Shown here: positions 1 to 64,000 of the stretch, piece after piece
Numbering within the stretch: position 1 is the first letter of the stretch
How the letters are laid out: every line of letters begins with the position of its first letter
Virus record (IMG/VR): IMGVR_UViG_3300042673_001351
Coordinates: 1-64,000 of that record
Length of the DNA: 64,000 nt
Origin: a virus
Taxonomy: Duplodnaviria; Caudoviricetes
Direction: 5' to 3' (one strand)
Notes under the pieces: generated by a model
The model's input: the letters and a program-made list of their open reading frames with translations, nothing else
The model's database searches: none
Told to the model about the DNA's origin: nothing
Translations under genes and position numbers: made by a program

Positions 1-1914
1 ATTTGGCTTAAAGTAAATTTCTGAGTTTATGTCTGCGGTTCCTACTTTTGAAAAATTTCTATATTTATTTACATCTGCTGAGTTCTCTATCCAAATATTT
101 ATAAAGTTTGATCCATTATTTGAAACGTTTGTTTCTGTTAATGCGTCATAAATTGTAGAAGGGGTTAGTTCTTTTGGAATATACTGGTAACCTATTGCAT
201 CAAACTCTATTATTTCTGAGTCTATCATAAAGTATCCATTAAAATTAAATCCTGATTGAAACTTGCTGTACTTATCTAAAGTTCCTAAATCTAATATTAC
301 TTTAGTACTACTTGAAGTTAGAGTTTCTTTTAGTCCTCCAGCAATTAAATATGAGGTTGGTGACTGCCACAGGGGACCAGATGCGCCTAGATAGCTAGAT
401 GATATTGGGGTAGACCAAAGAACTTTAACTTGATTTGCTGATGCTATTTCTTTCTGATTAAAGCTAGCTATGTTTGGCAAATATGTACCGTCTTTTTCAT
501 AATAAAAATTCCAAGACTTTTCAGTTCTTGAATACATATAGTTTCTACTATAAAATTGCAGTATATTGTTTTCGTCCACTACAGCATTCATCTGTATGTC
601 TCTACATATCTCTTGAATATTTTCCCACACAGTCTTGCTTCCATCTGTCCAAAAATAATTAATAAATGGTATAGAATTATCTGTGTCAGATGTTAAATTA
701 AAAGAATAGTTTGTAAATCCTACTGAGTCTAGTAATCTTCTAATTACGGCTGTGGCTGGGTAGTACTCGCAAAGAATATCTGGTGCCACGGTTTCCATTA
801 AATACTTAGTGTTGTCTAATGCAGTTACTGTTGACTCCCCGTAGCTATCTATGTCCCAGTTGTCTACATAATAATACCCTTGAGATATTTTGTCGTACTT
901 TTTAGATCCTTCAGTAATTGCTCCATTTGAATGGTATATTTTAAAATACGGATTAATTATTGCATTTTTATATATATATGTTAATGAACTATCTAGCGTT
1001 GAGGTCCTATTATAGGAAATATATTGCGGTGCTGTTTGATTAAATTTTGCTAAACTTACGCTTAAACTATTAGCGGTTACTTTTCCAACTGGCAGTATGT
1101 CTTCTGAGCTGGATGAAGATTCTTTATTTATTTCAAATGATACTACATCTGATGATATATCTTTTACCCATCTTGCTGAGATCTCTATAAGACCAATTAT
1201 TTTCCCTGCCCCAGCGCTTGGAGTTGTAACTGTAACAGATTTAATTGATATTGGTGTTCCAAAAGATGTTGGCTCTGGTAGTGGGCTTGATGTCCATGAT
1301 GTTCCATTATAAGATAAAGATACGTTTCCATCAGAAGGGGTTGACAATGCACTTGCAATTGTAACCTGAGTATTATCTGACTTAGTTACTACTACTGTAT
1401 AGGTGGATGGAAGCGTGTGATTTTTTTCAAATCTTAATACAATTTTATTTGTAAGAGCATACTTTGTTCCAGATGTAGCATAATTTATTGTTACATTTGC
1501 TCCTGTATTTATTGGAGTAACCCAATACTTATAAAACGTTTCTACTCCTGGATAATATATTCTAGGTTGATTGTCTGGGTACTTTACAGACCTGTATGGT
1601 GAAAATGAATTTGTGTATGTATCGGCATCTGCCATAATAAAATATTTAATTCCTGAGCTTAAAGGCCTAAAAGGTTTTATTAGTGAGTCTACGGGAAATA
1701 ATTTTTTATAAGGATTTGGTCGGCTTGAAGGCCAAGATGCTTGTCCTATTGCATTAGTAATTTGACCTGTGTATGCCGAATCGGCAATATTGTTTGTTGC
1801 AGAAATATTATCTAGCATGTGGTTCATGTTATATTCAATATAGCATCCTGAGTCTATTTGAATGTTAGTATTGTTATAAAGAGTATTCTTTAAATTAGTT
1901 GAAGCTGTTATCAT
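1..1914 (-). CDS. Large minor tail / baseplate-type protein, 3' end outside window
   Basis: ATG at 1914 (MITASTNLKNTLYNNTNIQIDSGCYIEYNMN...) directly after the 157-aa gene. The frame appears to run off the window edge, which would explain its absence from the ORF track. Lies downstream of the tape measure. Confidence 0.7.
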   Translation of the reverse strand, partial: MITASTNLKNTLYNNTNIQIDSGCYIEYNMNHMLDNISATNNIADSAYTGQITNAIGQASWPSSRPNPYKKLFPVDSLIKPFRPLSSGIKYFIMADADTYTNSFSPYRSVKYPDNQPRIYYPGVETFYKYWVTPINTGANVTINYATSGTKYALTNKIVLRFEKNHTLPSTYTVVVTKSDNTQVTIASALSTPSDGNVSLSYNGTSWTSSPLPEPTSFGTPISIKSVTVTTPSAGAGKIIGLIEISARWVKDISSDVVSFEINKESSSSSEDILPVGKVTANSLSVSLAKFNQTAPQYISYNRTSTLDSSLTYIYKNAIINPYFKIYHSNGAITEGSKKYDKISQGYYYVDNWDIDSYGESTVTALDNTKYLMETVAPDILCEYYPATAVIRRLLDSVGFTNYSFNLTSDTDNSIPFINYFWTDGSKTVWENIQEICRDIQMNAVVDENNILQFYSRNYMYSRTEKSWNFYYEKDGTYLPNIASFNQKEIASANQVKVLWSTPISSSYLGASGPLWQSPTSYLIAGGLKETLTSSSTKVILDLGTLDKYSKFQSGFNFNGYFMIDSEIIEFDAIGYQYIPKELTPSTIYDALTETNVSNNGSNFINIWIENSADVNKYRNFSKVGTADINSEIYFKPN

Positions 1915-1915
1915 T

Positions 1916-2389
1916 TTAGACCTCTACCAGTGTTATTGATACATTCCAAAATGGCTGCATACCTCTTTTTAATACCGTAAAGTTGCAGTCGCTAAATACA
2001 ACTGTGTACTCTTCATAGTTTTCTGCCTCCTGATTAGTTCCATTTTTTGCTAAATTTACTCTAATATTAAATGATGACTGCCCTTGGGCACTACTGTAGA
2101 ATGTTCTTAAATCTTCTGCTCCCCATTCACCATCAACTGTTAATGTTCTATATGATGGAAGCATGTCCCAAGATAAGGTAAATGTCTTTTTATCTGCCAC
2201 AAAATATTTTCTAAGTGTTCCATTAGACATTCTTTGTTGTCTTTCAATACGCTCACTTGAAATATCAAATTGAGATCTGTTGTGTTCTGAAACTTTATTG
2301 TATTTTAATGAACCATCTCCGCCATTTGCAGATGCGTCATATCCTTGAATTTGAAGTATAGATCCTCTAGGCATTGTTACTGTTGTCAT
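1916..2389 (-). CDS. Putative distal tail (Dit-like) protein
   Basis: 157 aa, overlaps the tape measure stop; R(M)xNGTLRK motif typical of this gene position; function by synteny. Confidence 0.55.
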   Translation of the reverse strand: MTTVTMPRGSILQIQGYDASANGGDGSLKYNKVSEHNRSQFDISSERIERQQRMSNGTLRKYFVADKKTFTLSWDMLPSYRTLTVDGEWGAEDLRTFYSSAQGQSSFNIRVNLAKNGTNQEAENYEEYTVVFSDCNFTVLKRGMQPFWNVSITLVEV

Positions 2390-5300
2390 AATGTTCTACT
2401 CCTTCCAGAGGCTATTTCACGCATTTTCATTTCTCTATGAATTGATCTTGCTACATCGTTTGCGTCAAGATTTGATCCATTAAGTGTAACATTTATATTA
2501 TATAAAGAGTTAGATGACTTTGCTAACCCGCCTTGGGCGTAAGGAGTTCTTTGTACGTATCCGCCCATTGCATATTTTTTATTATTAAATGCTTCAAATG
2601 TTTGGACTCCATACTTTTTAACTGAATCAGCATTAATTACATATTCTCCATTTGAAAGCATCGCTGGGATAGAATCGGATGTTCCAGTTCCTGGACCATA
2701 GACTGCACCTCCTGGTTGATAATATTTAACATATCCACCCATCGCTTTTTTAACTGTTGACACTACTCCAATTCCAGAGTCGTCATCTATATTATAAGTT
2801 TTTCCTTTATATGTAAATTTATCACCCTCTTTTAAGCCTTCTGCTTTTATAAGATTTTTTAAATTATTCATATTTTTCCATGTCAGCGGATTATAAGCAT
2901 CTACAAAATTTCCGTAGTCTTTAGTTACTGATTTTGGACCAGTTTGACCAGAAAATTTACTTACAGCAGCGTCAAATCTGGTTACAGCTGATTGAAATAC
3001 TGAGTCTGACGCTCCCTTAGAACTCATTGAAGAATTCATCTTTGCCAATAAATTACTAGCCATACTTAATGGATTATTTTGACTATAAACCTGACCAGTA
3101 TACCCATATTCTTTTTCATATTGAGAATACATTTTTTTCTCATCGCTTGTTCCATTTTTTAATCCAATTAAAATTTCTGCAATTTGTTTTTTAATTCCTT
3201 CTTTGTCTGCACCAGGGGCTCGTCCTAAAATAGTTAATCTTTCAATTTCATCTCTAATATTTGTTAACTTGGCTAAATTTGCGCTTGTTTCTGCGGACTT
3301 GGCCATTGATGTTTGTATTCCTTTATTAAACTTATCTTCAGCGTCTTGTAGTTTTTGTTTTTGTGCTTCTTTTATTTTTACGTCTGCCTCTTGTTTTGCA
3401 TCAATTGCTGCAATTGCAGATTTCATTTGCTTTTCTTTGGTCAGTTGCTGTATGTCTAATTGTGCTTGCGCCGCTCTAGACATATCTCCAGCAGCTAAAG
3501 CATCTTGATACTCTAGTTGTTTCTTTTTAATTTCTATTGAGAATGATTCAGAGTCTTGTTGTTCCTGCAAAGCTTTTTTTCTAGCATTTGCCGCTTCATT
3601 AATTTTCTTTATTTCTAAATCTATTGCTTTTATTTTATTCTTATAATAATCTGCATCTTGTTTTTGAGCATTTTTAATTGATGTTGAATAATTTTTTGTA
3701 GCTGCAACAGCTTTAGAAATTGGATCAGCCAAAAATGACAATGGGTTATTTTTTCCTGTATCCTCTGTTATTTGATTCAATCCATTTTGTATTGTTGCAA
3801 GATTAGAAGTTAAATCAATTGCCTCTTGTCCAGACATCTTTGAAAGATCTATTACAGAGCCCAGCTCTGAGTTGTAAAGCAATATCTTTGCTGTTACGCT
3901 AGCTAAAGATTCTGCGTTGCCTAAAATAGATGCATATATTATATTTTGTTCTTTTAATTTATTTACCTGGTCAACAGACAGTTCATTATTTTTTCCATTA
4001 ATTTTTGTAATTTTTTCCATAGTAATTCTTAAAGATTCTGCTGAATCAATTATATTTTTAGGATCTACCGCATCTTTTGTGCCAATTAGTCCTTCTTGAT
4101 AAGCTAAAACTGAGTTTATTAAAGTATCCAGGCCTTGAGCAAATTCTTCTGGGTTAAAATTATCTACAGTGGATGCTTTGCTTAGGTTATTAAATAGTCG
4201 TGATAGTGCTGAGCTTTGATCTATAATGTTTTTAAAATCACTAGTTGTTACTGCAGAAAAGGCTTGGCTAGCTTTTTCTGAAGCTTTAATCATTGCAAAT
4301 ATTTGATTAGATGCTTCGGATGCAGATAGACCCATTGCAACAAATTGTGCCTTTAGGTCGGCTGCATATTTGTTTACTCCACTGCTATCAATTTTATTAA
4401 ATGCCTCTATATAATCGGTTTGATTCTTTTTGGCATCTTCAACGGCCTTATTTAGTTCAGCTATGCTTAATGTAATTCCAGTTGGTCCATTTTTTGTATA
4501 CTGTTCATATGCAGATTGAGCTTTAACTTTGTTTAATTCTATTTGCTCATTAACTTCTTTTATTCTATCTGAGAGGGTTTTAAATTTAGTAATTCCAACA
4601 GATGCAAATGATTCCTGAGTCCCACCAAATGCTAGCCTATTTGCTTTACCTGCATCTTCTGCATTCTTTTTAATATCTAATAATACTTTTCCAACACCAA
4701 GCAATGCACCTATAAATGCACCAGGAATTGTTAATTTTCCAAGTACAGAAGCAAGTTTTGTAACTATTCCTACTCCTTGAGAAAGTCCTGCAAACATAGG
4801 CATCATTGATGCCATGCTAGATGCAATCATTATGGCTTGCCCTGCGCCACCACCAATCATGCTTCCCGCCGCCATGCCGCCCATTCCAATTCCTAATGAG
4901 GCGCCCGTACCCATTCTTGGCATTTGGCCATTAGTTAACATAGACTTACCGTAAGGATTTTTAAGTCCAGATGTAAATGCTGAGGTAACTCCGTTGGCAT
5001 ATTTCTGAACTGGCATTCCTACGCCAGTAACTCCATTTTTAAATCCAAGCATTCTATCTACTGGGTATCCTTGGTTCATTAATGTAATTGCATTTTGATT
5101 TCCAGATGTTGCAGTTTTTGTTACAACTGATTCTCCTGGTTCAAGGAGCGCTGGGACTATATCTCCCCCGCCATATCCTGGTAATTGTGAAACTCCATTT
5201 TTAAATGGCGTAGGCACAAGATTGCCACGTCCCCAGAATGGATCTGATGGACGAGCAGCGGAGGCAGATGACTGGCTCATCATTGGAAGGAATGCTGATC

Positions 5301-8300
5301 TTATTCCTCTAATTGAAGCCTGGTTAAGCATGTCGCCAAATATTTGTTCTGTTATTGGCCCCTTACTGTTTGCAATTTTATCATTTAAAACATCTGCGGC
5401 TCTTGCTGCAATACGATTAGCTGCTTGTACGTTTACACCTTGTTCTTTTAAGAAATATTTAAGGCTTACCATATCGTCTCCAGTAACTGGTGCCCAGTCA
5501 GCAGAAGTAGCAATACCTTTATTTAAATTTTTATTAAATCCTTCTCTATTTTTAACAAATTGTGTTGGAAGAAGTTGCACATAAGGCTTGTTTGTTTTAC
5601 CAGTCATATTAAGAGATGACAATTGATCTCCTGGAATCATTGGAGCAGATTGACCTGGGAGGGTTGTTAAATTTCTTGTTCTATTTCTAAATGCTTTTCC
5701 AATTCCATGAACTAGAACTTGGTTTTCATCATCTATTCCAGGTTTTGTTGGAGTAATTCCATATTTAATTATTTCTGGATCTTTGTACAAATCACCTTGT
5801 CGTTTAGAAAATTCTCTATAAGTTTTGCCAGCTCCTTGTTCAACGTGTGCTGCAGTACTCATTCCCCTGCTTCTTGATGTTACACGTTCTCCCCTTTGTG
5901 CTGCTAAATATGTTGCAGCTTGTCCAGCAGAAGGAACTCTAGAGCCACCAATTCTTCCTGCTTGTTCTGAAAACGATCTCAATAGTTTTGAAGCGCCCTT
6001 AGCCTGAATTCGATTTGTAAACCTTGGAAGCCTTAATCCTAATGCGGTAACTCCGCCAGCAAACTTTTTAGGCATTGTTGTTTCTGTTGAGTACCCGCCT
6101 CCCCAAGTTCTTACTCCTAATGATTTAGCAATTTTATCAAGAATTCCAGATGCTTTTCTATTTGGTCTAAATATTTCTTTAATGTTTGATTTTCCAGTAT
6201 TACTTACAATTGGCTGATTAACTAAAGGAACTTGAGTTAAGTTTGCAGTTCTTCCTAGTCCCGCTGCTACTTGTGATGTTGTTTGAGCCATTAATCTTTC
6301 TAGTTCAGCATTAACTGCAATAATTTTTGTACGAGCCGCATCTACTGTTATTTTACCAGACTGAAGCTGTCTAACAATTGCTGCTGACTCTGTTGCTGCA
6401 TTCGATGTTAGTTTTGTCATCGCTGGTAGGAGTTGACCAAATGTACTGTTTATTTCTGCGCTGAATGTTCCAGTTCTAGCAATTTCTTTTTTAAGCGCAG
6501 CAACTTCTTGTTTTGTCATCATAGACAAAGAACCCATCATTGCATGCCACTTTGCTGCTTCTCCTGCAACAATTCCAGTTGAAACTCCTTTAGAAGTTGT
6601 TAGTCCTTCATATTGTGGGAAATTGTCTCCCATGAATATTTGTGGCACCGCTCCTATTTTTTGATTTACAGGAATTGGTGCTGGTGTTACTGAGTGAATA
6701 GTTTGTGAATCTCTTTGTGCTTGAGACATTCCAGATCTTGGGTTATGGTGTGCTGCTGCTCTAGTTCCTGGTTTTCCGACAAGTGGGTGAGATGGATTTA
6801 CGCTGCCAGCCATTATTGCTGTTCCACCAACAGTTGAAACGGCTGGGTTTACGGCAACTGCTGCTGACATCGCTCTTTGTTCTAATGTTGCAAACTCTGC
6901 GGACAAAGATGATATTGCTTGTTTTAATACAGCAGCGGCTTTTGCATCGCTATAGAATGTTTGTTCAACTAAATTTCCAGCCTTTTGTGCTGCAAGTATT
7001 TCTGGCGTTAGTAGTTTCCAGCCTTCTCCACCTTTGAAGAAAGACCTAAAGTGTGAAGCTCCTTTAATAATATATCCAAAAAAGTTTGCAAGTACACCAG
7101 TTAACATAATTAATGGACCAGATGCAGCAGTGATCATTCCAATAAATCCTAATGCTTGTTTAATTGGTTTTGGTAAAGATTGTGCAAAATCCAATATTCC
7201 GTTAATAAACTTTATTAAAGAAGTATTAATTTTTAAGAATTGTTCGCCAACGCCAGCTAGATCTGCTTTTAATCCTTCTATTGCTCTACGATACTTACCA
7301 GATGCAGATTCTGTTACAGCTGCTAATTCTCGATCAGCTAGGTTTCCTAATTCTTGAGAGCTTGCTTTCATTAAATCTAATACTTGCAAAGTTTGACTTC
7401 CCTGTTTTCCAAGATTTTCAAATAATGCATTCATACGAGCAAATTGAAATTTACCAAACAGTTGCTCTAAAGCTTGCTGTTTCTGTAAAGGATTCAATGT
7501 CTCTAATGCTGACTGTAGCTCTAATATAGTTGCTGTTGTGTCTCCTGCATTTCTTTGAACTATATCTGTTAAAGATATTCCAAAACCCTCAAACATTCCT
7601 TTTGCTACTTTAGTTGGATTAATTAAAGAAGCTAAACCAGATTTTAATGCGTTTGCTCCTTCTGAAGCATTAATTCCGCCTTCTCTCATTGCAGTTAAAT
7701 AAAGAGCAAGATCTTTTACGTCTCCACCAAGACCTTTAACAATTGGACCCGCTTTAGGAATTGCTTCTACTAAATCGTTTAGGGTAGTTGAAGTTTGGTT
7801 TTCTACTGCGTTAAGAAAGTTAATTGATTCAGACAACTCTTCTGTATTTTGTTTAAATGCTGTTTGAATTGCAAGTGTTGCTTTCATTGCATCTTGTCTA
7901 TCTACTTCACCAAGAACTGCTAAGCGAGTAGTTTCTTTAATTGAACCAAGTAATTCGTTTCCTTGTTTTCCAGTAGCTGCAATGTCCGCAGCCAACGCAA
8001 TTGTTTCTGTAAATGAGCTACCGTATGCTTTAGCTATTTCATTTGCGGTTTGAATTACGTCTTGCCTTACTTTGCCAAGTTCTTGTGATGAAACTGCTGC
8101 AATTCCGCCATAAACTTTTGTTAATCTTACAAGTTGTTGATCAGCGTTTTTAAATGCATCTGCAGAGGCTTTTCCAAATGCTAAAAGTGGTACTGTTAAT
8201 CCTACTGTTAATTGACGTCCAGCCCACTGTGTATTTTTACCCCAGTTAATTAATTGCCCAGCACCTTCTTGAATAACTTTATTCATAATCATTAATTCTT

Positions 8301-8766
8301 GCTTGGCTATTGCTGTTTTGTTTTTAACTACATCTAAGCCTCTTGGTATATGAACATTGTATTGCATCATACCTTCGGCATTTCTGCCCAGTGGTTGAAG
8401 AACTGAATTTTGTAGTTGTACTTGCTGTTTTGCTAAATCTCTTATTAATCCACCGTTTGATTTTATGTGTTGTGAATAAGTTTGAAAAAACTTACCAAGC
8501 TTCATCTGGCCTTTATCTAATTGAGAGCCAAATTTTTCTACGTCTGAACTTAAGCTAACAAAGTGTGTTGAGAATTGACCTGTGCTTCGCATTGTTTCTG
8601 CAAAGGATCTATTCATTACAGCAACTTGCGCTGCTAATGTTTTATTGGTTGCTTGTAGTTTGTCTTGTAAACCTGTTAAGGCTGAAGATACCTTATTAAG
8701 ATCTGTAATAAGATTTGAGAAATCAGATTTAGCAACTATATTCGTTACTATTTGTTCTTCAGCCAT
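2386..8766 (-). CDS. Tail tape measure protein (TP901-like core)
   Basis: 2126 aa, Ala/Gly/Leu-rich helical sequence; EGGINASEGANALKS core; GPGTGTSDSIPAMLSNGEYV motif; follows the tail chaperones. Confidence 0.95.
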   Translation of the reverse strand: MAEEQIVTNIVAKSDFSNLITDLNKVSSALTGLQDKLQATNKTLAAQVAVMNRSFAETMRSTGQFSTHFVSLSSDVEKFGSQLDKGQMKLGKFFQTYSQHIKSNGGLIRDLAKQQVQLQNSVLQPLGRNAEGMMQYNVHIPRGLDVVKNKTAIAKQELMIMNKVIQEGAGQLINWGKNTQWAGRQLTVGLTVPLLAFGKASADAFKNADQQLVRLTKVYGGIAAVSSQELGKVRQDVIQTANEIAKAYGSSFTETIALAADIAATGKQGNELLGSIKETTRLAVLGEVDRQDAMKATLAIQTAFKQNTEELSESINFLNAVENQTSTTLNDLVEAIPKAGPIVKGLGGDVKDLALYLTAMREGGINASEGANALKSGLASLINPTKVAKGMFEGFGISLTDIVQRNAGDTTATILELQSALETLNPLQKQQALEQLFGKFQFARMNALFENLGKQGSQTLQVLDLMKASSQELGNLADRELAAVTESASGKYRRAIEGLKADLAGVGEQFLKINTSLIKFINGILDFAQSLPKPIKQALGFIGMITAASGPLIMLTGVLANFFGYIIKGASHFRSFFKGGEGWKLLTPEILAAQKAGNLVEQTFYSDAKAAAVLKQAISSLSAEFATLEQRAMSAAVAVNPAVSTVGGTAIMAGSVNPSHPLVGKPGTRAAAHHNPRSGMSQAQRDSQTIHSVTPAPIPVNQKIGAVPQIFMGDNFPQYEGLTTSKGVSTGIVAGEAAKWHAMMGSLSMMTKQEVAALKKEIARTGTFSAEINSTFGQLLPAMTKLTSNAATESAAIVRQLQSGKITVDAARTKIIAVNAELERLMAQTTSQVAAGLGRTANLTQVPLVNQPIVSNTGKSNIKEIFRPNRKASGILDKIAKSLGVRTWGGGYSTETTMPKKFAGGVTALGLRLPRFTNRIQAKGASKLLRSFSEQAGRIGGSRVPSAGQAATYLAAQRGERVTSRSRGMSTAAHVEQGAGKTYREFSKRQGDLYKDPEIIKYGITPTKPGIDDENQVLVHGIGKAFRNRTRNLTTLPGQSAPMIPGDQLSSLNMTGKTNKPYVQLLPTQFVKNREGFNKNLNKGIATSADWAPVTGDDMVSLKYFLKEQGVNVQAANRIAARAADVLNDKIANSKGPITEQIFGDMLNQASIRGIRSAFLPMMSQSSASAARPSDPFWGRGNLVPTPFKNGVSQLPGYGGGDIVPALLEPGESVVTKTATSGNQNAITLMNQGYPVDRMLGFKNGVTGVGMPVQKYANGVTSAFTSGLKNPYGKSMLTNGQMPRMGTGASLGIGMGGMAAGSMIGGGAGQAIMIASSMASMMPMFAGLSQGVGIVTKLASVLGKLTIPGAFIGALLGVGKVLLDIKKNAEDAGKANRLAFGGTQESFASVGITKFKTLSDRIKEVNEQIELNKVKAQSAYEQYTKNGPTGITLSIAELNKAVEDAKKNQTDYIEAFNKIDSSGVNKYAADLKAQFVAMGLSASEASNQIFAMIKASEKASQAFSAVTTSDFKNIIDQSSALSRLFNNLSKASTVDNFNPEEFAQGLDTLINSVLAYQEGLIGTKDAVDPKNIIDSAESLRITMEKITKINGKNNELSVDQVNKLKEQNIIYASILGNAESLASVTAKILLYNSELGSVIDLSKMSGQEAIDLTSNLATIQNGLNQITEDTGKNNPLSFLADPISKAVAATKNYSTSIKNAQKQDADYYKNKIKAIDLEIKKINEAANARKKALQEQQDSESFSIEIKKKQLEYQDALAAGDMSRAAQAQLDIQQLTKEKQMKSAIAAIDAKQEADVKIKEAQKQKLQDAEDKFNKGIQTSMAKSAETSANLAKLTNIRDEIERLTILGRAPGADKEGIKKQIAEILIGLKNGTSDEKKMYSQYEKEYGYTGQVYSQNNPLSMASNLLAKMNSSMSSKGASDSVFQSAVTRFDAAVSKFSGQTGPKSVTKDYGNFVDAYNPLTWKNMNNLKNLIKAEGLKEGDKFTYKGKTYNIDDDSGIGVVSTVKKAMGGYVKYYQPGGAVYGPGTGTSDSIPAMLSNGEYVINADSVKKYGVQTFEAFNNKKYAMGGYVQRTPYAQGGLAKSSNSLYNINVTLNGSNLDANDVARSIHREMKMREIASGRSRTL

Positions 8767-8776
8767 TAACTATATT

Positions 8777-9145
8777 CTACCCCTTAGAGTATCCTAACCC
8801 TGCCCCAATACCAAATCCTTGCTGTGCTGCAAGTGGGCCTTGTAAGGAAACTACATCATCTCCTGATGCATCTATTCCTAAAGCCTTTCTTTGTATATCT
8901 TCGAAGGTTGGACCTTCTGTTTTTTCTTCTTCGTTTAAGTTTACACCTTGTAAAGAAGCCAAGAATTTTCTTTTTTCTTCTTCAGTCTTTTGCATAGACT
9001 TAAATGTTTGTATTAACTCTGGCATTGAAAGACTTTCTTCCAGTTCTTCGTAATTTTTCCAATTACCTAAAAGAAAAACTTCTCCTAGCAAAGCGGCTAA
9101 ATCTAGTTCTGACCAGCCAGAACCGCTGCCGCTAGAAGGTTTGGG
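8777..9145 (-). CDS. Tail assembly chaperone, frameshifted (GT) segment
   Basis: The -1 frame is open from the CCCAAAC slippery site (PKPSSGSGSGWSELDLAALLGEVFLLGNW...) to the stop at 8777. Confidence 0.8.
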   Translation of the reverse strand, partial: PKPSSGSGSGWSELDLAALLGEVFLLGNWKNYEELEESLSMPELIQTFKSMQKTEEEKRKFLASLQGVNLNEEEKTEGPTFEDIQRKALGIDASGDDVVSLQGPLAAQQGFGIGAGLGYSKG

Positions 9146-9435
9146 TCGTCAAGCTTGATCCCTCCGCAAACGTCAAGAATGCGATTGATTGTTGGCATGT
9201 CCAAAGCTTCTTCTAGTAAATCTTTATTTGCTACCAAATCTGGTAACTGTGACTGTATCGCAATTCCACATGCGTTAATTAGAATTGTTAATGTTTCGTC
9301 TTCATTTTCTGCCGATTGTGTTTTTTGAATCTCTGCCATAAACAGGCGTAGGGCCTTAATGCTTAGTGGCTTTAATTTAATCTTCGAACCATTTTGCAGT
9401 TCAATTTCTTCTACATTGTATACGGTTGTAGCCAA
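9103..9435 (-). CDS. Tail assembly chaperone (G)
   Basis: 110 aa between tail tube and tape measure; GGAGG RBS. Confidence 0.8.
   Translation of the reverse strand: MATTVYNVEEIELQNGSKIKLKPLSIKALRLFMAEIQKTQSAENEDETLTILINACGIAIQSQLPDLVANKDLLEEALDMPTINRILDVCGGIKLDDPNLLAAAVLAGQN
9139..9145 (-). other. Programmed -1 ribosomal frameshift heptamer C CCA AAC
   Basis: X XXY YYZ heptamer in frame (GAC CCA AAC); the -1 frame joins the downstream ORF. Confidence 0.8.
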
Positions 9436-9490
9436 TTTATCCTCCTAGGATCGTCTAAATTATTATAACATATAGGTATTATCACTACAA

Positions 9491-9521
9491 ATAGAAAGAC
9501 CCCCAAATTAATGGGGGTCTC
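9491..9521 (-). terminator. Intrinsic terminator after the major tail gene
   Basis: Minus strand AGACCCCCA-TTAATT-TGGGGGTCT followed by TTCTATTT. Confidence 0.75.
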
Positions 9522-9541
9522 TATAATTTAATTAATTTAAA

Positions 9542-10204
9542 TTAAACTGTTAATACACGGTCAATAATCTTGCCGTATTCTGCTCCTGCATATGCTGCAT
9601 CTGGAAGAAGACGGAATGTTACTGGGAATGTGGTTGCCTGTGAACGAGCCAAAGAGAACTGTGACTGTTGTACTGACAAAACACGACGTGCATAATATAC
9701 ACGCTCTGTTGCCGTGGCAGCTGCTGTTGGTGCTGCACCGACTGCAATTAATTGACGCTCTGTTGCAGCTGCTCCAAGAGCACCTGCCTCAAGACCTAGA
9801 GTCTCTGTTGCTGTTAGTCCTGTACCTGTTTCTGTTAATGTAGCAGCTCGTTGTCCGAAAACTACTAGAACGTTTTCTAGTGTTCCTTCGGCCATTTCTG
9901 TTGCGATCATAACCTCCATCGCAGACTTGAACAGCTTAGCTGTATCAAGTAGCTGATCTACTGTTACTGAATCGTATGTTGGGTTGTAAGTGATTTGAAG
10001 ACCGTTGTTGGTATAACCAACGTTACGATACTTTGAACCAGCTAAACCGTTTAGTGTATCTGTGTATGACTCTCCAGATACGTATGCAGCTGCTGCTGCT
10101 GAACCTGGCTCTTGTACTACATAACCTGACTGTGTTGAGTCTTTTTCAGAAATGAAAAGTGGTGATGCACCTACAAGAATATTCTTGGCATTGTTAAATG
10201 ACAT
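9542..10204 (-). CDS. Major tail (tube) protein
   Basis: 220 aa; VGYTNNGLQITYNP motif; strong GGAGG RBS; synteny. Confidence 0.8.
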   Translation of the reverse strand: MSFNNAKNILVGASPLFISEKDSTQSGYVVQEPGSAAAAAYVSGESYTDTLNGLAGSKYRNVGYTNNGLQITYNPTYDSVTVDQLLDTAKLFKSAMEVMIATEMAEGTLENVLVVFGQRAATLTETGTGLTATETLGLEAGALGAAATERQLIAVGAAPTAAATATERVYYARRVLSVQQSQFSLARSQATTFPVTFRLLPDAAYAGAEYGKIIDRVLTV

Positions 10205-10311
10205 TTACTACCTCCTGTATTTCAATATATATATATTTAAATCCTAAAATCAAGCTGGCTAGGCTTCTTTCCTCTAGGTCAATTATACGGAACAAGTTGA
10301 CTAAAAGCAAC

Positions 10312-10824
10312 CTATAGGAATCTTCCTGCCTGGTCTGTTATTCTAGAGTATTTAACCTCTAATGTTATATCTGCTGAAAGGAACCCCTGTAGCTCTTGAG
10401 AAGGTGCCGTTGGGGATATATCTGCTATAAATATACTATGGAATTTAAATTTATCATTTATATCATCTGATTTATTTATGTCTCCAGCAGAGTCGTCCAT
10501 ACGTCTAAATAGGTCGGTTATTAGATTTCGAATTTCTGATATTTCAGAAACATCTGTGGAGTAGACAGTAAATAGTATTTGCTCACAGCATATTAGCCAA
10601 TTTTCTTCATACGATAATCCAACCTTGTCATATACAATATGCTTTTTCCCGCTTAAAAATTGATTCATTTCTGGGGACTGTTGAACTGGAATAATAGGGA
10701 TTATGACGTCTCCAAGAGAATCGCTATAATACTCTTCTGGATCAAAGACATTATACGAGCATAGGTTTTCCCATAAATACTTTCTAATTTCAAACATGGC
10801 GTCTAATTTATAATTGGCTGTCAT
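10312..10824 (-). CDS. Putative tail terminator protein
   Basis: 170 aa immediately upstream of the tail tube gene; synteny. Confidence 0.55.
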   Translation of the reverse strand: MTANYKLDAMFEIRKYLWENLCSYNVFDPEEYYSDSLGDVIIPIIPVQQSPEMNQFLSGKKHIVYDKVGLSYEENWLICCEQILFTVYSTDVSEISEIRNLITDLFRRMDDSAGDINKSDDINDKFKFHSIFIADISPTAPSQELQGFLSADITLEVKYSRITDQAGRFL

Positions 10825-11609
10825 ATCATTGCACCCCCAAATGATTGTTCTACTGCTGAGTCCGCCATAGATCTAATTGAGTTTGGAGAGAATGAATATT
10901 GAACTCTTTTAATTGGAGCAGGTATTCTTAATGCCTTGGAAATTTCTGAATTAAATATCTGTTGAAATCCAGATTTTCTAATAGCGTTATTTACTAAATT
11001 ACCACTAAAGAATCTTGAATAATATAATGTAAATTGATTTTTAACACTAGGTCCTCCTGGCCTTTTAACGGTCACTGAGGCCCCTATTGGCATAAAGACT
11101 GTTCTACCATTAGATTCAAATACTAGCCTCTCAGAATGGCGTGGAGCAATTATTAGGGGCATGCCTGCTTCCATCACGGACGCTTTATTAACAAAAACAT
11201 GCTTTCTATTATTTTCTGGAGATGGGACAAATGATTTAGATGGCTGTAACTCATAATTTACCTTAAATGAAATACCATCGCCATCAATTGTTTTTAATTT
11301 AAACAATCTAGCGCTTTTATTTCCAGTCCTTTGCCACTCATAGACATGGTGTAATGATTTTGGCTTTGATCTAGCTTGAGCATCTATATGTTCTCCAAAA
11401 TCTTTATTTATCTGAGTAAAGATTATTTTCTTAAATGCATTTTTAAATCTTTTGCTGTTACTAAATTTAGCTATAACATTAGCTTCATAATATAAAGCCG
11501 CTGATATTTGCGCTACATTACTGTCTCTGATTAAGGAGTCTTTAGGTTGACCGTGCATTAACCGCTCTAGTCCAGAAGCAGCCTGCAATAACATTACGTT
11601 AGATTCCAA
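10821..11609 (-). CDS. Putative neck / tail completion protein
   Basis: 262 aa basic protein in the head-tail cluster; synteny only. Confidence 0.45.
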   Translation of the reverse strand: MESNVMLLQAASGLERLMHGQPKDSLIRDSNVAQISAALYYEANVIAKFSNSKRFKNAFKKIIFTQINKDFGEHIDAQARSKPKSLHHVYEWQRTGNKSARLFKLKTIDGDGISFKVNYELQPSKSFVPSPENNRKHVFVNKASVMEAGMPLIIAPRHSERLVFESNGRTVFMPIGASVTVKRPGGPSVKNQFTLYYSRFFSGNLVNNAIRKSGFQQIFNSEISKALRIPAPIKRVQYSFSPNSIRSMADSAVEQSFGGAMI

Positions 11610-12027
11610 TTTGCTGGTTCTCCGATCTTTTTAGTACGGCACTCCAAGCAAGTACATCTCCAAATGGATCTGTCATTGGGGTTACTCCGACTACTTCAAA
11701 TACGGTTGGGGTATCATTTGGATAATCTAATTCTGTCCAAATATTCTCGCCATTGCCTGTTCTAATATTTGTGATTTTTTCTCTAATGGATAGCTTTGAG
11801 TTTGTTCTAACTTCTATAACTTGAACGTTTTCGTATTTAGTTCCAAGAACTTGCCTGTCACCACTTCGTGCTGTGGCTGTGTTACTAATAACGCCTTTTG
11901 CATAACAAGAAACTGTTTTTATATAGCTCCACTCTTTTTTGATTGCCCCAGTAGATACGTCTTGAGAGTCCGATTGCTTGTAGACATCCATAAGCATAGA
12001 AAACGAAGCATCTACTACTCGAAACAT
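11599..12027 (-). CDS. Putative head closure (stopper) protein
   Basis: 142 aa beta-rich protein following the adaptor gene; synteny. Confidence 0.55.
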   Translation of the reverse strand: MFRVVDASFSMLMDVYKQSDSQDVSTGAIKKEWSYIKTVSCYAKGVISNTATARSGDRQVLGTKYENVQVIEVRTNSKLSIREKITNIRTGNGENIWTELDYPNDTPTVFEVVGVTPMTDPFGDVLAWSAVLKRSENQQIGI

Positions 12028-13007
12028 CAGATTACCATTAATTGAGTTAATACATATGGAAGAAGTATTTGGTCTACGTATACATTTCCTGTTCCACGAT
12101 ATGCCTCTGCATTGTACTCAAACTTCCAATCAAATGACTGAACATTGTTTACGTATTTTGCTCTCCAAATAGAGTCTTTAGAAAAATAATCTTTTATTAA
12201 TTCTATACATGCTATTTTAATATCATCTGGTACAGTGTCCCATCCATATCTTCCTTGCACACGATATCTGGAGTCTTTAATAAAGACTCCGTAACCATAA
12301 TCGTTGATGGATGGAGGAACCATTCCGTTTGCTGTGTAGACTGTATTGTCCAGCATTTCTGCTCTGTTAATTCTTATTCCAAAACCAGATTCTGTTACTT
12401 GAGTTGAATAATTCCAATTATTTATTTCATTAATAGTATCTACTAGTAAGATATCATTTGAATATAGTTTATGTAATGTGTTTAATTTAAAAGGTAGTGG
12501 GAGGATGTCTGAGCCCGAACCATAGGCAATTTGAACATCATCGTATAGACAAAACTTTTGGCCCGTATAGTTTTCTATTACTTTTCGTGCAAACTTTTCT
12601 GCCATTACTAGTTCGTGATATGATTTATATCCTGGGTCAGATGAATCTGATGCAAATCCCATATCTTGAATATGGTTAAAATCAACGTAAGGAGTTACAA
12701 CAAAAACGTCTTCAGTTTTAACAACAGATGTTCCGCTAACTGCATACTCCCACTTAAGTCTTAAAGTTCTGTTTCTGTCTGTATATGCATAAGGAACGTT
12801 AACTATATATGTTCCTGGATTGTTTTCATCGAGGGTTGATGTAATGGTTGTCAAAAGCGTGGTCGAAGCAATCGCAGGACTTACTGCTGGATCATTTGTT
12901 ACGTCATAAATTTTGACAATTGGTGCAGAGGTTGCGTCTGAAACATCTCCGTTCCAGAACACTCTATGTGTTACTGGAGATTGTGAACCTACTAATACTT
13001 CTGCCAT
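12027..13007 (-). CDS. Head-tail adaptor with N-terminal Ig-like extension
   Basis: 326 aa; C-terminal GRYGWDTVPDDIKIACIEL...TGNVYVDQILLPY pattern of gp6/gp15-like adaptors. Confidence 0.65.
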   Translation of the reverse strand: MAEVLVGSQSPVTHRVFWNGDVSDATSAPIVKIYDVTNDPAVSPAIASTTLLTTITSTLDENNPGTYIVNVPYAYTDRNRTLRLKWEYAVSGTSVVKTEDVFVVTPYVDFNHIQDMGFASDSSDPGYKSYHELVMAEKFARKVIENYTGQKFCLYDDVQIAYGSGSDILPLPFKLNTLHKLYSNDILLVDTINEINNWNYSTQVTESGFGIRINRAEMLDNTVYTANGMVPPSINDYGYGVFIKDSRYRVQGRYGWDTVPDDIKIACIELIKDYFSKDSIWRAKYVNNVQSFDWKFEYNAEAYRGTGNVYVDQILLPYVLTQLMVI

Positions 13008-13021
13008 GTTAAAGGTTTAAA

Positions 13022-13417
13022 TTAGTTGTAGAAGTCTTGTGCTTCCTTTGGTGTGGCTAATCTAAAACCTTCCTCCTTATCAAAAATTTCTTGAGCTGCC
13101 TCTTCTGACATTGCTGCAAAAGGATGATCTCTTGTAAACGTGTATCCCATTGTATCGTACCTATGGTTAGATCTATCCATTCTTACAAGAACTTCGTCTT
13201 TATTTTGTTTTTTCTTTACATCAAATCTTGGTAAAACTTCAATCTCTTCTTTTGCATCATCTACATCTTTAAGTGTTTTTGAGTATACCGCCCAAGTTAC
13301 ACCTTCTTCTGATAGTCCCGCAATTATGTCTGTTTTGCTTTTTAAGTTTTCTAAGTCTACTCCGAAGTCTTCGGCAACCTTTTTAAGTTCAGCTAATTTT
13401 AATGTCTCAAATGACAT
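13022..13417 (-). CDS. Hypothetical protein with N-terminal HeH/Rho-N-like motif
   Basis: LKLAELKKVAEDFGVDL..KSKTDII pattern; directly downstream of the capsid gene. Confidence 0.5.
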   Translation of the reverse strand: MSFETLKLAELKKVAEDFGVDLENLKSKTDIIAGLSEEGVTWAVYSKTLKDVDDAKEEIEVLPRFDVKKKQNKDEVLVRMDRSNHRYDTMGYTFTRDHPFAAMSEEAAQEIFDKEEGFRLATPKEAQDFYN

Positions 13418-13463
13418 ATATTCTCCTTAGTTTAGGTTATTTAATTATAGCATTACTAAATTA

Positions 13464-13497
13464 AAATGAGAAGCCCCCAAAATTAATTGGGGGCCTC
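13464..13497 (-). terminator. Intrinsic terminator after the major capsid gene
   Basis: Minus strand GCCCCCAA-TTAATT-TTGGGGGC followed by TTCTCATTTT. Confidence 0.7.
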
Positions 13498-13516
13498 TAT
13501 TTGGATTAATTCCTAA

Positions 13517-14575
13517 TTAGGAAGCAATCTTAACGTTCTTTACTACTACCCAAGCATCTGCTTGCTCAATTTGAACACCAACACGAGTATACATTGTGTA
13601 CTCGATTGAGTCCTTCTTTGGCCAGAAGAATCGGTATACAGTTACATCACGCTTGATACCAATAACTACGTTATTTGGGAATGTCAAGTGGACGTCACCG
13701 TGTGATCCTGTTGCTCCTGAGTATGAGCCAGTTTGTGTCTCGCTTAATAGCGGAACTTCAACAATTGGAATACCAAATGCGAAAGGTGCTACGTATCCTG
13801 CTGGACCGCCTAGTGGCTGTACGCCTCCACGGATAACGCTTGAAGCGATATCTTGTGGGTTAGCTGATCCATCTGCACCAAGTAATGATGCTGAGTATAA
13901 GTAATCTTGAATCAAGTTTGAACCTGACAAGAAGCGAAGGTCTGTACGACGTTGCTTGTACTTACGTGGAAGTGCTTTTAATGCGCTATTAAATGTAGCA
14001 CGACTAATTGCGGCTCCACCTGCATCTACTACGTGACCGTTTGCTTTTGCAAGCTTAACTGTTCCGTCAAATGCTTTGTAAAGTTGATCAGATGATAGAG
14101 CTGTGTTTCCGTTAAGAACCAAGTCTTCAATATCGTTACCAGCCTGTGTTGCCATCAGACGTGCAATATGATCTTCTAGATCTGCACCTTCAATGTTGTC
14201 TTCTAAAGACTCAGTTGAAAGTTCCCAATCTAGACGTAACTTCTTTGTTGTCAAAGAAATTTTTGAGAATGTCACAGCAGAGTTACCACTGTTTGCGTCA
14301 TCTCCTTCAGTCGCAAGTTTCATAAGCTTTTCGCCTACTCCCATGCGATCAATTTCAGTTGTATCAGATTTCATTCTAACGGTACGTGCGACTTTACCAA
14401 TTACGGTTGCATCGAACATGTAGTCTAGAAATCGAGCTGATTGTTCTGGATTAAGTAATCCACCATTGCCATTTTCTGACCCTGTGTGAATTCCATCTCC
14501 TCCAGTTGTTGAGGCGAATGTGCCTGTGGCTGTTGTGCCAGTTGCAATTGCCTTTTCTAATAATTCATTGCTCAT
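13517..14575 (-). CDS. Major capsid protein (HK97 fold)
   Basis: 352 aa; GGLLNPEQSARF, WELSTESLEDNIEG and GNDIEDLVLNG motifs; follows the protease gene. Confidence 0.92.
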   Translation of the reverse strand: MSNELLEKAIATGTTATGTFASTTGGDGIHTGSENGNGGLLNPEQSARFLDYMFDATVIGKVARTVRMKSDTTEIDRMGVGEKLMKLATEGDDANSGNSAVTFSKISLTTKKLRLDWELSTESLEDNIEGADLEDHIARLMATQAGNDIEDLVLNGNTALSSDQLYKAFDGTVKLAKANGHVVDAGGAAISRATFNSALKALPRKYKQRRTDLRFLSGSNLIQDYLYSASLLGADGSANPQDIASSVIRGGVQPLGGPAGYVAPFAFGIPIVEVPLLSETQTGSYSGATGSHGDVHLTFPNNVVIGIKRDVTVYRFFWPKKDSIEYTMYTRVGVQIEQADAWVVVKNVKIAS

Positions 14576-14593
14576 ATTTATTTCACCTACCCT

Positions 14594-15904
14594 TTATTTA
14601 AATAGTTCGTTTACGGAACCGAGGAAAGAACCGTTCCATTTTGATTTTTGTATTGCTACTTCCTGAGACCCGCCAAGGTCTGAGGACTTCTTAATTGCAG
14701 TCTCTGATTCTACTGCGTCGACACGCTTTTCTACATTATCAATCGTGCTCTTGATGTTCTCAACTGTTTTGCTGAGTTCTGTGTGTTTATCTGCCAACTC
14801 TGAGATTTGAGTCTCAACGCTCTTGCTGAAAGCTTCAACTGTTTCTTTAATAGTTGTTACCTGTGCAGCATTAGCTTCTGAAGCTTTGCTTAGAGTATCT
14901 GAGAAAAAGCCTTTTAAATCACCTAACATTTTTGCAAAATCAGGTTCATCAACAACGACCTCTGAGACGTCTGCTGCTTTTTCAACGGTTTCGGCAGAAG
15001 TATCTGCTACTACGTCTTCTGTAACAGCTTTTTCAACTACTGCATCTTGTGCAGGTGCTGAAACTTCTACTGGAGCAGTTTCTTCAACTGCTACTGTTTC
15101 TGTGTTTTCTGACACTTCATTACCTCCTTGTGCGTTTGCCTGTTTTGCTATTGTTTGTGTTTCAGGCAACGTTAATCTTGACTTCTTAAATGAAGCAAGA
15201 ATCTTTTCTATTTCTTTAGCTTTGTTTACATCGTTACTTTCTACCCAGCCAATTAAACTTGCTGGCTTACCAGTTATTGGAGAATTAAATTCTTTTTCTT
15301 TTGACATAAAAACAGAATCGCTTTCTTCACAATAAAAAATATTTTCTGTTGAAACTTCTGTTGCAATTCCTTTAAAAATTAATTGACCATTCATTTTGGA
15401 AATTGAGATAATGTTACATAGTTCATTTGCTGGAGAATCTACGACTGATAGCTCTAGTAAAGAATAGTTTTTAATAAAACGAACTGATTGACCTGTAGAT
15501 TTATTAACCTCGTTATCAGACTCAATAATTTTTCCACCAATTGAAAATCCTGAAAGAGTACCGTCTAAAACCTTTTCCCATGTATCTTGTGCACCTTTAG
15601 AAATGTATGCATCTACATAAACTCCGTTATAAAATTCTCCGCTTTTTGCATCAAAGTATGTTTCTGGCTTAAATGAAACCATTTTACCAACTGCGTTTGA
15701 CCCGTGCATTTCTCTAATGTTTCCACGGAAACCTTCAAATGCTTTTAGACTTGCTTCTGCGGTTACAACGTCATTTGTTTGATCTAGGTTGTCTAGTGTG
15801 GCAAAACCAGATACAGTTCTCTTTTCACGGTTTACTTTTGTGAATGGAACTGATAGGCTGATATTATCGCCATTGCTGGACCAATAAGATTTTTCAATAT
15901 TCAT
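14594..15904 (-). CDS. Prohead protease fused to acidic coiled-coil scaffold
   Basis: RTVSGFAT..IREMH..GFSIGG..ELSVVDSPAN HK97-type protease motifs; acidic coiled-coil C-terminus. Confidence 0.88.
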   Translation of the reverse strand: MNIEKSYWSSNGDNISLSVPFTKVNREKRTVSGFATLDNLDQTNDVVTAEASLKAFEGFRGNIREMHGSNAVGKMVSFKPETYFDAKSGEFYNGVYVDAYISKGAQDTWEKVLDGTLSGFSIGGKIIESDNEVNKSTGQSVRFIKNYSLLELSVVDSPANELCNIISISKMNGQLIFKGIATEVSTENIFYCEESDSVFMSKEKEFNSPITGKPASLIGWVESNDVNKAKEIEKILASFKKSRLTLPETQTIAKQANAQGGNEVSENTETVAVEETAPVEVSAPAQDAVVEKAVTEDVVADTSAETVEKAADVSEVVVDEPDFAKMLGDLKGFFSDTLSKASEANAAQVTTIKETVEAFSKSVETQISELADKHTELSKTVENIKSTIDNVEKRVDAVESETAIKKSSDLGGSQEVAIQKSKWNGSFLGSVNELFK

Positions 15905-15958
15905 ATGCTCAATTTTATCTTTGTATATTTAAAAAGGCAAATAATGGTTGCCTAATAA

Positions 15959-17542
15959 TTAAGCTGTGACTCTACCCTCACCTTTTGGATTTCTGGCTTC
16001 CCCAGAACTATCTGGTGAATTGGCCGATCTTTCCTGAGTTCTATTTCTGGTATTTAATGCCTGAGCCTTGATTTCGGCTGCTTGTGCCTGCAAATCAACA
16101 ACCTCATCTCCACCGTCCATAGGTATCATACCCTTTCTAATTCTAACTTCATTAGGGGTAATTACCTGCATTCTTAAATATCTTTCATCAATTTTAGACT
16201 GAGTGTCCTCGTCTGTCAGAGTTAATTCATTAAATTTAAGCATTAATGCATCTGTTTTTTCAGAAATAATTCTATTTATTTTCTTTTCTAAAATATCTTG
16301 AGCTGGTCTACATACTTGCTCTTTAAACATTTTATCTGCATCTCTTGCTGATGCCAGGCTAACTCCTTCTGGAACTCCAATTTTATTTACTGGAACTCTG
16401 TGTGCTAAAAGAATTTCATCTCTATTTGCTTTTCTATATATATTAAATGAGGACTCTTGTGGGTTTGCCTCAATAGGCTCCATTTTAAATTCAACTTTAG
16501 AATCAGATGTATCCGCTGGAAGGGGGACATAAAGTGATCTGTGATTCTTTCCTTTTAGCCCAACCTGGAAAAACTCTAATAGTTTACGTTCAGATTCTGG
16601 TGAAAGCTTGGCGCCTTTTACTGTGATAATATAACGTGGTACCGCCTTATTTTCAAAGTAATCTAAATTGTATTTTCCAGAAAATTCATTTCCAGCCATT
16701 GCAGTTTGTGCGGCAATAATATCTGGTATTCCATAATAGTTGTTCATCGGTGTATATTTCTTTAAATGAATAACTTCGTTTGGACGATCTTCTCCTCCAG
16801 AAATTGGATTAGGGGTTTCTTGATCTGCGAAGTTTCTAAAGTAAACTGCCTTGCCGTAAAGAAGTTGTATGAAACCATCACGAAGTCTGCGTACACGCAT
16901 TGTTTTGGATGGGATATGTCCTACGTACCCAATGTTGCCAGATACAGTTCTTCCAATTTCAATATACCCATTACCAGTAGCCTCTAAATCTGTGTAAGCT
17001 TTTACCAATGTCTCTGTAAAGGTTTCTTCTTCGTTTGTTTCTTCTAGCCAAGAATCTAGGTCTTGACGAAGCTTATTCAATTTGCGACGAGCACGTTCTA
17101 ATTGTTTTTTGTCAGTAATATTATCTAAAGCATCGTTAGCTTTTTTTGTTTCTACAAAAGAGTATCCAAGGCCAACAATGTTAGCAACCTTTGCATTAAT
17201 TGCTGAGTAGTTGTATGGGGATATCTCATAAATTTTTGAAAGATATTCAAGATTATAGACTGGTTGGACAAGGTCAAACATTGCGTATCCAGTAACTGCT
17301 TGTTGTAGTAGATTCTGTTGTGTTCCAGTTCCTTCTTGTCCTGTAAAACGCTTTTGAAACTCTCTAGATATTTTCCTACGGAATGTTGGGCTTAGTCCAT
17401 TAACTTTCTTTAACTCTTCGCCTTCAATGCTAAATGGATCATCACTTAATACAACTTCTTTATTGTTAAACTTTATCCAGTCTGCAGAGTTTGATATGTC
17501 AATAGTTTCTGAGACGCTAGGGTCTTCGTTTATGAACTCCAT
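15959..17542 (-). CDS. Portal protein (PBSX/HK97-like)
   Basis: 527 aa; TGNGYIEI, EVIHLK, YYGIP, ILLAHRVP and ITPNEVR motifs. Confidence 0.92.
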   Translation of the reverse strand: MEFINEDPSVSETIDISNSADWIKFNNKEVVLSDDPFSIEGEELKKVNGLSPTFRRKISREFQKRFTGQEGTGTQQNLLQQAVTGYAMFDLVQPVYNLEYLSKIYEISPYNYSAINAKVANIVGLGYSFVETKKANDALDNITDKKQLERARRKLNKLRQDLDSWLEETNEEETFTETLVKAYTDLEATGNGYIEIGRTVSGNIGYVGHIPSKTMRVRRLRDGFIQLLYGKAVYFRNFADQETPNPISGGEDRPNEVIHLKKYTPMNNYYGIPDIIAAQTAMAGNEFSGKYNLDYFENKAVPRYIITVKGAKLSPESERKLLEFFQVGLKGKNHRSLYVPLPADTSDSKVEFKMEPIEANPQESSFNIYRKANRDEILLAHRVPVNKIGVPEGVSLASARDADKMFKEQVCRPAQDILEKKINRIISEKTDALMLKFNELTLTDEDTQSKIDERYLRMQVITPNEVRIRKGMIPMDGGDEVVDLQAQAAEIKAQALNTRNRTQERSANSPDSSGEARNPKGEGRVTA

Positions 17543-17878
17543 TTATTGTTTGCCTCCACTTTTTAATGAATCCTTGTAAACACCTATGTCAAGAGGATCT
17601 GGTGTTAGTCCCCATTCTAGTCTTTGTTTTTGATGCTGAAACTCTTCGTCGTCAACTTTACGTCTACCTGATAAAAATTTAGGCCGTCCTTCGTGTATTC
17701 CATATGATCTTACTTCTCTCGCCAACAAATCCATCTTTGATCGGTTACCTTTTTTAGCTGTTATTGATAAAAAGTTTCCATCGTCATCGCCAATCCATCT
17801 TCCGTCTGGCATTTCCCACACATAAATTCCTAGTGTAGTTTCCTCTACTACTTTTTGATTAATTCTTTTAATGTCCAT
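17543..17878 (-). CDS. Hypothetical protein
   Basis: 111 aa abutting the portal start. Confidence 0.7.
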   Translation of the reverse strand: MDIKRINQKVVEETTLGIYVWEMPDGRWIGDDDGNFLSITAKKGNRSKMDLLAREVRSYGIHEGRPKFLSGRRKVDDEEFQHQKQRLEWGLTPDPLDIGVYKDSLKSGGKQ

Positions 17879-17941
17879 TAGGTGTTAATTTTACCATTCT
17901 TTCTAATTAATGTCCACATTTTGTCGCCATGGTGGACAACT

Positions 17942-19681
17942 TTATGAATTTTGAATAACAATCCAGTCATTATTATATATTTCAGGAGGTCTTTCTGTCA
18001 TTGACATGGCAGATGCGGTAGAGGTATATACCGATCTTCCAGTATATAAATTGTAATGAGTTATTGCCTTGTTTTGATCTACAGCATCCCTGTATAGGGT
18101 TATATGCTGATATGAGCTCTTTTTAGACCCAGTGCTCTTATAATTAAAGATCAGATCTCCAGAAATGGGTGATTGAAAAACAATTACAATATGATTTAAG
18201 TATCCTGAATTTAATACATTAGATATATTTGATTGTGTCGTTTTATCTTCACCATTTACGTATATTTTAGATATATTAGTTTTTGATATAGACCCGCTAT
18301 CCGCCCAGCTAAATTCCGTACCAGTAGATGATATTAATAAACTTTTGAGTATGCTGCTTGGAGTATAGAAAAACTCAATGCTATTTGTATCATATGGAAG
18401 ATCTACCTTAAACCCTGAATTATTTGGGACCAATACTCCATTTAATTTATTCATTGATAATATTGGATAGGCCTCTTTGCCAAGGCTATAATCTAGGTTA
18501 TCTATTTTATAAACATAAGACGCTCCATTTTTAGAATAAGCTATTTGCTCAGAGTAAAAATTTACTGATAATGAATAAAGTTTTGGAATATATCTAGAGG
18601 AGTCTGTTGAAGAAACTACTATTTTTAAATGAAAAAATCTTTGTTGGTTAAAATCTGAATACTTGTACTGAGGTATTGAATATCCGTTTTCGCATTGTTC
18701 ATAAGACACTCCGTCTAGACTTGTATAAACAGAAATTCCAGAGCTACCGTCCCATTGAATTTTTGAAGAATCCATTGATATACCAGAAGGCATAGATATA
18801 ATATCTTTTAAAATAACTTCTTTTGTTTCTAATAAATCTGTCTTAGATAATTGAATATATTCTTCTGACCTACCTAGCGTAAGATCCTCTGTTAAAAAAT
18901 ATTGCCAAGATTTATCTTTTGGATAATTATAGGTAAATGATGTTCTCATTCCATTGTCATAAATATTAAAAATTTCTCCATTGTCTGGATACGCAATCTG
19001 TATTGGTAAAGTATTTTGATTACTTAGGTAATGATCTTTAATTTGTTTTTCTGATAAAGAGTATCTATACACTGCTGGATTATCTATTAAAAACTCGTCT
19101 GCGCTATTTTGTGTAGGCCCAGACTTTAGTAAGACCTGTGTATTTTCAAAGGGAACGCCAGTTATTGTTTTGCTAATAGCCAAGTTGCCGTCTAAATATA
19201 TTGATGCTGAATTTACTGAATATTTGCATACAACATAAATAGACTTATTAGTTTCTGGAACTGTGTACTCTAAAGTTTCGGTGCCAATAACAAATATAAT
19301 ATTGTTGTTTTGCCAAGCAATTCCAAGATCATTAGACAAATCGATAAAAATTGGAGTAAGGTTTGTAGAAGATATTTTTGGTAAAATCCAACACTCTATA
19401 GTAAATTCGTTGTCCGCTGTGTCTAGCGTTCCAAATCCGCCTCCTGCTGCCTGTGCGTAATAATCATTAATGATTTCAAACTCTATATTTGATAAGGAGG
19501 TAATTTTTGCTGAGTACTGGCCTCCAGAAACCATTGGCATTATTTTAGTTTGGCTTGGAAGGCTTCCTGTATAAACTCCATTATTACCGCATCCAGAAAT
19601 GTCTATTGCTGTGGTAGTGGAATCATCTAGCTCCCAGAATCCAATTGGATGGTCTTTTAGTATTTTATAAGAGTATGACAT
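17942..19681 (-). CDS. LamG/concanavalin A-like domain virion protein
   Basis: PIGFWELDD..AIDISG.GNNG, FTIECWI, IYLDG and IDNPAVYRYSLSEKQI LamG motifs. Confidence 0.75.
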   Translation of the reverse strand: MSYSYKILKDHPIGFWELDDSTTTAIDISGCGNNGVYTGSLPSQTKIMPMVSGGQYSAKITSLSNIEFEIINDYYAQAAGGGFGTLDTADNEFTIECWILPKISSTNLTPIFIDLSNDLGIAWQNNNIIFVIGTETLEYTVPETNKSIYVVCKYSVNSASIYLDGNLAISKTITGVPFENTQVLLKSGPTQNSADEFLIDNPAVYRYSLSEKQIKDHYLSNQNTLPIQIAYPDNGEIFNIYDNGMRTSFTYNYPKDKSWQYFLTEDLTLGRSEEYIQLSKTDLLETKEVILKDIISMPSGISMDSSKIQWDGSSGISVYTSLDGVSYEQCENGYSIPQYKYSDFNQQRFFHLKIVVSSTDSSRYIPKLYSLSVNFYSEQIAYSKNGASYVYKIDNLDYSLGKEAYPILSMNKLNGVLVPNNSGFKVDLPYDTNSIEFFYTPSSILKSLLISSTGTEFSWADSGSISKTNISKIYVNGEDKTTQSNISNVLNSGYLNHIVIVFQSPISGDLIFNYKSTGSKKSSYQHITLYRDAVDQNKAITHYNLYTGRSVYTSTASAMSMTERPPEIYNNDWIVIQNS

Positions 19682-19706
19682 TTAAAAATTATACCATTGA
19701 TGTGGT

Positions 19707-20396
19707 TTAGTATCCACCAATGTGGAATGCCTGTCCAGTTAAACTACTTGATCTTGGGTCAAGCAAAAGCTCTACAACATTACATATATCATCAGATGTA
19801 AAAACTGTGCGGTTAATAATTTGTGGGCCAGCAAATAGCTTAAAAGCCATGTCTGGTATGCCCTCTGTCATTGTTGATTTTATTGGGCCTGGTGATATAC
19901 AATTTGGTCTAATAGATGTATTTTGTAATTTTTTTGCTAAAGATTTTGTAAATCCATATACTGCATGCTTACTTGCCCCATATATTGAAAAATCAGTTAT
20001 TGCATGTGCTGATAGGCTTGCCATATTTATTATTGGAGTATGCTGTTTTTTGTCCATTAATGGCAAAAACGTTTGACAAGAATTCATTGTTCCTATTACG
20101 TTTGTAGAAAATATTGATTCCATTTCGCTCTGTTCTATTGTTAGCCAGTCTACAAATGGGGTTTCTAGTATTCCAGCACAATTTATTAAAGCTTGTACTG
20201 TAATATTTTTTTCTTTTAAATCTTCAAATATTGGAGTTAGGGTATTTTTTTGGCTTACGTCTGCTTGATAAGTTTTAAAGGATACATCGTTTTGAGGCAT
20301 ACCTCTTGATATGCCAATGACATCATATCCATTTTTAGAAAGCCTATTTGCTATTACATTCCCAATTCCCCTGCTTGATCCAGTTACTATAATCAT
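19707..20396 (-). CDS. Short-chain dehydrogenase/reductase (FabG-like)
   Basis: TGSSRGIG, NCAG, YGASK and NCISPG SDR motifs. Confidence 0.9.
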   Translation of the reverse strand: MIIVTGSSRGIGNVIANRLSKNGYDVIGISRGMPQNDVSFKTYQADVSQKNTLTPIFEDLKEKNITVQALINCAGILETPFVDWLTIEQSEMESIFSTNVIGTMNSCQTFLPLMDKKQHTPIINMASLSAHAITDFSIYGASKHAVYGFTKSLAKKLQNTSIRPNCISPGPIKSTMTEGIPDMAFKLFAGPQIINRTVFTSDDICNVVELLLDPRSSSLTGQAFHIGGY

Positions 20397-21058
20397 TATT
20401 CTGTCCCGTCTGAGTAGTATGCGTTTTTTCTATTGTGATACCAGTTTGGCAAGGAATATCTTGTTCCACTTGTTACCGCATCAACTTCGTGAACATAAAC
20501 AAAATTTGATGGGAAAAACAGTAGGCTTCCAGCTTCTGGCTTCATGTCTATTCCGCAATGCGGAAATCTTATGTTGCCACCTTCATAATCGTCATTTAAA
20601 TAAAGAAGTGCCGATAAAACTCTGCTGCTTATTCCATGGTCTGAGTGTGCTGGCAGGAATCCGCTTTCTTTATATTTTAGTAGGTGCATTGTTTTTTCTC
20701 TAGATTTAATATTTTTTTCAGCGTATGGATATAATGAAAAATAATGTTTTAGCCCATATTCTAGCCCATTAAAAAGCTGTGAAGATATATCGTGCTGGTC
20801 TTTATAGAAATAATCATTAACATCTATATCTTCTGGCTTTGGTAAAAATTTTTGCCAACAGAATATTGTTTTTTCTTTATTGCCGTGATCATAATCCCAT
20901 GCTTGCCAAGGCTTTATTGATTGTGACCTATAGTCTTTTTGTAAGCTTCTTTTTTCTTCTAAAGACTCTATTTTATTAATTAATTCATTAGGCTCTTTTA
21001 TAATATTTTTATAATAAACAACCCCCAAAGCCAATTCTTCATATTGCATTATTAGCAC
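20396..21058 (-). CDS. 2OG-Fe(II) oxygenase, prolyl 4-hydroxylase-like
   Basis: HSD...YLNDDYEGG...FPS...HEV...RYS. Confidence 0.9.
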   Translation of the reverse strand: MLIMQYEELALGVVYYKNIIKEPNELINKIESLEEKRSLQKDYRSQSIKPWQAWDYDHGNKEKTIFCWQKFLPKPEDIDVNDYFYKDQHDISSQLFNGLEYGLKHYFSLYPYAEKNIKSREKTMHLLKYKESGFLPAHSDHGISSRVLSALLYLNDDYEGGNIRFPHCGIDMKPEAGSLLFFPSNFVYVHEVDAVTSGTRYSLPNWYHNRKNAYYSDGTE

Positions 21059-21594
21059 TCCTTAAAATCTGGGTCTACGAACTCTTGCTTGGTTGATTGC
21101 ATATAGAGGGCTGTATACCTACTACCAGAAGTAATTTCTTTAACCCCATGAATATATTGATAATCATTTCCTGGGAAAAATATAGCAGAATACTTTTTGG
21201 CCTTTAAAGAAAATGCTTGTTTAGGGAAATATATCTCTCCGCCCTCGTACTCGTCATTTAAATAAATTACGGTGCTATATTCTATGAATGGTTCTTTTTC
21301 AATTGCGTCTATGTGAGGACTTCCACTTTGTCCTGGCTGCCACCACGAGCCAAAAGCCTTAGTAACAATTACTTTGTCTTTTAAGTTAAAAAATTCTTTC
21401 TGAATGTGGTTTGCTCTTACTGAATATTTTTTAAGTATATCCATCACCCTATTGTTATATGGGAAAGCAGTTCCGCCGTTTCTATCTTTATAGTATTCTG
21501 GATATGGGTTTATTTTTGACGGCGATTGCATCTCTTCCATAAGAGAAAATGCATCTTGTTCTGATATAAAATCTTCTACTATTTTTATTAACAT
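21052..21594 (-). CDS. 2OG-Fe(II) oxygenase, prolyl 4-hydroxylase-like
   Basis: HID...YLNDEYEGGE...HGV...RYT. Confidence 0.9.
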   Translation of the reverse strand: MLIKIVEDFISEQDAFSLMEEMQSPSKINPYPEYYKDRNGGTAFPYNNRVMDILKKYSVRANHIQKEFFNLKDKVIVTKAFGSWWQPGQSGSPHIDAIEKEPFIEYSTVIYLNDEYEGGEIYFPKQAFSLKAKKYSAIFFPGNDYQYIHGVKEITSGSRYTALYMQSTKQEFVDPDFKEC

Positions 21595-22427
21595 TACCTG
21601 ATCTCCTTAATCCTATCAAGATATCTTAATCCGCCCATTCTATCTATTTGAGACTGGCCAGTGTCGTAAACAACATCGTTATCTTCAAACGGTAGCTGAA
21701 TTAAATTTATATTAAAGTTTTTTTGAATTTCATTTGAATATTTTTCAATAAATTGATTATAGTTATGGGTTAAAGAAAATGGGGTATATTTATCCTCTAC
21801 TGAATTTTTATTAATTGATATGTATTCGTCTGGGAAATTATAAATATCTACGCCACTATTAATTAAATCTATTGAAATACTTTCTTCTTCTCCGCAGTAT
21901 TTTAAGTGAGTTGGTTGATTTATTATTGCAAAATCTTCAGACAATGCAAATATAAAATTTCTGTCTATATAATTTATTTTATTAAAATTTGCAGATGGTA
22001 CTCTTTCTGGCTCTAGCATGAACCAATTTTTATTTTTTAAGGTAACTGTAGAATTTCCAGATAAAATTGAGTTTTTGTTATTCTTTAAAAATTCAACTGC
22101 ATGGATGTCCCAATCTTTAGCTAATGAAACATCGTCTCCAATTTGCATATAATATTTTTTATTCAGTGACTTAAATGCATCCCGCTTATATTCAATTGGG
22201 CTTTTAATAGAGTCCCACGTAACATATTTATAAACAATTGATGCATAAAAATCTGGTTGGTCTAGGGATCTAGTTCTGTCTACACTATTTTGATCAATAA
22301 TGTAAAAATATAACATATTTTTTTGACTAGATTTGTCTATAATTTCAGATACAGTTTTAAATAAATTTTTATTTTGATAGCTGTAAATGCATATACCAAT
22401 ATTTTCCATTATTTGAATGGTATCCAT
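21594..22427 (-). CDS. GT-A fold glycosyltransferase, GT60 (Skp1 hydroxyproline GlcNAc-transferase)-like, divergent
   Basis: ICIYSYQ, IIDQ, YYMQIGDD..L.KDWD and GEEESISI..G.DIY resemble the GT60 IASYRD / YYLQIDSH..F..WD / GEE patterns; the DSH motif is altered. Confidence 0.55.
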   Translation of the reverse strand: MDTIQIMENIGICIYSYQNKNLFKTVSEIIDKSSQKNMLYFYIIDQNSVDRTRSLDQPDFYASIVYKYVTWDSIKSPIEYKRDAFKSLNKKYYMQIGDDVSLAKDWDIHAVEFLKNNKNSILSGNSTVTLKNKNWFMLEPERVPSANFNKINYIDRNFIFALSEDFAIINQPTHLKYCGEEESISIDLINSGVDIYNFPDEYISINKNSVEDKYTPFSLTHNYNQFIEKYSNEIQKNFNINLIQLPFEDNDVVYDTGQSQIDRMGGLRYLDRIKEIR

Positions 22428-23071
22428 TTCATAGATTTACTATTTCTAATCTCTCTAAACGGAATAATATCGTATGCAATTGTTACTCTTGCTTGGTCTT
22501 GTTGCCAATCTCCTCTAGCATGGGGGTAGCCAGTTTCGGAAATAATTGCTCTATTATTTTTATTAACATTTTCAAATAAATCATTATTATTTTTATCTAG
22601 CTTATAGTATGTTATGGATGGCTCGGCATCTACACAATAGTACCCGTGAAAATGTGGTATGCCAGTTCCTCCAAAATGATCATGAAGTTGCTCTGGATTT
22701 TTTACTGGATCAACCTTATTCCCGATAGACTTATAGTCAAAATTAAACCAGCCATGTATTACATAGTTTTCAAAATTAAAATCTATTTCATAATATTCAC
22801 ATGCTTTTTTTGTAAGATTTTTTAATTCACAATATAGGTTATATATCTCATTGATTGGAAACATAAAAATATTATAATGATTTATTCCAATTTTTGTTGC
22901 TGCGCCTGGTAAATTTTTATATTTATCTAAAACCTCATTAGATAAATTTAAAGAATTTTCTTTAATAATTTCATCGTTTATTTTATATAAATATTTTGAT
23001 AGTTCTTGCGTATCATTATTTAAATATGATTCAAAAAATTTTTGTGGTTTATTTAACATATTGGCATCCAA
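22409..23071 (-). CDS. Putative 2OG-Fe(II) oxygenase (TIGR02466-like)
   Basis: GWFN...HDH...HGYYCV...HA...RVTIAYDI; paralogue of the next gene. Confidence 0.7.
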   Translation of the reverse strand: MDANMLNKPQKFFESYLNNDTQELSKYLYKINDEIIKENSLNLSNEVLDKYKNLPGAATKIGINHYNIFMFPINEIYNLYCELKNLTKKACEYYEIDFNFENYVIHGWFNFDYKSIGNKVDPVKNPEQLHDHFGGTGIPHFHGYYCVDAEPSITYYKLDKNNNDLFENVNKNNRAIISETGYPHARGDWQQDQARVTIAYDIIPFREIRNSKSMKWIPFK

Positions 23072-23700
23072 TGTTGTGGATGTGCATTGTTTGCTATTAA
23101 ACTTTTTAATGGAACTATATCGTATGCAATTGTTACTCTAGGGCCTTCCCAGTCCCAAGATCCCATTGCATGTGGATGTCCCATTTCTGATATGATAAGC
23201 CTGTTGTCTTTATTGTGGTTATCAACTTCTTTACCAAAAACTTTATAATACGTTGTAGATGGCTCTGCTTTTACGCAATAGTATCCGTGAAAATATGGAG
23301 CATACGGTCCACCGTGATCGTGCCAGTCCAGTTTTCCTTTGTCGTTATAATTAATATTAAACCAGCCTTGAATCATGTATTGTTGTTTTTCAAAATCAAC
23401 TTCATAATACTCACAAGCTTCTTTAACCATTTCTACAAGGTTTTTATATAGCTTATGTATTGATGGATGATAAAATTGAAAAACATTATACTCTCTCCAT
23501 TTTATAGTAGATACGCTATCTGATGACAGCCAATGATCTTTTTCTGTAACCTCTGTTATTCCAGACAACTTTAAGTTTTCCATATTAGAATATTGATTTT
23601 GTAAAAACTCTGCCAATTGACTAAGATCGTTATCTAAATATCTTTCAAAAAATTTATGCTCTTTGCCTGTTGGCTGGTTCATTTGCATATTATTAATCAT
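23053..23700 (-). CDS. Putative 2OG-Fe(II) oxygenase (TIGR02466-like)
   Basis: GWFNI...WHDH...HGYYCV...HA...RVTIAYDI. Confidence 0.7.
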   Translation of the reverse strand: MINNMQMNQPTGKEHKFFERYLDNDLSQLAEFLQNQYSNMENLKLSGITEVTEKDHWLSSDSVSTIKWREYNVFQFYHPSIHKLYKNLVEMVKEACEYYEVDFEKQQYMIQGWFNINYNDKGKLDWHDHGGPYAPYFHGYYCVKAEPSTTYYKVFGKEVDNHNKDNRLIISEMGHPHAMGSWDWEGPRVTIAYDIVPLKSLIANNAHPQHWMPIC

Positions 23701-24450
23701 TTATTTTCCCTTATACTGTTTACGTTGCCATACTATATTTTTATAATAGGCATAAATTGAAGACCTTCTTTTTTCATCTTTAATTTGATTCATTTCTTTC
23801 CCGTTAACCGAATAATCTATCTCCAAAGCCCAATCTTCTCTTTTAATTGGAATCATCTGAAATAGAGGTGTTCCTTTAGGTATTATACCAATAAAGTTCC
23901 TTTTTAGGAAGAAGGATGTAAATACTGGTGTGTGCCATAAATCGGAGTCTATTATTCCGCTAAGGGTGGTAAATGGCAAATCGTGTCTATTTAATGGGTG
24001 GGTTATTAATAAAGAATATCCTTTTGGTGTTTCCGAATACCAGTTTACTTTCCAACCAAAATGTAATGGGTGATGCTGTGTGGGGACTGGGACGTCTATC
24101 ATTAATCTTTTGTCCACTATCATGTTGTGTCCTTCCCAGGAAAGTACTGGAAATCCGTTTTTATCTTGAGTTACATGTAAATCATATTCTAGGGTATACA
24201 TGTAACCAGAAGTTAATGCGTCAAAAAATGGCATGCATAATTTTGTTGAAGCAGCGCTTCCATCGGTTCCTCTATCATTAACTGGGTGCAGCTTGCTAAT
24301 GTGATTAGATTTATAAAATCTAGAAAGCTTTTTATACCAATCTGGAAGATGAATTTTAGATTCTTCTGGCTCGACAATTAGTCCGTTGTTTAAGTCATCG
24401 GGATTAATTGAAAATCCTGGTGTAAATTTAACTATTAATTCTTTTTTCAT
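23701..24450 (-). CDS. DUF6065-like / dUTPase-fold protein
   Basis: KLCMPFFDALTSGY, TPKGYSLLITHP, GIIDSD and IPKGTPLFQMIP motifs. Confidence 0.6.
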   Translation of the reverse strand: MKKELIVKFTPGFSINPDDLNNGLIVEPEESKIHLPDWYKKLSRFYKSNHISKLHPVNDRGTDGSAASTKLCMPFFDALTSGYMYTLEYDLHVTQDKNGFPVLSWEGHNMIVDKRLMIDVPVPTQHHPLHFGWKVNWYSETPKGYSLLITHPLNRHDLPFTTLSGIIDSDLWHTPVFTSFFLKRNFIGIIPKGTPLFQMIPIKREDWALEIDYSVNGKEMNQIKDEKRRSSIYAYYKNIVWQRKQYKGK

Positions 24451-25156
24451 ATTCCCTTATTATTTTTTTAATAGTTTTTTTATCTGCATATACTTCTATA
24501 TCAAATAAATACGAACCTCTTTTTATTAACCCGCAAATATTGTCTTCCATATGATTTTTAGAGTTTGTAAAATAAAAATCAACAAAGTTTGCTTCTTTTA
24601 TTATAACATTTTCATCTGTTTTTGTAAAAGAATCTTTTTTTTCAATTATTTTTAGTGAAGGATTTTCTATATTGCATTTAATTAAATACTGTATGTCCAT
24701 GTCTAAAAACCAAGGAATATAAATTTTAAAAATTCTTTTAGAAATTGCATTTTCATCTACAATATTATATTGATTTTCTGATGGGTAAAATTGACGTAGC
24801 CAGCATTTATCGGTTGCATAAAAAAAACTATTAATTGGATTTGATTTGAATACCCCCCTATGCCCTAGCAACGGATCAGCTGTTTGAATTAATATATCCC
24901 CGTAGCTATAATATCTAATTGTTAAACTATTTTTAGAATTCTTTATTATCTCTGGCGGGTTAGAAAAATGATGGGCATACATGTTTACTGGTTTTAGAAT
25001 TGATTGTTTATAGGCAGGATCAGATTTAACATATTCCCATTCTTTCCACTTTGGAAACAAATTAGAGGTATGACATATTTGTTCAAAAGTCATTGTTGAC
25101 ATTAGAGACCAAGATTCCGCTTCATAGGGCACTCTATTAACTGTCTTATTGGTCAT
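24428..25156 (-). CDS. Hypothetical protein, possibly divergent DUF6065-like
   Basis: FKIYIPWF and GLIKRGSYLFDI echo the flanking paralogues. Confidence 0.5.
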   Translation of the reverse strand: MTNKTVNRVPYEAESWSLMSTMTFEQICHTSNLFPKWKEWEYVKSDPAYKQSILKPVNMYAHHFSNPPEIIKNSKNSLTIRYYSYGDILIQTADPLLGHRGVFKSNPINSFFYATDKCWLRQFYPSENQYNIVDENAISKRIFKIYIPWFLDMDIQYLIKCNIENPSLKIIEKKDSFTKTDENVIIKEANFVDFYFTNSKNHMEDNICGLIKRGSYLFDIEVYADKKTIKKIIREYEKRINS

Positions 25157-25887
25157 TTATATGTTTTCTTTTTCCAAAATTTCAGTCTATATCCATTTTG
25201 AAATACTGATCTAACCTGTAAAGTTTTTTCTTTTATTTTAGTATCTGACTGCCTGTCATCGCTTATTGAGCTCTCCCAGTCTTCTCTTTTAAATGGTATT
25301 ACTTGAATGATTGGAGTACCTTGTTTAATTATTCCCTTAAATCCTTTTTTAACAAAAAAAGATAGATATCCGTCTGACATATATGCGTCTGTGTCTATCA
25401 CTCCAGGGATAGATCTAATGGGAGAGTCCTCTGCATGCATTGGAGAAGTAAATAAACAACTGTGCCCTTCCTCTGTTTTAACTAACCACATTGGGTGAAT
25501 TCTAATAATTTCTTCGTGAAAATAATCTGGGATGGGATATTTAGCCATCTGCTCTTTTAAATGATGTGAAAGAATGTATTCTTTCCGCATTCCCATTATC
25601 TCAGATGTTACCTGTACTTTTATTTTATCTTCTGTTGCGTCTATAAATATATCCGTTGGGCATCTTAAATAGTATCCAAATGTCATTGAATCAAATATAG
25701 ATTGACATTTTTTAATTGTTAGCATCATTGTTCCGTTATGAATATTTTGATCGTTATTTAAATAGCTTTCTTGATGCTTCCACCACTCTGGTATGCTGGA
25801 CGCAACACTAACTGGCTCTGGGAATGCTTTTTTATATAACCTATACTTTGGAATAAATTCTATTTTAATCATGCTAGTGGTATCCAT
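25153..25887 (-). CDS. DUF6065-like / dUTPase-fold protein
   Basis: IKKCQSIFDSMTFGY, TEEGHSCLFTSP, GVIDTD and IKQGTPIIQVIPFKRE; paralogue of 23701..24450. Confidence 0.6.
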   Translation of the reverse strand: MDTTSMIKIEFIPKYRLYKKAFPEPVSVASSIPEWWKHQESYLNNDQNIHNGTMMLTIKKCQSIFDSMTFGYYLRCPTDIFIDATEDKIKVQVTSEIMGMRKEYILSHHLKEQMAKYPIPDYFHEEIIRIHPMWLVKTEEGHSCLFTSPMHAEDSPIRSIPGVIDTDAYMSDGYLSFFVKKGFKGIIKQGTPIIQVIPFKREDWESSISDDRQSDTKIKEKTLQVRSVFQNGYRLKFWKKKTYK

Positions 25888-26432
25888 TTTTGATAGTACT
25901 GCCTGTATAGATATTCTAGAGGAGAGATATTAAATGATAGTATTGTTAAACCATTACTTATTTTTTTAAACAATATCTTTGATGATGAATCTAAAAATAT
26001 TAATTGTCCAGGAATTAAATCAATTTTTTCATCATTTATAAAAATTTGATCTTTATTGCAATCTATAACATAAAATCCAACAAATGTAGTTTTATAATTA
26101 GGGGCAAAATTTAGATATGTGTCTAATGTAATAGTTTCTTTTTTAACTATATTGCCAAGTAAATAAAAATAATTTCTTTCAAAATTAACTCCATTTTTAA
26201 TGCAATATTCTTTTGTTAAATCAGATATTTCTTTATATAGAATATGAATGTTTTTGTTATACATTGCAAAAAAGTTAAATGTTTTATAATCAATTAAAGA
26301 AACTTTTTTAGGTTTAAACCCTAGCTTAATTCCTGGATTAAATTTATAAACATATTCGTGCATCTGAGAGATCATTTTATTATACTCGGAAAGCATAGTT
26401 TTGTTATTAATTGAATTAATATTTTTTATCAT
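25869..26432 (-). CDS. Degenerate paralogue of the TIGR02466-like oxygenases
   Basis: FNFF..IHILYKEI..YC, FVGFYVI and C-terminal KWIPL align with 22409/23053, but the iron-binding His residues are missing. Confidence 0.5.
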   Translation of the reverse strand: MIKNINSINNKTMLSEYNKMISQMHEYVYKFNPGIKLGFKPKKVSLIDYKTFNFFAMYNKNIHILYKEISDLTKEYCIKNGVNFERNYFYLLGNIVKKETITLDTYLNFAPNYKTTFVGFYVIDCNKDQIFINDEKIDLIPGQLIFLDSSSKILFKKISNGLTILSFNISPLEYLYRQYYQKWIPLA

Positions 26433-27063
26433 TTGGCTCCCAAATGCTCATAGAGTGAAATAATGCTGGAAATATCGGATCTTTGTATATGACTAATTCT
26501 GCTGGCATATTTATTTCAGGAAGTTTCCCAGGTGTCATCCCAACCTTAACTATTTTTTCAATTTTATCTTTGTTTAAATTAAACCTTTTTTTAGTTGCTG
26601 ATGCTATGAGGGAGGATCCGCTTAATGCTACGGCCTGTGTCCCTTGTGTATAGCCTGGGCCTAATCTTGGTAAAATGTTAAAAAATGTACACCATATTGG
26701 ATATCCAATTAAAGCTAATGATTCTATGTACTTTTTCTTTCGATGTATTGGGCTAGTATAGAACCTATCTGTTATTGCAGTATAGTGATCTTTATCATAT
26801 CCGTCTATAATTATTGTAGCCCAAGATGCTGGATAATCGTTGTTAATAAAATAAGACATAACAATTGTGCCAGACTCATTATCATCATTTTTATAAAGAC
26901 ATTCTATAGCTTGAGAATTCCATTTATCGGTAAGCACTGTATATTGTGCCCAAGTACCTTTTATGTATTGTGGATACCTTCTAAATTTAGGTACAGGTTT
27001 ACCTTTAAAATACCTAACTCCAGAAATTCCCATTAAGCGTAATTTCTTTACTTTTTTAAACAA
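26416..27063 (-). CDS. Hypothetical protein (weak GNAT-like motif)
   Basis: 215 aa; FYTSPIHRKKKY loosely resembles GNAT motif A. Confidence 0.45.
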   Translation of the reverse strand: MFKKVKKLRLMGISGVRYFKGKPVPKFRRYPQYIKGTWAQYTVLTDKWNSQAIECLYKNDDNESGTIVMSYFINNDYPASWATIIIDGYDKDHYTAITDRFYTSPIHRKKKYIESLALIGYPIWCTFFNILPRLGPGYTQGTQAVALSGSSLIASATKKRFNLNKDKIEKIVKVGMTPGKLPEINMPAELVIYKDPIFPALFHSMSIWEPNDKKY

Positions 27064-27078
27064 ATTAATTCCTGACTA

Positions 27079-28368
27079 CTAGGCTTGGTCTTGAGAATCT
27101 CTCCATTGTTGATACATTGCATCTAGCTTATCGCTAAATGTTTCATCGCTAGAAGTTAATGCGTTTGCATCACTTTTTGCTCTATATGAATCGTGTACTA
27201 GCGCATTGTCTGTAAAGAATAAGTCGTATGGCTCTACGTCAATTGATATTAGTAACTCTTTTTGTGTAGTTACTTTATAGTCTGTAATTTCTTTCCAGTC
27301 ATTTTCGCTTGGTGAAAAAATTAAATCTGTTTCCAATACGCTTGATGATGGTTGGAATTGAATCTGTCCATCTCTTTTTATTAAAATAAAGTGTTGTAAA
27401 GAATATTTATTTCCATTAATAACAATAGCTCCTTCGTCAGAAATTCTTGCTGCCATTGCAACAATGGTAGTTTCGGCTGGGGATATGTTTGCGCTATTAA
27501 CAGACCAATTTTGTAAATATTCTAATATTGCTGTATTTGAAACATCTATTCCCTCGATATTAGCAGAGTATAAAACGTCGCCAACGCTTAGGTTGTGTGC
27601 AAGGATTAATCCTTCTGGCACCTTTGATTTAATAACTGTTTCTGCTCCAACCGATTTTGGAGTAAAGCCAAATGGAGTAAATCCAAACGGAGTAAATCCA
27701 AACGGAGTAAATCCAAACGGTGTAAATCCAAATGGGGTAAATCCAAATGGGCTAAAACTAAATGGTGTTGTAGTAACTGAGTTTGAATTTCCGCTGTATG
27801 ATGAAAAACCATTAGCGTTTTGAGCTCTTACCCTAACGGTTTGAGCTTCATTTCCGTTTTCTGATAGGTTAGCGCTAAATGTACTAGAGTTATATGACGT
27901 AACATCATTTTCATGATCAATTAATCCATATCCAGTAATGTCTTTTCCACCATTATTTCCTGGGGCTGACCAAGAAACAGAGTTCGTTTCTGCTCCATTA
28001 TTTGAAAGACTTGGAGCGCTTGGTGTTTGTGGAACTGTTGTTGCTGTTATTGAATTACTTGCGTCTGACGGCACAGAATTACCAACTGCGTTTGTAGCTA
28101 TAACTGTAAATGTATAACTAGTTCCAGATTGTAAACCTTCTACCGTAATAGGAGAAGAAGATCCAGAAGCAGTATAACTTCCTGGACTTGAGGTAACTGT
28201 ATATGAAGTAGCTGGTGGGGAATCTACGCTCATTGTAAATGGTACAGATGAGGCTCCATTATTAAATGCTCTATCTGTTCCTATATCTGTTGCTGTTCCG
28301 ATAATTGGCTTAAATGGCTCTAAAAAGTCATTGGCCGATTGGCTCATTCTACCTGCTTGTTTTGACAT
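27079..28368 (-). CDS. Fibronectin type III x2 + (FTPFG)n repeat + Hint autoprocessing domain protein
   Basis: GLQSGTSYTFTVIATNAVG FN3 motif; six FGFTP repeats; Hint from K|SVGAETVI through SLQH to ALVHD|S. Confidence 0.8.
   Translation of the reverse strand: MSKQAGRMSQSANDFLEPFKPIIGTATDIGTDRAFNNGASSVPFTMSVDSPPATSYTVTSSPGSYTASGSSSPITVEGLQSGTSYTFTVIATNAVGNSVPSDASNSITATTVPQTPSAPSLSNNGAETNSVSWSAPGNNGGKDITGYGLIDHENDVTSYNSSTFSANLSENGNEAQTVRVRAQNANGFSSYSGNSNSVTTTPFSFSPFGFTPFGFTPFGFTPFGFTPFGFTPFGFTPKSVGAETVIKSKVPEGLILAHNLSVGDVLYSANIEGIDVSNTAILEYLQNWSVNSANISPAETTIVAMAARISDEGAIVINGNKYSLQHFILIKRDGQIQFQPSSSVLETDLIFSPSENDWKEITDYKVTTQKELLISIDVEPYDLFFTDNALVHDSYRAKSDANALTSSDETFSDKLDAMYQQWRDSQDQA
27658..27765 (-). 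repeat. 15-bp tandem coding repeat encoding FGFTP
   Basis: GGAGTAAATCCAAA(C/T) units with synonymous variation. Confidence 0.9.
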
Positions 28369-28392
28369 ATATAATCTCCTCTATTATTTTCT

Positions 28393-30576
28393 TTAAGCTA
28401 AAAGATCTCCGAAAACTAACCAACCGCTTGGAGTTTTCATTGCTGTTACAACCGAATTTGTAGTTCTAAACTTTAATCCTGGTGTACCAACAACACTGTT
28501 TGTTGAAGCAAATGATGCTCCAGTTCCTGATGCTTGGTAGAAATCAATTGATTGACCAGTTGAGTATCCAGATGAAGGAAGAGTAATTTGTACTGCTCCA
28601 TTTATTGGGATAAACTTGTCTTGCTCACCAGATGCGAGTGTTTCTGATGATGTTCTCTCTGTTCCAAATGTTGTGATAGATGGAACGCCAACTTTTGTCT
28701 GTGTTCCGTCTGAGAATGCAATTCCAGATGCTGAAACAGTTACTGTGCCAGTAAATGTTGGAGCATCAATTGGTGACTTGGTGTCTATTTGAGTCTGAAT
28801 TGCTGATGTGACTCCATTTAGATATTGAAGTTCTGTATTTGATACATCTCCAATAGTTGCTGACGCTGCTTCAAATCCAGCAACCTGTAGGTTATCAAGT
28901 GATCCTTGAGTAAAGTTGACTGTGGTAGCTGGTTCGTCTGTTACGTCCTTGAACAACTTCCACTTAGCGTCTGATACGTCTCTTACTATACCAGCATGCT
29001 TTCCTGAACCATCGTTATAAGCAACTACAAGACCAAGGTCTACTGTGTTACTTGCATTTTGGTGGGCAAGCTGAAGCATGTTATCTTCAATTGTAATAGA
29101 TGTTGCTGATGCGTTAAATGTTGTACCGTTAATTGTTAGGTCTCCATCAACTACAAGGTTCTGATCAATTTCAACTGAGCCTGTAAATACTGCTCCAGAC
29201 AATGAAGCCTTTCCATCAATTTGTCCTTGAATTCCTGAAGTTACTCCGTTAACATATCCAATCTCAGTTGATGAAACATCTCCGATTGATGTTGTTGAAG
29301 GAAGGACTACTGTTCCAGTAAATGTTGGGCCTTCTAAGTTAGCCTTTAGGTCAAGTGCTGCTTGTGTAGCAGTTGAAACTGGCTTATTAGCATCTGTCGT
29401 GTTATCAACATTTCCAAGGCCTACTGAAGACTTTGTAAGCGCTGCTACTGCAGTTGAGATCTTTGTATCTGCTGCTGTTCCTGCTGCTGTAATTGCATCT
29501 GATTCTGCTGTGTCTGCGTACTCTTTTGTTGCTAGAAGTGAAGTATCTGCAATTCCGTGTACGTTGGTTGTGTCTGCTGTGAGAGTACTGATAGCATCAT
29601 CTACATATTTTTTAGTAGATGCTTGTAAATCAAATGTAGGAGCACCGTTTAAAGTTAAAGCTCCAGTCATAGATGAACCAGATTTTAACATTAAATCTGC
29701 TGTGTTAACAATGCCATGAACATCTGTTGAGTCAGTACTATGATTAGTCATTGCGGTTCCTATTGCTGAATCTGCATAAGTATTTGCGTCTGCCTCTGCT
29801 TGATCTACATAAGATTCAGTAGCAAGTTCTGCTGTATCTGCAATTCCGTGTACGTTTGTTGTAGATGATCCGTGTGCTATTCCTGCTGCAGACAAATTTC
29901 CAAGTGATGTTGTGACTCCTGCAGCATAGTTTGCGTCATCTCCAATTGCTGCAGCAAGCTCGTTAAGTGTATCTAGTGCTCCTGGTGCCGCATCTACTAA
30001 ATTGTTAACTGCTGATGTAATATCAGATGTCAACGCTACAGTTCCTGAAGAATTTGGGAAAGTAATTGTTCTGTTTGCTGTAGGGTCTACTACTGTAAGA
30101 ATAGTTTCATAAGCATTTGCAGTTGCGCCTTCTAAAACAATACTTGACTTAGGAACTAACAGGTTACCGTCAACATCTAGCTTTGCTGGTCCGCCTGCAT
30201 TTCCGACGTCTGCTAGTAATACATAATCTGCGGCTGTTGAGTTTTCTAATCCAGTTACTTGACTGTCAACATAAGATTTAAGTGCTACAACTGATGAGTC
30301 AATATTAAGAGAAATTGTATTTGTGGCATCGTTGTAAGATTTTGTAAGACCTGATCCCATTGAAAGGGCTGTGTCAATTGCATCTTGTGCAATTTCTGTA
30401 ATTCCTGGTGCATCTGATGCGATGTATGAAAGGCTAGTCCATGCTGTGCTTCCAGTTCCAACTTTAATTTTTCTGGTGTCTGTTTCAACACCCATTTCAC
30501 CTGCAGCTAGTGTAGGATTTGCTGAGGTCCATTCTGATGCTGTTCCTCGTCTTACTTGAATTCTTACTGTTGACAT
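28393..30576 (-). CDS. Tail/head fibre protein with Mtd-N-like N-terminus
   Basis: RIQVRRGTASEWTSANPTLAAGEMGVETDT; TTNVHGIADT repeats; APGALDTLNELAAA module; C-terminal TPGLKFR..WLVFGDL. Confidence 0.8.
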   Translation of the reverse strand: MSTVRIQVRRGTASEWTSANPTLAAGEMGVETDTRKIKVGTGSTAWTSLSYIASDAPGITEIAQDAIDTALSMGSGLTKSYNDATNTISLNIDSSVVALKSYVDSQVTGLENSTAADYVLLADVGNAGGPAKLDVDGNLLVPKSSIVLEGATANAYETILTVVDPTANRTITFPNSSGTVALTSDITSAVNNLVDAAPGALDTLNELAAAIGDDANYAAGVTTSLGNLSAAGIAHGSSTTNVHGIADTAELATESYVDQAEADANTYADSAIGTAMTNHSTDSTDVHGIVNTADLMLKSGSSMTGALTLNGAPTFDLQASTKKYVDDAISTLTADTTNVHGIADTSLLATKEYADTAESDAITAAGTAADTKISTAVAALTKSSVGLGNVDNTTDANKPVSTATQAALDLKANLEGPTFTGTVVLPSTTSIGDVSSTEIGYVNGVTSGIQGQIDGKASLSGAVFTGSVEIDQNLVVDGDLTINGTTFNASATSITIEDNMLQLAHQNASNTVDLGLVVAYNDGSGKHAGIVRDVSDAKWKLFKDVTDEPATTVNFTQGSLDNLQVAGFEAASATIGDVSNTELQYLNGVTSAIQTQIDTKSPIDAPTFTGTVTVSASGIAFSDGTQTKVGVPSITTFGTERTSSETLASGEQDKFIPINGAVQITLPSSGYSTGQSIDFYQASGTGASFASTNSVVGTPGLKFRTTNSVVTAMKTPSGWLVFGDLLA

Positions 30577-30617
30577 ATTTATTACCCCTTATTTGCTAAT
30601 TATAGCATTTATTTTTG

Positions 30618-30974
30618 TTAAACTATAACTCCAGAATCAAATGTTATCCCATATAATGAAGTATCTGGGCCACCACCGTCTGCGAATTTAGTTGCTGTTG
30701 TACTTACTCCGTTTGCTTGAACTGTATAGACTGGAAGACCATTATAATCTATAGCTAGTCCAATGTCCATAAAGCCTATTTCTGTTTGACTATCTGGAAT
30801 GTCCGACACAAATGCAATTGGGCTCCAGGTTCCATTTAACTGGATCTGTAGCTTATTTGTTGTTGTGTCAAATCTAAGGGGTGTATTGCCTAATACAACG
30901 TTAGAGTCAAAGGTAGCGTTTCCTGCTACGTTTAACCCGTTTTTTACTCTAAAGTTTTTATCTGTTGTTGCCAT
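30618..30974 (-). CDS. Small virion structural protein
   Basis: MATTDKNFRVKNGL N-terminus resembles that of the next fibre gene. Confidence 0.6.
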   Translation of the reverse strand: MATTDKNFRVKNGLNVAGNATFDSNVVLGNTPLRFDTTTNKLQIQLNGTWSPIAFVSDIPDSQTEIGFMDIGLAIDYNGLPVYTVQANGVSTTATKFADGGGPDTSLYGITFDSGVIV

Positions 30975-31042
30975 TTAAGTTCACATATCCCCTAATTGTT
31001 TTTTGTGGGGAGATTCAGGCTCTCCCCTAGCCTTTTATTTAA

Positions 31043-32635
31043 TTATTTAATTAATGTTCCAACTACAACAACTTCAGTGTTATTGTTTGCTGGTGTTACT
31101 CGAATTCTTACATCTGAGCCAGAATAATCTGCAGTTATTGCAGCTAACTCTGTTCCGTTTGAATATGTAATTCCATATTCAGAAACTGCTACGTTGTTAG
31201 AAGTATCAAGTGTAACTACTAAGTCTGATACCTGGGTGTGGCTACCATTTTTTGCTTTAATTACAAGCTTAGCGCTTCGGTAATCTTCTGCTGCCCATGA
31301 GATAGCAGTTGTTGCTGCAGCGGTTACAATATTTCCAGTTGTTGCTGCAACTTGCTTGGCAACAGAGTTGTAATTAATTGCTGTAAATGATGTAGTTCCG
31401 TTTTGCTGTGCTGTATTAGCTGCTGCTGCTGTGGCTTCTGCTGCTGCTTGAGCTGCGTTAGCCTTTGATGTTGCATCTGCTGATGCTGTTGAGATAGCGG
31501 CTGCTTGGGCTGCGTTGGCCTTTGATGTTGCATCTGCTGCTGCTGTTGCTTCTGCTGCAGATTGGGCTGCGTTGGCCTTTGATGTTGCGTCTGATGCTGC
31601 TGCTGATTGGGCTGCGTTGGCCTTTGATGTTGCATCTGCTGCTGCTGTGGCTTCTGCTGCTGCTTGAGCTGCGTTGGCCTTTGATGTTGCATCTGATGCT
31701 GCTGCAGATTGGGCTGCGTCTGCTTCGCCCTTAGCAAATGCTGTGGTTGCAATCTGAGTTGTGTTAGTATCTGCTGCTGCTGTAGGAGCTGTTGGAACTC
31801 CAGTAAGATCTGGAGAAGCAAGCGGTGCCTTTGTTCCCAAAGCTGTTGTAATAGTTGTTGTGTAATTAGCGTCATCATTAATTGCTGCTGCTAATTCATT
31901 TAATGTATTAAGAAGTGCTGGTGCACCATCTACTAATGAATCTACTGCAGTTGAAATTGCTGTATTACGGTTTGAAACCTCTGTTGAGATTGCAGTTGAA
32001 AGTGCTGATGCTGCAGTGGCTTCTGCTGCTGCTTGAGCTGCGTTGGCTTTAGTTGTAGCATCTGTTGCTGCTGCTGTAGTTGCTGCAGACTGTGCTGCGT
32101 TAGCCTTTGATGTTGCATCTGCTGATGCTGTTGCTTCTGCTGCTGCTTGAGCTGCGTTAGCCTTTGATGTTGCATCTGCTGATGCTGTTGAGATAGCGGC
32201 TGCTTGGGCGGCATCTGCCTTAGTGGTTGCATCTGCTGATGCGGTTGCTACTGAGGCTGCGTCGCCTGATACTCTAAGTGCTGCTTCTGCTGCTACTTTT
32301 GTTGTAGCGTCTGTTCCTGCTGCTGTAATTGCTGCTGACTGTGCTGCGTTAGCCTTTGATGTTGCATCTGCTGATGCTGTTGCTTCTGCTGCTGACTGTG
32401 CTGCGGCTGCTGCGCCTGATGTATCAAATACGCCAGATTTAATATTAAGCTCTCCAGCAATAACTTCCATCTGTGTTGATTCAACAGAGTTTATAAGATT
32501 GGTTCCACCAACAAGATTGAGAATGTAAGCATCTCCGCCTGTTTCTGTAAGTATGTTTTGGCCATTGATTGTTCCTGTTGATCCTTCAACTACAAGGCCT
32601 TGTTTGATTCTAAAGTTTTTTACTACCGTTGCCAT
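31043..32635 (-). CDS. Ala-rich repeat fibre protein
   Basis: Many ADATSKANAAQ repeats; APALLNTLNELAAA module; C-terminal beta domain YRSAKLVI..VSEYG. Confidence 0.75.
   Translation of the reverse strand: MATVVKNFRIKQGLVVEGSTGTINGQNILTETGGDAYILNLVGGTNLINSVESTQMEVIAGELNIKSGVFDTSGAAAAAQSAAEATASADATSKANAAQSAAITAAGTDATTKVAAEAALRVSGDAASVATASADATTKADAAQAAAISTASADATSKANAAQAAAEATASADATSKANAAQSAATTAAATDATTKANAAQAAAEATAASALSTAISTEVSNRNTAISTAVDSLVDGAPALLNTLNELAAAINDDANYTTTITTALGTKAPLASPDLTGVPTAPTAAADTNTTQIATTAFAKGEADAAQSAAASDATSKANAAQAAAEATAAADATSKANAAQSAAASDATSKANAAQSAAEATAAADATSKANAAQAAAISTASADATSKANAAQAAAEATAAAANTAQQNGTTSFTAINYNSVAKQVAATTGNIVTAAATTAISWAAEDYRSAKLVIKAKNGSHTQVSDLVVTLDTSNNVAVSEYGITYSNGTELAAITADYSGSDVRIRVTPANNNTEVVVVGTLIK
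31420..32420 (-). repeat. Coding repeats (ADATSKANAAQ) in fibre gene
   Basis: Recurrent GCCTTTGATGTTGCATCTG units in two blocks. Confidence 0.85.
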
Positions 32636-32651
32636 TTTATCTCCTGCCGTC

Positions 32652-33209
32652 TTAAGACTTTAAAGACGTTCTGTAATATCTAGCGGTTACAGATCCACTT
32701 ATTGGTGCTACGTTTAAACTTATTATACCTGAATTTTCTTCAAAAGTAACATTAGCAAGAGTACTGCTTGTGTTAGATATAATATTTGATTCTACTACAT
32801 TTAAATTTGTTCCATCGTTTAATAATAAAATATCTGATGTTGCGTATTCGCTTCCTTTTGAAATCTGAAGCTTGTATGAAACTGTCCTGTATGCTGTTTT
32901 TGAAAACTCATCTACTTTTGTTTTGTTTTCAATTCCCGCAATTGTAAGGTCATTGTTTCCTTCTAGGCCTAAAAGAACTTCTGCCACTGAGGTTGAGTTT
33001 TCAATGTCTTGCAATTGAGCAATTACATCTGCTACCTTATAGTCTAAAGAGTTTACATCTTGAGAGCCATTGACTCCAACTTTTGCTTGTAATGCCTCTA
33101 TCGCATCATTAGCGTTAGTATGTTGTTGCGAGTGAGATGGACTAGATAACGCATCCGTTGAGTTTGGATTTGTTAATGAGTCTATCGAACTTGGAAAATT
33201 TGTTGCCAT
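32652..33209 (-). CDS. Virion structural protein
   Basis: MATNFPSSID..HSQQHTNANDAIEALQAKVG fibre-type N-terminus; C-terminal domain similar to that of 31043..32635. Confidence 0.65.
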   Translation of the reverse strand: MATNFPSSIDSLTNPNSTDALSSPSHSQQHTNANDAIEALQAKVGVNGSQDVNSLDYKVADVIAQLQDIENSTSVAEVLLGLEGNNDLTIAGIENKTKVDEFSKTAYRTVSYKLQISKGSEYATSDILLLNDGTNLNVVESNIISNTSSTLANVTFEENSGIISLNVAPISGSVTARYYRTSLKS

Positions 33210-33275
33210 TGTTTTATTGCTCCAAAATTATGACTTGTAGGTATATTATATCCTATTTATTGTTATAGGACACAC

Positions 33276-34304
33276 CTATTTTTTTATTAAATTTTGCCAT
33301 TCTGTATACATTACTATAAGCTTTTCTGAAAAATCCTCTTCTGATGAATTGATTGCATTTGGGTCTAGTGCTGCGTTGTAGGAATCATGGACTAAGGCGT
33401 TATCTGTAAAAAATACATCATATGGCTCTACGTTTATAGAAACTACTAGCTCTGTAGAGTTTATTGGCATCCACTGAGTGACTGGGTTCCAGTCTTGTGT
33501 CATTGGAGAAAATATGAAATCTGCTAATGTAACATCAGTAACATTTTTAAATTTTATTCCTTCATTATTTTTAATCAGAACCCAGTGCGCTTTAGAATAT
33601 TTGTTTTCATTGATAACAATAGCCCCATCTGTAATTCTTGCAGCCATTGCAACTACGGTAGTTTCTATGTCTGTATCTATTAATGTGTCTTGTGTTGACC
33701 AATTTTGTATGTAATTTGCAATTTGATCATTAGATGTATCAATTCCTTCAATTGCAGCAGAATAAAGTACGTCTCCAACTTTTAAGTTATATGCCAATAT
33801 TAATCCTTGTGGATTTTTACTTTTAACTAAAGTAGCTGCTCCTAAAGATTTACCTCCCTCGCCTGGGGTGGGTGCAAATGAAAAACCTGTAAAATTATAT
33901 GTTGTAAAATCATATGGAGGCACTACAACTGGTGTAAATGAAAATGGATTCAATTCTTCCCAGGTAAAGCCATATGGCGGGGGATCAACTGGAGGATCTG
34001 GTGGTGCGGTAAATGAAAATGGTGTAAAGCCAAATGGAGTAAAGCTAAAAGATCCATATGTGTATTCTATTTGAGTTCCTACGGGAACAACTGAATTTTC
34101 TGCAATAGACTGATCAATTATTTTTCCACCCAAAGATTCATTTGAAGTTCCTGTGTTATTTTCTATAACAGATAATCCTAAACTATTTAATAATGATAAG
34201 GCTTCTGACCTAACCATTCCAACAGTATTTGGAATAGATACCCTTTTTTTAATTTTTGAAGATCTAAAGCGTCTCACGCCTTTAGGTCTCCTAAAACTAC
34301 CCAA
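33276..34304 (-). CDS. PASTA domain + Phe/Thr/Pro repeats + Hint autoprocessing domain protein
   Basis: IPNTVGM..A..LL..LGL...GKIIDQS...VPVGTQI PASTA pattern; FSFTPFGFTPFSFT; Hint from K|SLGAATLV through SKAH to ALVHD|S. Confidence 0.78.
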   Translation of the reverse strand: MGSFRRPKGVRRFRSSKIKKRVSIPNTVGMVRSEALSLLNSLGLSVIENNTGTSNESLGGKIIDQSIAENSVVPVGTQIEYTYGSFSFTPFGFTPFSFTAPPDPPVDPPPYGFTWEELNPFSFTPVVVPPYDFTTYNFTGFSFAPTPGEGGKSLGAATLVKSKNPQGLILAYNLKVGDVLYSAAIEGIDTSNDQIANYIQNWSTQDTLIDTDIETTVVAMAARITDGAIVINENKYSKAHWVLIKNNEGIKFKNVTDVTLADFIFSPMTQDWNPVTQWMPINSTELVVSINVEPYDVFFTDNALVHDSYNAALDPNAINSSEEDFSEKLIVMYTEWQNLIKK

Positions 34305-35635
34305 GAATTTGCTGATCTTTTAATTAAACTTGCGCTTGACCATTGAGATCTTAATTTTAAACCTGGTGTTGCATTTGGGGTAAATCCGTCTCCAGCAATA
34401 GTAACTTGATTTGATGTAGTTTGTAATACTTCAATATATGTTCCAATAGGGAAATTATAGGTAGAGTCGTTTGGTATTGTCAAAGTGCTAACTTCTGTCA
34501 TCTCTATCATTTTGTTTGCATCTGAACCTTGTAGTGTGTATGAAGAAGATTGAGAATTTGTTACAATTAAAAACTTTTCTATATCTGAGGTGTTATCCAC
34601 GTTTCCAAGCCCAACCATTGTTTTTGTAATGCCTGATACGGTGCCTGTAAATGTTGGTGAGGCTAATGGAGCTTTAAGATTAAGAGCGTTTAATGTGTCT
34701 GTTGATATTGGTTTAAGAGCGTCTGTTGTATTATCAGCATTTCCTAAGCCTACCATATCTTTAGTAATACCCGAAACCGTTCCAGTAAATGTTGGTGAGG
34801 CTAATGGAGCTTTTGCTGTTAATTCTGTGGTTATTGTTGCTGCGTACGATGCGTCGTCATTAATTGCTGCGGCTATTTCATTTAAAGTATTTAAAGCACC
34901 TGGTGCTGCATCTATTAAGTTTGAAATTGCAGTTCCAACGTATGTTTCAGTTGCATATCCAGTTAAATTTGGAATGGTTGGTTTGCCAGAAAGATCATCA
35001 TATGCTCCGCTAAACAAAGAAGGCTTACCAGTTAAATCTACATAAGAGCCGCTAAACAAAGAGGGCTTGTTAGTTAAATCGTTATAAGATCCACCAAATA
35101 GTGTTGGCTTATCAGTTAGGTCAATATAAGATCCGCTAAACAGTGTTGGTTTATCGGTTAAATTATTATAAGACCCAGGAAATAAAACAGGCTTGTTGCT
35201 TAAATCATTATAGCTAGTAGGAACTTGTGATAGCAACGCTATTGTTCCTGATGCGCTGGGAAGATTTACTGTTATGTCTGAGGCTACGTCTGGGGATTGT
35301 AGTGTTAATTCATAATCGTTTGCAGTAGAGCCTTCTATAATAATTTTGTCTTTTGGAATTAGTAGGTTTCCGTCAATATCTAATTTTGCTGGGCCTCCTG
35401 CATTTCCAACATCTCCAACTTCCACATATGAAGACAAGGTGTTTTCTAAATCTTGAGTGGTAAGAGAGCTGTAGTATGAAGTGCTACTCCAACTAGATCC
35501 GTTTCCAATTTTAAATTTATTTAAATCTGAGGATATAGCAATTTCTCCAGCAAGCAATATTGGATTATCTCTAACCCAGTCAGACTCTATGTCTCTTCTT
35601 AATTGAATTCTAACTACCACTTGAGCTTCCTCCAT
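34274..35635 (-). CDS. Fibre protein with Mtd-N-like N-terminus and 14-aa repeats
   Basis: RIQLRRD..W...NPILLAGE; FSGSYxDLTxKPxL repeats; C-terminal TPGLKLR..WVVLGDL. Confidence 0.78.
   Translation of the reverse strand: MEEAQVVVRIQLRRDIESDWVRDNPILLAGEIAISSDLNKFKIGNGSSWSSTSYYSSLTTQDLENTLSSYVEVGDVGNAGGPAKLDIDGNLLIPKDKIIIEGSTANDYELTLQSPDVASDITVNLPSASGTIALLSQVPTSYNDLSNKPVLFPGSYNNLTDKPTLFSGSYIDLTDKPTLFGGSYNDLTNKPSLFSGSYVDLTGKPSLFSGAYDDLSGKPTIPNLTGYATETYVGTAISNLIDAAPGALNTLNEIAAAINDDASYAATITTELTAKAPLASPTFTGTVSGITKDMVGLGNADNTTDALKPISTDTLNALNLKAPLASPTFTGTVSGITKTMVGLGNVDNTSDIEKFLIVTNSQSSSYTLQGSDANKMIEMTEVSTLTIPNDSTYNFPIGTYIEVLQTTSNQVTIAGDGFTPNATPGLKLRSQWSSASLIKRSANSWVVLGDLKA
34975..35220 (-). repeat. 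About six 42-bp coding repeats (FSGSYNDLTDKPTL)
   Basis: Seen in the translation. Confidence 0.8.
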
Positions 35636-36074
35636 TTATTATTAATGTATACTCATTAATAGAATCTCCACCGTTAAGAATTACACTATCTGATTCAGGG
35701 GAATACAGAGAATCTGAAAACCCTCCAGGAAGCAAAGACAGTCTTTCAAAACTAGGTGCGTCTACTATATCACTTGGGCCGCCACCATCAATACCTACAA
35801 CAACTGGAATACTTTCTGAAACACTTTGTGTAGTATTAACATCTTTAAATGTAATTGGATTTTCTACATCTATTGTGTGTACTGCTCCATCGTATGCGTG
35901 TGTATGCATATAAAATGGGGTTGGATCATCGCTTTGTGGGGTAATGTCTACCCAAAAATCTCCATTATATATTCTAATATTTTTTGTTAAAATATTAAAG
36001 TATACGTCACCCTCTAAAGCTGTAGATGGATTTTCTGCCAGCGTTAGAAGGTTTAATAAAGACTTAAGTTTCAT
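35610..36074 (-). CDS. Virion structural protein
   Basis: NPSTALEGDVYFN..IRIYNGDFW fibre motif; D/NGG motifs. Confidence 0.6.
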   Translation of the reverse strand: MKLKSLLNLLTLAENPSTALEGDVYFNILTKNIRIYNGDFWVDITPQSDDPTPFYMHTHAYDGAVHTIDVENPITFKDVNTTQSVSESIPVVVGIDGGGPSDIVDAPSFERLSLLPGGFSDSLYSPESDSVILNGGDSINEYTLIINGGSSSGS

Positions 36075-36081
36075 TTTTTAT

Positions 36082-37449
36082 TTAGCCTATTACTACTACT
36101 TTGTATTCTCCTGATGCAGGTGCTACTGCAAATTTAATAGTTACGGCAGATGCAGATGTTAATTCTACGTCTGTCTCAACTTTAGCATATGGAGAAGCTG
36201 CTTGCGAAACCTGTACTAAAACATCAGTTGAACCCAAGTTATGAGTAACTGTGTATGATGTTGCTACTGAGTTTAATGTCTCGACATACTTTCTAGTTAT
36301 TGCATGATAGTTAGTTCCATCATTTGTAACTGTCCATTTATCTGAGGACTCGTTCCATAGAATTTCAACATCTGTTTCGCTGCCTCGCTCTACACGAATT
36401 CCAGCGTCTGCTACTGGTGCTCCAGTAAAGTCAGTATTAAGATTAATCTTATTATCAACAATGTTTACCTGGGTCGTATTTACAGAGTTAACTGTTCCTG
36501 TAACATTTAAGTTGCCACCCACAAGAAGATTGCCAGTAATTGTTACGTCATCTGGAAGCCCAATTGTTACTGCTGAATTTTCTGATCCTGAACCAGAAAC
36601 TGTAATTTCATTTGCTGTTCCAGCAATTGTTGCAATATAGTTACCAGTTGTTTGTGTTGCAAGATTAACATTTTTAATACTTACTGCGCCATCTGTGACG
36701 GTAAAGTCTGCGTCTGCAAATGAAGCAACACCACGATTTGTAGTTGTTGCAATTTCTGCATCTACTGTTAGGGTTCCTGCTGTATCATCGTATGATACAT
36801 CAATGCCTTCTCCAGCAACAATTTGTGAAGAAACAATATCTTGTACACGCTCAGCATTTAATGTTACTGCGCCTGCTGCTACGGTAAAGTCTATGGCATC
36901 AAAACTTGCAACACCTTTATTAGATGAAGTTGCGTCTTCTGCTGATACTGTAATTGTGTTGTTTGTTACGGCAACGTCAATTCCTTCTCCACCTGCAACG
37001 GTTAATGTATCGGTTAATAAATCAACTGTGTCTGTTCCAGTGTCTCCAGCAATTGAAAGATTAGTTGCTACGTTTACTGTTCCTGCTGCAGTCAAACGAC
37101 CTTGTGCGTCTACTGTAAATGTAGGAATTGCTGTTGTAGATCCGTATGATCCAGCTGTTACTGATGTGTCATCTAAATCAATTACTGTTGTTCCTGTTGA
37201 GTCTGTATACGTTGCGGTTAAGCCAGTGCCACCAGAAACGTATGCACCAATAGCATCTTGAATTACTTCTAGGGAGCCAGATGTTGGGATCCAGGTTGTT
37301 CCGTCATAAAAGTATACAATTTTATCTACTGTGTTAAAATATATTTGACCTTCTACTGGGCTTGAAGGCGCAGTACTAAGGTTTTGAATTCGAGCATTTT
37401 GTAATTCATTTTTGTTAAGGTCTAAGCTAACTAAAAATTTTCTTGCCAT
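36082..37449 (-). CDS. Fibre / virion structural protein
   Basis: APSSPVEGQIYFNT, VTAGSYG..IPTFTVDAQGRLTAA, AGIRVERG, VTHNLG motifs. Confidence 0.7.
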   Translation of the reverse strand: MARKFLVSLDLNKNELQNARIQNLSTAPSSPVEGQIYFNTVDKIVYFYDGTTWIPTSGSLEVIQDAIGAYVSGGTGLTATYTDSTGTTVIDLDDTSVTAGSYGSTTAIPTFTVDAQGRLTAAGTVNVATNLSIAGDTGTDTVDLLTDTLTVAGGEGIDVAVTNNTITVSAEDATSSNKGVASFDAIDFTVAAGAVTLNAERVQDIVSSQIVAGEGIDVSYDDTAGTLTVDAEIATTTNRGVASFADADFTVTDGAVSIKNVNLATQTTGNYIATIAGTANEITVSGSGSENSAVTIGLPDDVTITGNLLVGGNLNVTGTVNSVNTTQVNIVDNKINLNTDFTGAPVADAGIRVERGSETDVEILWNESSDKWTVTNDGTNYHAITRKYVETLNSVATSYTVTHNLGSTDVLVQVSQAASPYAKVETDVELTSASAVTIKFAVAPASGEYKVVVIG

Positions 37450-37461
37450 TTTGTTTCTCCT

Positions 37462-37917
37462 TTATGACAGGTATGCTGTCCCTGAAAATGGTTGAGCCAT
37501 TGTCAGCCTTATTCTATCTATATCTAAATAGTCCAGTCCAGTTTCAACTGTTTCTCCAGAGCTATCTTTTGTTGTTACATTTGGGAAAAATCCAAGATTA
37601 TGTGTTAGGGTTACTGAATATACACCATCGGTTGGTCCAACAACTTGAGCAATTTCCCATGAAGATGAGTATGAATACTCTGAGCCTTCTTGAATAAATT
37701 TAATAACAGTTGCTCCAGACCAACTTAAATCTGTAATCTTTGGTCCGTAGAAATCTGTTGTAACTGTGTTGTAATAAAAATCTCCAGTAACCCCTAGGTT
37801 ATTTGATGGTGCAGAGACTCCATTTAATATAGTTCTTCCAGCAGGGCCTTGTGGTCCTGGTGATTTTATAATTACTTTATTTTTTACTTCTTTTACTATT
37901 ACTTTTTCTGCTGACAT
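37462..37917 (-). CDS. Virion structural protein (short collagen-like motif)
   Basis: GPQGPAG, GVTGDFYYNT..YGPK, THNLGFFP. Confidence 0.6.
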   Translation of the reverse strand: MSAEKVIVKEVKNKVIIKSPGPQGPAGRTILNGVSAPSNNLGVTGDFYYNTVTTDFYGPKITDLSWSGATVIKFIQEGSEYSYSSSWEIAQVVGPTDGVYSVTLTHNLGFFPNVTTKDSSGETVETGLDYLDIDRIRLTMAQPFSGTAYLS

Positions 37918-38267
37918 TATATAGTTACCGATCTGCTGAGAGTTAAAAACCCTTCGAGGAGTTTTATTTTATTCCCGTTAGAATCGACAACCATAACGTC
38001 ATAAGAAGATTTTGGATAAAAGAGTTTATTTGTCTGGGTAGGTGTCATTTTAATGGTTAGTGTTCCAGTTGCACCATTAATTGTTATACCACCAGAGGGT
38101 GATGTTAGTGTAAATGCTAGTTTGGATCCACCTTTAGTATCACGTACTTGCATCTTTGCAGTTGCATTTACTAAACTTATTGGTGTGACTTCGTCCTCTA
38201 AGGTGTATTGAACCTCAAAGGTAAAAGTAGCATTTTGATCTACTTCAAAATTCTTTTGTACTGCCAT
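37917..38267 (-). CDS. Virion structural protein (BppU-N-like beta sandwich)
   Basis: VDQNATF..TAKMQVR..YDVMV..LLEG pattern; GGAG RBS before ATG 38267. Confidence 0.6.
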   Translation of the reverse strand: MAVQKNFEVDQNATFTFEVQYTLEDEVTPISLVNATAKMQVRDTKGGSKLAFTLTSPSGGITINGATGTLTIKMTPTQTNKLFYPKSSYDVMVVDSNGNKIKLLEGFLTLSRSVTI

Positions 38268-38345
38268 TTTCAAAATCTCCTAAAATAGGAAAACTCCTAT
38301 GCTTATTTTAGCACAGGAGCTATCCTAATCGACTACTATTTTATT

Positions 38346-38540
38346 TTACTTTTTAAAGCCAAACTCTGTATTGCTTGGGCTTAGCGCCTTGAGAATAACT
38401 GGGGCAACTGCTGCAACTCCTGCTGCAATTAAATCCTTTGGATTTGTATTTCCAGTCATGTATAAAGCTGTAGCTGCTGCTAGGAATGCTCTTCCGTAAG
38501 TTCCTAGGGCTGCTAGTATTTGTTCTGTATAGCTATTCAT
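38346..38540 (-). CDS. Putative holin
   Basis: 64 aa with two hydrophobic segments and a basic C-terminus. Confidence 0.55.
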   Translation of the reverse strand: MNSYTEQILAALGTYGRAFLAAATALYMTGNTNPKDLIAAGVAAVAPVILKALSPSNTEFGFKK

Positions 38541-38579
38541 ATTATCTCCTTTTGGCTTTCGCCACTATATATTCTACCA

Positions 38580-40514
38580 CTATGCGGTTATATCTACAAT
38601 CTCACAGTTTCCGTCAGATGTGCATGCAAGGGTTTGATTTCCAGATGTTCCATCTTCCGTCTCGTAAAAAGAAAGATCAGCCCATCTAATTTCTTTAGGC
38701 ATTTTGCCCAAAAGATCTAAATATTCTTCTTTAGATATCTCTTGATATGGAGCCTGCTTGTATGTATGCTCTGACATCGGTAAAAATGAGATTCCAGAAA
38801 CATCGTCAAAATTCTTGTATACCCAAGCTCCTACTTCCATCCATTCGTCTTCTTTAACTGAAACGGTAATTGATGGCTTGTGCTCACACCAGGCACGTTG
38901 GTAAACTAACCAAATGTTTAAATGTTCAATAGCGGTTAGGTCATTTCTAACAATTGCACCTTCTGGTGCTTTTACTGGAAATGAAAATACGTAAGTTTCA
39001 TTTGGCTTCATTACGTCATCCTCTACTGGAATACCTACTTCTTTTAAGAAAGTAGAAATTGGATCTCCCTTGGAGCCACGAACTGTTCGAATATAGTATG
39101 GAGAATGCCATGCATGCATTCCTGAAGACACCCCGACCAATTGAGATACTGTTCCTGATGGTTTTACGCATGTAATAGCGGCAGACTCTGGAATCCCAAT
39201 TTTCCCAGCCTCATCTTTATTTTTTGCTCTTGCTGATTCTCTAAGTAAATTTAAAAATTCTTCCAAAGATTCCAAATTTTCTTTTCCAGACATAAACTTA
39301 TGCCCAAATTGTCCAGTAAGAGATACTCCTAATAGTCGCTCTTCTTCTGTGTTGTCCTTCCAAATTTTACGAAGGTATTTAAAGTCTGTAAGAGTTGACT
39401 GCCATGTTCCAAGAATGGTTGCCAACTCAACTTTGCGTTCAATATCTTTCTTTGTATCATTTTCACGTAATACGACTTCTGAAAGATTACAAAACTGATA
39501 AGGACGTAAAATAATCTCTGAGCAAGGGTTAGTTCCATAGTGTATATCTGGATCTCTTCTTCCATATTTGGCTGCTTGGGCTTGAGCTGCGGCCACATTG
39601 TATATACCTCGTTCTCCAGACTTTGAATCATATAAAGATTTCCATTCTGCTATAAATTGTTCCATTTGTGGTTTTCTAGAATACGCCACTGAGTTGTTAG
39701 AGAGTGCACGTTGTGAATTGTGCTCCCACCAATTTCCAGTTTTTGCTTGTGCCATTTCAATATCATTAATATTAGAAAGAGAAATCAATGCAGATCTGCG
39801 TACTCCGCCAACCACTACAATTTCACCTATTTTACACATAATGTCGTGTGCTTCAATTGGCTTGAATTGTCTACCTGCTGCATTTTTAAATTTAGCAATT
39901 GTAAAATCAAAAAGATTAACTAAAGGCTGTGGGCCAGAAGATCTTCCACCCATAGTTTTAAGCCTTGCGCCTGCGGGACGAAGTTTGCTTACATCAATTG
40001 ATGGAATCTGTCCAGTCCAAAGAAGTGCAAGTAATTCACGAAATGCTTTCGCCCAACCAGACTTAGAATCTTCAACAACAATTACCGTTGTAGATTTTTC
40101 AAAAGATTCTGGAATTATTGGAAGTTTATTTACGTATTTATATTCGACAGAAAACCCAACTCCAGTTCCACACATTAAAATGTACATTGTTTCGTCAAAT
40201 GAACGGGGATTATCTACTGGTACAAATGAACAATTGTATCCCGCAACATGATCTCTCTCTAGCGCTGGGCCAGCGGTCATTACGGATCTCATTGATGGCA
40301 TAACGTTTCTATCTAGCACCGCTTGTTTTAATTCTGTTATTAGTTTTGATGAAGGCTCATATGAATGCTCTTTAAATAAATGATCTAGCATAAAAGAAAA
40401 ATAACGATCTACTGTTTCGCTCCAAGTTTCTCTACGATTTTCTTCTGGCATCCAACGTGCATATCGAGACAATGCAATAAAGTTTTCGTACGGGTTTTCA
40501 ATAGATGTTGACAT
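38580..40514 (-). CDS. nrdJ: Ribonucleotide reductase class II (adenosylcobalamin-dependent)
   Basis: MPSMR, NCSF, GTGVGFS, GGVRRSA, TNPCSEI, CNL, VKPSGTVS motifs; C-terminal Cys pair. Confidence 0.93.
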   Translation of the reverse strand: MSTSIENPYENFIALSRYARWMPEENRRETWSETVDRYFSFMLDHLFKEHSYEPSSKLITELKQAVLDRNVMPSMRSVMTAGPALERDHVAGYNCSFVPVDNPRSFDETMYILMCGTGVGFSVEYKYVNKLPIIPESFEKSTTVIVVEDSKSGWAKAFRELLALLWTGQIPSIDVSKLRPAGARLKTMGGRSSGPQPLVNLFDFTIAKFKNAAGRQFKPIEAHDIMCKIGEIVVVGGVRRSALISLSNINDIEMAQAKTGNWWEHNSQRALSNNSVAYSRKPQMEQFIAEWKSLYDSKSGERGIYNVAAAQAQAAKYGRRDPDIHYGTNPCSEIILRPYQFCNLSEVVLRENDTKKDIERKVELATILGTWQSTLTDFKYLRKIWKDNTEEERLLGVSLTGQFGHKFMSGKENLESLEEFLNLLRESARAKNKDEAGKIGIPESAAITCVKPSGTVSQLVGVSSGMHAWHSPYYIRTVRGSKGDPISTFLKEVGIPVEDDVMKPNETYVFSFPVKAPEGAIVRNDLTAIEHLNIWLVYQRAWCEHKPSITVSVKEDEWMEVGAWVYKNFDDVSGISFLPMSEHTYKQAPYQEISKEEYLDLLGKMPKEIRWADLSFYETEDGTSGNQTLACTSDGNCEIVDITA

Positions 40515-40597
40515 ATAGACCTTTTCTTCCGCCTGCGGATTAATTAAATTTTTTGATGAAGTCTAAGTGTATCAAACTTTTATTAAGGGGTCTAGCC

Positions 40598-41587
40598 CTA
40601 GGAAAATTTTTTAAAAATATCTTTAAAAGCGTTTTCAGTCAACTGATCCCAATTGTAATCTTTATGTATTTTAGTTGACTGGGCAAAATAATAATTTGAA
40701 TATGCTTTAAAATTAATAGACACGTCTCTCATAAGTTCAAGTAGATGTTGACGGTTTGGCTCAAAAACTTTTCCTTTGTGTGGAAATGGCCATGGTGAAT
40801 CTATAATTTTTGATTTTAATTTTAGTGGACCAAGATATTTTTCGTAATGAGCCCATCCGCTAGTACAAATAGTTGGCATGCCAGTTGCTAAAGCTTGAAA
40901 TGGAATAAAACCAAACCCTTCTCCATAGCTTGGGTAAATTAAAACATCATGTGAGTTGTATAGTTCGACTAATTTCTCGTTTGTTAGAACGCTTGTTATT
41001 AAATTAATATTTGAGTAAAGTTTTTCTGGTGTGCCGATTATGTTTTTGTCTATAAAATTATTGTAAACTCTTGTAGTGTTAATCTGGTCTGCTTTAATTG
41101 TTAAAGAGTATTGTGGATTATTACCAAATAAACTTATAAATGAATCTACAACCATTTGACCAGCTTTTCTTGGTGCTGGCTCGCCTACGTGTAAAAATTT
41201 TATTATTCCGTCATCTGGCCTTTTATAAGGTTTCCATATTGGGTCAATCCCATGTGGATAAACTTTGTCTACCTTGTATCCGTTATCTTCAAAAACATTT
41301 GCACACCAATCTGAAGTGGTCCAAATTTCATCGCAGGCATCCATGTATTCTTTCCAGTCTTCTGGTATTACTGTAGACTCCCACGGAGTATAACTAATTT
41401 GATATTGATTTTTATGTAATTTAAAATGCGATGGTTGTGAAAAATTAAACTGTACCTTAGACTTTGGGTCTTGAAATGGAACAAAGTGTCCCAGGTTATT
41501 TAGTGATTTAACTATATTCTCTCCCGCATATCCATACCCATTTTTGTTTTTTAGGTTAGCAATTACTGTGGAAAACGATATATTCAT
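40598..41587 (-). CDS. Glycosyltransferase (GT-B, GT4-like)
   Basis: PWEST, DEIWTTS, PHGID, RKAG, YPSYGEGFGFIPFQALATGMP. Confidence 0.88.
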   Translation of the reverse strand: MNISFSTVIANLKNKNGYGYAGENIVKSLNNLGHFVPFQDPKSKVQFNFSQPSHFKLHKNQYQISYTPWESTVIPEDWKEYMDACDEIWTTSDWCANVFEDNGYKVDKVYPHGIDPIWKPYKRPDDGIIKFLHVGEPAPRKAGQMVVDSFISLFGNNPQYSLTIKADQINTTRVYNNFIDKNIIGTPEKLYSNINLITSVLTNEKLVELYNSHDVLIYPSYGEGFGFIPFQALATGMPTICTSGWAHYEKYLGPLKLKSKIIDSPWPFPHKGKVFEPNRQHLLELMRDVSINFKAYSNYYFAQSTKIHKDYNWDQLTENAFKDIFKKFS

Positions 41588-41609
41588 ACACTCTTTCTGG
41601 TCAACTGGC

Positions 41610-41639
41610 TTGACACTCTTTAAAGCACAATGGTACTAT
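41610..41639 (+). promoter_or_regulatory. Sigma-A type promoter
   Basis: TTGACA-N18-TACTAT with extended TG. Confidence 0.6.
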
Positions 41640-41672
41640 TATAGTTCGTTATCTCTAAAGGAGGAAATGCCA

Positions 41673-42224
41673 ATGGAGAAAGTAAAACAAAGACTTAGTG
41701 ATGTTGTACATAACTGGGCCGCAATAGCAATAATAACATTATTCCTATTTTCCGTCCAGCCTGGACCAACTGCTACTCAGGCTTTAGAAGTAAAAGAAGA
41801 AAAAACCGAAATACAACTAAAAAGAGAAATACTAAGTAAGTTCAGCAATGATACTTATGAGCACTCCGAAATGCTTGCACCTGATGATCTAAAAGATCTA
41901 CTATGGGCTGTGGGTTTTGAAGGAACTGCTTTAAAAACAGCTTGGGCTGTTGCTAGGGTAGAGTCTAACGGGAGACCGCTTGCTCTAAACGACAACAAAT
42001 CAACTGGAGATAAATCTTACGGAATTTTCCAAATAAATATGCTAGGGCAACTTGGCATAGATAGGAAAGAAAAATTCGACTTAGTTTCAAATAAGGAATT
42101 ATTTGATCCAGTAACAAACGCAGAGATAACGTATTATATGACTAAAGGCGGAAAAGATTGGTCATCGTGGCCTAACTCAATAGGAAAGGCCAAGGAGTTG
42201 ATTCCTCAATTCCCTAAAGCTTAA
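41673..42224 (+). CDS. Lytic transglycosylase / lysozyme-like protein with N-terminal membrane or signal segment
   Basis: AVARVESNG, SYGIFQINM, LFDPVTNA, GGKDWSSW; AAAGGAGG RBS favours a start at 41673. Confidence 0.8.
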   Translation: MEKVKQRLSDVVHNWAAIAIITLFLFSVQPGPTATQALEVKEEKTEIQLKREILSKFSNDTYEHSEMLAPDDLKDLLWAVGFEGTALKTAWAVARVESNGRPLALNDNKSTGDKSYGIFQINMLGQLGIDRKEKFDLVSNKELFDPVTNAEITYYMTKGGKDWSSWPNSIGKAKELIPQFPKA

Positions 42225-42233
42225 GGAGCATTT

Positions 42234-42452
42234 TTGCGACAGATACAATATGTATCTCAGTATATAGCTTTATCAGAGGAGAGCCTTGTTCCAAAATTGG
42301 AATGTCCAATGGATCAGGGCTCTCTTTTCTGCAATTTAGATTTAGATGATAACATATTCTTGTATTGTATTTCTTGTGATTATAAAAACTTCATAGGAAG
42401 CTCTTTTTATGATAAAATTGTATTATTAGTAGATGGAGTTAAAAATGTCTGA
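42234..42452 (+). CDS. Small zinc-ribbon protein
   Basis: CPMD...CISC. Confidence 0.6.
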   Translation: MRQIQYVSQYIALSEESLVPKLECPMDQGSLFCNLDLDDNIFLYCISCDYKNFIGSSFYDKIVLLVDGVKNV

Positions 42453-42645
42453 AGCGCCAGTAAATCAAAATTTAGAAGATAACCTTCCAATGGTTGATTA
42501 TATTATGCTACATAGAATATATGATTTGTTAACCCTTATAGCAAATGAGGTTGCTGGTTCTGAGAAGACTTCTAAGATGATTGAATACCATGAGCAAGGA
42601 TATTTATTAGGTCCAGCCCCTTCTTATACTCCTGAAGGAGAATAA
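42445..42645 (+). CDS. Hypothetical protein
   Basis: GGAG RBS; overlaps the previous gene. Confidence 0.65.
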   Translation: MSEAPVNQNLEDNLPMVDYIMLHRIYDLLTLIANEVAGSEKTSKMIEYHEQGYLLGPAPSYTPEGE

Positions 42646-43632
42646 GTGGCAAATTTTGTTAACGACGTACAGTATAGCGATGATTTTTTATTTGAAATAT
42701 TAGAAACTGTAAACAATGATCCCGCTACAAGTGGACTTTATGATAAAAATCATATTGCATTGTTGCCATTTTATGAGTTAGAGCATGGAATGCGTTTAAA
42801 GGATAATACCCTTATAAAAAAAATCTCAACAGATAACAAAGTAAATAGTAAAAGTTTTTATTTTATGCATATTCCAAAAAATTCTGGGCTGTCTCTTCAA
42901 CAAGAATTAAAACAAAATTTTAAAGGACATCAAACTTTTATAAATCAAATATCATATATTAATGATGAAGATATGTTGAGATCTAAATTGATTTCTGGAC
43001 ATTTTGCATCATATCCTTTTTCTTTATACAAAAAAAATAATTTAAATTTATCTGGAATTACAATGCTTAGGGATCCAGTAGATAGGTGCATTAGTTATTT
43101 TATGCATACCTATAATATTTTTAATATTATGTTAAATAGAAAACCTGATTTCCCAACACAAAAAAGCTTTGATAGGTTTTTGTCTGAGCCCAGCAATTTA
43201 GATTTTATAACCAACTTTCAATGTAGAAGTATGACATCATCAATAAATTTTGAAGATTCTAACAAGTGGAGCACAGATTATTTATCTAATAAAATAAATA
43301 AATTTTCTTTATTCGCTAAAGGTAGTACAACTTCTCATTTTATTGAAAATAATAATAATGGTTCTTTGTGGAAAGAAAAATTAAATAATTTTGCTATAAT
43401 AGGAACTACAGAAAATAGAACTTTGTTTTTAGACAGACTTTCTAAAATTTTACAAAAATCAAATTATAATGGTAATTTTTTAAATATCAAAAAAAATAAA
43501 TCTTTATATAGCACGGGAGATATAAAAAAAATGTTAAGCCAAAATCAAATTAAACAGATTATAGATTTAAATAACTATGATTTTGAAATGTATGATTTTT
43601 TAATGACGAACAAAGGAGTCTGGGAATGTTAA
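42646..43632 (+). CDS. Sulfotransferase family protein
   Basis: FMHIPKNSG (5'-PSB), SGHF, LRDPVDRCIS (3'-PB), NxxDFEMY. Confidence 0.82.
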   Translation: MANFVNDVQYSDDFLFEILETVNNDPATSGLYDKNHIALLPFYELEHGMRLKDNTLIKKISTDNKVNSKSFYFMHIPKNSGLSLQQELKQNFKGHQTFINQISYINDEDMLRSKLISGHFASYPFSLYKKNNLNLSGITMLRDPVDRCISYFMHTYNIFNIMLNRKPDFPTQKSFDRFLSEPSNLDFITNFQCRSMTSSINFEDSNKWSTDYLSNKINKFSLFAKGSTTSHFIENNNNGSLWKEKLNNFAIIGTTENRTLFLDRLSKILQKSNYNGNFLNIKKNKSLYSTGDIKKMLSQNQIKQIIDLNNYDFEMYDFLMTNKGVWEC

Positions 43633-45056
43633 AAAAAAATTTATACCCATTTTTTAGATTAAGCGCTAGATGGGTCGACCCTAGACATATTCCTATTACA
43701 AAAAGAGATGTTAAATCAAAAAATTTAGAAAATAAAATTCCAAAATTATATTTTCCATTAAATAGACATTATGGATTTTTTTTAAATACAGCAAAAGTAT
43801 ATGTAAAAGATATGTTGCGTTATGGAAAATCTTATTCTACCTACAGGGGAAGATATTTAGTAATTTATATTTTTTCTCCACAGGGGGCTTGGGAAATTTT
43901 AGCTGCTAAGCAAAAATCTTTTATTAAAGGTCCTTTGTGGGGCAGGGCACGTAGACTTCTTGGCAATGGATTGCTGGTTAGTGAGAATCCAGATCATTTT
44001 GTTTTTAGAAGAATGACAATGTCTAGCTTTGATCATAAAAAATTATTAAGCATGTCTAATATAATGTTTAACATAACTAAAAGTAAAATTGATGAATTAA
44101 AAAATAACAAAAAAGAAATTGAAATTCGTTCTGAGATAAACTCTTTGGCTTTAGATATTGTTAGTAGGTGCGTCTTTGGAGTTGATGTTCAGCATAACTC
44201 TGAGTTAATAAAAGACGAGTTAACTGTGTCGGTAAATGCTATGGATCGAACACAGAATCCATCCTTAACAAGGTTTGAAAATATGAATATCCCTTACTTT
44301 AAAAACTTTGTAAACTCAACTGTATTTATGTATGAATTTGTAGAAAAAGTGTATGAAGATAAAATCAAAAGCAATTTAGATGGAGACGACCTGCTATCTA
44401 TATATATAAACAGCACAGATGAAGATGGTAATAAAATGTCTAAGCATCAAATTTTAGATGAAATGCTTACTGTAATCCTTGCTGGATTTGAATCTACATC
44501 AAACACTCTGGTATGGGCTTTGGCTTATCTAAACAGGCATCCAGAAGAATATAATAAATTAATTGAAGAATCTAAGAGTATTTTTAACTCTGGTCTATCC
44601 GAAGAAGAGGTGCTACAAAAAATTATTAGCGCCCCCGTTTGTTCTAGTATTTTAAAAGAAACATTAAGACTTTGCCCTCCTATTTGGAATTTGCCTAGAA
44701 TGGCAAAAGAGGATGTTGAGGTAGATGGAAACTTTATTCCAAAGGGTTCGTTTGTAATTGTAAACCCATATGTTACTCATAGAATACCAGAAATATACCC
44801 AAACCCTGAAAAGTTTATACCTTCTAGGTGGGATGGGGATTTTGAAAAAAACTTGCCTTTAGGTGCATATTTCCCGTTTAGTGAAGGTAATAGAAAATGC
44901 ATTGGGGACCAATTTGCAATGATAGAAATGAAAATAATTCTTTTGGCAATGTCTAACTCATTTAAAATAAAAACTTATGGGAAATTCCCCAGAGGTATAG
45001 ATAGGGTGACTTATCGTGTTGCAAAACCATTAAGGGCTAAAATAAAAAATCATTGA
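43626..45056 (+). CDS. Cytochrome P450
   Basis: I-helix AGFESTS, K-helix ETLR, PEKFIPSRW meander, heme motif FSEGNRKCIG. Confidence 0.93.
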   Translation: MLKKNLYPFFRLSARWVDPRHIPITKRDVKSKNLENKIPKLYFPLNRHYGFFLNTAKVYVKDMLRYGKSYSTYRGRYLVIYIFSPQGAWEILAAKQKSFIKGPLWGRARRLLGNGLLVSENPDHFVFRRMTMSSFDHKKLLSMSNIMFNITKSKIDELKNNKKEIEIRSEINSLALDIVSRCVFGVDVQHNSELIKDELTVSVNAMDRTQNPSLTRFENMNIPYFKNFVNSTVFMYEFVEKVYEDKIKSNLDGDDLLSIYINSTDEDGNKMSKHQILDEMLTVILAGFESTSNTLVWALAYLNRHPEEYNKLIEESKSIFNSGLSEEEVLQKIISAPVCSSILKETLRLCPPIWNLPRMAKEDVEVDGNFIPKGSFVIVNPYVTHRIPEIYPNPEKFIPSRWDGDFEKNLPLGAYFPFSEGNRKCIGDQFAMIEMKIILLAMSNSFKIKTYGKFPRGIDRVTYRVAKPLRAKIKNH

Positions 45057-45081
45057 CTTTGGAAAATAATAATTATACAAT
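45053..45081 (+). promoter_or_regulatory. Sigma-A type promoter
   Basis: TTGACT-N17-TACAAT. Confidence 0.65.
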
Positions 45082-45087
45082 TGTTTT

Positions 45088-45165
45088 GTAAGTCGAGCTT
45101 AGGCTCCTTACTTAGCTACAATAAGTAGCAAAACCCAATCGGATCCGCCTCTGATTGGGTTTTCT
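45088..45165 (+). ncRNA. Candidate three-hairpin small RNA
   Basis: Starts 7 nt after a -10 box; three consecutive stems, the last terminator-like; no ORF. Confidence 0.5.
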
Positions 45166-45190
45166 ATTTAAATAGGTGTATAATTAATTC

Positions 45191-45355
45191 ATGAGTCCAA
45201 GATACTTTGCTAAATTTAGTAACAACCCTGGTGCTGAAAGCAATTGGTATCATTTTGCTGGCGAACATTTTCAGCCAGGCGACCCTGAATATAAAATGTA
45301 TTTAAAATATAAAATATTCAAATATAGATTAAGAAAACTATTTCGACTTAAATAA
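45191..45355 (+). CDS. Small basic hypothetical protein (54 aa), probably leaderless
   Basis: TATAAT 6 nt upstream of ATG; MSPRYFAKF... Confidence 0.5.
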   Translation: MSPRYFAKFSNNPGAESNWYHFAGEHFQPGDPEYKMYLKYKIFKYRLRKLFRLK

Positions 45356-45567
45356 GTGCAATTGCAAAAATTGAAGTGCTCGGCGGCGGTAGAGAAGAAC
45401 ATATAATTTTACCCATATAGCCAATGTAAGAGATATACCTCTAAATTGCTCTATAGGGCTTCTGAGAAGGTTTTAGCTATATACCCATACCCATACATGC
45501 ATAGGGCCTTAAAATGGCTTTAAATCAATTTCTGGAATATATCCTATTATTCTAGTTGACTAAGATA

Positions 45568-45849
45568 TTATATAGACTTATTAATTTTTCTCTGGTGAGT
45601 TCTGACCCTATGACAATTAGAACATACTATCTCACATTTAGCTATTTCTAGATCTATTCTTTTCTTAGATAGGGTCACAATGAGTTCTGATACGTTTGCT
45701 TGCTTCCGCCCACGCACATGATCAAAATCCATTACGTAATAGGGAAAACTTTCTTTACAATCCATACATGGAGTATTAGATTTTAGGTCCTGAATATATC
45801 TGGCTAGATAAGCTTTTTGTTTAGCTATGCTAGTCTTTTCAGACTTCAT
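45568..45849 (-). CDS. HNH endonuclease
   Basis: CMDC...DFDH...CEIVCSNCHRVRT. Confidence 0.85.
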   Translation of the reverse strand: MKSEKTSIAKQKAYLARYIQDLKSNTPCMDCKESFPYYVMDFDHVRGRKQANVSELIVTLSKKRIDLEIAKCEIVCSNCHRVRTHQRKINKSI

Positions 45850-46039
45850 AGTCTTATTATATATTATGTTCTTTTAATGTATATCTGGGTATTTAGATTT
45901 TTTAGCAAACCCCCCCTCCCCCCTAAGTTTAAAAAATCTTCTTAGAAAGACAGGGAGGGCGATTACATCTGGTATATCTGAGTTCCTTAGTGTAACCCCC
46001 CAAAACCTTGCCTAGTATAACATTATAAAAATTTTTCTG

Positions 46040-46729
46040 TCAAATCTGGATCCCTAAGTCTTTTTGCCTATTTTTAATAATTTTAATAAGCGCCTCATAT
46101 TTGTCATTTACAATAGATAAATCAACCGCCTTTTCAAATTCACTTAATATAATATTATAATTTTTTTCTGTTTTAGAGCTTGGCAAAAATAATTCAACTT
46201 TATCCATCCTGTAATTGAATACAATGTTTCTAGATGGAATTTGATTTAAAAAATTAAAATTTTCTACTAGACCCAAAGAATATATTTTATTTATGCTTTC
46301 AAAGACTTTTTTTGGATTATTTTCTAGTTGATCAAAAGTATATGTTGTTCTATTATCTATATCTAGCATTAGTGAATCAAGAAACATATTGTATTCATTA
46401 GTTTGTCCAATAAAACCTCTTAAAATAGCATCGCTATCTTCGCCCCTTAATGGGGACATTACTATGTTAGAAACAATACAGTCTTTTGGGTTTCTTAAAA
46501 CAGTAACTGGATTAGGCTGGTTAATATTTTTTTCAACGTTCCAATTTTTTTTAACAACCAAAAAATTGTTTATTGTTAAATTTTGCCTTAAATAAGTAGT
46601 TCCAGACCTAGGAAAATTTTTTATGCAAACTAAGGGTTTCGGCCAAAACCCATTTTCCATAAAGTCTACATCATCGTATAAACTTAACTTAGACTTTATC
46701 TCTTCTACTTGGCTATTTTTTCCCATCAT
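46040..46729 (-). CDS. Sulfotransferase-like P-loop protein
   Basis: FPRSGTTYL and LRNPKDCIVS. Confidence 0.7.
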   Translation of the reverse strand: MMGKNSQVEEIKSKLSLYDDVDFMENGFWPKPLVCIKNFPRSGTTYLRQNLTINNFLVVKKNWNVEKNINQPNPVTVLRNPKDCIVSNIVMSPLRGEDSDAILRGFIGQTNEYNMFLDSLMLDIDNRTTYTFDQLENNPKKVFESINKIYSLGLVENFNFLNQIPSRNIVFNYRMDKVELFLPSSKTEKNYNIILSEFEKAVDLSIVNDKYEALIKIIKNRQKDLGIQI

Positions 46730-47340
46730 ATCATTTTTATATAAATGTCTGAATGCATGACTTCACCAATGACAAATGCGCTGATAGCCCATTGAGGATT
46801 TTCTGATAAAAATTCATTCACAGCAGCAACGACCCCAGTATATTCATTAGTAAAATGATCATATACTATATAATCATTAAATCCTATAACTCCACCTTTA
46901 TTTAAATGAGCTACGGCAAAACTTAAACAATATTTTACAAAATCAAAATCATGGTTTGCGTCTATGTAAATATAATCATATTTTTTTTTGCTTGCAATTA
47001 AATTACTTTCTTTTATGTGAATTGTTTTTTGAATAATTTCAATATTTTTATTATTTTTATATTTATCTTTAATATAAGAATAATGCGTTTTTCTTGTAAA
47101 TCTTTCCGAGTCTGGGTTGTCATAGTCGTCTGACATGAAATGATCAACTAGTGTGATTTTTTTGGGAAAAAGTGTTTTTATAACCATGTCAGTATATCTC
47201 CCCGCCAATACGCCAATTTCTAAATAGGAATCTATTGGATTTTGATCTTTAAGATAGTCTATTTTGTCTGCATATATTTTTGCATTTTTTAGCATGTTGT
47301 TAGACAAAGGCACAAATTCTATATATTCTTTATTAGACAT
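46726..47340 (-). CDS. Class I SAM-dependent methyltransferase (Methyltransf_24-like)
   Basis: LEIGVLAG, DYIYIDANH, GGVIGFNDY, GVVAAVNEF. Confidence 0.85.
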   Translation of the reverse strand: MSNKEYIEFVPLSNNMLKNAKIYADKIDYLKDQNPIDSYLEIGVLAGRYTDMVIKTLFPKKITLVDHFMSDDYDNPDSERFTRKTHYSYIKDKYKNNKNIEIIQKTIHIKESNLIASKKKYDYIYIDANHDFDFVKYCLSFAVAHLNKGGVIGFNDYIVYDHFTNEYTGVVAAVNEFLSENPQWAISAFVIGEVMHSDIYIKMI

Positions 47341-47375
47341 TATTACATTATATCAAATAATGATACAATATAACA

Positions 47376-48041
47376 ATGCACCCACTAACACCAAAAGACT
47401 ATATGCCCAGAAAAGATCTGTTAAAAATAGATAATATAACAGAAATTATAGGAACTGGGACTGATAATATTAAAATAATAGAAAATTTTTTATCCGAAAA
47501 AGAAATTTCTACTGCATTAACCTTTTTAAAAAAACACCCAGTTAATGAAAATGCTACCCACTCGTATTCTTTGCAGCAGATACAGGGACACTCATCATCA
47601 TTAGATGAATTATTTTTTGGAGAAATGATGGGAAGAAAAATGGTCGAGTTAGGACAAAACCTTTATGGGCAACCATTAATAAAAGATAGACCGTTTTTAT
47701 ATGTAACACATCCAACTGGAACATACATCGATCCACATACAGATATACTAGACGTAGACGATCCAGATTACGATACCCCCAGTTTTGATGAACAGGTAAA
47801 AGAATTTCCCTATTTATGGAGCGGACACCTATCAATACTTGGCTATCTTAATGACGATTTTGAAGGCGGAGAACTTTATTTTCCAGAACTAGATTATGGT
47901 TTTAAGCCAAAAAGGGGTTCAGTTGTGCTATTCCCTGGAAACTTACATTACGTACACGGCGTAGCTCCAATAACAAGTGGAGTTAGATATACAATATCTC
48001 AGTGGTGTATATTTAAAAACTTTATATCTAAACCATCCTAA
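47376..48041 (+). CDS. 2OG-Fe(II) oxygenase, prolyl 4-hydroxylase-like
   Basis: HTD...YLNDDFEGGEL...HGV...RYT. Confidence 0.9.
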   Translation: MHPLTPKDYMPRKDLLKIDNITEIIGTGTDNIKIIENFLSEKEISTALTFLKKHPVNENATHSYSLQQIQGHSSSLDELFFGEMMGRKMVELGQNLYGQPLIKDRPFLYVTHPTGTYIDPHTDILDVDDPDYDTPSFDEQVKEFPYLWSGHLSILGYLNDDFEGGELYFPELDYGFKPKRGSVVLFPGNLHYVHGVAPITSGVRYTISQWCIFKNFISKPS

Positions 48042-48048
48042 ATAAGTG

Positions 48049-48996
48049 CTAAAAAAGTGCGGCGGAAGTAGAAGACATGTTTGAATCATGTTCTTGCTTA
48101 ATCTGTATAAATCTATTTGCAGATTTCCTTGTTTGATTTAAAAAGGCATATAAAGCATTTCTATAGTGATCCCCAGTGCCAGATAAAATTAAATTTTCAA
48201 CATCCCAATATTTTAGTACTGGGTATATAACTTCATCTAAATGAATACTGGGGTCATATATTCCCGCAAAAGCTAAAGCGTTACCCATTTCTCTATATCC
48301 TGGAATTTGATGCTGAGGGTAGTCAAATCCTGTAATAACATTGGATATGGCTTCCATGCCAACATCTGGATTTATTTCAAGTGCAGCTTTTACAAGATTT
48401 CTATATACCATAAAGTGCAAGTTTTCATCCATTGCAATTCTTGCCATTAAGGCTTCACCAATAGGCTCATTAGTAATTTTTGCGGTATGTTTATGAATAA
48501 CCCTGGTTCCAAGTTCCTGAATAGTGGTGTATACAATAGTGTGTATCATATCATTTTTATAAGATGGGATTTTAAACCTTTTCCTCATGTGCTCTAGTCT
48601 TAAATTTTCTAATTTCTTTGGGTCCAGAACACGAGTCGTAACTATATAATCTCTTAGTGCAATTGAGTGACGATTTTCGTCGGCAGACCACAGATCAACC
48701 CATGTTCTCCAAGGCCCATCTTTATCAAATGCATAAGTAAGCTCAGTATGATATGCAGGCAAATTATCTTCTCCCAATAAAGACATCAATAGAGAGTCTT
48801 GTACAACTTTACTTAATTTTGACTGAGATTCGTCAAAATCTTTCCCACCCATTCTGGAGAAATTGCTTCCGAGATCCCAAGGAATATACTCATGTGGATA
48901 CCACATTTTAGAAACAGAGTTATGCCTATTCATTTCATTTTCAACAACTGGTTCTAGTTGCCTTGTAATATCAAGAATTAATTTAGCACTATTCAT
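48049..48996 (-). CDS. desA: Soluble acyl-ACP desaturase (ferritin-like di-iron, DesA1-like)
   Basis: WYPHEYIPW, EDNLPAYH, WSADENRH, QELGT, DENLH. Confidence 0.88.
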   Translation of the reverse strand: MNSAKLILDITRQLEPVVENEMNRHNSVSKMWYPHEYIPWDLGSNFSRMGGKDFDESQSKLSKVVQDSLLMSLLGEDNLPAYHTELTYAFDKDGPWRTWVDLWSADENRHSIALRDYIVTTRVLDPKKLENLRLEHMRKRFKIPSYKNDMIHTIVYTTIQELGTRVIHKHTAKITNEPIGEALMARIAMDENLHFMVYRNLVKAALEINPDVGMEAISNVITGFDYPQHQIPGYREMGNALAFAGIYDPSIHLDEVIYPVLKYWDVENLILSGTGDHYRNALYAFLNQTRKSANRFIQIKQEHDSNMSSTSAALF

Positions 48997-49531
48997 TAAT
49001 TTCAGTCACCTTAAAATTATCCCAAACAACAAATGAAGTTAGAGGTCTTACCTTTTTGTCTTTACTAGGCTGATGATGGTTCCAATAAGAAATTTCTTGT
49101 TTATTGGCAGTTTCTATGGCTTCCTCTTCACTGTTTGCCATAACATCTATTTCAAAATATTCTTCTACCTTATGAAAGACTTTATACGCCTTGCTACCTT
49201 TTCCAAATTTTTTATTAGGCTCCACTAAAAATGTATATTCCCAAAATTCTCCATTTAAAACCTTAAATCTAACGCCCCGTTTAAAAATTATAGACGCACC
49301 AGCGCATAAGTCATGAACTGGACCATACTCCTCTGGGAAATCCACCGTAAAAAAATTTTTTCTGGCAACCAAAGCTTTTACGTAAAAAGGATCTTTACTA
49401 TCACTCCCATACATAAACTTACTTAATACAGTTTGATGTATTTTTTTTTCAATATCTAAATAATTTTCCAAGTTTAATGCGCCAAATGTATTAATATTTG
49501 TTACTATAACTGAGGGCTTTTTATCATCCAT
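48989..49531 (-). CDS. Hypothetical protein
   Basis: 180 aa overlapping the desaturase start. Confidence 0.65.
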   Translation of the reverse strand: MDDKKPSVIVTNINTFGALNLENYLDIEKKIHQTVLSKFMYGSDSKDPFYVKALVARKNFFTVDFPEEYGPVHDLCAGASIIFKRGVRFKVLNGEFWEYTFLVEPNKKFGKGSKAYKVFHKVEEYFEIDVMANSEEEAIETANKQEISYWNHHQPSKDKKVRPLTSFVVWDNFKVTEINE

Positions 49532-49659
49532 TAATAAAGTATATCATTATATAATCCTAGTCGACTAATATATTCATATTTACCAAAATGTTAATAATAT
49601 TTTATTATGTATGATACACACATTTAAAATGTCCGATTTGTCCAGATAGAGCGACCATA

Positions 49660-49675
49660 TGTGAGGAGTATCACA
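49660..49675. promoter_or_regulatory. CRP/GlxR-type box
   Basis: Perfect TGTGA-N6-TCACA. Confidence 0.55.
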
Positions 49676-49732
49676 CGATTATTGAAAATATCTTCATGAT
49701 TTTTGCGACACGCCGAGCCATAACCCCTAAAA

Positions 49733-49754
49733 TGTCAGTCCCCCATGTTAGGAT
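49733..49754 (+). promoter_or_regulatory. PafBC/RecA-NDp-type promoter 1
   Basis: TGTCAG-N10-TAGGAT. Confidence 0.7.
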
Positions 49755-49779
49755 TATAGTATAACAAAATAAAGAATTA

Positions 49780-49833
49780 GAGCGTGAGCCTAGCAAATAA
49801 TCCCGAAAGGGTGAGCCTAGCAAATAACCGCTC
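49780..49833 (+). ncRNA. Candidate structured leader RNA with 17-nt direct repeat
   Basis: GTGAGCCTAGCAAATAA twice, around CCC-GAAA-GGG and closed by GAGCG/CGCTC. Confidence 0.45.
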
Positions 49834-49854
49834 AACCTAACGAAAGGAAATAAA

Positions 49855-49959
49855 ATGAACGATTACCTAGATTACCTAGATGATATCTACGAGGAATTAG
49901 TAGATGAGTTTGGACATGAGGCAGAAGCCGAGTGTGTCCATAATCACACCGCTAAATAA
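49855..49959 (+). CDS. Acidic microprotein (34 aa)
   Basis: AACGAAAGGA RBS; MNDYLDYLDDIYEELVDEFG... Confidence 0.7.
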   Translation: MNDYLDYLDDIYEELVDEFGHEAEAECVHNHTAK

Positions 49960-49977
49960 AGCGTGTCGTGTTGATAA

Positions 49978-49999
49978 TGTCAGTCAGTAATGATAGTCT
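49978..49999 (+). promoter_or_regulatory. PafBC-type promoter 2
   Basis: TGTCAG-N10-TAGTCT. Confidence 0.65.
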
Positions 50000-50036
50000 T
50001 ACCTTAATGAACAACCTAACGAAAGAAGGACAGAAA

Positions 50037-50129
50037 ATGGATAAACTAAACGAGGCACTAGAAGCCTTACAACAAGCAAACAAAGTGTTTGCTGAAATGT
50101 TCGACATAGACGAGAGCGAGGCTAACTAA
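50037..50129 (+). CDS. Acidic microprotein (30 aa)
   Basis: AACGAAAGAAGGA RBS; TAATG overlap with the next ORF. Confidence 0.65.
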   Translation: MDKLNEALEALQQANKVFAEMFDIDESEAN

Positions 50130-50242
50130 TGTTATTTTTTGATTGGGTAGAGGATTATCCTCACATTGTTTTGCCTATCGTGTTAGGCACGATAACTATA
50201 ATTGCTATTGTCGGTGCTATTGTTAGTGGAGGTAATAACTAA
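50129..50242 (+). CDS. Membrane microprotein (37 aa)
   Basis: TAATG coupling on both sides; one hydrophobic helix. Confidence 0.65.
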   Translation: MLFFDWVEDYPHIVLPIVLGTITIIAIVGAIVSGGNN

Positions 50243-50403
50243 TGAAACTAACCTACTCAATTTGGCAAGGCTCTTTACAAAAGGGCACACTAACCGCTAA
50301 GAGCATTAAAGAAATTACTGCTCTAGTTAATGAATTAAACGAGGCAAACCCTCCGTTAAAATTCGAATACCTAATACACAAGATAGAGCAGGTGAATAAC
50401 TAA
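50242..50403 (+). CDS. Hypothetical protein (53 aa)
   Basis: GGAGG RBS; TAATG coupling. Confidence 0.7.
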   Translation: MKLTYSIWQGSLQKGTLTAKSIKEITALVNELNEANPPLKFEYLIHKIEQVNN

Positions 50404-50576
50404 TGATGACTAAATGGGACACTATCCAAGCGGACATAGCAGACGCTTACACCTACTTAGACGAGGCGGAGGTATTGGATAAACACAATACAGAAGCCCT
50501 ATTTGATGAGGACATGATTAGCATGGACGAGGTAATTGAAAATGAATTAACACTAGATTGGGAGGCATACGAATAA
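50403..50576 (+). CDS. Highly acidic small protein (57 aa)
   Basis: TAATG coupling; 18 Asp/Glu versus 2 Lys. Confidence 0.7.
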   Translation: MMTKWDTIQADIADAYTYLDEAEVLDKHNTEALFDEDMISMDEVIENELTLDWEAYE

Positions 50577-50728
50577 TGAACTTAGAATTATTTATAGATA
50601 GCGAATACTTTTCTCTATATATTAACGGGCTATGGCCTAATGGTGTCGGTATAGATATCCCGACATGGCTACTAGTTGGCTCTATTGCTTTTATTTATTC
50701 TATCGTATTACTTAGGAGAGATAAATGA
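50576..50728 (+). CDS. Membrane microprotein (50 aa)
   Basis: GGAGG RBS; TAATG coupling; C-terminal hydrophobic helix. Confidence 0.65.
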   Translation: MNLELFIDSEYFSLYINGLWPNGVGIDIPTWLLVGSIAFIYSIVLLRRDK

Positions 50729-50922
50729 AATCACAATTCGAAAAGGATTTAGAATTAAAGGAAAGCTTCTGCCAGATGTTAGATGAGATTTATCCTACTT
50801 ATAAAATCGGAGTATCAACATTCACCGCCAGCGAAATCTTAGAGTGTTGCGATCCGATTGCGTTCTCTATTGGTTTAATTGAGCATGAGGAATATATGCG
50901 TGAGGAAGGTCACATAGACTAG
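50725..50922 (+). CDS. Hypothetical protein
   Basis: AGGAG RBS; ATGA overlap. Confidence 0.75.
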   Translation: MKSQFEKDLELKESFCQMLDEIYPTYKIGVSTFTASEILECCDPIAFSIGLIEHEEYMREEGHID

Positions 50923-50952
50923 ACGGCGTGTCGCCTTGACAAAAGGCGGAAG

Positions 50953-51013
50953 CGCCCACAAAAGCTGTGGGGGCAAAATGTGATTTAAGACACATTTTAA
51001 AAAAACCCTGAAA
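50953..51013. repeat. Tripartite element copy A
   Basis: hairpin + GGGG-N12-TTAAG-N16-CCCTGAAA. Confidence 0.8.
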
Positions 51014-51107
51014 TTTGCGGCGTGTCGATTTGACACGATTTTTGTGATTAAGAACACATGACTTGAGCGTCTCAAAATGTGGAATTACTGGCTAGTAGGT
51101 AGAGAAT

Positions 51108-51129
51108 TGTCGGTGGCTTCCGCTATAAT
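51108..51129 (+). promoter_or_regulatory. PafBC-type promoter 3
   Basis: TGTCGG-N10-TATAAT. Confidence 0.8.
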
Positions 51130-51158
51130 TGCGGTATAACGAAAGGAAGTGGCTAACA

Positions 51159-51350
51159 ATGGCTAACTTATACACAATACAAGATTTACTAATTGGTAAA
51201 ATCTATAACTCAAAAACTCTGCGTGGAGAAATTATCTCAGCAGATAAATCAGATATTTTTTATGAAAATGCTGAAGGATATTTGGTTCAGGTTAAATCTG
51301 ATACTGGTAAATATACTTACCGAAATATAGCAGTTAAGGTTGGTGAGTAA
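51159..51350 (+). CDS. Hypothetical protein
   Basis: AACGAAAGGA RBS places the start at MANLYTIQD. Confidence 0.7.
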   Translation: MANLYTIQDLLIGKIYNSKTLRGEIISADKSDIFYENAEGYLVQVKSDTGKYTYRNIAVKVGE

Positions 51351-51473
51351 ATGGGATACATAGAAATTTTTAGATTAGATGAGCAGGGTGCTGGCTGGGT
51401 AGATTTATCTCAAGCCACCCCGCAAGAATTACTAGATTTAGAAATCGGATTATTTCAGGAAGGTGCGCTCTAG
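51351..51473 (+). CDS. Acidic microprotein (40 aa)
   Basis: MGYIEIFRLDEQGAGWVDL...; abuts the previous stop. Confidence 0.65.
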   Translation: MGYIEIFRLDEQGAGWVDLSQATPQELLDLEIGLFQEGAL

Positions 51474-51492
51474 GGCGTGTCTATCCCGAAAT

Positions 51493-51514
51493 TGTCGGTG
51501 GCTTAGGCTATAAT
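51493..51514 (+). promoter_or_regulatory. PafBC-type promoter 4
   Basis: TGTCGG-N10-TATAAT. Confidence 0.8.
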
Positions 51515-51544
51515 TACATTAACAACAACGAAAGGAAAACTAAA

Positions 51545-51676
51545 GTGGGAAATATACTAGAAATACTTGCCGTATCTTGTGATGAGTGTGGCGGTGCTGG
51601 CTTCATATTTTGGGGCGATGAAAACAATTACGATGTAGAGAGTTGCGATTGCGCTCTAGAAATATGGGGTATCTAA
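51545..51676 (+). CDS. Zinc-finger microprotein (43 aa)
   Basis: AACGAAAGGA RBS, GTG start; CDECGGAG...CDC. Confidence 0.7.
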   Translation: MGNILEILAVSCDECGGAGFIFWGDENNYDVESCDCALEIWGI

Positions 51677-51876
51677 TGTATAGACTAGATACTTACTATG
51701 ATGGCGAATTAGAATATACATTTCAATTCGCTGACGCATTACAAGCCTTTGAGGCTTTCGCAAAATGTTATGATGTTGGATTTGCTAATGAATTCGCAAC
51801 ATATAATTTATCTATGCCAAATGGCAAAATGTATACTAAAAACTTTAATCGGATTGGATTGGTGTCGCAGAAATGA
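51676..51876 (+). CDS. Hypothetical protein
   Basis: TAATG coupling; MYRLDTYYDG... Confidence 0.7.
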   Translation: MYRLDTYYDGELEYTFQFADALQAFEAFAKCYDVGFANEFATYNLSMPNGKMYTKNFNRIGLVSQK

Positions 51877-52064
51877 TGACCCGTAAAGATTATATTGCTA
51901 CTGCTGAAATTATGAAATATGTTTCAGATAAAACTCACCCTGCTTTATTTTCTAAAGTAGTTGTGGATTTTGCTTTAATGTTTGCGAAAGATAATCCTAA
52001 GTTTGACGCTAACAAATTTTATAGCGCAAGCGGTTATCGTATTCCGCAATTTAATTCTAAATAA
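51873..52064 (+). CDS. Hypothetical phage protein (MTRKDY...DNPKFD..F family)
   Basis: ATGA overlap; motif seen in small phage proteins. Confidence 0.75.
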   Translation: MMTRKDYIATAEIMKYVSDKTHPALFSKVVVDFALMFAKDNPKFDANKFYSASGYRIPQFNSK

Positions 52065-52096
52065 ACGGCGTGGCGTCTTGACAAAGGCGCCAGCTG

Positions 52097-52157
52097 CGCC
52101 CACAAACCCTGTGGGGGCGTTTTGTGATTTAAGACACATGCACAAAATCCCCTGGAT
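52097..52157. repeat. Tripartite element copy B
   Basis: hairpin + GGGG-N12-TTAAG-N16-CCCTGGAT. Confidence 0.8.
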
Positions 52158-52180
52158 TTTGTGGCGTGTCGATTAGGTAA

Positions 52181-52202
52181 TGTCGTAGGCCTCTGTTATA
52201 AT
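52181..52202 (+). promoter_or_regulatory. PafBC-type promoter 5 (variant)
   Basis: TGTCGT-N10-TATAAT. Confidence 0.65.
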
Positions 52203-52230
52203 TCTTATCCAACCAACGAAAGGTCAACTC

Positions 52231-52386
52231 ATGAACGATATTAACTCATGCTACTGTACTAACTATTCTATTTGCACAATTTGTGCCCGTGGCTATTCTA
52301 GCGAAGGCATGGCCGTGTATGATCGTGATCTAGCGCAAGATTGGGCCATGTCAAGAATGGCTGATGCAGAAATGGGGGACCTATGA
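52231..52386 (+). CDS. Cys-rich microprotein (51 aa)
   Basis: AACGAAAGGT RBS; CYC..CTIC. Confidence 0.65.
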   Translation: MNDINSCYCTNYSICTICARGYSSEGMAVYDRDLAQDWAMSRMADAEMGDL

Positions 52387-52408
52387 TGTCAGACGTAGCT
52401 GATACAAT
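52387..52408 (+). promoter_or_regulatory. PafBC-type promoter 6
   Basis: TGTCAG-N10-TACAAT with ATG 7 nt downstream (leaderless). Confidence 0.7.
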
Positions 52409-52415
52409 TCCACTT

Positions 52416-53135
52416 ATGTTAAAAAGATCTAATGATCGCAAGGTTACTAACCTTGTATCTAAAAATGGCAAGACTTCTGCCATTGCTAATACTTTCGGCC
52501 TGCCTGCGGGTAAGGAATTCTCATGCCCTGGCGCTACTAGCATATGCGAAAGCGTATGCTATGCGGGTAAGTTAGAAAAAGTATATAAAGGCGTTAGAGA
52601 CGTGCTCATTCACAATTGGAATTTACTTAAGGACGCCGACGAGCCTACTATGGTGGACCTAATAGAAAATATGATTAATGATTTTAGAAAAGATTGTGAA
52701 AAGAAAAATGCTAAGTTATTATTCCGTATTCATTGGGACGGAGATTTCTTTAATGATACCTATGCACGTGCATGGCAATATGTTATTTTAAACAATACCG
52801 ATATTCAATTTTGGGTGTATACACGAGTTAAGTCTGCAGCGCTCATCCTAGACGGTATTGAAAACTTATCTCTTTATTATTCAACGGATGATGAGAATAA
52901 AGATATAGCGCATGATCTACGCAAGACTGGTACTAAAATTAGATTGGCCTACTTAGGTAAAACCTTTGCCGTTACCGAAAATACTATGAAAGAATTAATT
53001 GGTAAGCCTGGCGCCAAATGTCCTGAAAATAATAAAAGCATTCCGTTAATTTCCACTAGTGGCAGCGCATGCGTGTCGTGTGGATTGTGTGTTTATGGAA
53101 AAGCTGATATAAGATTTTCTGCAAGTAAAAAATAA
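52416..53135 (+). CDS. GP88-family (radical-SAM-like Fe-S) protein
   Basis: FGLPAG..SCPGATSICESVCYAGK, FRIHWDGDF, FWVYTR, CVSCGLC; start uncertain (52383 or 52416). Confidence 0.75.
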   Translation: MLKRSNDRKVTNLVSKNGKTSAIANTFGLPAGKEFSCPGATSICESVCYAGKLEKVYKGVRDVLIHNWNLLKDADEPTMVDLIENMINDFRKDCEKKNAKLLFRIHWDGDFFNDTYARAWQYVILNNTDIQFWVYTRVKSAALILDGIENLSLYYSTDDENKDIAHDLRKTGTKIRLAYLGKTFAVTENTMKELIGKPGAKCPENNKSIPLISTSGSACVSCGLCVYGKADIRFSASKK

Positions 53136-53264
53136 ATGGCAGCAACTTTAGGACAAATTTTTGGGGCCCTAATAGGGTTGGTATTAGTGGCCCCATTCAT
53201 AATTTTTATGTATATATCTCTTAGAAGATTTGATGTTGATCGAGACGGGACTAATGATTACTAA
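53136..53264 (+). CDS. Membrane microprotein (42 aa) with DxDxDG
   Basis: One hydrophobic helix followed by DVDRDG. Confidence 0.55.
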   Translation: MAATLGQIFGALIGLVLVAPFIIFMYISLRRFDVDRDGTNDY

Positions 53265-53268
53265 AAGG

Positions 53269-53328
53269 CGCCCACAAAGCTGCGGGGTCGGGCGTGTCGT
53301 TAAGGGTGTGATACAAATCACCCTGGAA
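53269..53328. repeat. Tripartite element copy C
   Basis: hairpin + GGGG-N12-TTAAG-N16-CCCTGGAA. Confidence 0.8.
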
Positions 53329-53350
53329 AATACAGGCGTGTCTTAAAAAA

Positions 53351-53372
53351 TGTCAGTTAAGTCTGCTATAAT
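53351..53372 (+). promoter_or_regulatory. PafBC-type promoter 7
   Basis: TGTCAG-N10-TATAAT. Confidence 0.8.
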
Positions 53373-53395
53373 TCCAATCTAACGAAAGGAAAACA

Positions 53396-53665
53396 ATGGG
53401 ATATAACACAGCGTCAGACTTAGCAGAGAGTTTTGACTTAGACCAAGCAATTCTACTTCATCTAAGAGGTAATCATTACCCACCCGTTCCATCATCTATG
53501 GTAGCACCATGTATTGATGCTATTGATGCTTATTATGCTGATGAACTTAATCAGTTAATTAAACTGCCTGAAGGAGTATTGTGGAAAGGCAAGCCTGAAG
53601 CCCCTGCCTATGCGATTATAGAGGCTCATCATCTACAAGCGTTTTTACCTGAAACCGACTTCTAA
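53396..53665 (+). CDS. Hypothetical phage protein
   Basis: AACGAAAGGA RBS; HLRGNHYPPVP. Confidence 0.8.
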   Translation: MGYNTASDLAESFDLDQAILLHLRGNHYPPVPSSMVAPCIDAIDAYYADELNQLIKLPEGVLWKGKPEAPAYAIIEAHHLQAFLPETDF

Positions 53666-53666
53666 T

Positions 53667-53688
53667 TGTCGGTGGCTGGTGCTATAAT
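53667..53688 (+). promoter_or_regulatory. PafBC-type promoter 8
   Basis: TGTCGG-N10-TATAAT. Confidence 0.8.
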
Positions 53689-53711
53689 AAACCCCTAACG
53701 AAAGGAAACAA

Positions 53712-53852
53712 ATGGAAATCGGAACAACATACACAACCACCACAAGTGGTATTACTGGAGTTATCAAAGCAATAGATAACCACCCAAGCGGAGTTAATCG
53801 TATTCTGCTTGATGTAAATGGAACAGACCGCTGGACAAGCGTTAAAGCATAA
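53712..53852 (+). CDS. Small beta-rich protein (46 aa)
   Basis: AACGAAAGGA RBS; MEIGTTYTT..RWTSVKA. Confidence 0.7.
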   Translation: MEIGTTYTTTTSGITGVIKAIDNHPSGVNRILLDVNGTDRWTSVKA

Positions 53853-53884
53853 CAAACCAACCCACCTAACGAAAGGAAACACAA

Positions 53885-54307
53885 ATGGCAAGAGGCAAAG
53901 CAATACAGGTAAAAATCGCAACAACTAAGGTTATCAAAGCCTTAGAAGTAAGATTAGCCAAACTAGAGGCTGATTACACAAAGCAAGACGAAAACGAAGC
54001 CAAATACCAAAAGGCTTTAGAGAAGTGGCGTAAGGAAATTGGCAAGTGGGCTATTGCTAATTTTACTAAATCAGAAAACCTACGCACCAACTATCGTCAA
54101 TGGAACAAAACTCTCAATGTTGATTTTGATATAATTATTGACGAGAAAGATTTTCCTGCTGAACCAACTAAGGACTACGAGCAACTACATCAGCACTCTT
54201 ATCGTGAGATGAAAGATGAGATGGAAAATGCTATTCGTATTCTTAAAATGACCGATGAGGAAACTGTAAATGCTTCCACATACAACGCTATTGCTCGTTA
54301 TCTTTAA
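53885..54307 (+). CDS. Hypothetical coiled-coil protein
   Basis: AACGAAAGGA RBS; 140 aa. Confidence 0.8.
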   Translation: MARGKAIQVKIATTKVIKALEVRLAKLEADYTKQDENEAKYQKALEKWRKEIGKWAIANFTKSENLRTNYRQWNKTLNVDFDIIIDEKDFPAEPTKDYEQLHQHSYREMKDEMENAIRILKMTDEETVNASTYNAIARYL

Positions 54308-54395
54308 TTAGATAATCATAAGGGTGGGTGCGTGGGCGATAGACAACACCCACCCCTTATGGTATAATTTTTATCCCTACTAACAAAGGAACACA

Positions 54396-54608
54396 ATGCG
54401 GTATCGTGTAGAAATCTATGATGCTAATAAAGCTCATGATCTAACAATTTATTCTGCAAACAGTTACAACCGTGAATCATTAACTAAACTGGTTAAACCT
54501 AATTTAAGCAAATTTGAAGGCAACGTTAAAGCATATGTTGTTGATACACAAGACAACAAAAAAGTATTTGCTGCATTCTTTCCAGAAGAGATACAAAACT
54601 CAATCTAA
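54396..54608 (+). CDS. Hypothetical protein
   Basis: TAGACA-N17-TATAAT promoter (54340-54368) and AACAAAGGA RBS. Confidence 0.75.
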   Translation: MRYRVEIYDANKAHDLTIYSANSYNRESLTKLVKPNLSKFEGNVKAYVVDTQDNKKVFAAFFPEEIQNSI

Positions 54609-54667
54609 TAATCTTGGGCCAGGCTTTTATGTTCTCCTGGCCCATCTTCCCCTGCGCCCAAGCTTGA

Positions 54668-54712
54668 AGGCTTATCCACAACGTTACGGCAGCCTGTGGA
54701 AAACCCCCAAAA
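54668..54712. repeat. Tripartite element copy D, containing two DnaA-like boxes
   Basis: AGGC-N12-TTACG-N16-CCCCAAAA; TTATCCACA 54672-54680; TGTGGAAAA 54695-54703. Confidence 0.7.
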
Positions 54713-54735
54713 TTTATGTCAAATAAGATAGACAA

Positions 54736-54757
54736 TGTCAGTGCCCCCTGTTATAAT
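54736..54757 (+). promoter_or_regulatory. PafBC-type promoter 9
   Basis: TGTCAG-N10-TATAAT. Confidence 0.8.
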
Positions 54758-54785
54758 AAACCTAACAAACAAACGAAAGGATAAA

Positions 54786-55793
54786 ATGGCTCATAATCTC
54801 GAAGAGCAAGATGGTCAAGTAGCATTTGCGCTGCGTGGCGCTCCTGCTTGGCATAATCTTGCAAATCGCATTTTCGCTCAAGATGAAAATGTAACTACCG
54901 CAACAATGCTTGAAGAAGCAAAGTTAAATAACTGGAATGTCCGCTTGTCGGATGTTGCAGATCATATCCCAAGCACATGGAGAAATACATCAGATAATTT
55001 CTATGTGATTCGTGATAACCCGTTTGATCAAGGCACTGATGTTTTATCAGTTGTTGGCAAGCGTTACAAAACCGTTCAGAATGAAGAGTTATTTGCATTT
55101 GCTGATAACGTTCTGGACAATGATGCTGCAAAATGGGAATCTGCTGGCTCAATTAAAAAGGGCAAAGTTGTATTCGGCTCATTAGATATTCCACGTGAAA
55201 TCGTATTAGACCCACAAGGTATTAACGATAAAACTAAGTTATATCTAATTGTATGGACATCTCACGACGGTTCAGTTGCAGTTCAAGCAGCAATCACACC
55301 CGTTCGTGTTGTATGCCAAAACACTCTTAATCTTGCAATGAAGGGCGCTAAGCAATCATTCAAGATTCGTCATACACAAACTGCTGAAGGCAGAATTGTG
55401 CAAGCCCGTCAAGCATTGGGATTAACATTTGCATATGCAGATGCATTCCAAAAGGAAGCGGAAGAATTATTCAAGCAATCAGTTACCGATAAGCAATTTT
55501 CGGATTTGATTCGCAATCTATATCCAAAGCCTGAAGCAGATGTTAAGGGCGCTTTAAAGAAGTGGGAGAATAAGGTTGTTCTAATTGATGACCTTTATCA
55601 TAACTCACCTACCAATAACACAATTAAAGGTACTGCTTGGGGTGCGTTTAATGCATTGACTGAGCGTTTAGATTATTACCGTACCGCCCGTACTGGTAAT
55701 ACTGAATCGCTAAATGCTGGTGCAAGTGGATTCGATCCAATACTAACTGCAGAGAAGAATAAAATTCTTAAAGCAGTTAAAGCGTTAGCCTAA
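54786..55793 (+). CDS. DUF932 / TIGR03299 phage-plasmid protein
   Basis: MAHNLE..AWHNL, VGKRYKTVQN, ESAGSIKKG, SHDGS, TPVRVVCQNTL, IRHT, GTAWGAFNALTE. Confidence 0.88.
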   Translation: MAHNLEEQDGQVAFALRGAPAWHNLANRIFAQDENVTTATMLEEAKLNNWNVRLSDVADHIPSTWRNTSDNFYVIRDNPFDQGTDVLSVVGKRYKTVQNEELFAFADNVLDNDAAKWESAGSIKKGKVVFGSLDIPREIVLDPQGINDKTKLYLIVWTSHDGSVAVQAAITPVRVVCQNTLNLAMKGAKQSFKIRHTQTAEGRIVQARQALGLTFAYADAFQKEAEELFKQSVTDKQFSDLIRNLYPKPEADVKGALKKWENKVVLIDDLYHNSPTNNTIKGTAWGAFNALTERLDYYRTARTGNTESLNAGASGFDPILTAEKNKILKAVKALA

Positions 55794-55798
55794 ATAAA

Positions 55799-55818
55799 TG
55801 GGGCCCGAAAGGGCCCCA
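55799..55818. other. GC-rich GNRA hairpin upstream of the tRNA
   Basis: TGGGGCCC-GAAA-GGGCCCCA. Confidence 0.7.
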
Positions 55819-55823
55819 CCATT

Positions 55824-55897
55824 GGCCCATTAGCTCAGTTGGTTAGAGCGCTACCCTGTCACGGTAGAGGTCGACGGTTCAAGTCCGTTATGGGTCG
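55824..55897 (+). tRNA. trnD: tRNA-Asp (GTC)
   Basis: Acceptor GGCCCAT/ATGGGTC; D arm GCTC/GAGC; anticodon arm CTACC-CTGTCAC-GGTAG; T arm GACGG-TTCAAGT-CCGTT; discriminator G; CCA not encoded. Confidence 0.95.
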
Positions 55898-55900
55898 CAA

Positions 55901-55960
55901 CGCCCCCAAAGCTAAAGGCAGGATTTTTTTCTTACGACAGGCATAATATTTTCCCCGAAA
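55901..55960. repeat. Tripartite element copy E
   Basis: hairpin + AGGC-N12-TTACG-N16-CCCCGAAA. Confidence 0.8.
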
Positions 55961-55970
55961 TCCTTGTAAT

Positions 55971-55992
55971 TGTCAGTTGGCACTGATACAAT
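55971..55992 (+). promoter_or_regulatory. PafBC-type promoter 10
   Basis: TGTCAG-N10-TACAAT. Confidence 0.75.
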
Positions 55993-56017
55993 TGCGCTAT
56001 TCAACGAAAGGAATAAT

Positions 56018-56776
56018 ATGCCTAACTGGGTGTATAACACATTAACAATACAAGGTCCAAAGTCTGAGATAGATTTTATCAAAGATAAACTTAACGAGCC
56101 ATTTATGGTATGGCACGATAGTTGGAATTCTGAAACTATGCAAATGGAAGTAACTGAATCTACCTATTCTAATCCTGTCTTTGCATTTTGGAATATACAT
56201 TCTCCATTACAAGACGGTATTACAATGCAAGAATATATTCAACAACCTACACGACTAGGAACAGACACGAGTGCACCTGACTGGTTTGCTAAAGAAGTAG
56301 CACATGCCATGACACAAAAAGATTGGTATTCATGGAATACAACTAACTGGGGAACTAAATGGGATGTTGCAATATCAGACGGAGAGAAGTATCCTGATAC
56401 TGAGTTGCTTGAATATAAATCAGAGGGTGATGATAACTGGTTGGTATATAAATATAATACTGCTTGGTCACCTGCTGTAACTATCTTAACTAAACTAAGT
56501 AATCTTATTCCTAACTCTCTACTAACCCTTGAATTTGAGGAGGAGACAGGTTGGGGTGGCGAATATGAGATTGTCCGTGGTGAAGTTAAAGAAAATCTAG
56601 AATATACCAATATGTGCTATGCCTGCCAATCCCATGACACAATAGATTATTGTGAAGAGGGATGTGGGGAATTCTGTTCATCTTGCAAAGAAGGCTCTTG
56701 GATAGACGAAGAGGCTATGGCGCAATGTCAGACCCATAAGGTATACTTAACCACTACCAAAACGAAAGGAATATAA
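56018..56776 (+). CDS. DUF1281/YubB ferredoxin-like domain protein with Cys-rich tail
   Basis: MPNWVYNTL, WYSWNTTNWGTKWD, YNTAWSP; AACGAAAGGA RBS. Confidence 0.8.
   Translation: MPNWVYNTLTIQGPKSEIDFIKDKLNEPFMVWHDSWNSETMQMEVTESTYSNPVFAFWNIHSPLQDGITMQEYIQQPTRLGTDTSAPDWFAKEVAHAMTQKDWYSWNTTNWGTKWDVAISDGEKYPDTELLEYKSEGDDNWLVYKYNTAWSPAVTILTKLSNLIPNSLLTLEFEEETGWGGEYEIVRGEVKENLEYTNMCYACQSHDTIDYCEEGCGEFCSSCKEGSWIDEEAMAQCQTHKVYLTTTKTKGI
56726..56747 (+). promoter_or_regulatory. PafBC-type promoter 11 (inside the upstream CDS)
   Basis: TGTCAG-N10-TATACT followed by AACGAAAGGA RBS. Confidence 0.7.
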
Positions 56777-57255
56777 TGTTAGACAACTTAGAAACATCAA
56801 TGTCAGTACCTCACGAGTATAACTCTAATCTACTTGTAACCTACAAGAAGATTGCAGGAACTTATGCAGCACCTGAAGCACCTGAATATATTACTCAGAA
56901 AGTAGTTGACTTAGAGTGGGCCCTTGAACAAGGTCGCCGTGCTGATGATTTATACAATGGCCTTAGACTTAAGGTTAATGAGTTAGAAGAACTTCTAGTT
57001 GAATTGTATAATCCTAATTATACAAAAGAGGAAGCGCTTCAACAAATAGCAGAACTGTTTGACTTTGAATTATCAAAGACAGTTACAGTAACTGGAACTA
57101 TTAACTTTGAAGTAACAGTTCAAGTACCACTTGATGAGATTGATAACTTTGATGCTCATTACAAACTCGGAGATGAACTTTCATTAACATCGTATGGCAG
57201 CGAAGTTGAAGTAAATGATTGGTCAATCGAAGATACAAATGTGGATTGGGACTAA
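56776..57255 (+). CDS. Acidic hypothetical protein
   Basis: 159 aa; AACGAAAGGA RBS. Confidence 0.8.
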   Translation: MLDNLETSMSVPHEYNSNLLVTYKKIAGTYAAPEAPEYITQKVVDLEWALEQGRRADDLYNGLRLKVNELEELLVELYNPNYTKEEALQQIAELFDFELSKTVTVTGTINFEVTVQVPLDEIDNFDAHYKLGDELSLTSYGSEVEVNDWSIEDTNVDWD

Positions 57256-57470
57256 TGTACTTTGAACTTACTGCTCCGAACCAGGTAGCCTTTAAGCGGG
57301 CTATCTGGGAAGCGGACATAACTGGATTAGATCCACAAGAAATGGATTCATTGACTTTCAACATTGGAACTGGTAGTATTGAGAAGGTAAGTCGCATTCG
57401 TGATAAATATAATTTAAAAGAAACTTATTTATCTCAATTCGAACCAACTGGATACTCAAGGAGAATATAA
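57255..57470 (+). CDS. Hypothetical protein
   Basis: TAATG coupling gives start MYFELTAP. Confidence 0.7.
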   Translation: MYFELTAPNQVAFKRAIWEADITGLDPQEMDSLTFNIGTGSIEKVSRIRDKYNLKETYLSQFEPTGYSRRI

Positions 57471-57616
57471 TGTCAGATTACAGAGATGGATTTCAAGACG
57501 GGTATAAATTTGCTCGTGAAGAGATCATTGATAAACTAAGAGAAATTGATATCTCTGACATTGACGGGTTCTTATTAGATAAACTATCTGACATGATTGA
57601 AGGTAACAAGATATGA
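57470..57616 (+). CDS. Hypothetical protein (48 aa)
   Basis: AAGGAG RBS; MSDYRDGFQDGY... Confidence 0.7.
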   Translation: MSDYRDGFQDGYKFAREEIIDKLREIDISDIDGFLLDKLSDMIEGNKI

Positions 57617-57804
57617 GCGAATGGATTAAATGTGATGTTTGTCCAGCTCAGGCAATGCACCTTGTTAGAGGAACCACTGGCGAGCTGACATTTTGTGGCC
57701 ACCATTACAATAAAGACAAAGAGGCCCTAGACAAATGGGGCTATGAGATGATAGAATTAAATAAAAAGGAAGAAACACCTCAACTAGAAAAGGCGGAAAT
57801 ATAA
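57613..57804 (+). CDS. Small zinc-finger protein (CxxC...FCGHH, actinobacterial type)
   Basis: CDVCPAQA..GELTFCGHH. Confidence 0.75.
   Translation: MSEWIKCDVCPAQAMHLVRGTTGELTFCGHHYNKDKEALDKWGYEMIELNKKEETPQLEKAEI

Positions 57805-64000: not shown

Follow-up and report, generated by a model that had tools for sequence, protein, structure and literature searches.

Introduction

Hint domains are known as inteins, as Hedgehog processing domains and as bacterial BIL or pretoxin modules. Phage tail spikes and fibres carry a self-removing C-terminal module, the Peptidase S74 intramolecular chaperone. According to one review (PMC4031507), cleavage dominates over splicing in BIL domains, from which the +1 nucleophile is absent, and inteins ending in Asp, Gln or Glu splice by cyclisation. 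As PMC12054796 describes, the Hedgehog +1-equivalent nucleophile, C143, forms a branched intermediate.

Here we describe two genes, A and B, in a 64,000-nt stretch of DNA from a virus of the Caudoviricetes (IMG/VR record IMGVR_UViG_3300042673_001351, positions 1 to 64,000; the window), whose products end in a domain with a predicted Hint fold and a short tail that begins with Ser (Ser+1). Like type A BIL and PT-HINT domains, it is a non-mobile Hint domain within a host protein, with an N-terminal nucleophile, a T/S-x-x-H motif and a cyclisable last residue. It differs from BIL domains in that Ser1 takes the place of Cys1, the end is His-Asp where BIL domains have His-Asn, and Ser+1 is conserved; it also lies at the very end of phage fibre-module proteins, whereas BIL domains precede a toxin domain. 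As in Hedgehog, a C-terminal Hint domain stands behind a functional N-terminal module and is followed by a short helical extension, but here the nucleophile is Ser and not Cys, the terminal Asp/Asn is conserved, the origin is viral, and the tail of 35-36 aa is unrelated in sequence to that of Hedgehog, for which alone a sterol or adduct is known. The cysteine-less class-1 mini-intein of Aes123 PolB1 (9hth) shares the fold and has Ser1, T/S-x-x-H, the penultimate His and Ser+1 in register. In contrast to class-1 mini-inteins, the window domain lies outside a conserved housekeeping site, has no homing endonuclease and no intein-free allele that could be found, ends in Asp instead of Asn, and is followed by a 35-aa 'C-extein' that is predicted to dock on the domain itself. 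The likeness to Peptidase S74, which is unrelated in fold and chemistry and has no Pfam match in the window proteins, is one of functional analogy only.

Two genes share a C-terminal module

The C-terminal parts of the two proteins share 52% identity across 254 aligned columns (E 3e-81), a likeness that, judged by sequence, is far beyond chance. An earlier note on the window had described 155-aa domains in both proteins, each starting after a Lys|Ser junction, containing an S-x-x-H motif, ending in ALVHD before a Ser and leading into a conserved tail common to the two. The alignments and predictions bear this out: the domains lie where it had placed them (Table 1), the junctions are K238|S239 in gene A and K152|S153 in gene B (numbered from the TTG ORF), the motifs are SLQH and SKAH, and both domains end ALVHD|S. 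The N-terminal parts differ, as it had also claimed, with Pfam fn3 matches in two stretches of gene A (E 1.2e-9) and a PASTA domain in gene B. In 64 FN3-type near relatives the repeat unit, PF[GS]F[TSA], is present in 3-9 copies. The TTG ORF of gene B extends to 34304 (33276-34304, minus strand), and the GTG at 34277 is most likely the true start: within GTGA it overlaps with the stop codon of the preceding fibre gene, and it agrees with the starts of homologues.

Table 1. Features of genes A and B and their fibre-gene neighbours (window positions).
Feature	Positions	Strand	Content and basis
Gene A (P0001, 429 aa)	27079..28368	-	N-terminal signature, two FN3, (PFGFT)7, Hint, tail; ORF and Pfam
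Gene A 15-nt tandem repeat, 7.2 copies, 91% matches	27658..27765	-	encodes (PFGFT)7 immediately ahead of Lys|Ser; TRF
Gene A Hint-fold domain, S239-D393, 155 aa	27190..27654	-	AF2, VIA, Foldseek
Gene A Ser1 codon	27652-27654	-	
Gene A block-B His326	27391-27393	-	
Gene A His392-Asp393	27190-27195	-	
Gene A Ser-initiated tail, 36 aa	27082..27189	-	extended segment and amphipathic helix; AF2 and complex prediction
Gene B (P0002, 333 aa from GTG 34277)	33276..34277	-	PASTA, aromatic/Pro linker, Hint, tail
Gene B PASTA domain, residues 22-80	34065..34241	-	Pfam PF03793, E 2.5e-9; Foldseek PASTA matches
Gene B aromatic/Pro-rich low-complexity linker	33852..34055	-	FxFTP-like units, PPDPP; translation, pLDDT <50
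Gene B Hint-fold domain, S153-D307 (TTG-ORF numbering), 155 aa	33384..33848	-	identity to gene A; Foldseek
Gene B Ser-initiated tail, 35 aa	33279..33383	-	alignments
Mtd_N tail-fibre gene directly upstream of gene A	28393..30576	-	Pfam Mtd_N 9.5e-17; PHROG tail-fibre families
Mtd_N tail-fibre gene directly upstream of gene B	34274..35635	-	Pfam Mtd_N 2.2e-8; paralogous to the neighbour of gene A

The shared domain is predicted to adopt the Hint fold

An AF2 model of the gene A domain with its tail reached pLDDT 93.3 and pTM 0.88. Structural alignment with VIA placed it close to the Ssp DnaB intein (1mi8; Z 16.1, rmsd 1.8 A over 131 residues), Hedgehog (1at0; Z 15.8), the BIL domains 6y75 (BIL2; Z 15.9) and 2lwy (Cth BIL; Z 15.0) and class-1 mini-inteins (Z 13.7-16.1). 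Seventy-four chains had Z of at least 8, and all 50 among the matches listed are inteins, BIL domains or Hedgehog. Foldseek gave 42 PDB matches at E≤1e-3, again all intein, BIL domain or Hedgehog among the matches listed, with a ciliate BIL2 domain as the best and Cth BIL 2lwy at TMt 0.81 and rmsd 2.8. The full-length model of P0002 is poorer (pLDDT 58.9) and still matches intein and BIL structures. The domain is thus, by its predicted structure, a Hint (Hedgehog/intein) fold in which the N- and C-termini meet at the active site. The comparison with Hint folds that the earlier note had proposed therefore returned a match, and its assignment of a Hint domain is upheld by structure prediction, not directly by the sequence libraries.

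The catalytic residues fall into place on this fold. Residues 2..156 of the model align to residues 1..440 of the Mtu RecA intein, with Ser1 on Cys1 and the last Asp on Asn440 (VIA). Since a full-length alignment compared with PDB sequences yielded FN3 matches alone, an alignment of the domain only was built; its best PDB sequence match is a Ser1/Ser+1 intein, that of Aes123 PolB1, a profile match (E 0.057) that places S-x-x-H on TADH and LVHDS on LVHAS. In this alignment the position of the intein block-F Asp is Ser/Thr. The profile match and the structure alignment together support the view that Ser1, S-x-x-H and the terminal His-Asp occupy intein catalytic positions.

Neither window protein had a Hint-type Pfam match at E≤1 (Intein_splicing, PT-HINT, Hint, Hint_2, Hom_end_hint, Vint), and NCBIfam gave no Hint-type match for the domain. 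Undetected by these libraries, and with no paper found that describes it, the domain is a variant of the known Hint kind.

A viral family with conserved catalytic positions

The window domains belong to a large viral family of C-terminal Hint domains, with 220 cluster representatives at E≤1e-3, which are preceded by FN3, PASTA or collagen-like modules and by low-complexity linkers. The KS[VIL][GS]A junction and VHDS are kept in 87 of 87 near relatives, in all of which Ser1, S-x-x-H, His-Asp and Ser+1, the full class-1 residue set, are invariant. Identity across the family is only 20-30%. Among 150 family representatives, position 1 is Ser or Cys in 109 of the 114 that could be scored, block B has Ser/Thr in 145 and its His in 135 (Gln instead in 9), and 141 have Asp or Asn as the last residue; in sub-clades, 43 representatives in all, Tyr or Phe stands in place of the penultimate His. 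The combination Cys1...His-Asn, with a variable +1 residue, occurs in distant members.

In most members the protein ends 1-14 residues past the final Asp/Asn (129 of 146 representatives have at most 14). Relatives otherwise carry a 35-aa helix, about 95 aa of helix or Flg_new; the long C-extensions of D-type clades all begin with Ser, and the HDS clade retains Ser+1 throughout, even where the tail has only 4 residues. In 34 FN3-type orthologues no other globular part is as well conserved as the Hint domain (mean identity 0.73, versus 0.56 for FN3).

Most relatives are unnamed or called 'hypothetical protein', and a few bear automatic Hint labels. Hint-type Pfam matches were obtained for 15 of 84 wider relatives, one alone above the cut-off (P0231, PT-HINT, 31.6 bits). 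DNA and protein searches of both genes against 50,697 cultured-phage records gave no match; the distant family members P0103 and P0177 alone match Erwinia/Dickeya jumbo phages. A pattern scan of species-representative bacterial genomes found no relative; its one locus (L028) was rejected as a false match, a formate-dehydrogenase operon read off-frame.

Judged by these sequences, the domain, a mini-Hint of 155 aa that lacks a homing endonuclease, is not a mobile intein. His-Asp|Ser agrees with the intein pattern of a cyclisable last residue followed by Cys/Ser/Thr, but the other mark of inteins, a conserved insertion site with intein-free alleles and/or a homing endonuclease, was not seen. Searches for proteins with the N-terminal signature, bounded by length windows and word indexing, turned up no Hint-less allele; three signature-bearing proteins without the domain end inside the repeats and look truncated. 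All 58 matches of a tail-only search, bounded in the same way, are Hint-bearing family members.

Linkage to tail-fibre genes

Genes A and B each directly follow one of two paralogous Mtd_N fibre genes (E 7e-34), and adjacency of fibre and Hint genes recurs in 4 of 5 distant loci; the C-terminal domain of Mtd_N fibres is a conserved partner in this gene pairing. The genes downstream (26416-27063 and 32652-33209) are unrelated to each other; the duplicated unit is therefore the fibre gene and Hint gene only. The Mtd_N neighbours, the PHROG families and the recurrent pairing support the tail-fibre context of what the earlier note had called virion proteins. A literature search found no account of phage fibre proteins that end in a Hint domain: terminase/RNR inteins only, or none, are mentioned in the papers on phiCbK and CBB, and the AD1 and PaBG papers do not mention the domain.

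The tail is predicted to pack on the Hint domain

In the AF2 model of gene A the tail has pLDDT 91-96. Predicted as a separate chain, it was placed on the Hint domain with ipSAE 0.68, compared with 0.00 for the best of three controls; among solved complexes 116 of 157 reach the ipSAE mark, and among mismatched pairs 2 of 215, a calibration that holds only roughly here, the complex prediction being built on alignments made for this analysis. Runs agreed in at least 81% of contacts, with partner pLDDT of at least 69. The predicted contacts are made through the conserved tail residues N165-S170, F174, L178, M181, Y182 and W185 (numbering of the 192-aa model). On these models the tail looks more like part of a Hedgehog-type unit of Hint plus C-terminal extension than like an extein, and it could also be a C-extein pre-positioned for splicing.

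Discussion

Our favoured reading, held tentatively and at a little under even confidence, is that genes A and B encode tail-fibre accessory or adhesin precursors with a non-mobile, BIL/Hedgehog-like Hint domain that removes itself at Lys|Ser, hydrolysis resolving the ester. The precursor would consist of a binding module (two FN3 or PASTA), a sticky aromatic/Pro linker and the Hint domain with its 35-36-aa tail folded back. Ser1, aided by the S-x-x-H histidine, would attack the Lys(-1) carbonyl in an N-to-O acyl shift, and resolution of the ester would allow the Hint-plus-tail unit to remove itself, leaving a binding module that ends at the aromatic repeat. Ser nucleophiles are slower than Cys. 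Because the final Asp/Asn and Ser+1 are unexplained by pure N-terminal cleavage, chemistry at the C-terminal junction is also indicated; His-Asp|Ser may provide an additional C-terminal cleavage or serve as a branched-ester station like C143 of Hedgehog. Beyond the Hint fold, the placement and conservation of the catalytic residues, the linkage to fibre genes and the predicted packing of tail on domain, all documented here, we infer that the chemistry takes place and that the ester is resolved by hydrolysis and not by splicing or transfer. The three outcomes offered by the earlier note, cleavage, splicing to the Ser tail and small-molecule ligation, are inseparable from sequence alone.

The proteins might instead be true cysteine-less class-1 inteins, in which the Ser1 ester is transferred to Ser+1 and released by Asp cyclisation, so that the aromatic repeat joined to the 35-36-aa helix becomes the functional C-terminus of the mature fibre protein. 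The invariance of the full residue set in the 87 near relatives, the Ser1/Ser+1 intein as best PDB sequence match, the known splicing of inteins ending in Asp and the Ser that begins every long C-extension of the D-type clades all agree with splicing, which we nevertheless consider unlikely. The N-signature and tail-only searches returned no Hint-less allele, most family members have nearly no C-extein, the conserved tail residues are predicted to lie on the Hint domain and not on a partner, a homing endonuclease is absent, and sequence conservation is higher in the Hint domain than in the domains of its host protein. Nor was Ser/Thr/Cys at +1 tied to long C-extensions once phylogeny was taken into account, although this comparison is uninformative because it holds only four independent pairs on supported (starred) branches (sign test p 1). 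The short C-exteins, the lack of a Hint-less allele and the predicted packing therefore shift the weight away from splicing; of the interpretation in the earlier note, the Hint fold, the catalytic mapping and the virion or tail-fibre context are supported.

A silent Hint fold, serving as a structural or binding module of a virion protein without any processing, is in our estimate decidedly unlikely. It would fit the Tyr/Phe and Gln replacements at the two histidines, the block-F position that is not Asp, and the Dickeya phage AD1 gp108-like cultured relative, annotated only as 'virion structural protein', but it is hard to reconcile with a nucleophile, block-B His and final Asp/Asn kept across a family of such low identity. 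We give a slim chance to Hedgehog/BUBL-like transfer, in which an external nucleophile on a partner fibre, a virion protein or a host-envelope molecule would resolve the ester, the adhesin would be covalently tethered and the docked tail would be the adduct-recognition region. The order of functional N-module, C-terminal Hint and helical extension, as described for HhC in PMC12054796, the BIL2 domain as best Foldseek match, the conserved pairing with Mtd_N fibres and the variety of C-extensions speak for transfer; its candidate acceptors, however, are hypothetical, adjacency of genes is weak evidence for a covalent link, and a conserved terminal Asp/Asn is not a Hedgehog feature. An equally slender prospect is a single-turnover virion ligation device, in which the Lys|Ser ester would pass to a branched ester at Ser+1 and then to a nucleophile of the Mtd_N fibre or host envelope, tethering the FN3/PASTA adhesin through its FG-like linker; the docked tail and the alternative C-extensions of relatives would select the acceptor.

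The viral Hint family probably matures or attaches phage adhesins. These findings suggest a fourth large setting for Hint domains, in phage tail-fibre-module proteins, where they form the C-terminal part and follow adhesin-like domains and FG-like aromatic linkers, with a predicted chemistry of oxygen nucleophiles only (Ser1, His-Asp, Ser+1). If active, the domains would offer protein engineering natural self-cleaving or self-splicing modules that are small (155 aa) and free of cysteine, and would add a new post-translational maturation or attachment step to phage adsorption organelles. Were the ligation-device reading true, it would place a Hedgehog-like protein-ligation system in a bacteriophage particle.

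Results

Re-examination of the two genes bore out what the earlier note had seen in them: the Lys/Ser junctions (slashes mark the edges of the Hint domain), SLQH and SKAH, the ALVHD/S ends, both 155-aa domains, the aromatic repeats and the tail motif common to both proteins were all present. The C-terminal modules of P0001 (FN3-type) and P0002 (PASTA-type) are 52% identical (E 3e-81), and these are the only two copies of the Hint module in the whole record. The aromatic repeat of the FN3-Hint gene is encoded by a 15-nt tandem repeat; among 64 FN3-type near relatives the PF[GS]F[TSA] unit is present in 3-9 copies (mode 6), a variation indicating that the array expands and contracts. The most likely true start of the PASTA-Hint gene is a GTG at 34277, the TTG start probably not being used; this GTG shares bases with the TGA that ends the Mtd_N fibre gene upstream (GTGA, 34274-34277), which suggests translational coupling.

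Features in and around the Hint-gene region of the window
Feature	Coordinates	Strand	Description
FN3-Hint gene (P0001)	27079-28368	-	429 aa; two fn3 stretches, E 1.2e-9
Hint domain of P0001	27190-27654		155 aa
Aromatic-repeat DNA of P0001	27658-27765		15-nt unit, 7.2 copies
PASTA-Hint gene (P0002), TTG ORF	33276-34304	-	PASTA domain, E 2.5e-9
Hint domain of P0002	33384-33848		155 aa
Tail-fibre-type gene block	27079-37449	-	PHROG tail-fibre families
Mtd_N tail-fibre gene	28393-30576	-	Pfam Mtd_N
Mtd_N tail-fibre gene	34274-35635	-	Pfam Mtd_N
Tail-fibre-like protein	31043-32635	-	530 aa, mostly Ala/Ser/Lys-rich repeats, ADATSKANAAQAAA-type
Tandem repeats encoding these	31420-31743 and 32005-32260		57-nt and 102/114-nt units
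Six genes immediately downstream of the FN3-Hint gene	22409-27063	-	about 190-250 aa each
Paralogues among the six	23701-24450 and 25153-25887		phrog_7084; weak DUF6065 match in one
Three 2OG-Fe(II) oxygenase-like genes	19707-21594 and 47376-48041		accompanied by an SDR reductase gene
Possible GlcNAc transferase	21594-22427
GT4 glycosyltransferase	40598-41587

Neither P0001 nor P0002 gave a Hint-type match in Pfam at E<=1 or in NCBIfam, and the sole PHROGs match, a weak one, was to phrog_38766 ('virion structural protein'). Searched against PDB sequences, a 14-sequence domain-only profile found one match, the cysteine-less Aes123 PolB1 intein, which was weak (E 0.057) and in the correct register, S-x-x-H falling on TADH and LVHDS on LVHAS (whose Ala replaces the Asn by mutation). 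The full-length model built first was of low quality (pLDDT 58.9); its best Foldseek matches were nonetheless inteins and BIL domains. A second model, covering the 192 aa of Hint domain plus tail and built from a deeper 38-row domain alignment, reached a pLDDT of 93.3 and a pTM of 0.88. With this model Foldseek returned 42 PDB matches at E<=1e-3, all of those listed being inteins, BIL domains or Hedgehog, and VIA-align superposed it on the Ssp DnaB mini-intein with Z 16.1 (rmsd 1.8 Å, 131 residues), on Hedgehog 1at0 with Z 15.8 and on BIL domains with Z 15.0-15.9. Model residues 2..156 aligned with Mtu RecA intein residues 1..440, which makes the Ser after Lys the structural counterpart of intein Cys1 and the last Asp that of the terminal Asn. 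The proposal that these are Hint domains, on which curated sequence libraries are silent, is thus settled at the level of predicted structure.

When 1.84 billion cluster representatives were searched by profile, 220 related proteins emerged at E<=1e-3, of which 81 passed <=1e-10 and 22 passed <=1e-30; family statistics were taken from the best 150 of the 220. In these, 109 of the 114 proteins scorable at position 1 have Ser (63) or Cys (46) there; block B carries S/T in 145/150 and His in 135/150, the domain ends with Asp in 74 and with Asn in 67 (together 141/150), and the residue before it is mostly His (in 97), Tyr (in 24) or Phe (in 19). The family forms a continuum from a canonical-looking Gly/Cys...His-Asn form to the Lys/Ser...His-Asp/Ser form of the window. 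Hint is almost always the last domain in the same sample, with a median of 6 residues beyond it; C-extensions are <=14 residues long in 129 of 146 proteins, 15-50 in 14 and >50 in 3. N-terminal parts are adhesin-like, with fn3 and/or PASTA in 45 of 84 scanned relatives and BACON, CBM_4_9, He_PIG, TIG, Calx-beta or collagen repeats among the others, and the segment immediately before the junction is of low complexity in nearly all (FGFTP-type aromatic repeats, poly-Pro or poly-Gly). Any Hint-type Pfam match was obtained for only 15 of the 84, and only one of these reached a curated cut-off. The near clade comprises 87 clusters at 90% identity, all metagenomic and all 'hypothetical' or unnamed, and KS[VIL][GS]A and VHDS are kept in every one. 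Neighbours in the ESM Atlas are viral (Uroviricota) 'hypothetical protein' clusters, in some of which a minority of members carry PT-HINT or Intein_splicing, and BFVD holds viral relatives, some auto-labelled 'PASTA_pknB domain', 'Fibronectin type III' or 'Hint domain containing protein' (uncultured Caudovirales). In a tree, the clades of the two window paralogues' Hint domains lie closest to one another (SH-aLRT 95) when set against both copies of the L012-L017 lineage of related loci, and P0022, an FN3-type protein, has a PASTA-clade Hint domain, a pattern that hints at gene conversion, or at an exchange of modules, between the paralogues.

The window belongs to an 82.6-kb viral record (estimated completeness 76%) of a long-tailed phage encoding a 2126-aa tape-measure protein, portal, prohead protease and major capsid protein, with every gene from 38273 down to 1 on the minus strand. 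Both Hint genes lie inside the tail-fibre-type block and each is immediately preceded by an Mtd_N tail-fibre gene, the two fibres being paralogues (E 7e-34); the genes downstream of the two are unrelated to each other. The same five genes follow the FN3-type gene in 17/17 related IMG/VR loci, and the order of the five nearest it (23701-27063) is preserved wherever a related locus extends far enough to include them. L001 and L012-L017 show both Hint genes, and L009 contains a second copy that is more divergent. In four of five distant loci, found with the PASTA-x4 relative P0103, the Hint gene adjoins a gene whose product is homologous to the C-terminal ~100 residues of the fibre encoded at 34274-35635. 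This linkage, which is of genes and not of binding, supports the Hint protein as a functional partner of the distal end of the fibre. That the oxygenase, reductase and transferase genes modify the Pro/Thr-rich repeats is pure speculation.

The 35-36-aa tail is restricted to one well-supported clade (SH-aLRT 99; 36/55 rows of a quick tree). Other relatives end in a 4-residue S-x-S-[IV], a ~95-aa helical extension whose first part resembles the window tail (P0102, P0241 and others), a Flg_new domain (P0248, P0298) or a second, tandem Hint domain (P0128). The tail has a pLDDT of 91-96 in the monomer model and, as a separate chain, was predicted to bind the Hint domain with an ipSAE of 0.68 (best of three controls, 0.00), contact agreement between runs of at least 81% and partner pLDDT of at least 69. 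The ipSAE mark is reached by 116/157 solved complexes and 2/215 mismatched pairs, counts that hold only roughly here because our own alignments were supplied. Predicted contacts involve exactly the conserved tail residues (N165-S170, F174, L178, M181, Y182 and W185) and Hint residues 5, 21, 24-25, 67-72 and 132-135; in the Hint-domain alignment, patch 67-70 is small in tail-bearing rows (AMAA, SLSA, ALAA) and bulkier in tail-less ones. These predictions support binding of the tail to the Hint domain, and conservation of the tail is best explained by such packing.

Every protein with the N-terminal MSKQAGRMSQSANDFLEP-like signature and a complete C-terminus has a Hint domain, of varying sub-type (HD/S, FD, YD or HN/K); three signature-bearing proteins without one end within repeats and look truncated or frameshifted. 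A tail-only search returned 58 proteins, all in the Hint-bearing family. Within the length windows and word indexing of these searches no Hint-less allele was seen, an absence that given this scope is not proof. Mean pairwise identity among 34 FN3-type orthologues is 0.73 for Hint, 0.56 for FN3 and 0.67 for the tail, and no endonuclease is present in the window's Hint domains, which are not mobile inteins.

Discussion

Hint domains are familiar from inteins, BILs and Hedgehog proteins. By homology the catalytic geometry of the window's domains is intein-like, and purifying selection is strong on the nucleophile, the block-B His and the terminal Asp/Asn; we infer a single-turnover autoprocessing module. 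The reading we prefer, though tentatively, is self-removal of BIL/Hedgehog type: an N-to-O acyl shift at Lys/Ser would produce an ester whose resolution would release the Hint domain with its tail, leaving a binding module with the aromatic repeat as its new C-terminus. The docked tail, as predicted, is best explained as akin to the Hint plus C-terminal extension of Hedgehog HhC rather than as an extein working elsewhere.

Conservation of the terminal Asp/Asn, retention of Ser+1 even in 4-residue tails, and the Hedgehog precedent, in which C143 is described in PMC12054796 as the +1-equivalent nucleophile of a branched intermediate, favour some reaction at the C-terminal junction as well; for Ser+1 against tail length under phylogenetic control, the independent contrasts were too few for a signal. 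These pointers bring in three rivals to self-removal. The review PMC4031507 offers a precedent for genuine Ser/Ser splicing with cyclisation of Asp; this reading would make the tail an extein, and we consider it unlikely. A silent structural domain, without processing, would sit beside strongly selected catalytic positions and is distinctly improbable, and passage of the ester to an external acceptor appears the least probable of all.

A few viral relatives already carry the automatic label 'Hint domain containing protein'. In the main-text portions of the literature covered, including PMC3556154, PMC5259590, PMC6143709, PMC7412058, PMC4031507 and PMC12054796, we could not find in print the combined features: a large viral family in which fibre-module proteins end in a Hint domain that follows an FG-like linker, together with a Ser1/His-Asp/Ser+1 variant and a tail predicted to dock. 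Cultured relatives were found only in the Erwinia Y3/Dickeya AD1 group of 'hairy' jumbo myophages. The gp108-like protein of Dickeya phage AD1 (L020:5002-6441), annotated 'virion structural protein' and encoded among tail and tail-fibre genes, carries both collagen-like Gly-X-Y repeats and, at its C-terminus, a Cys1...His-Asn/Thr Hint domain; it provides a tractable model in which the family can be tested.
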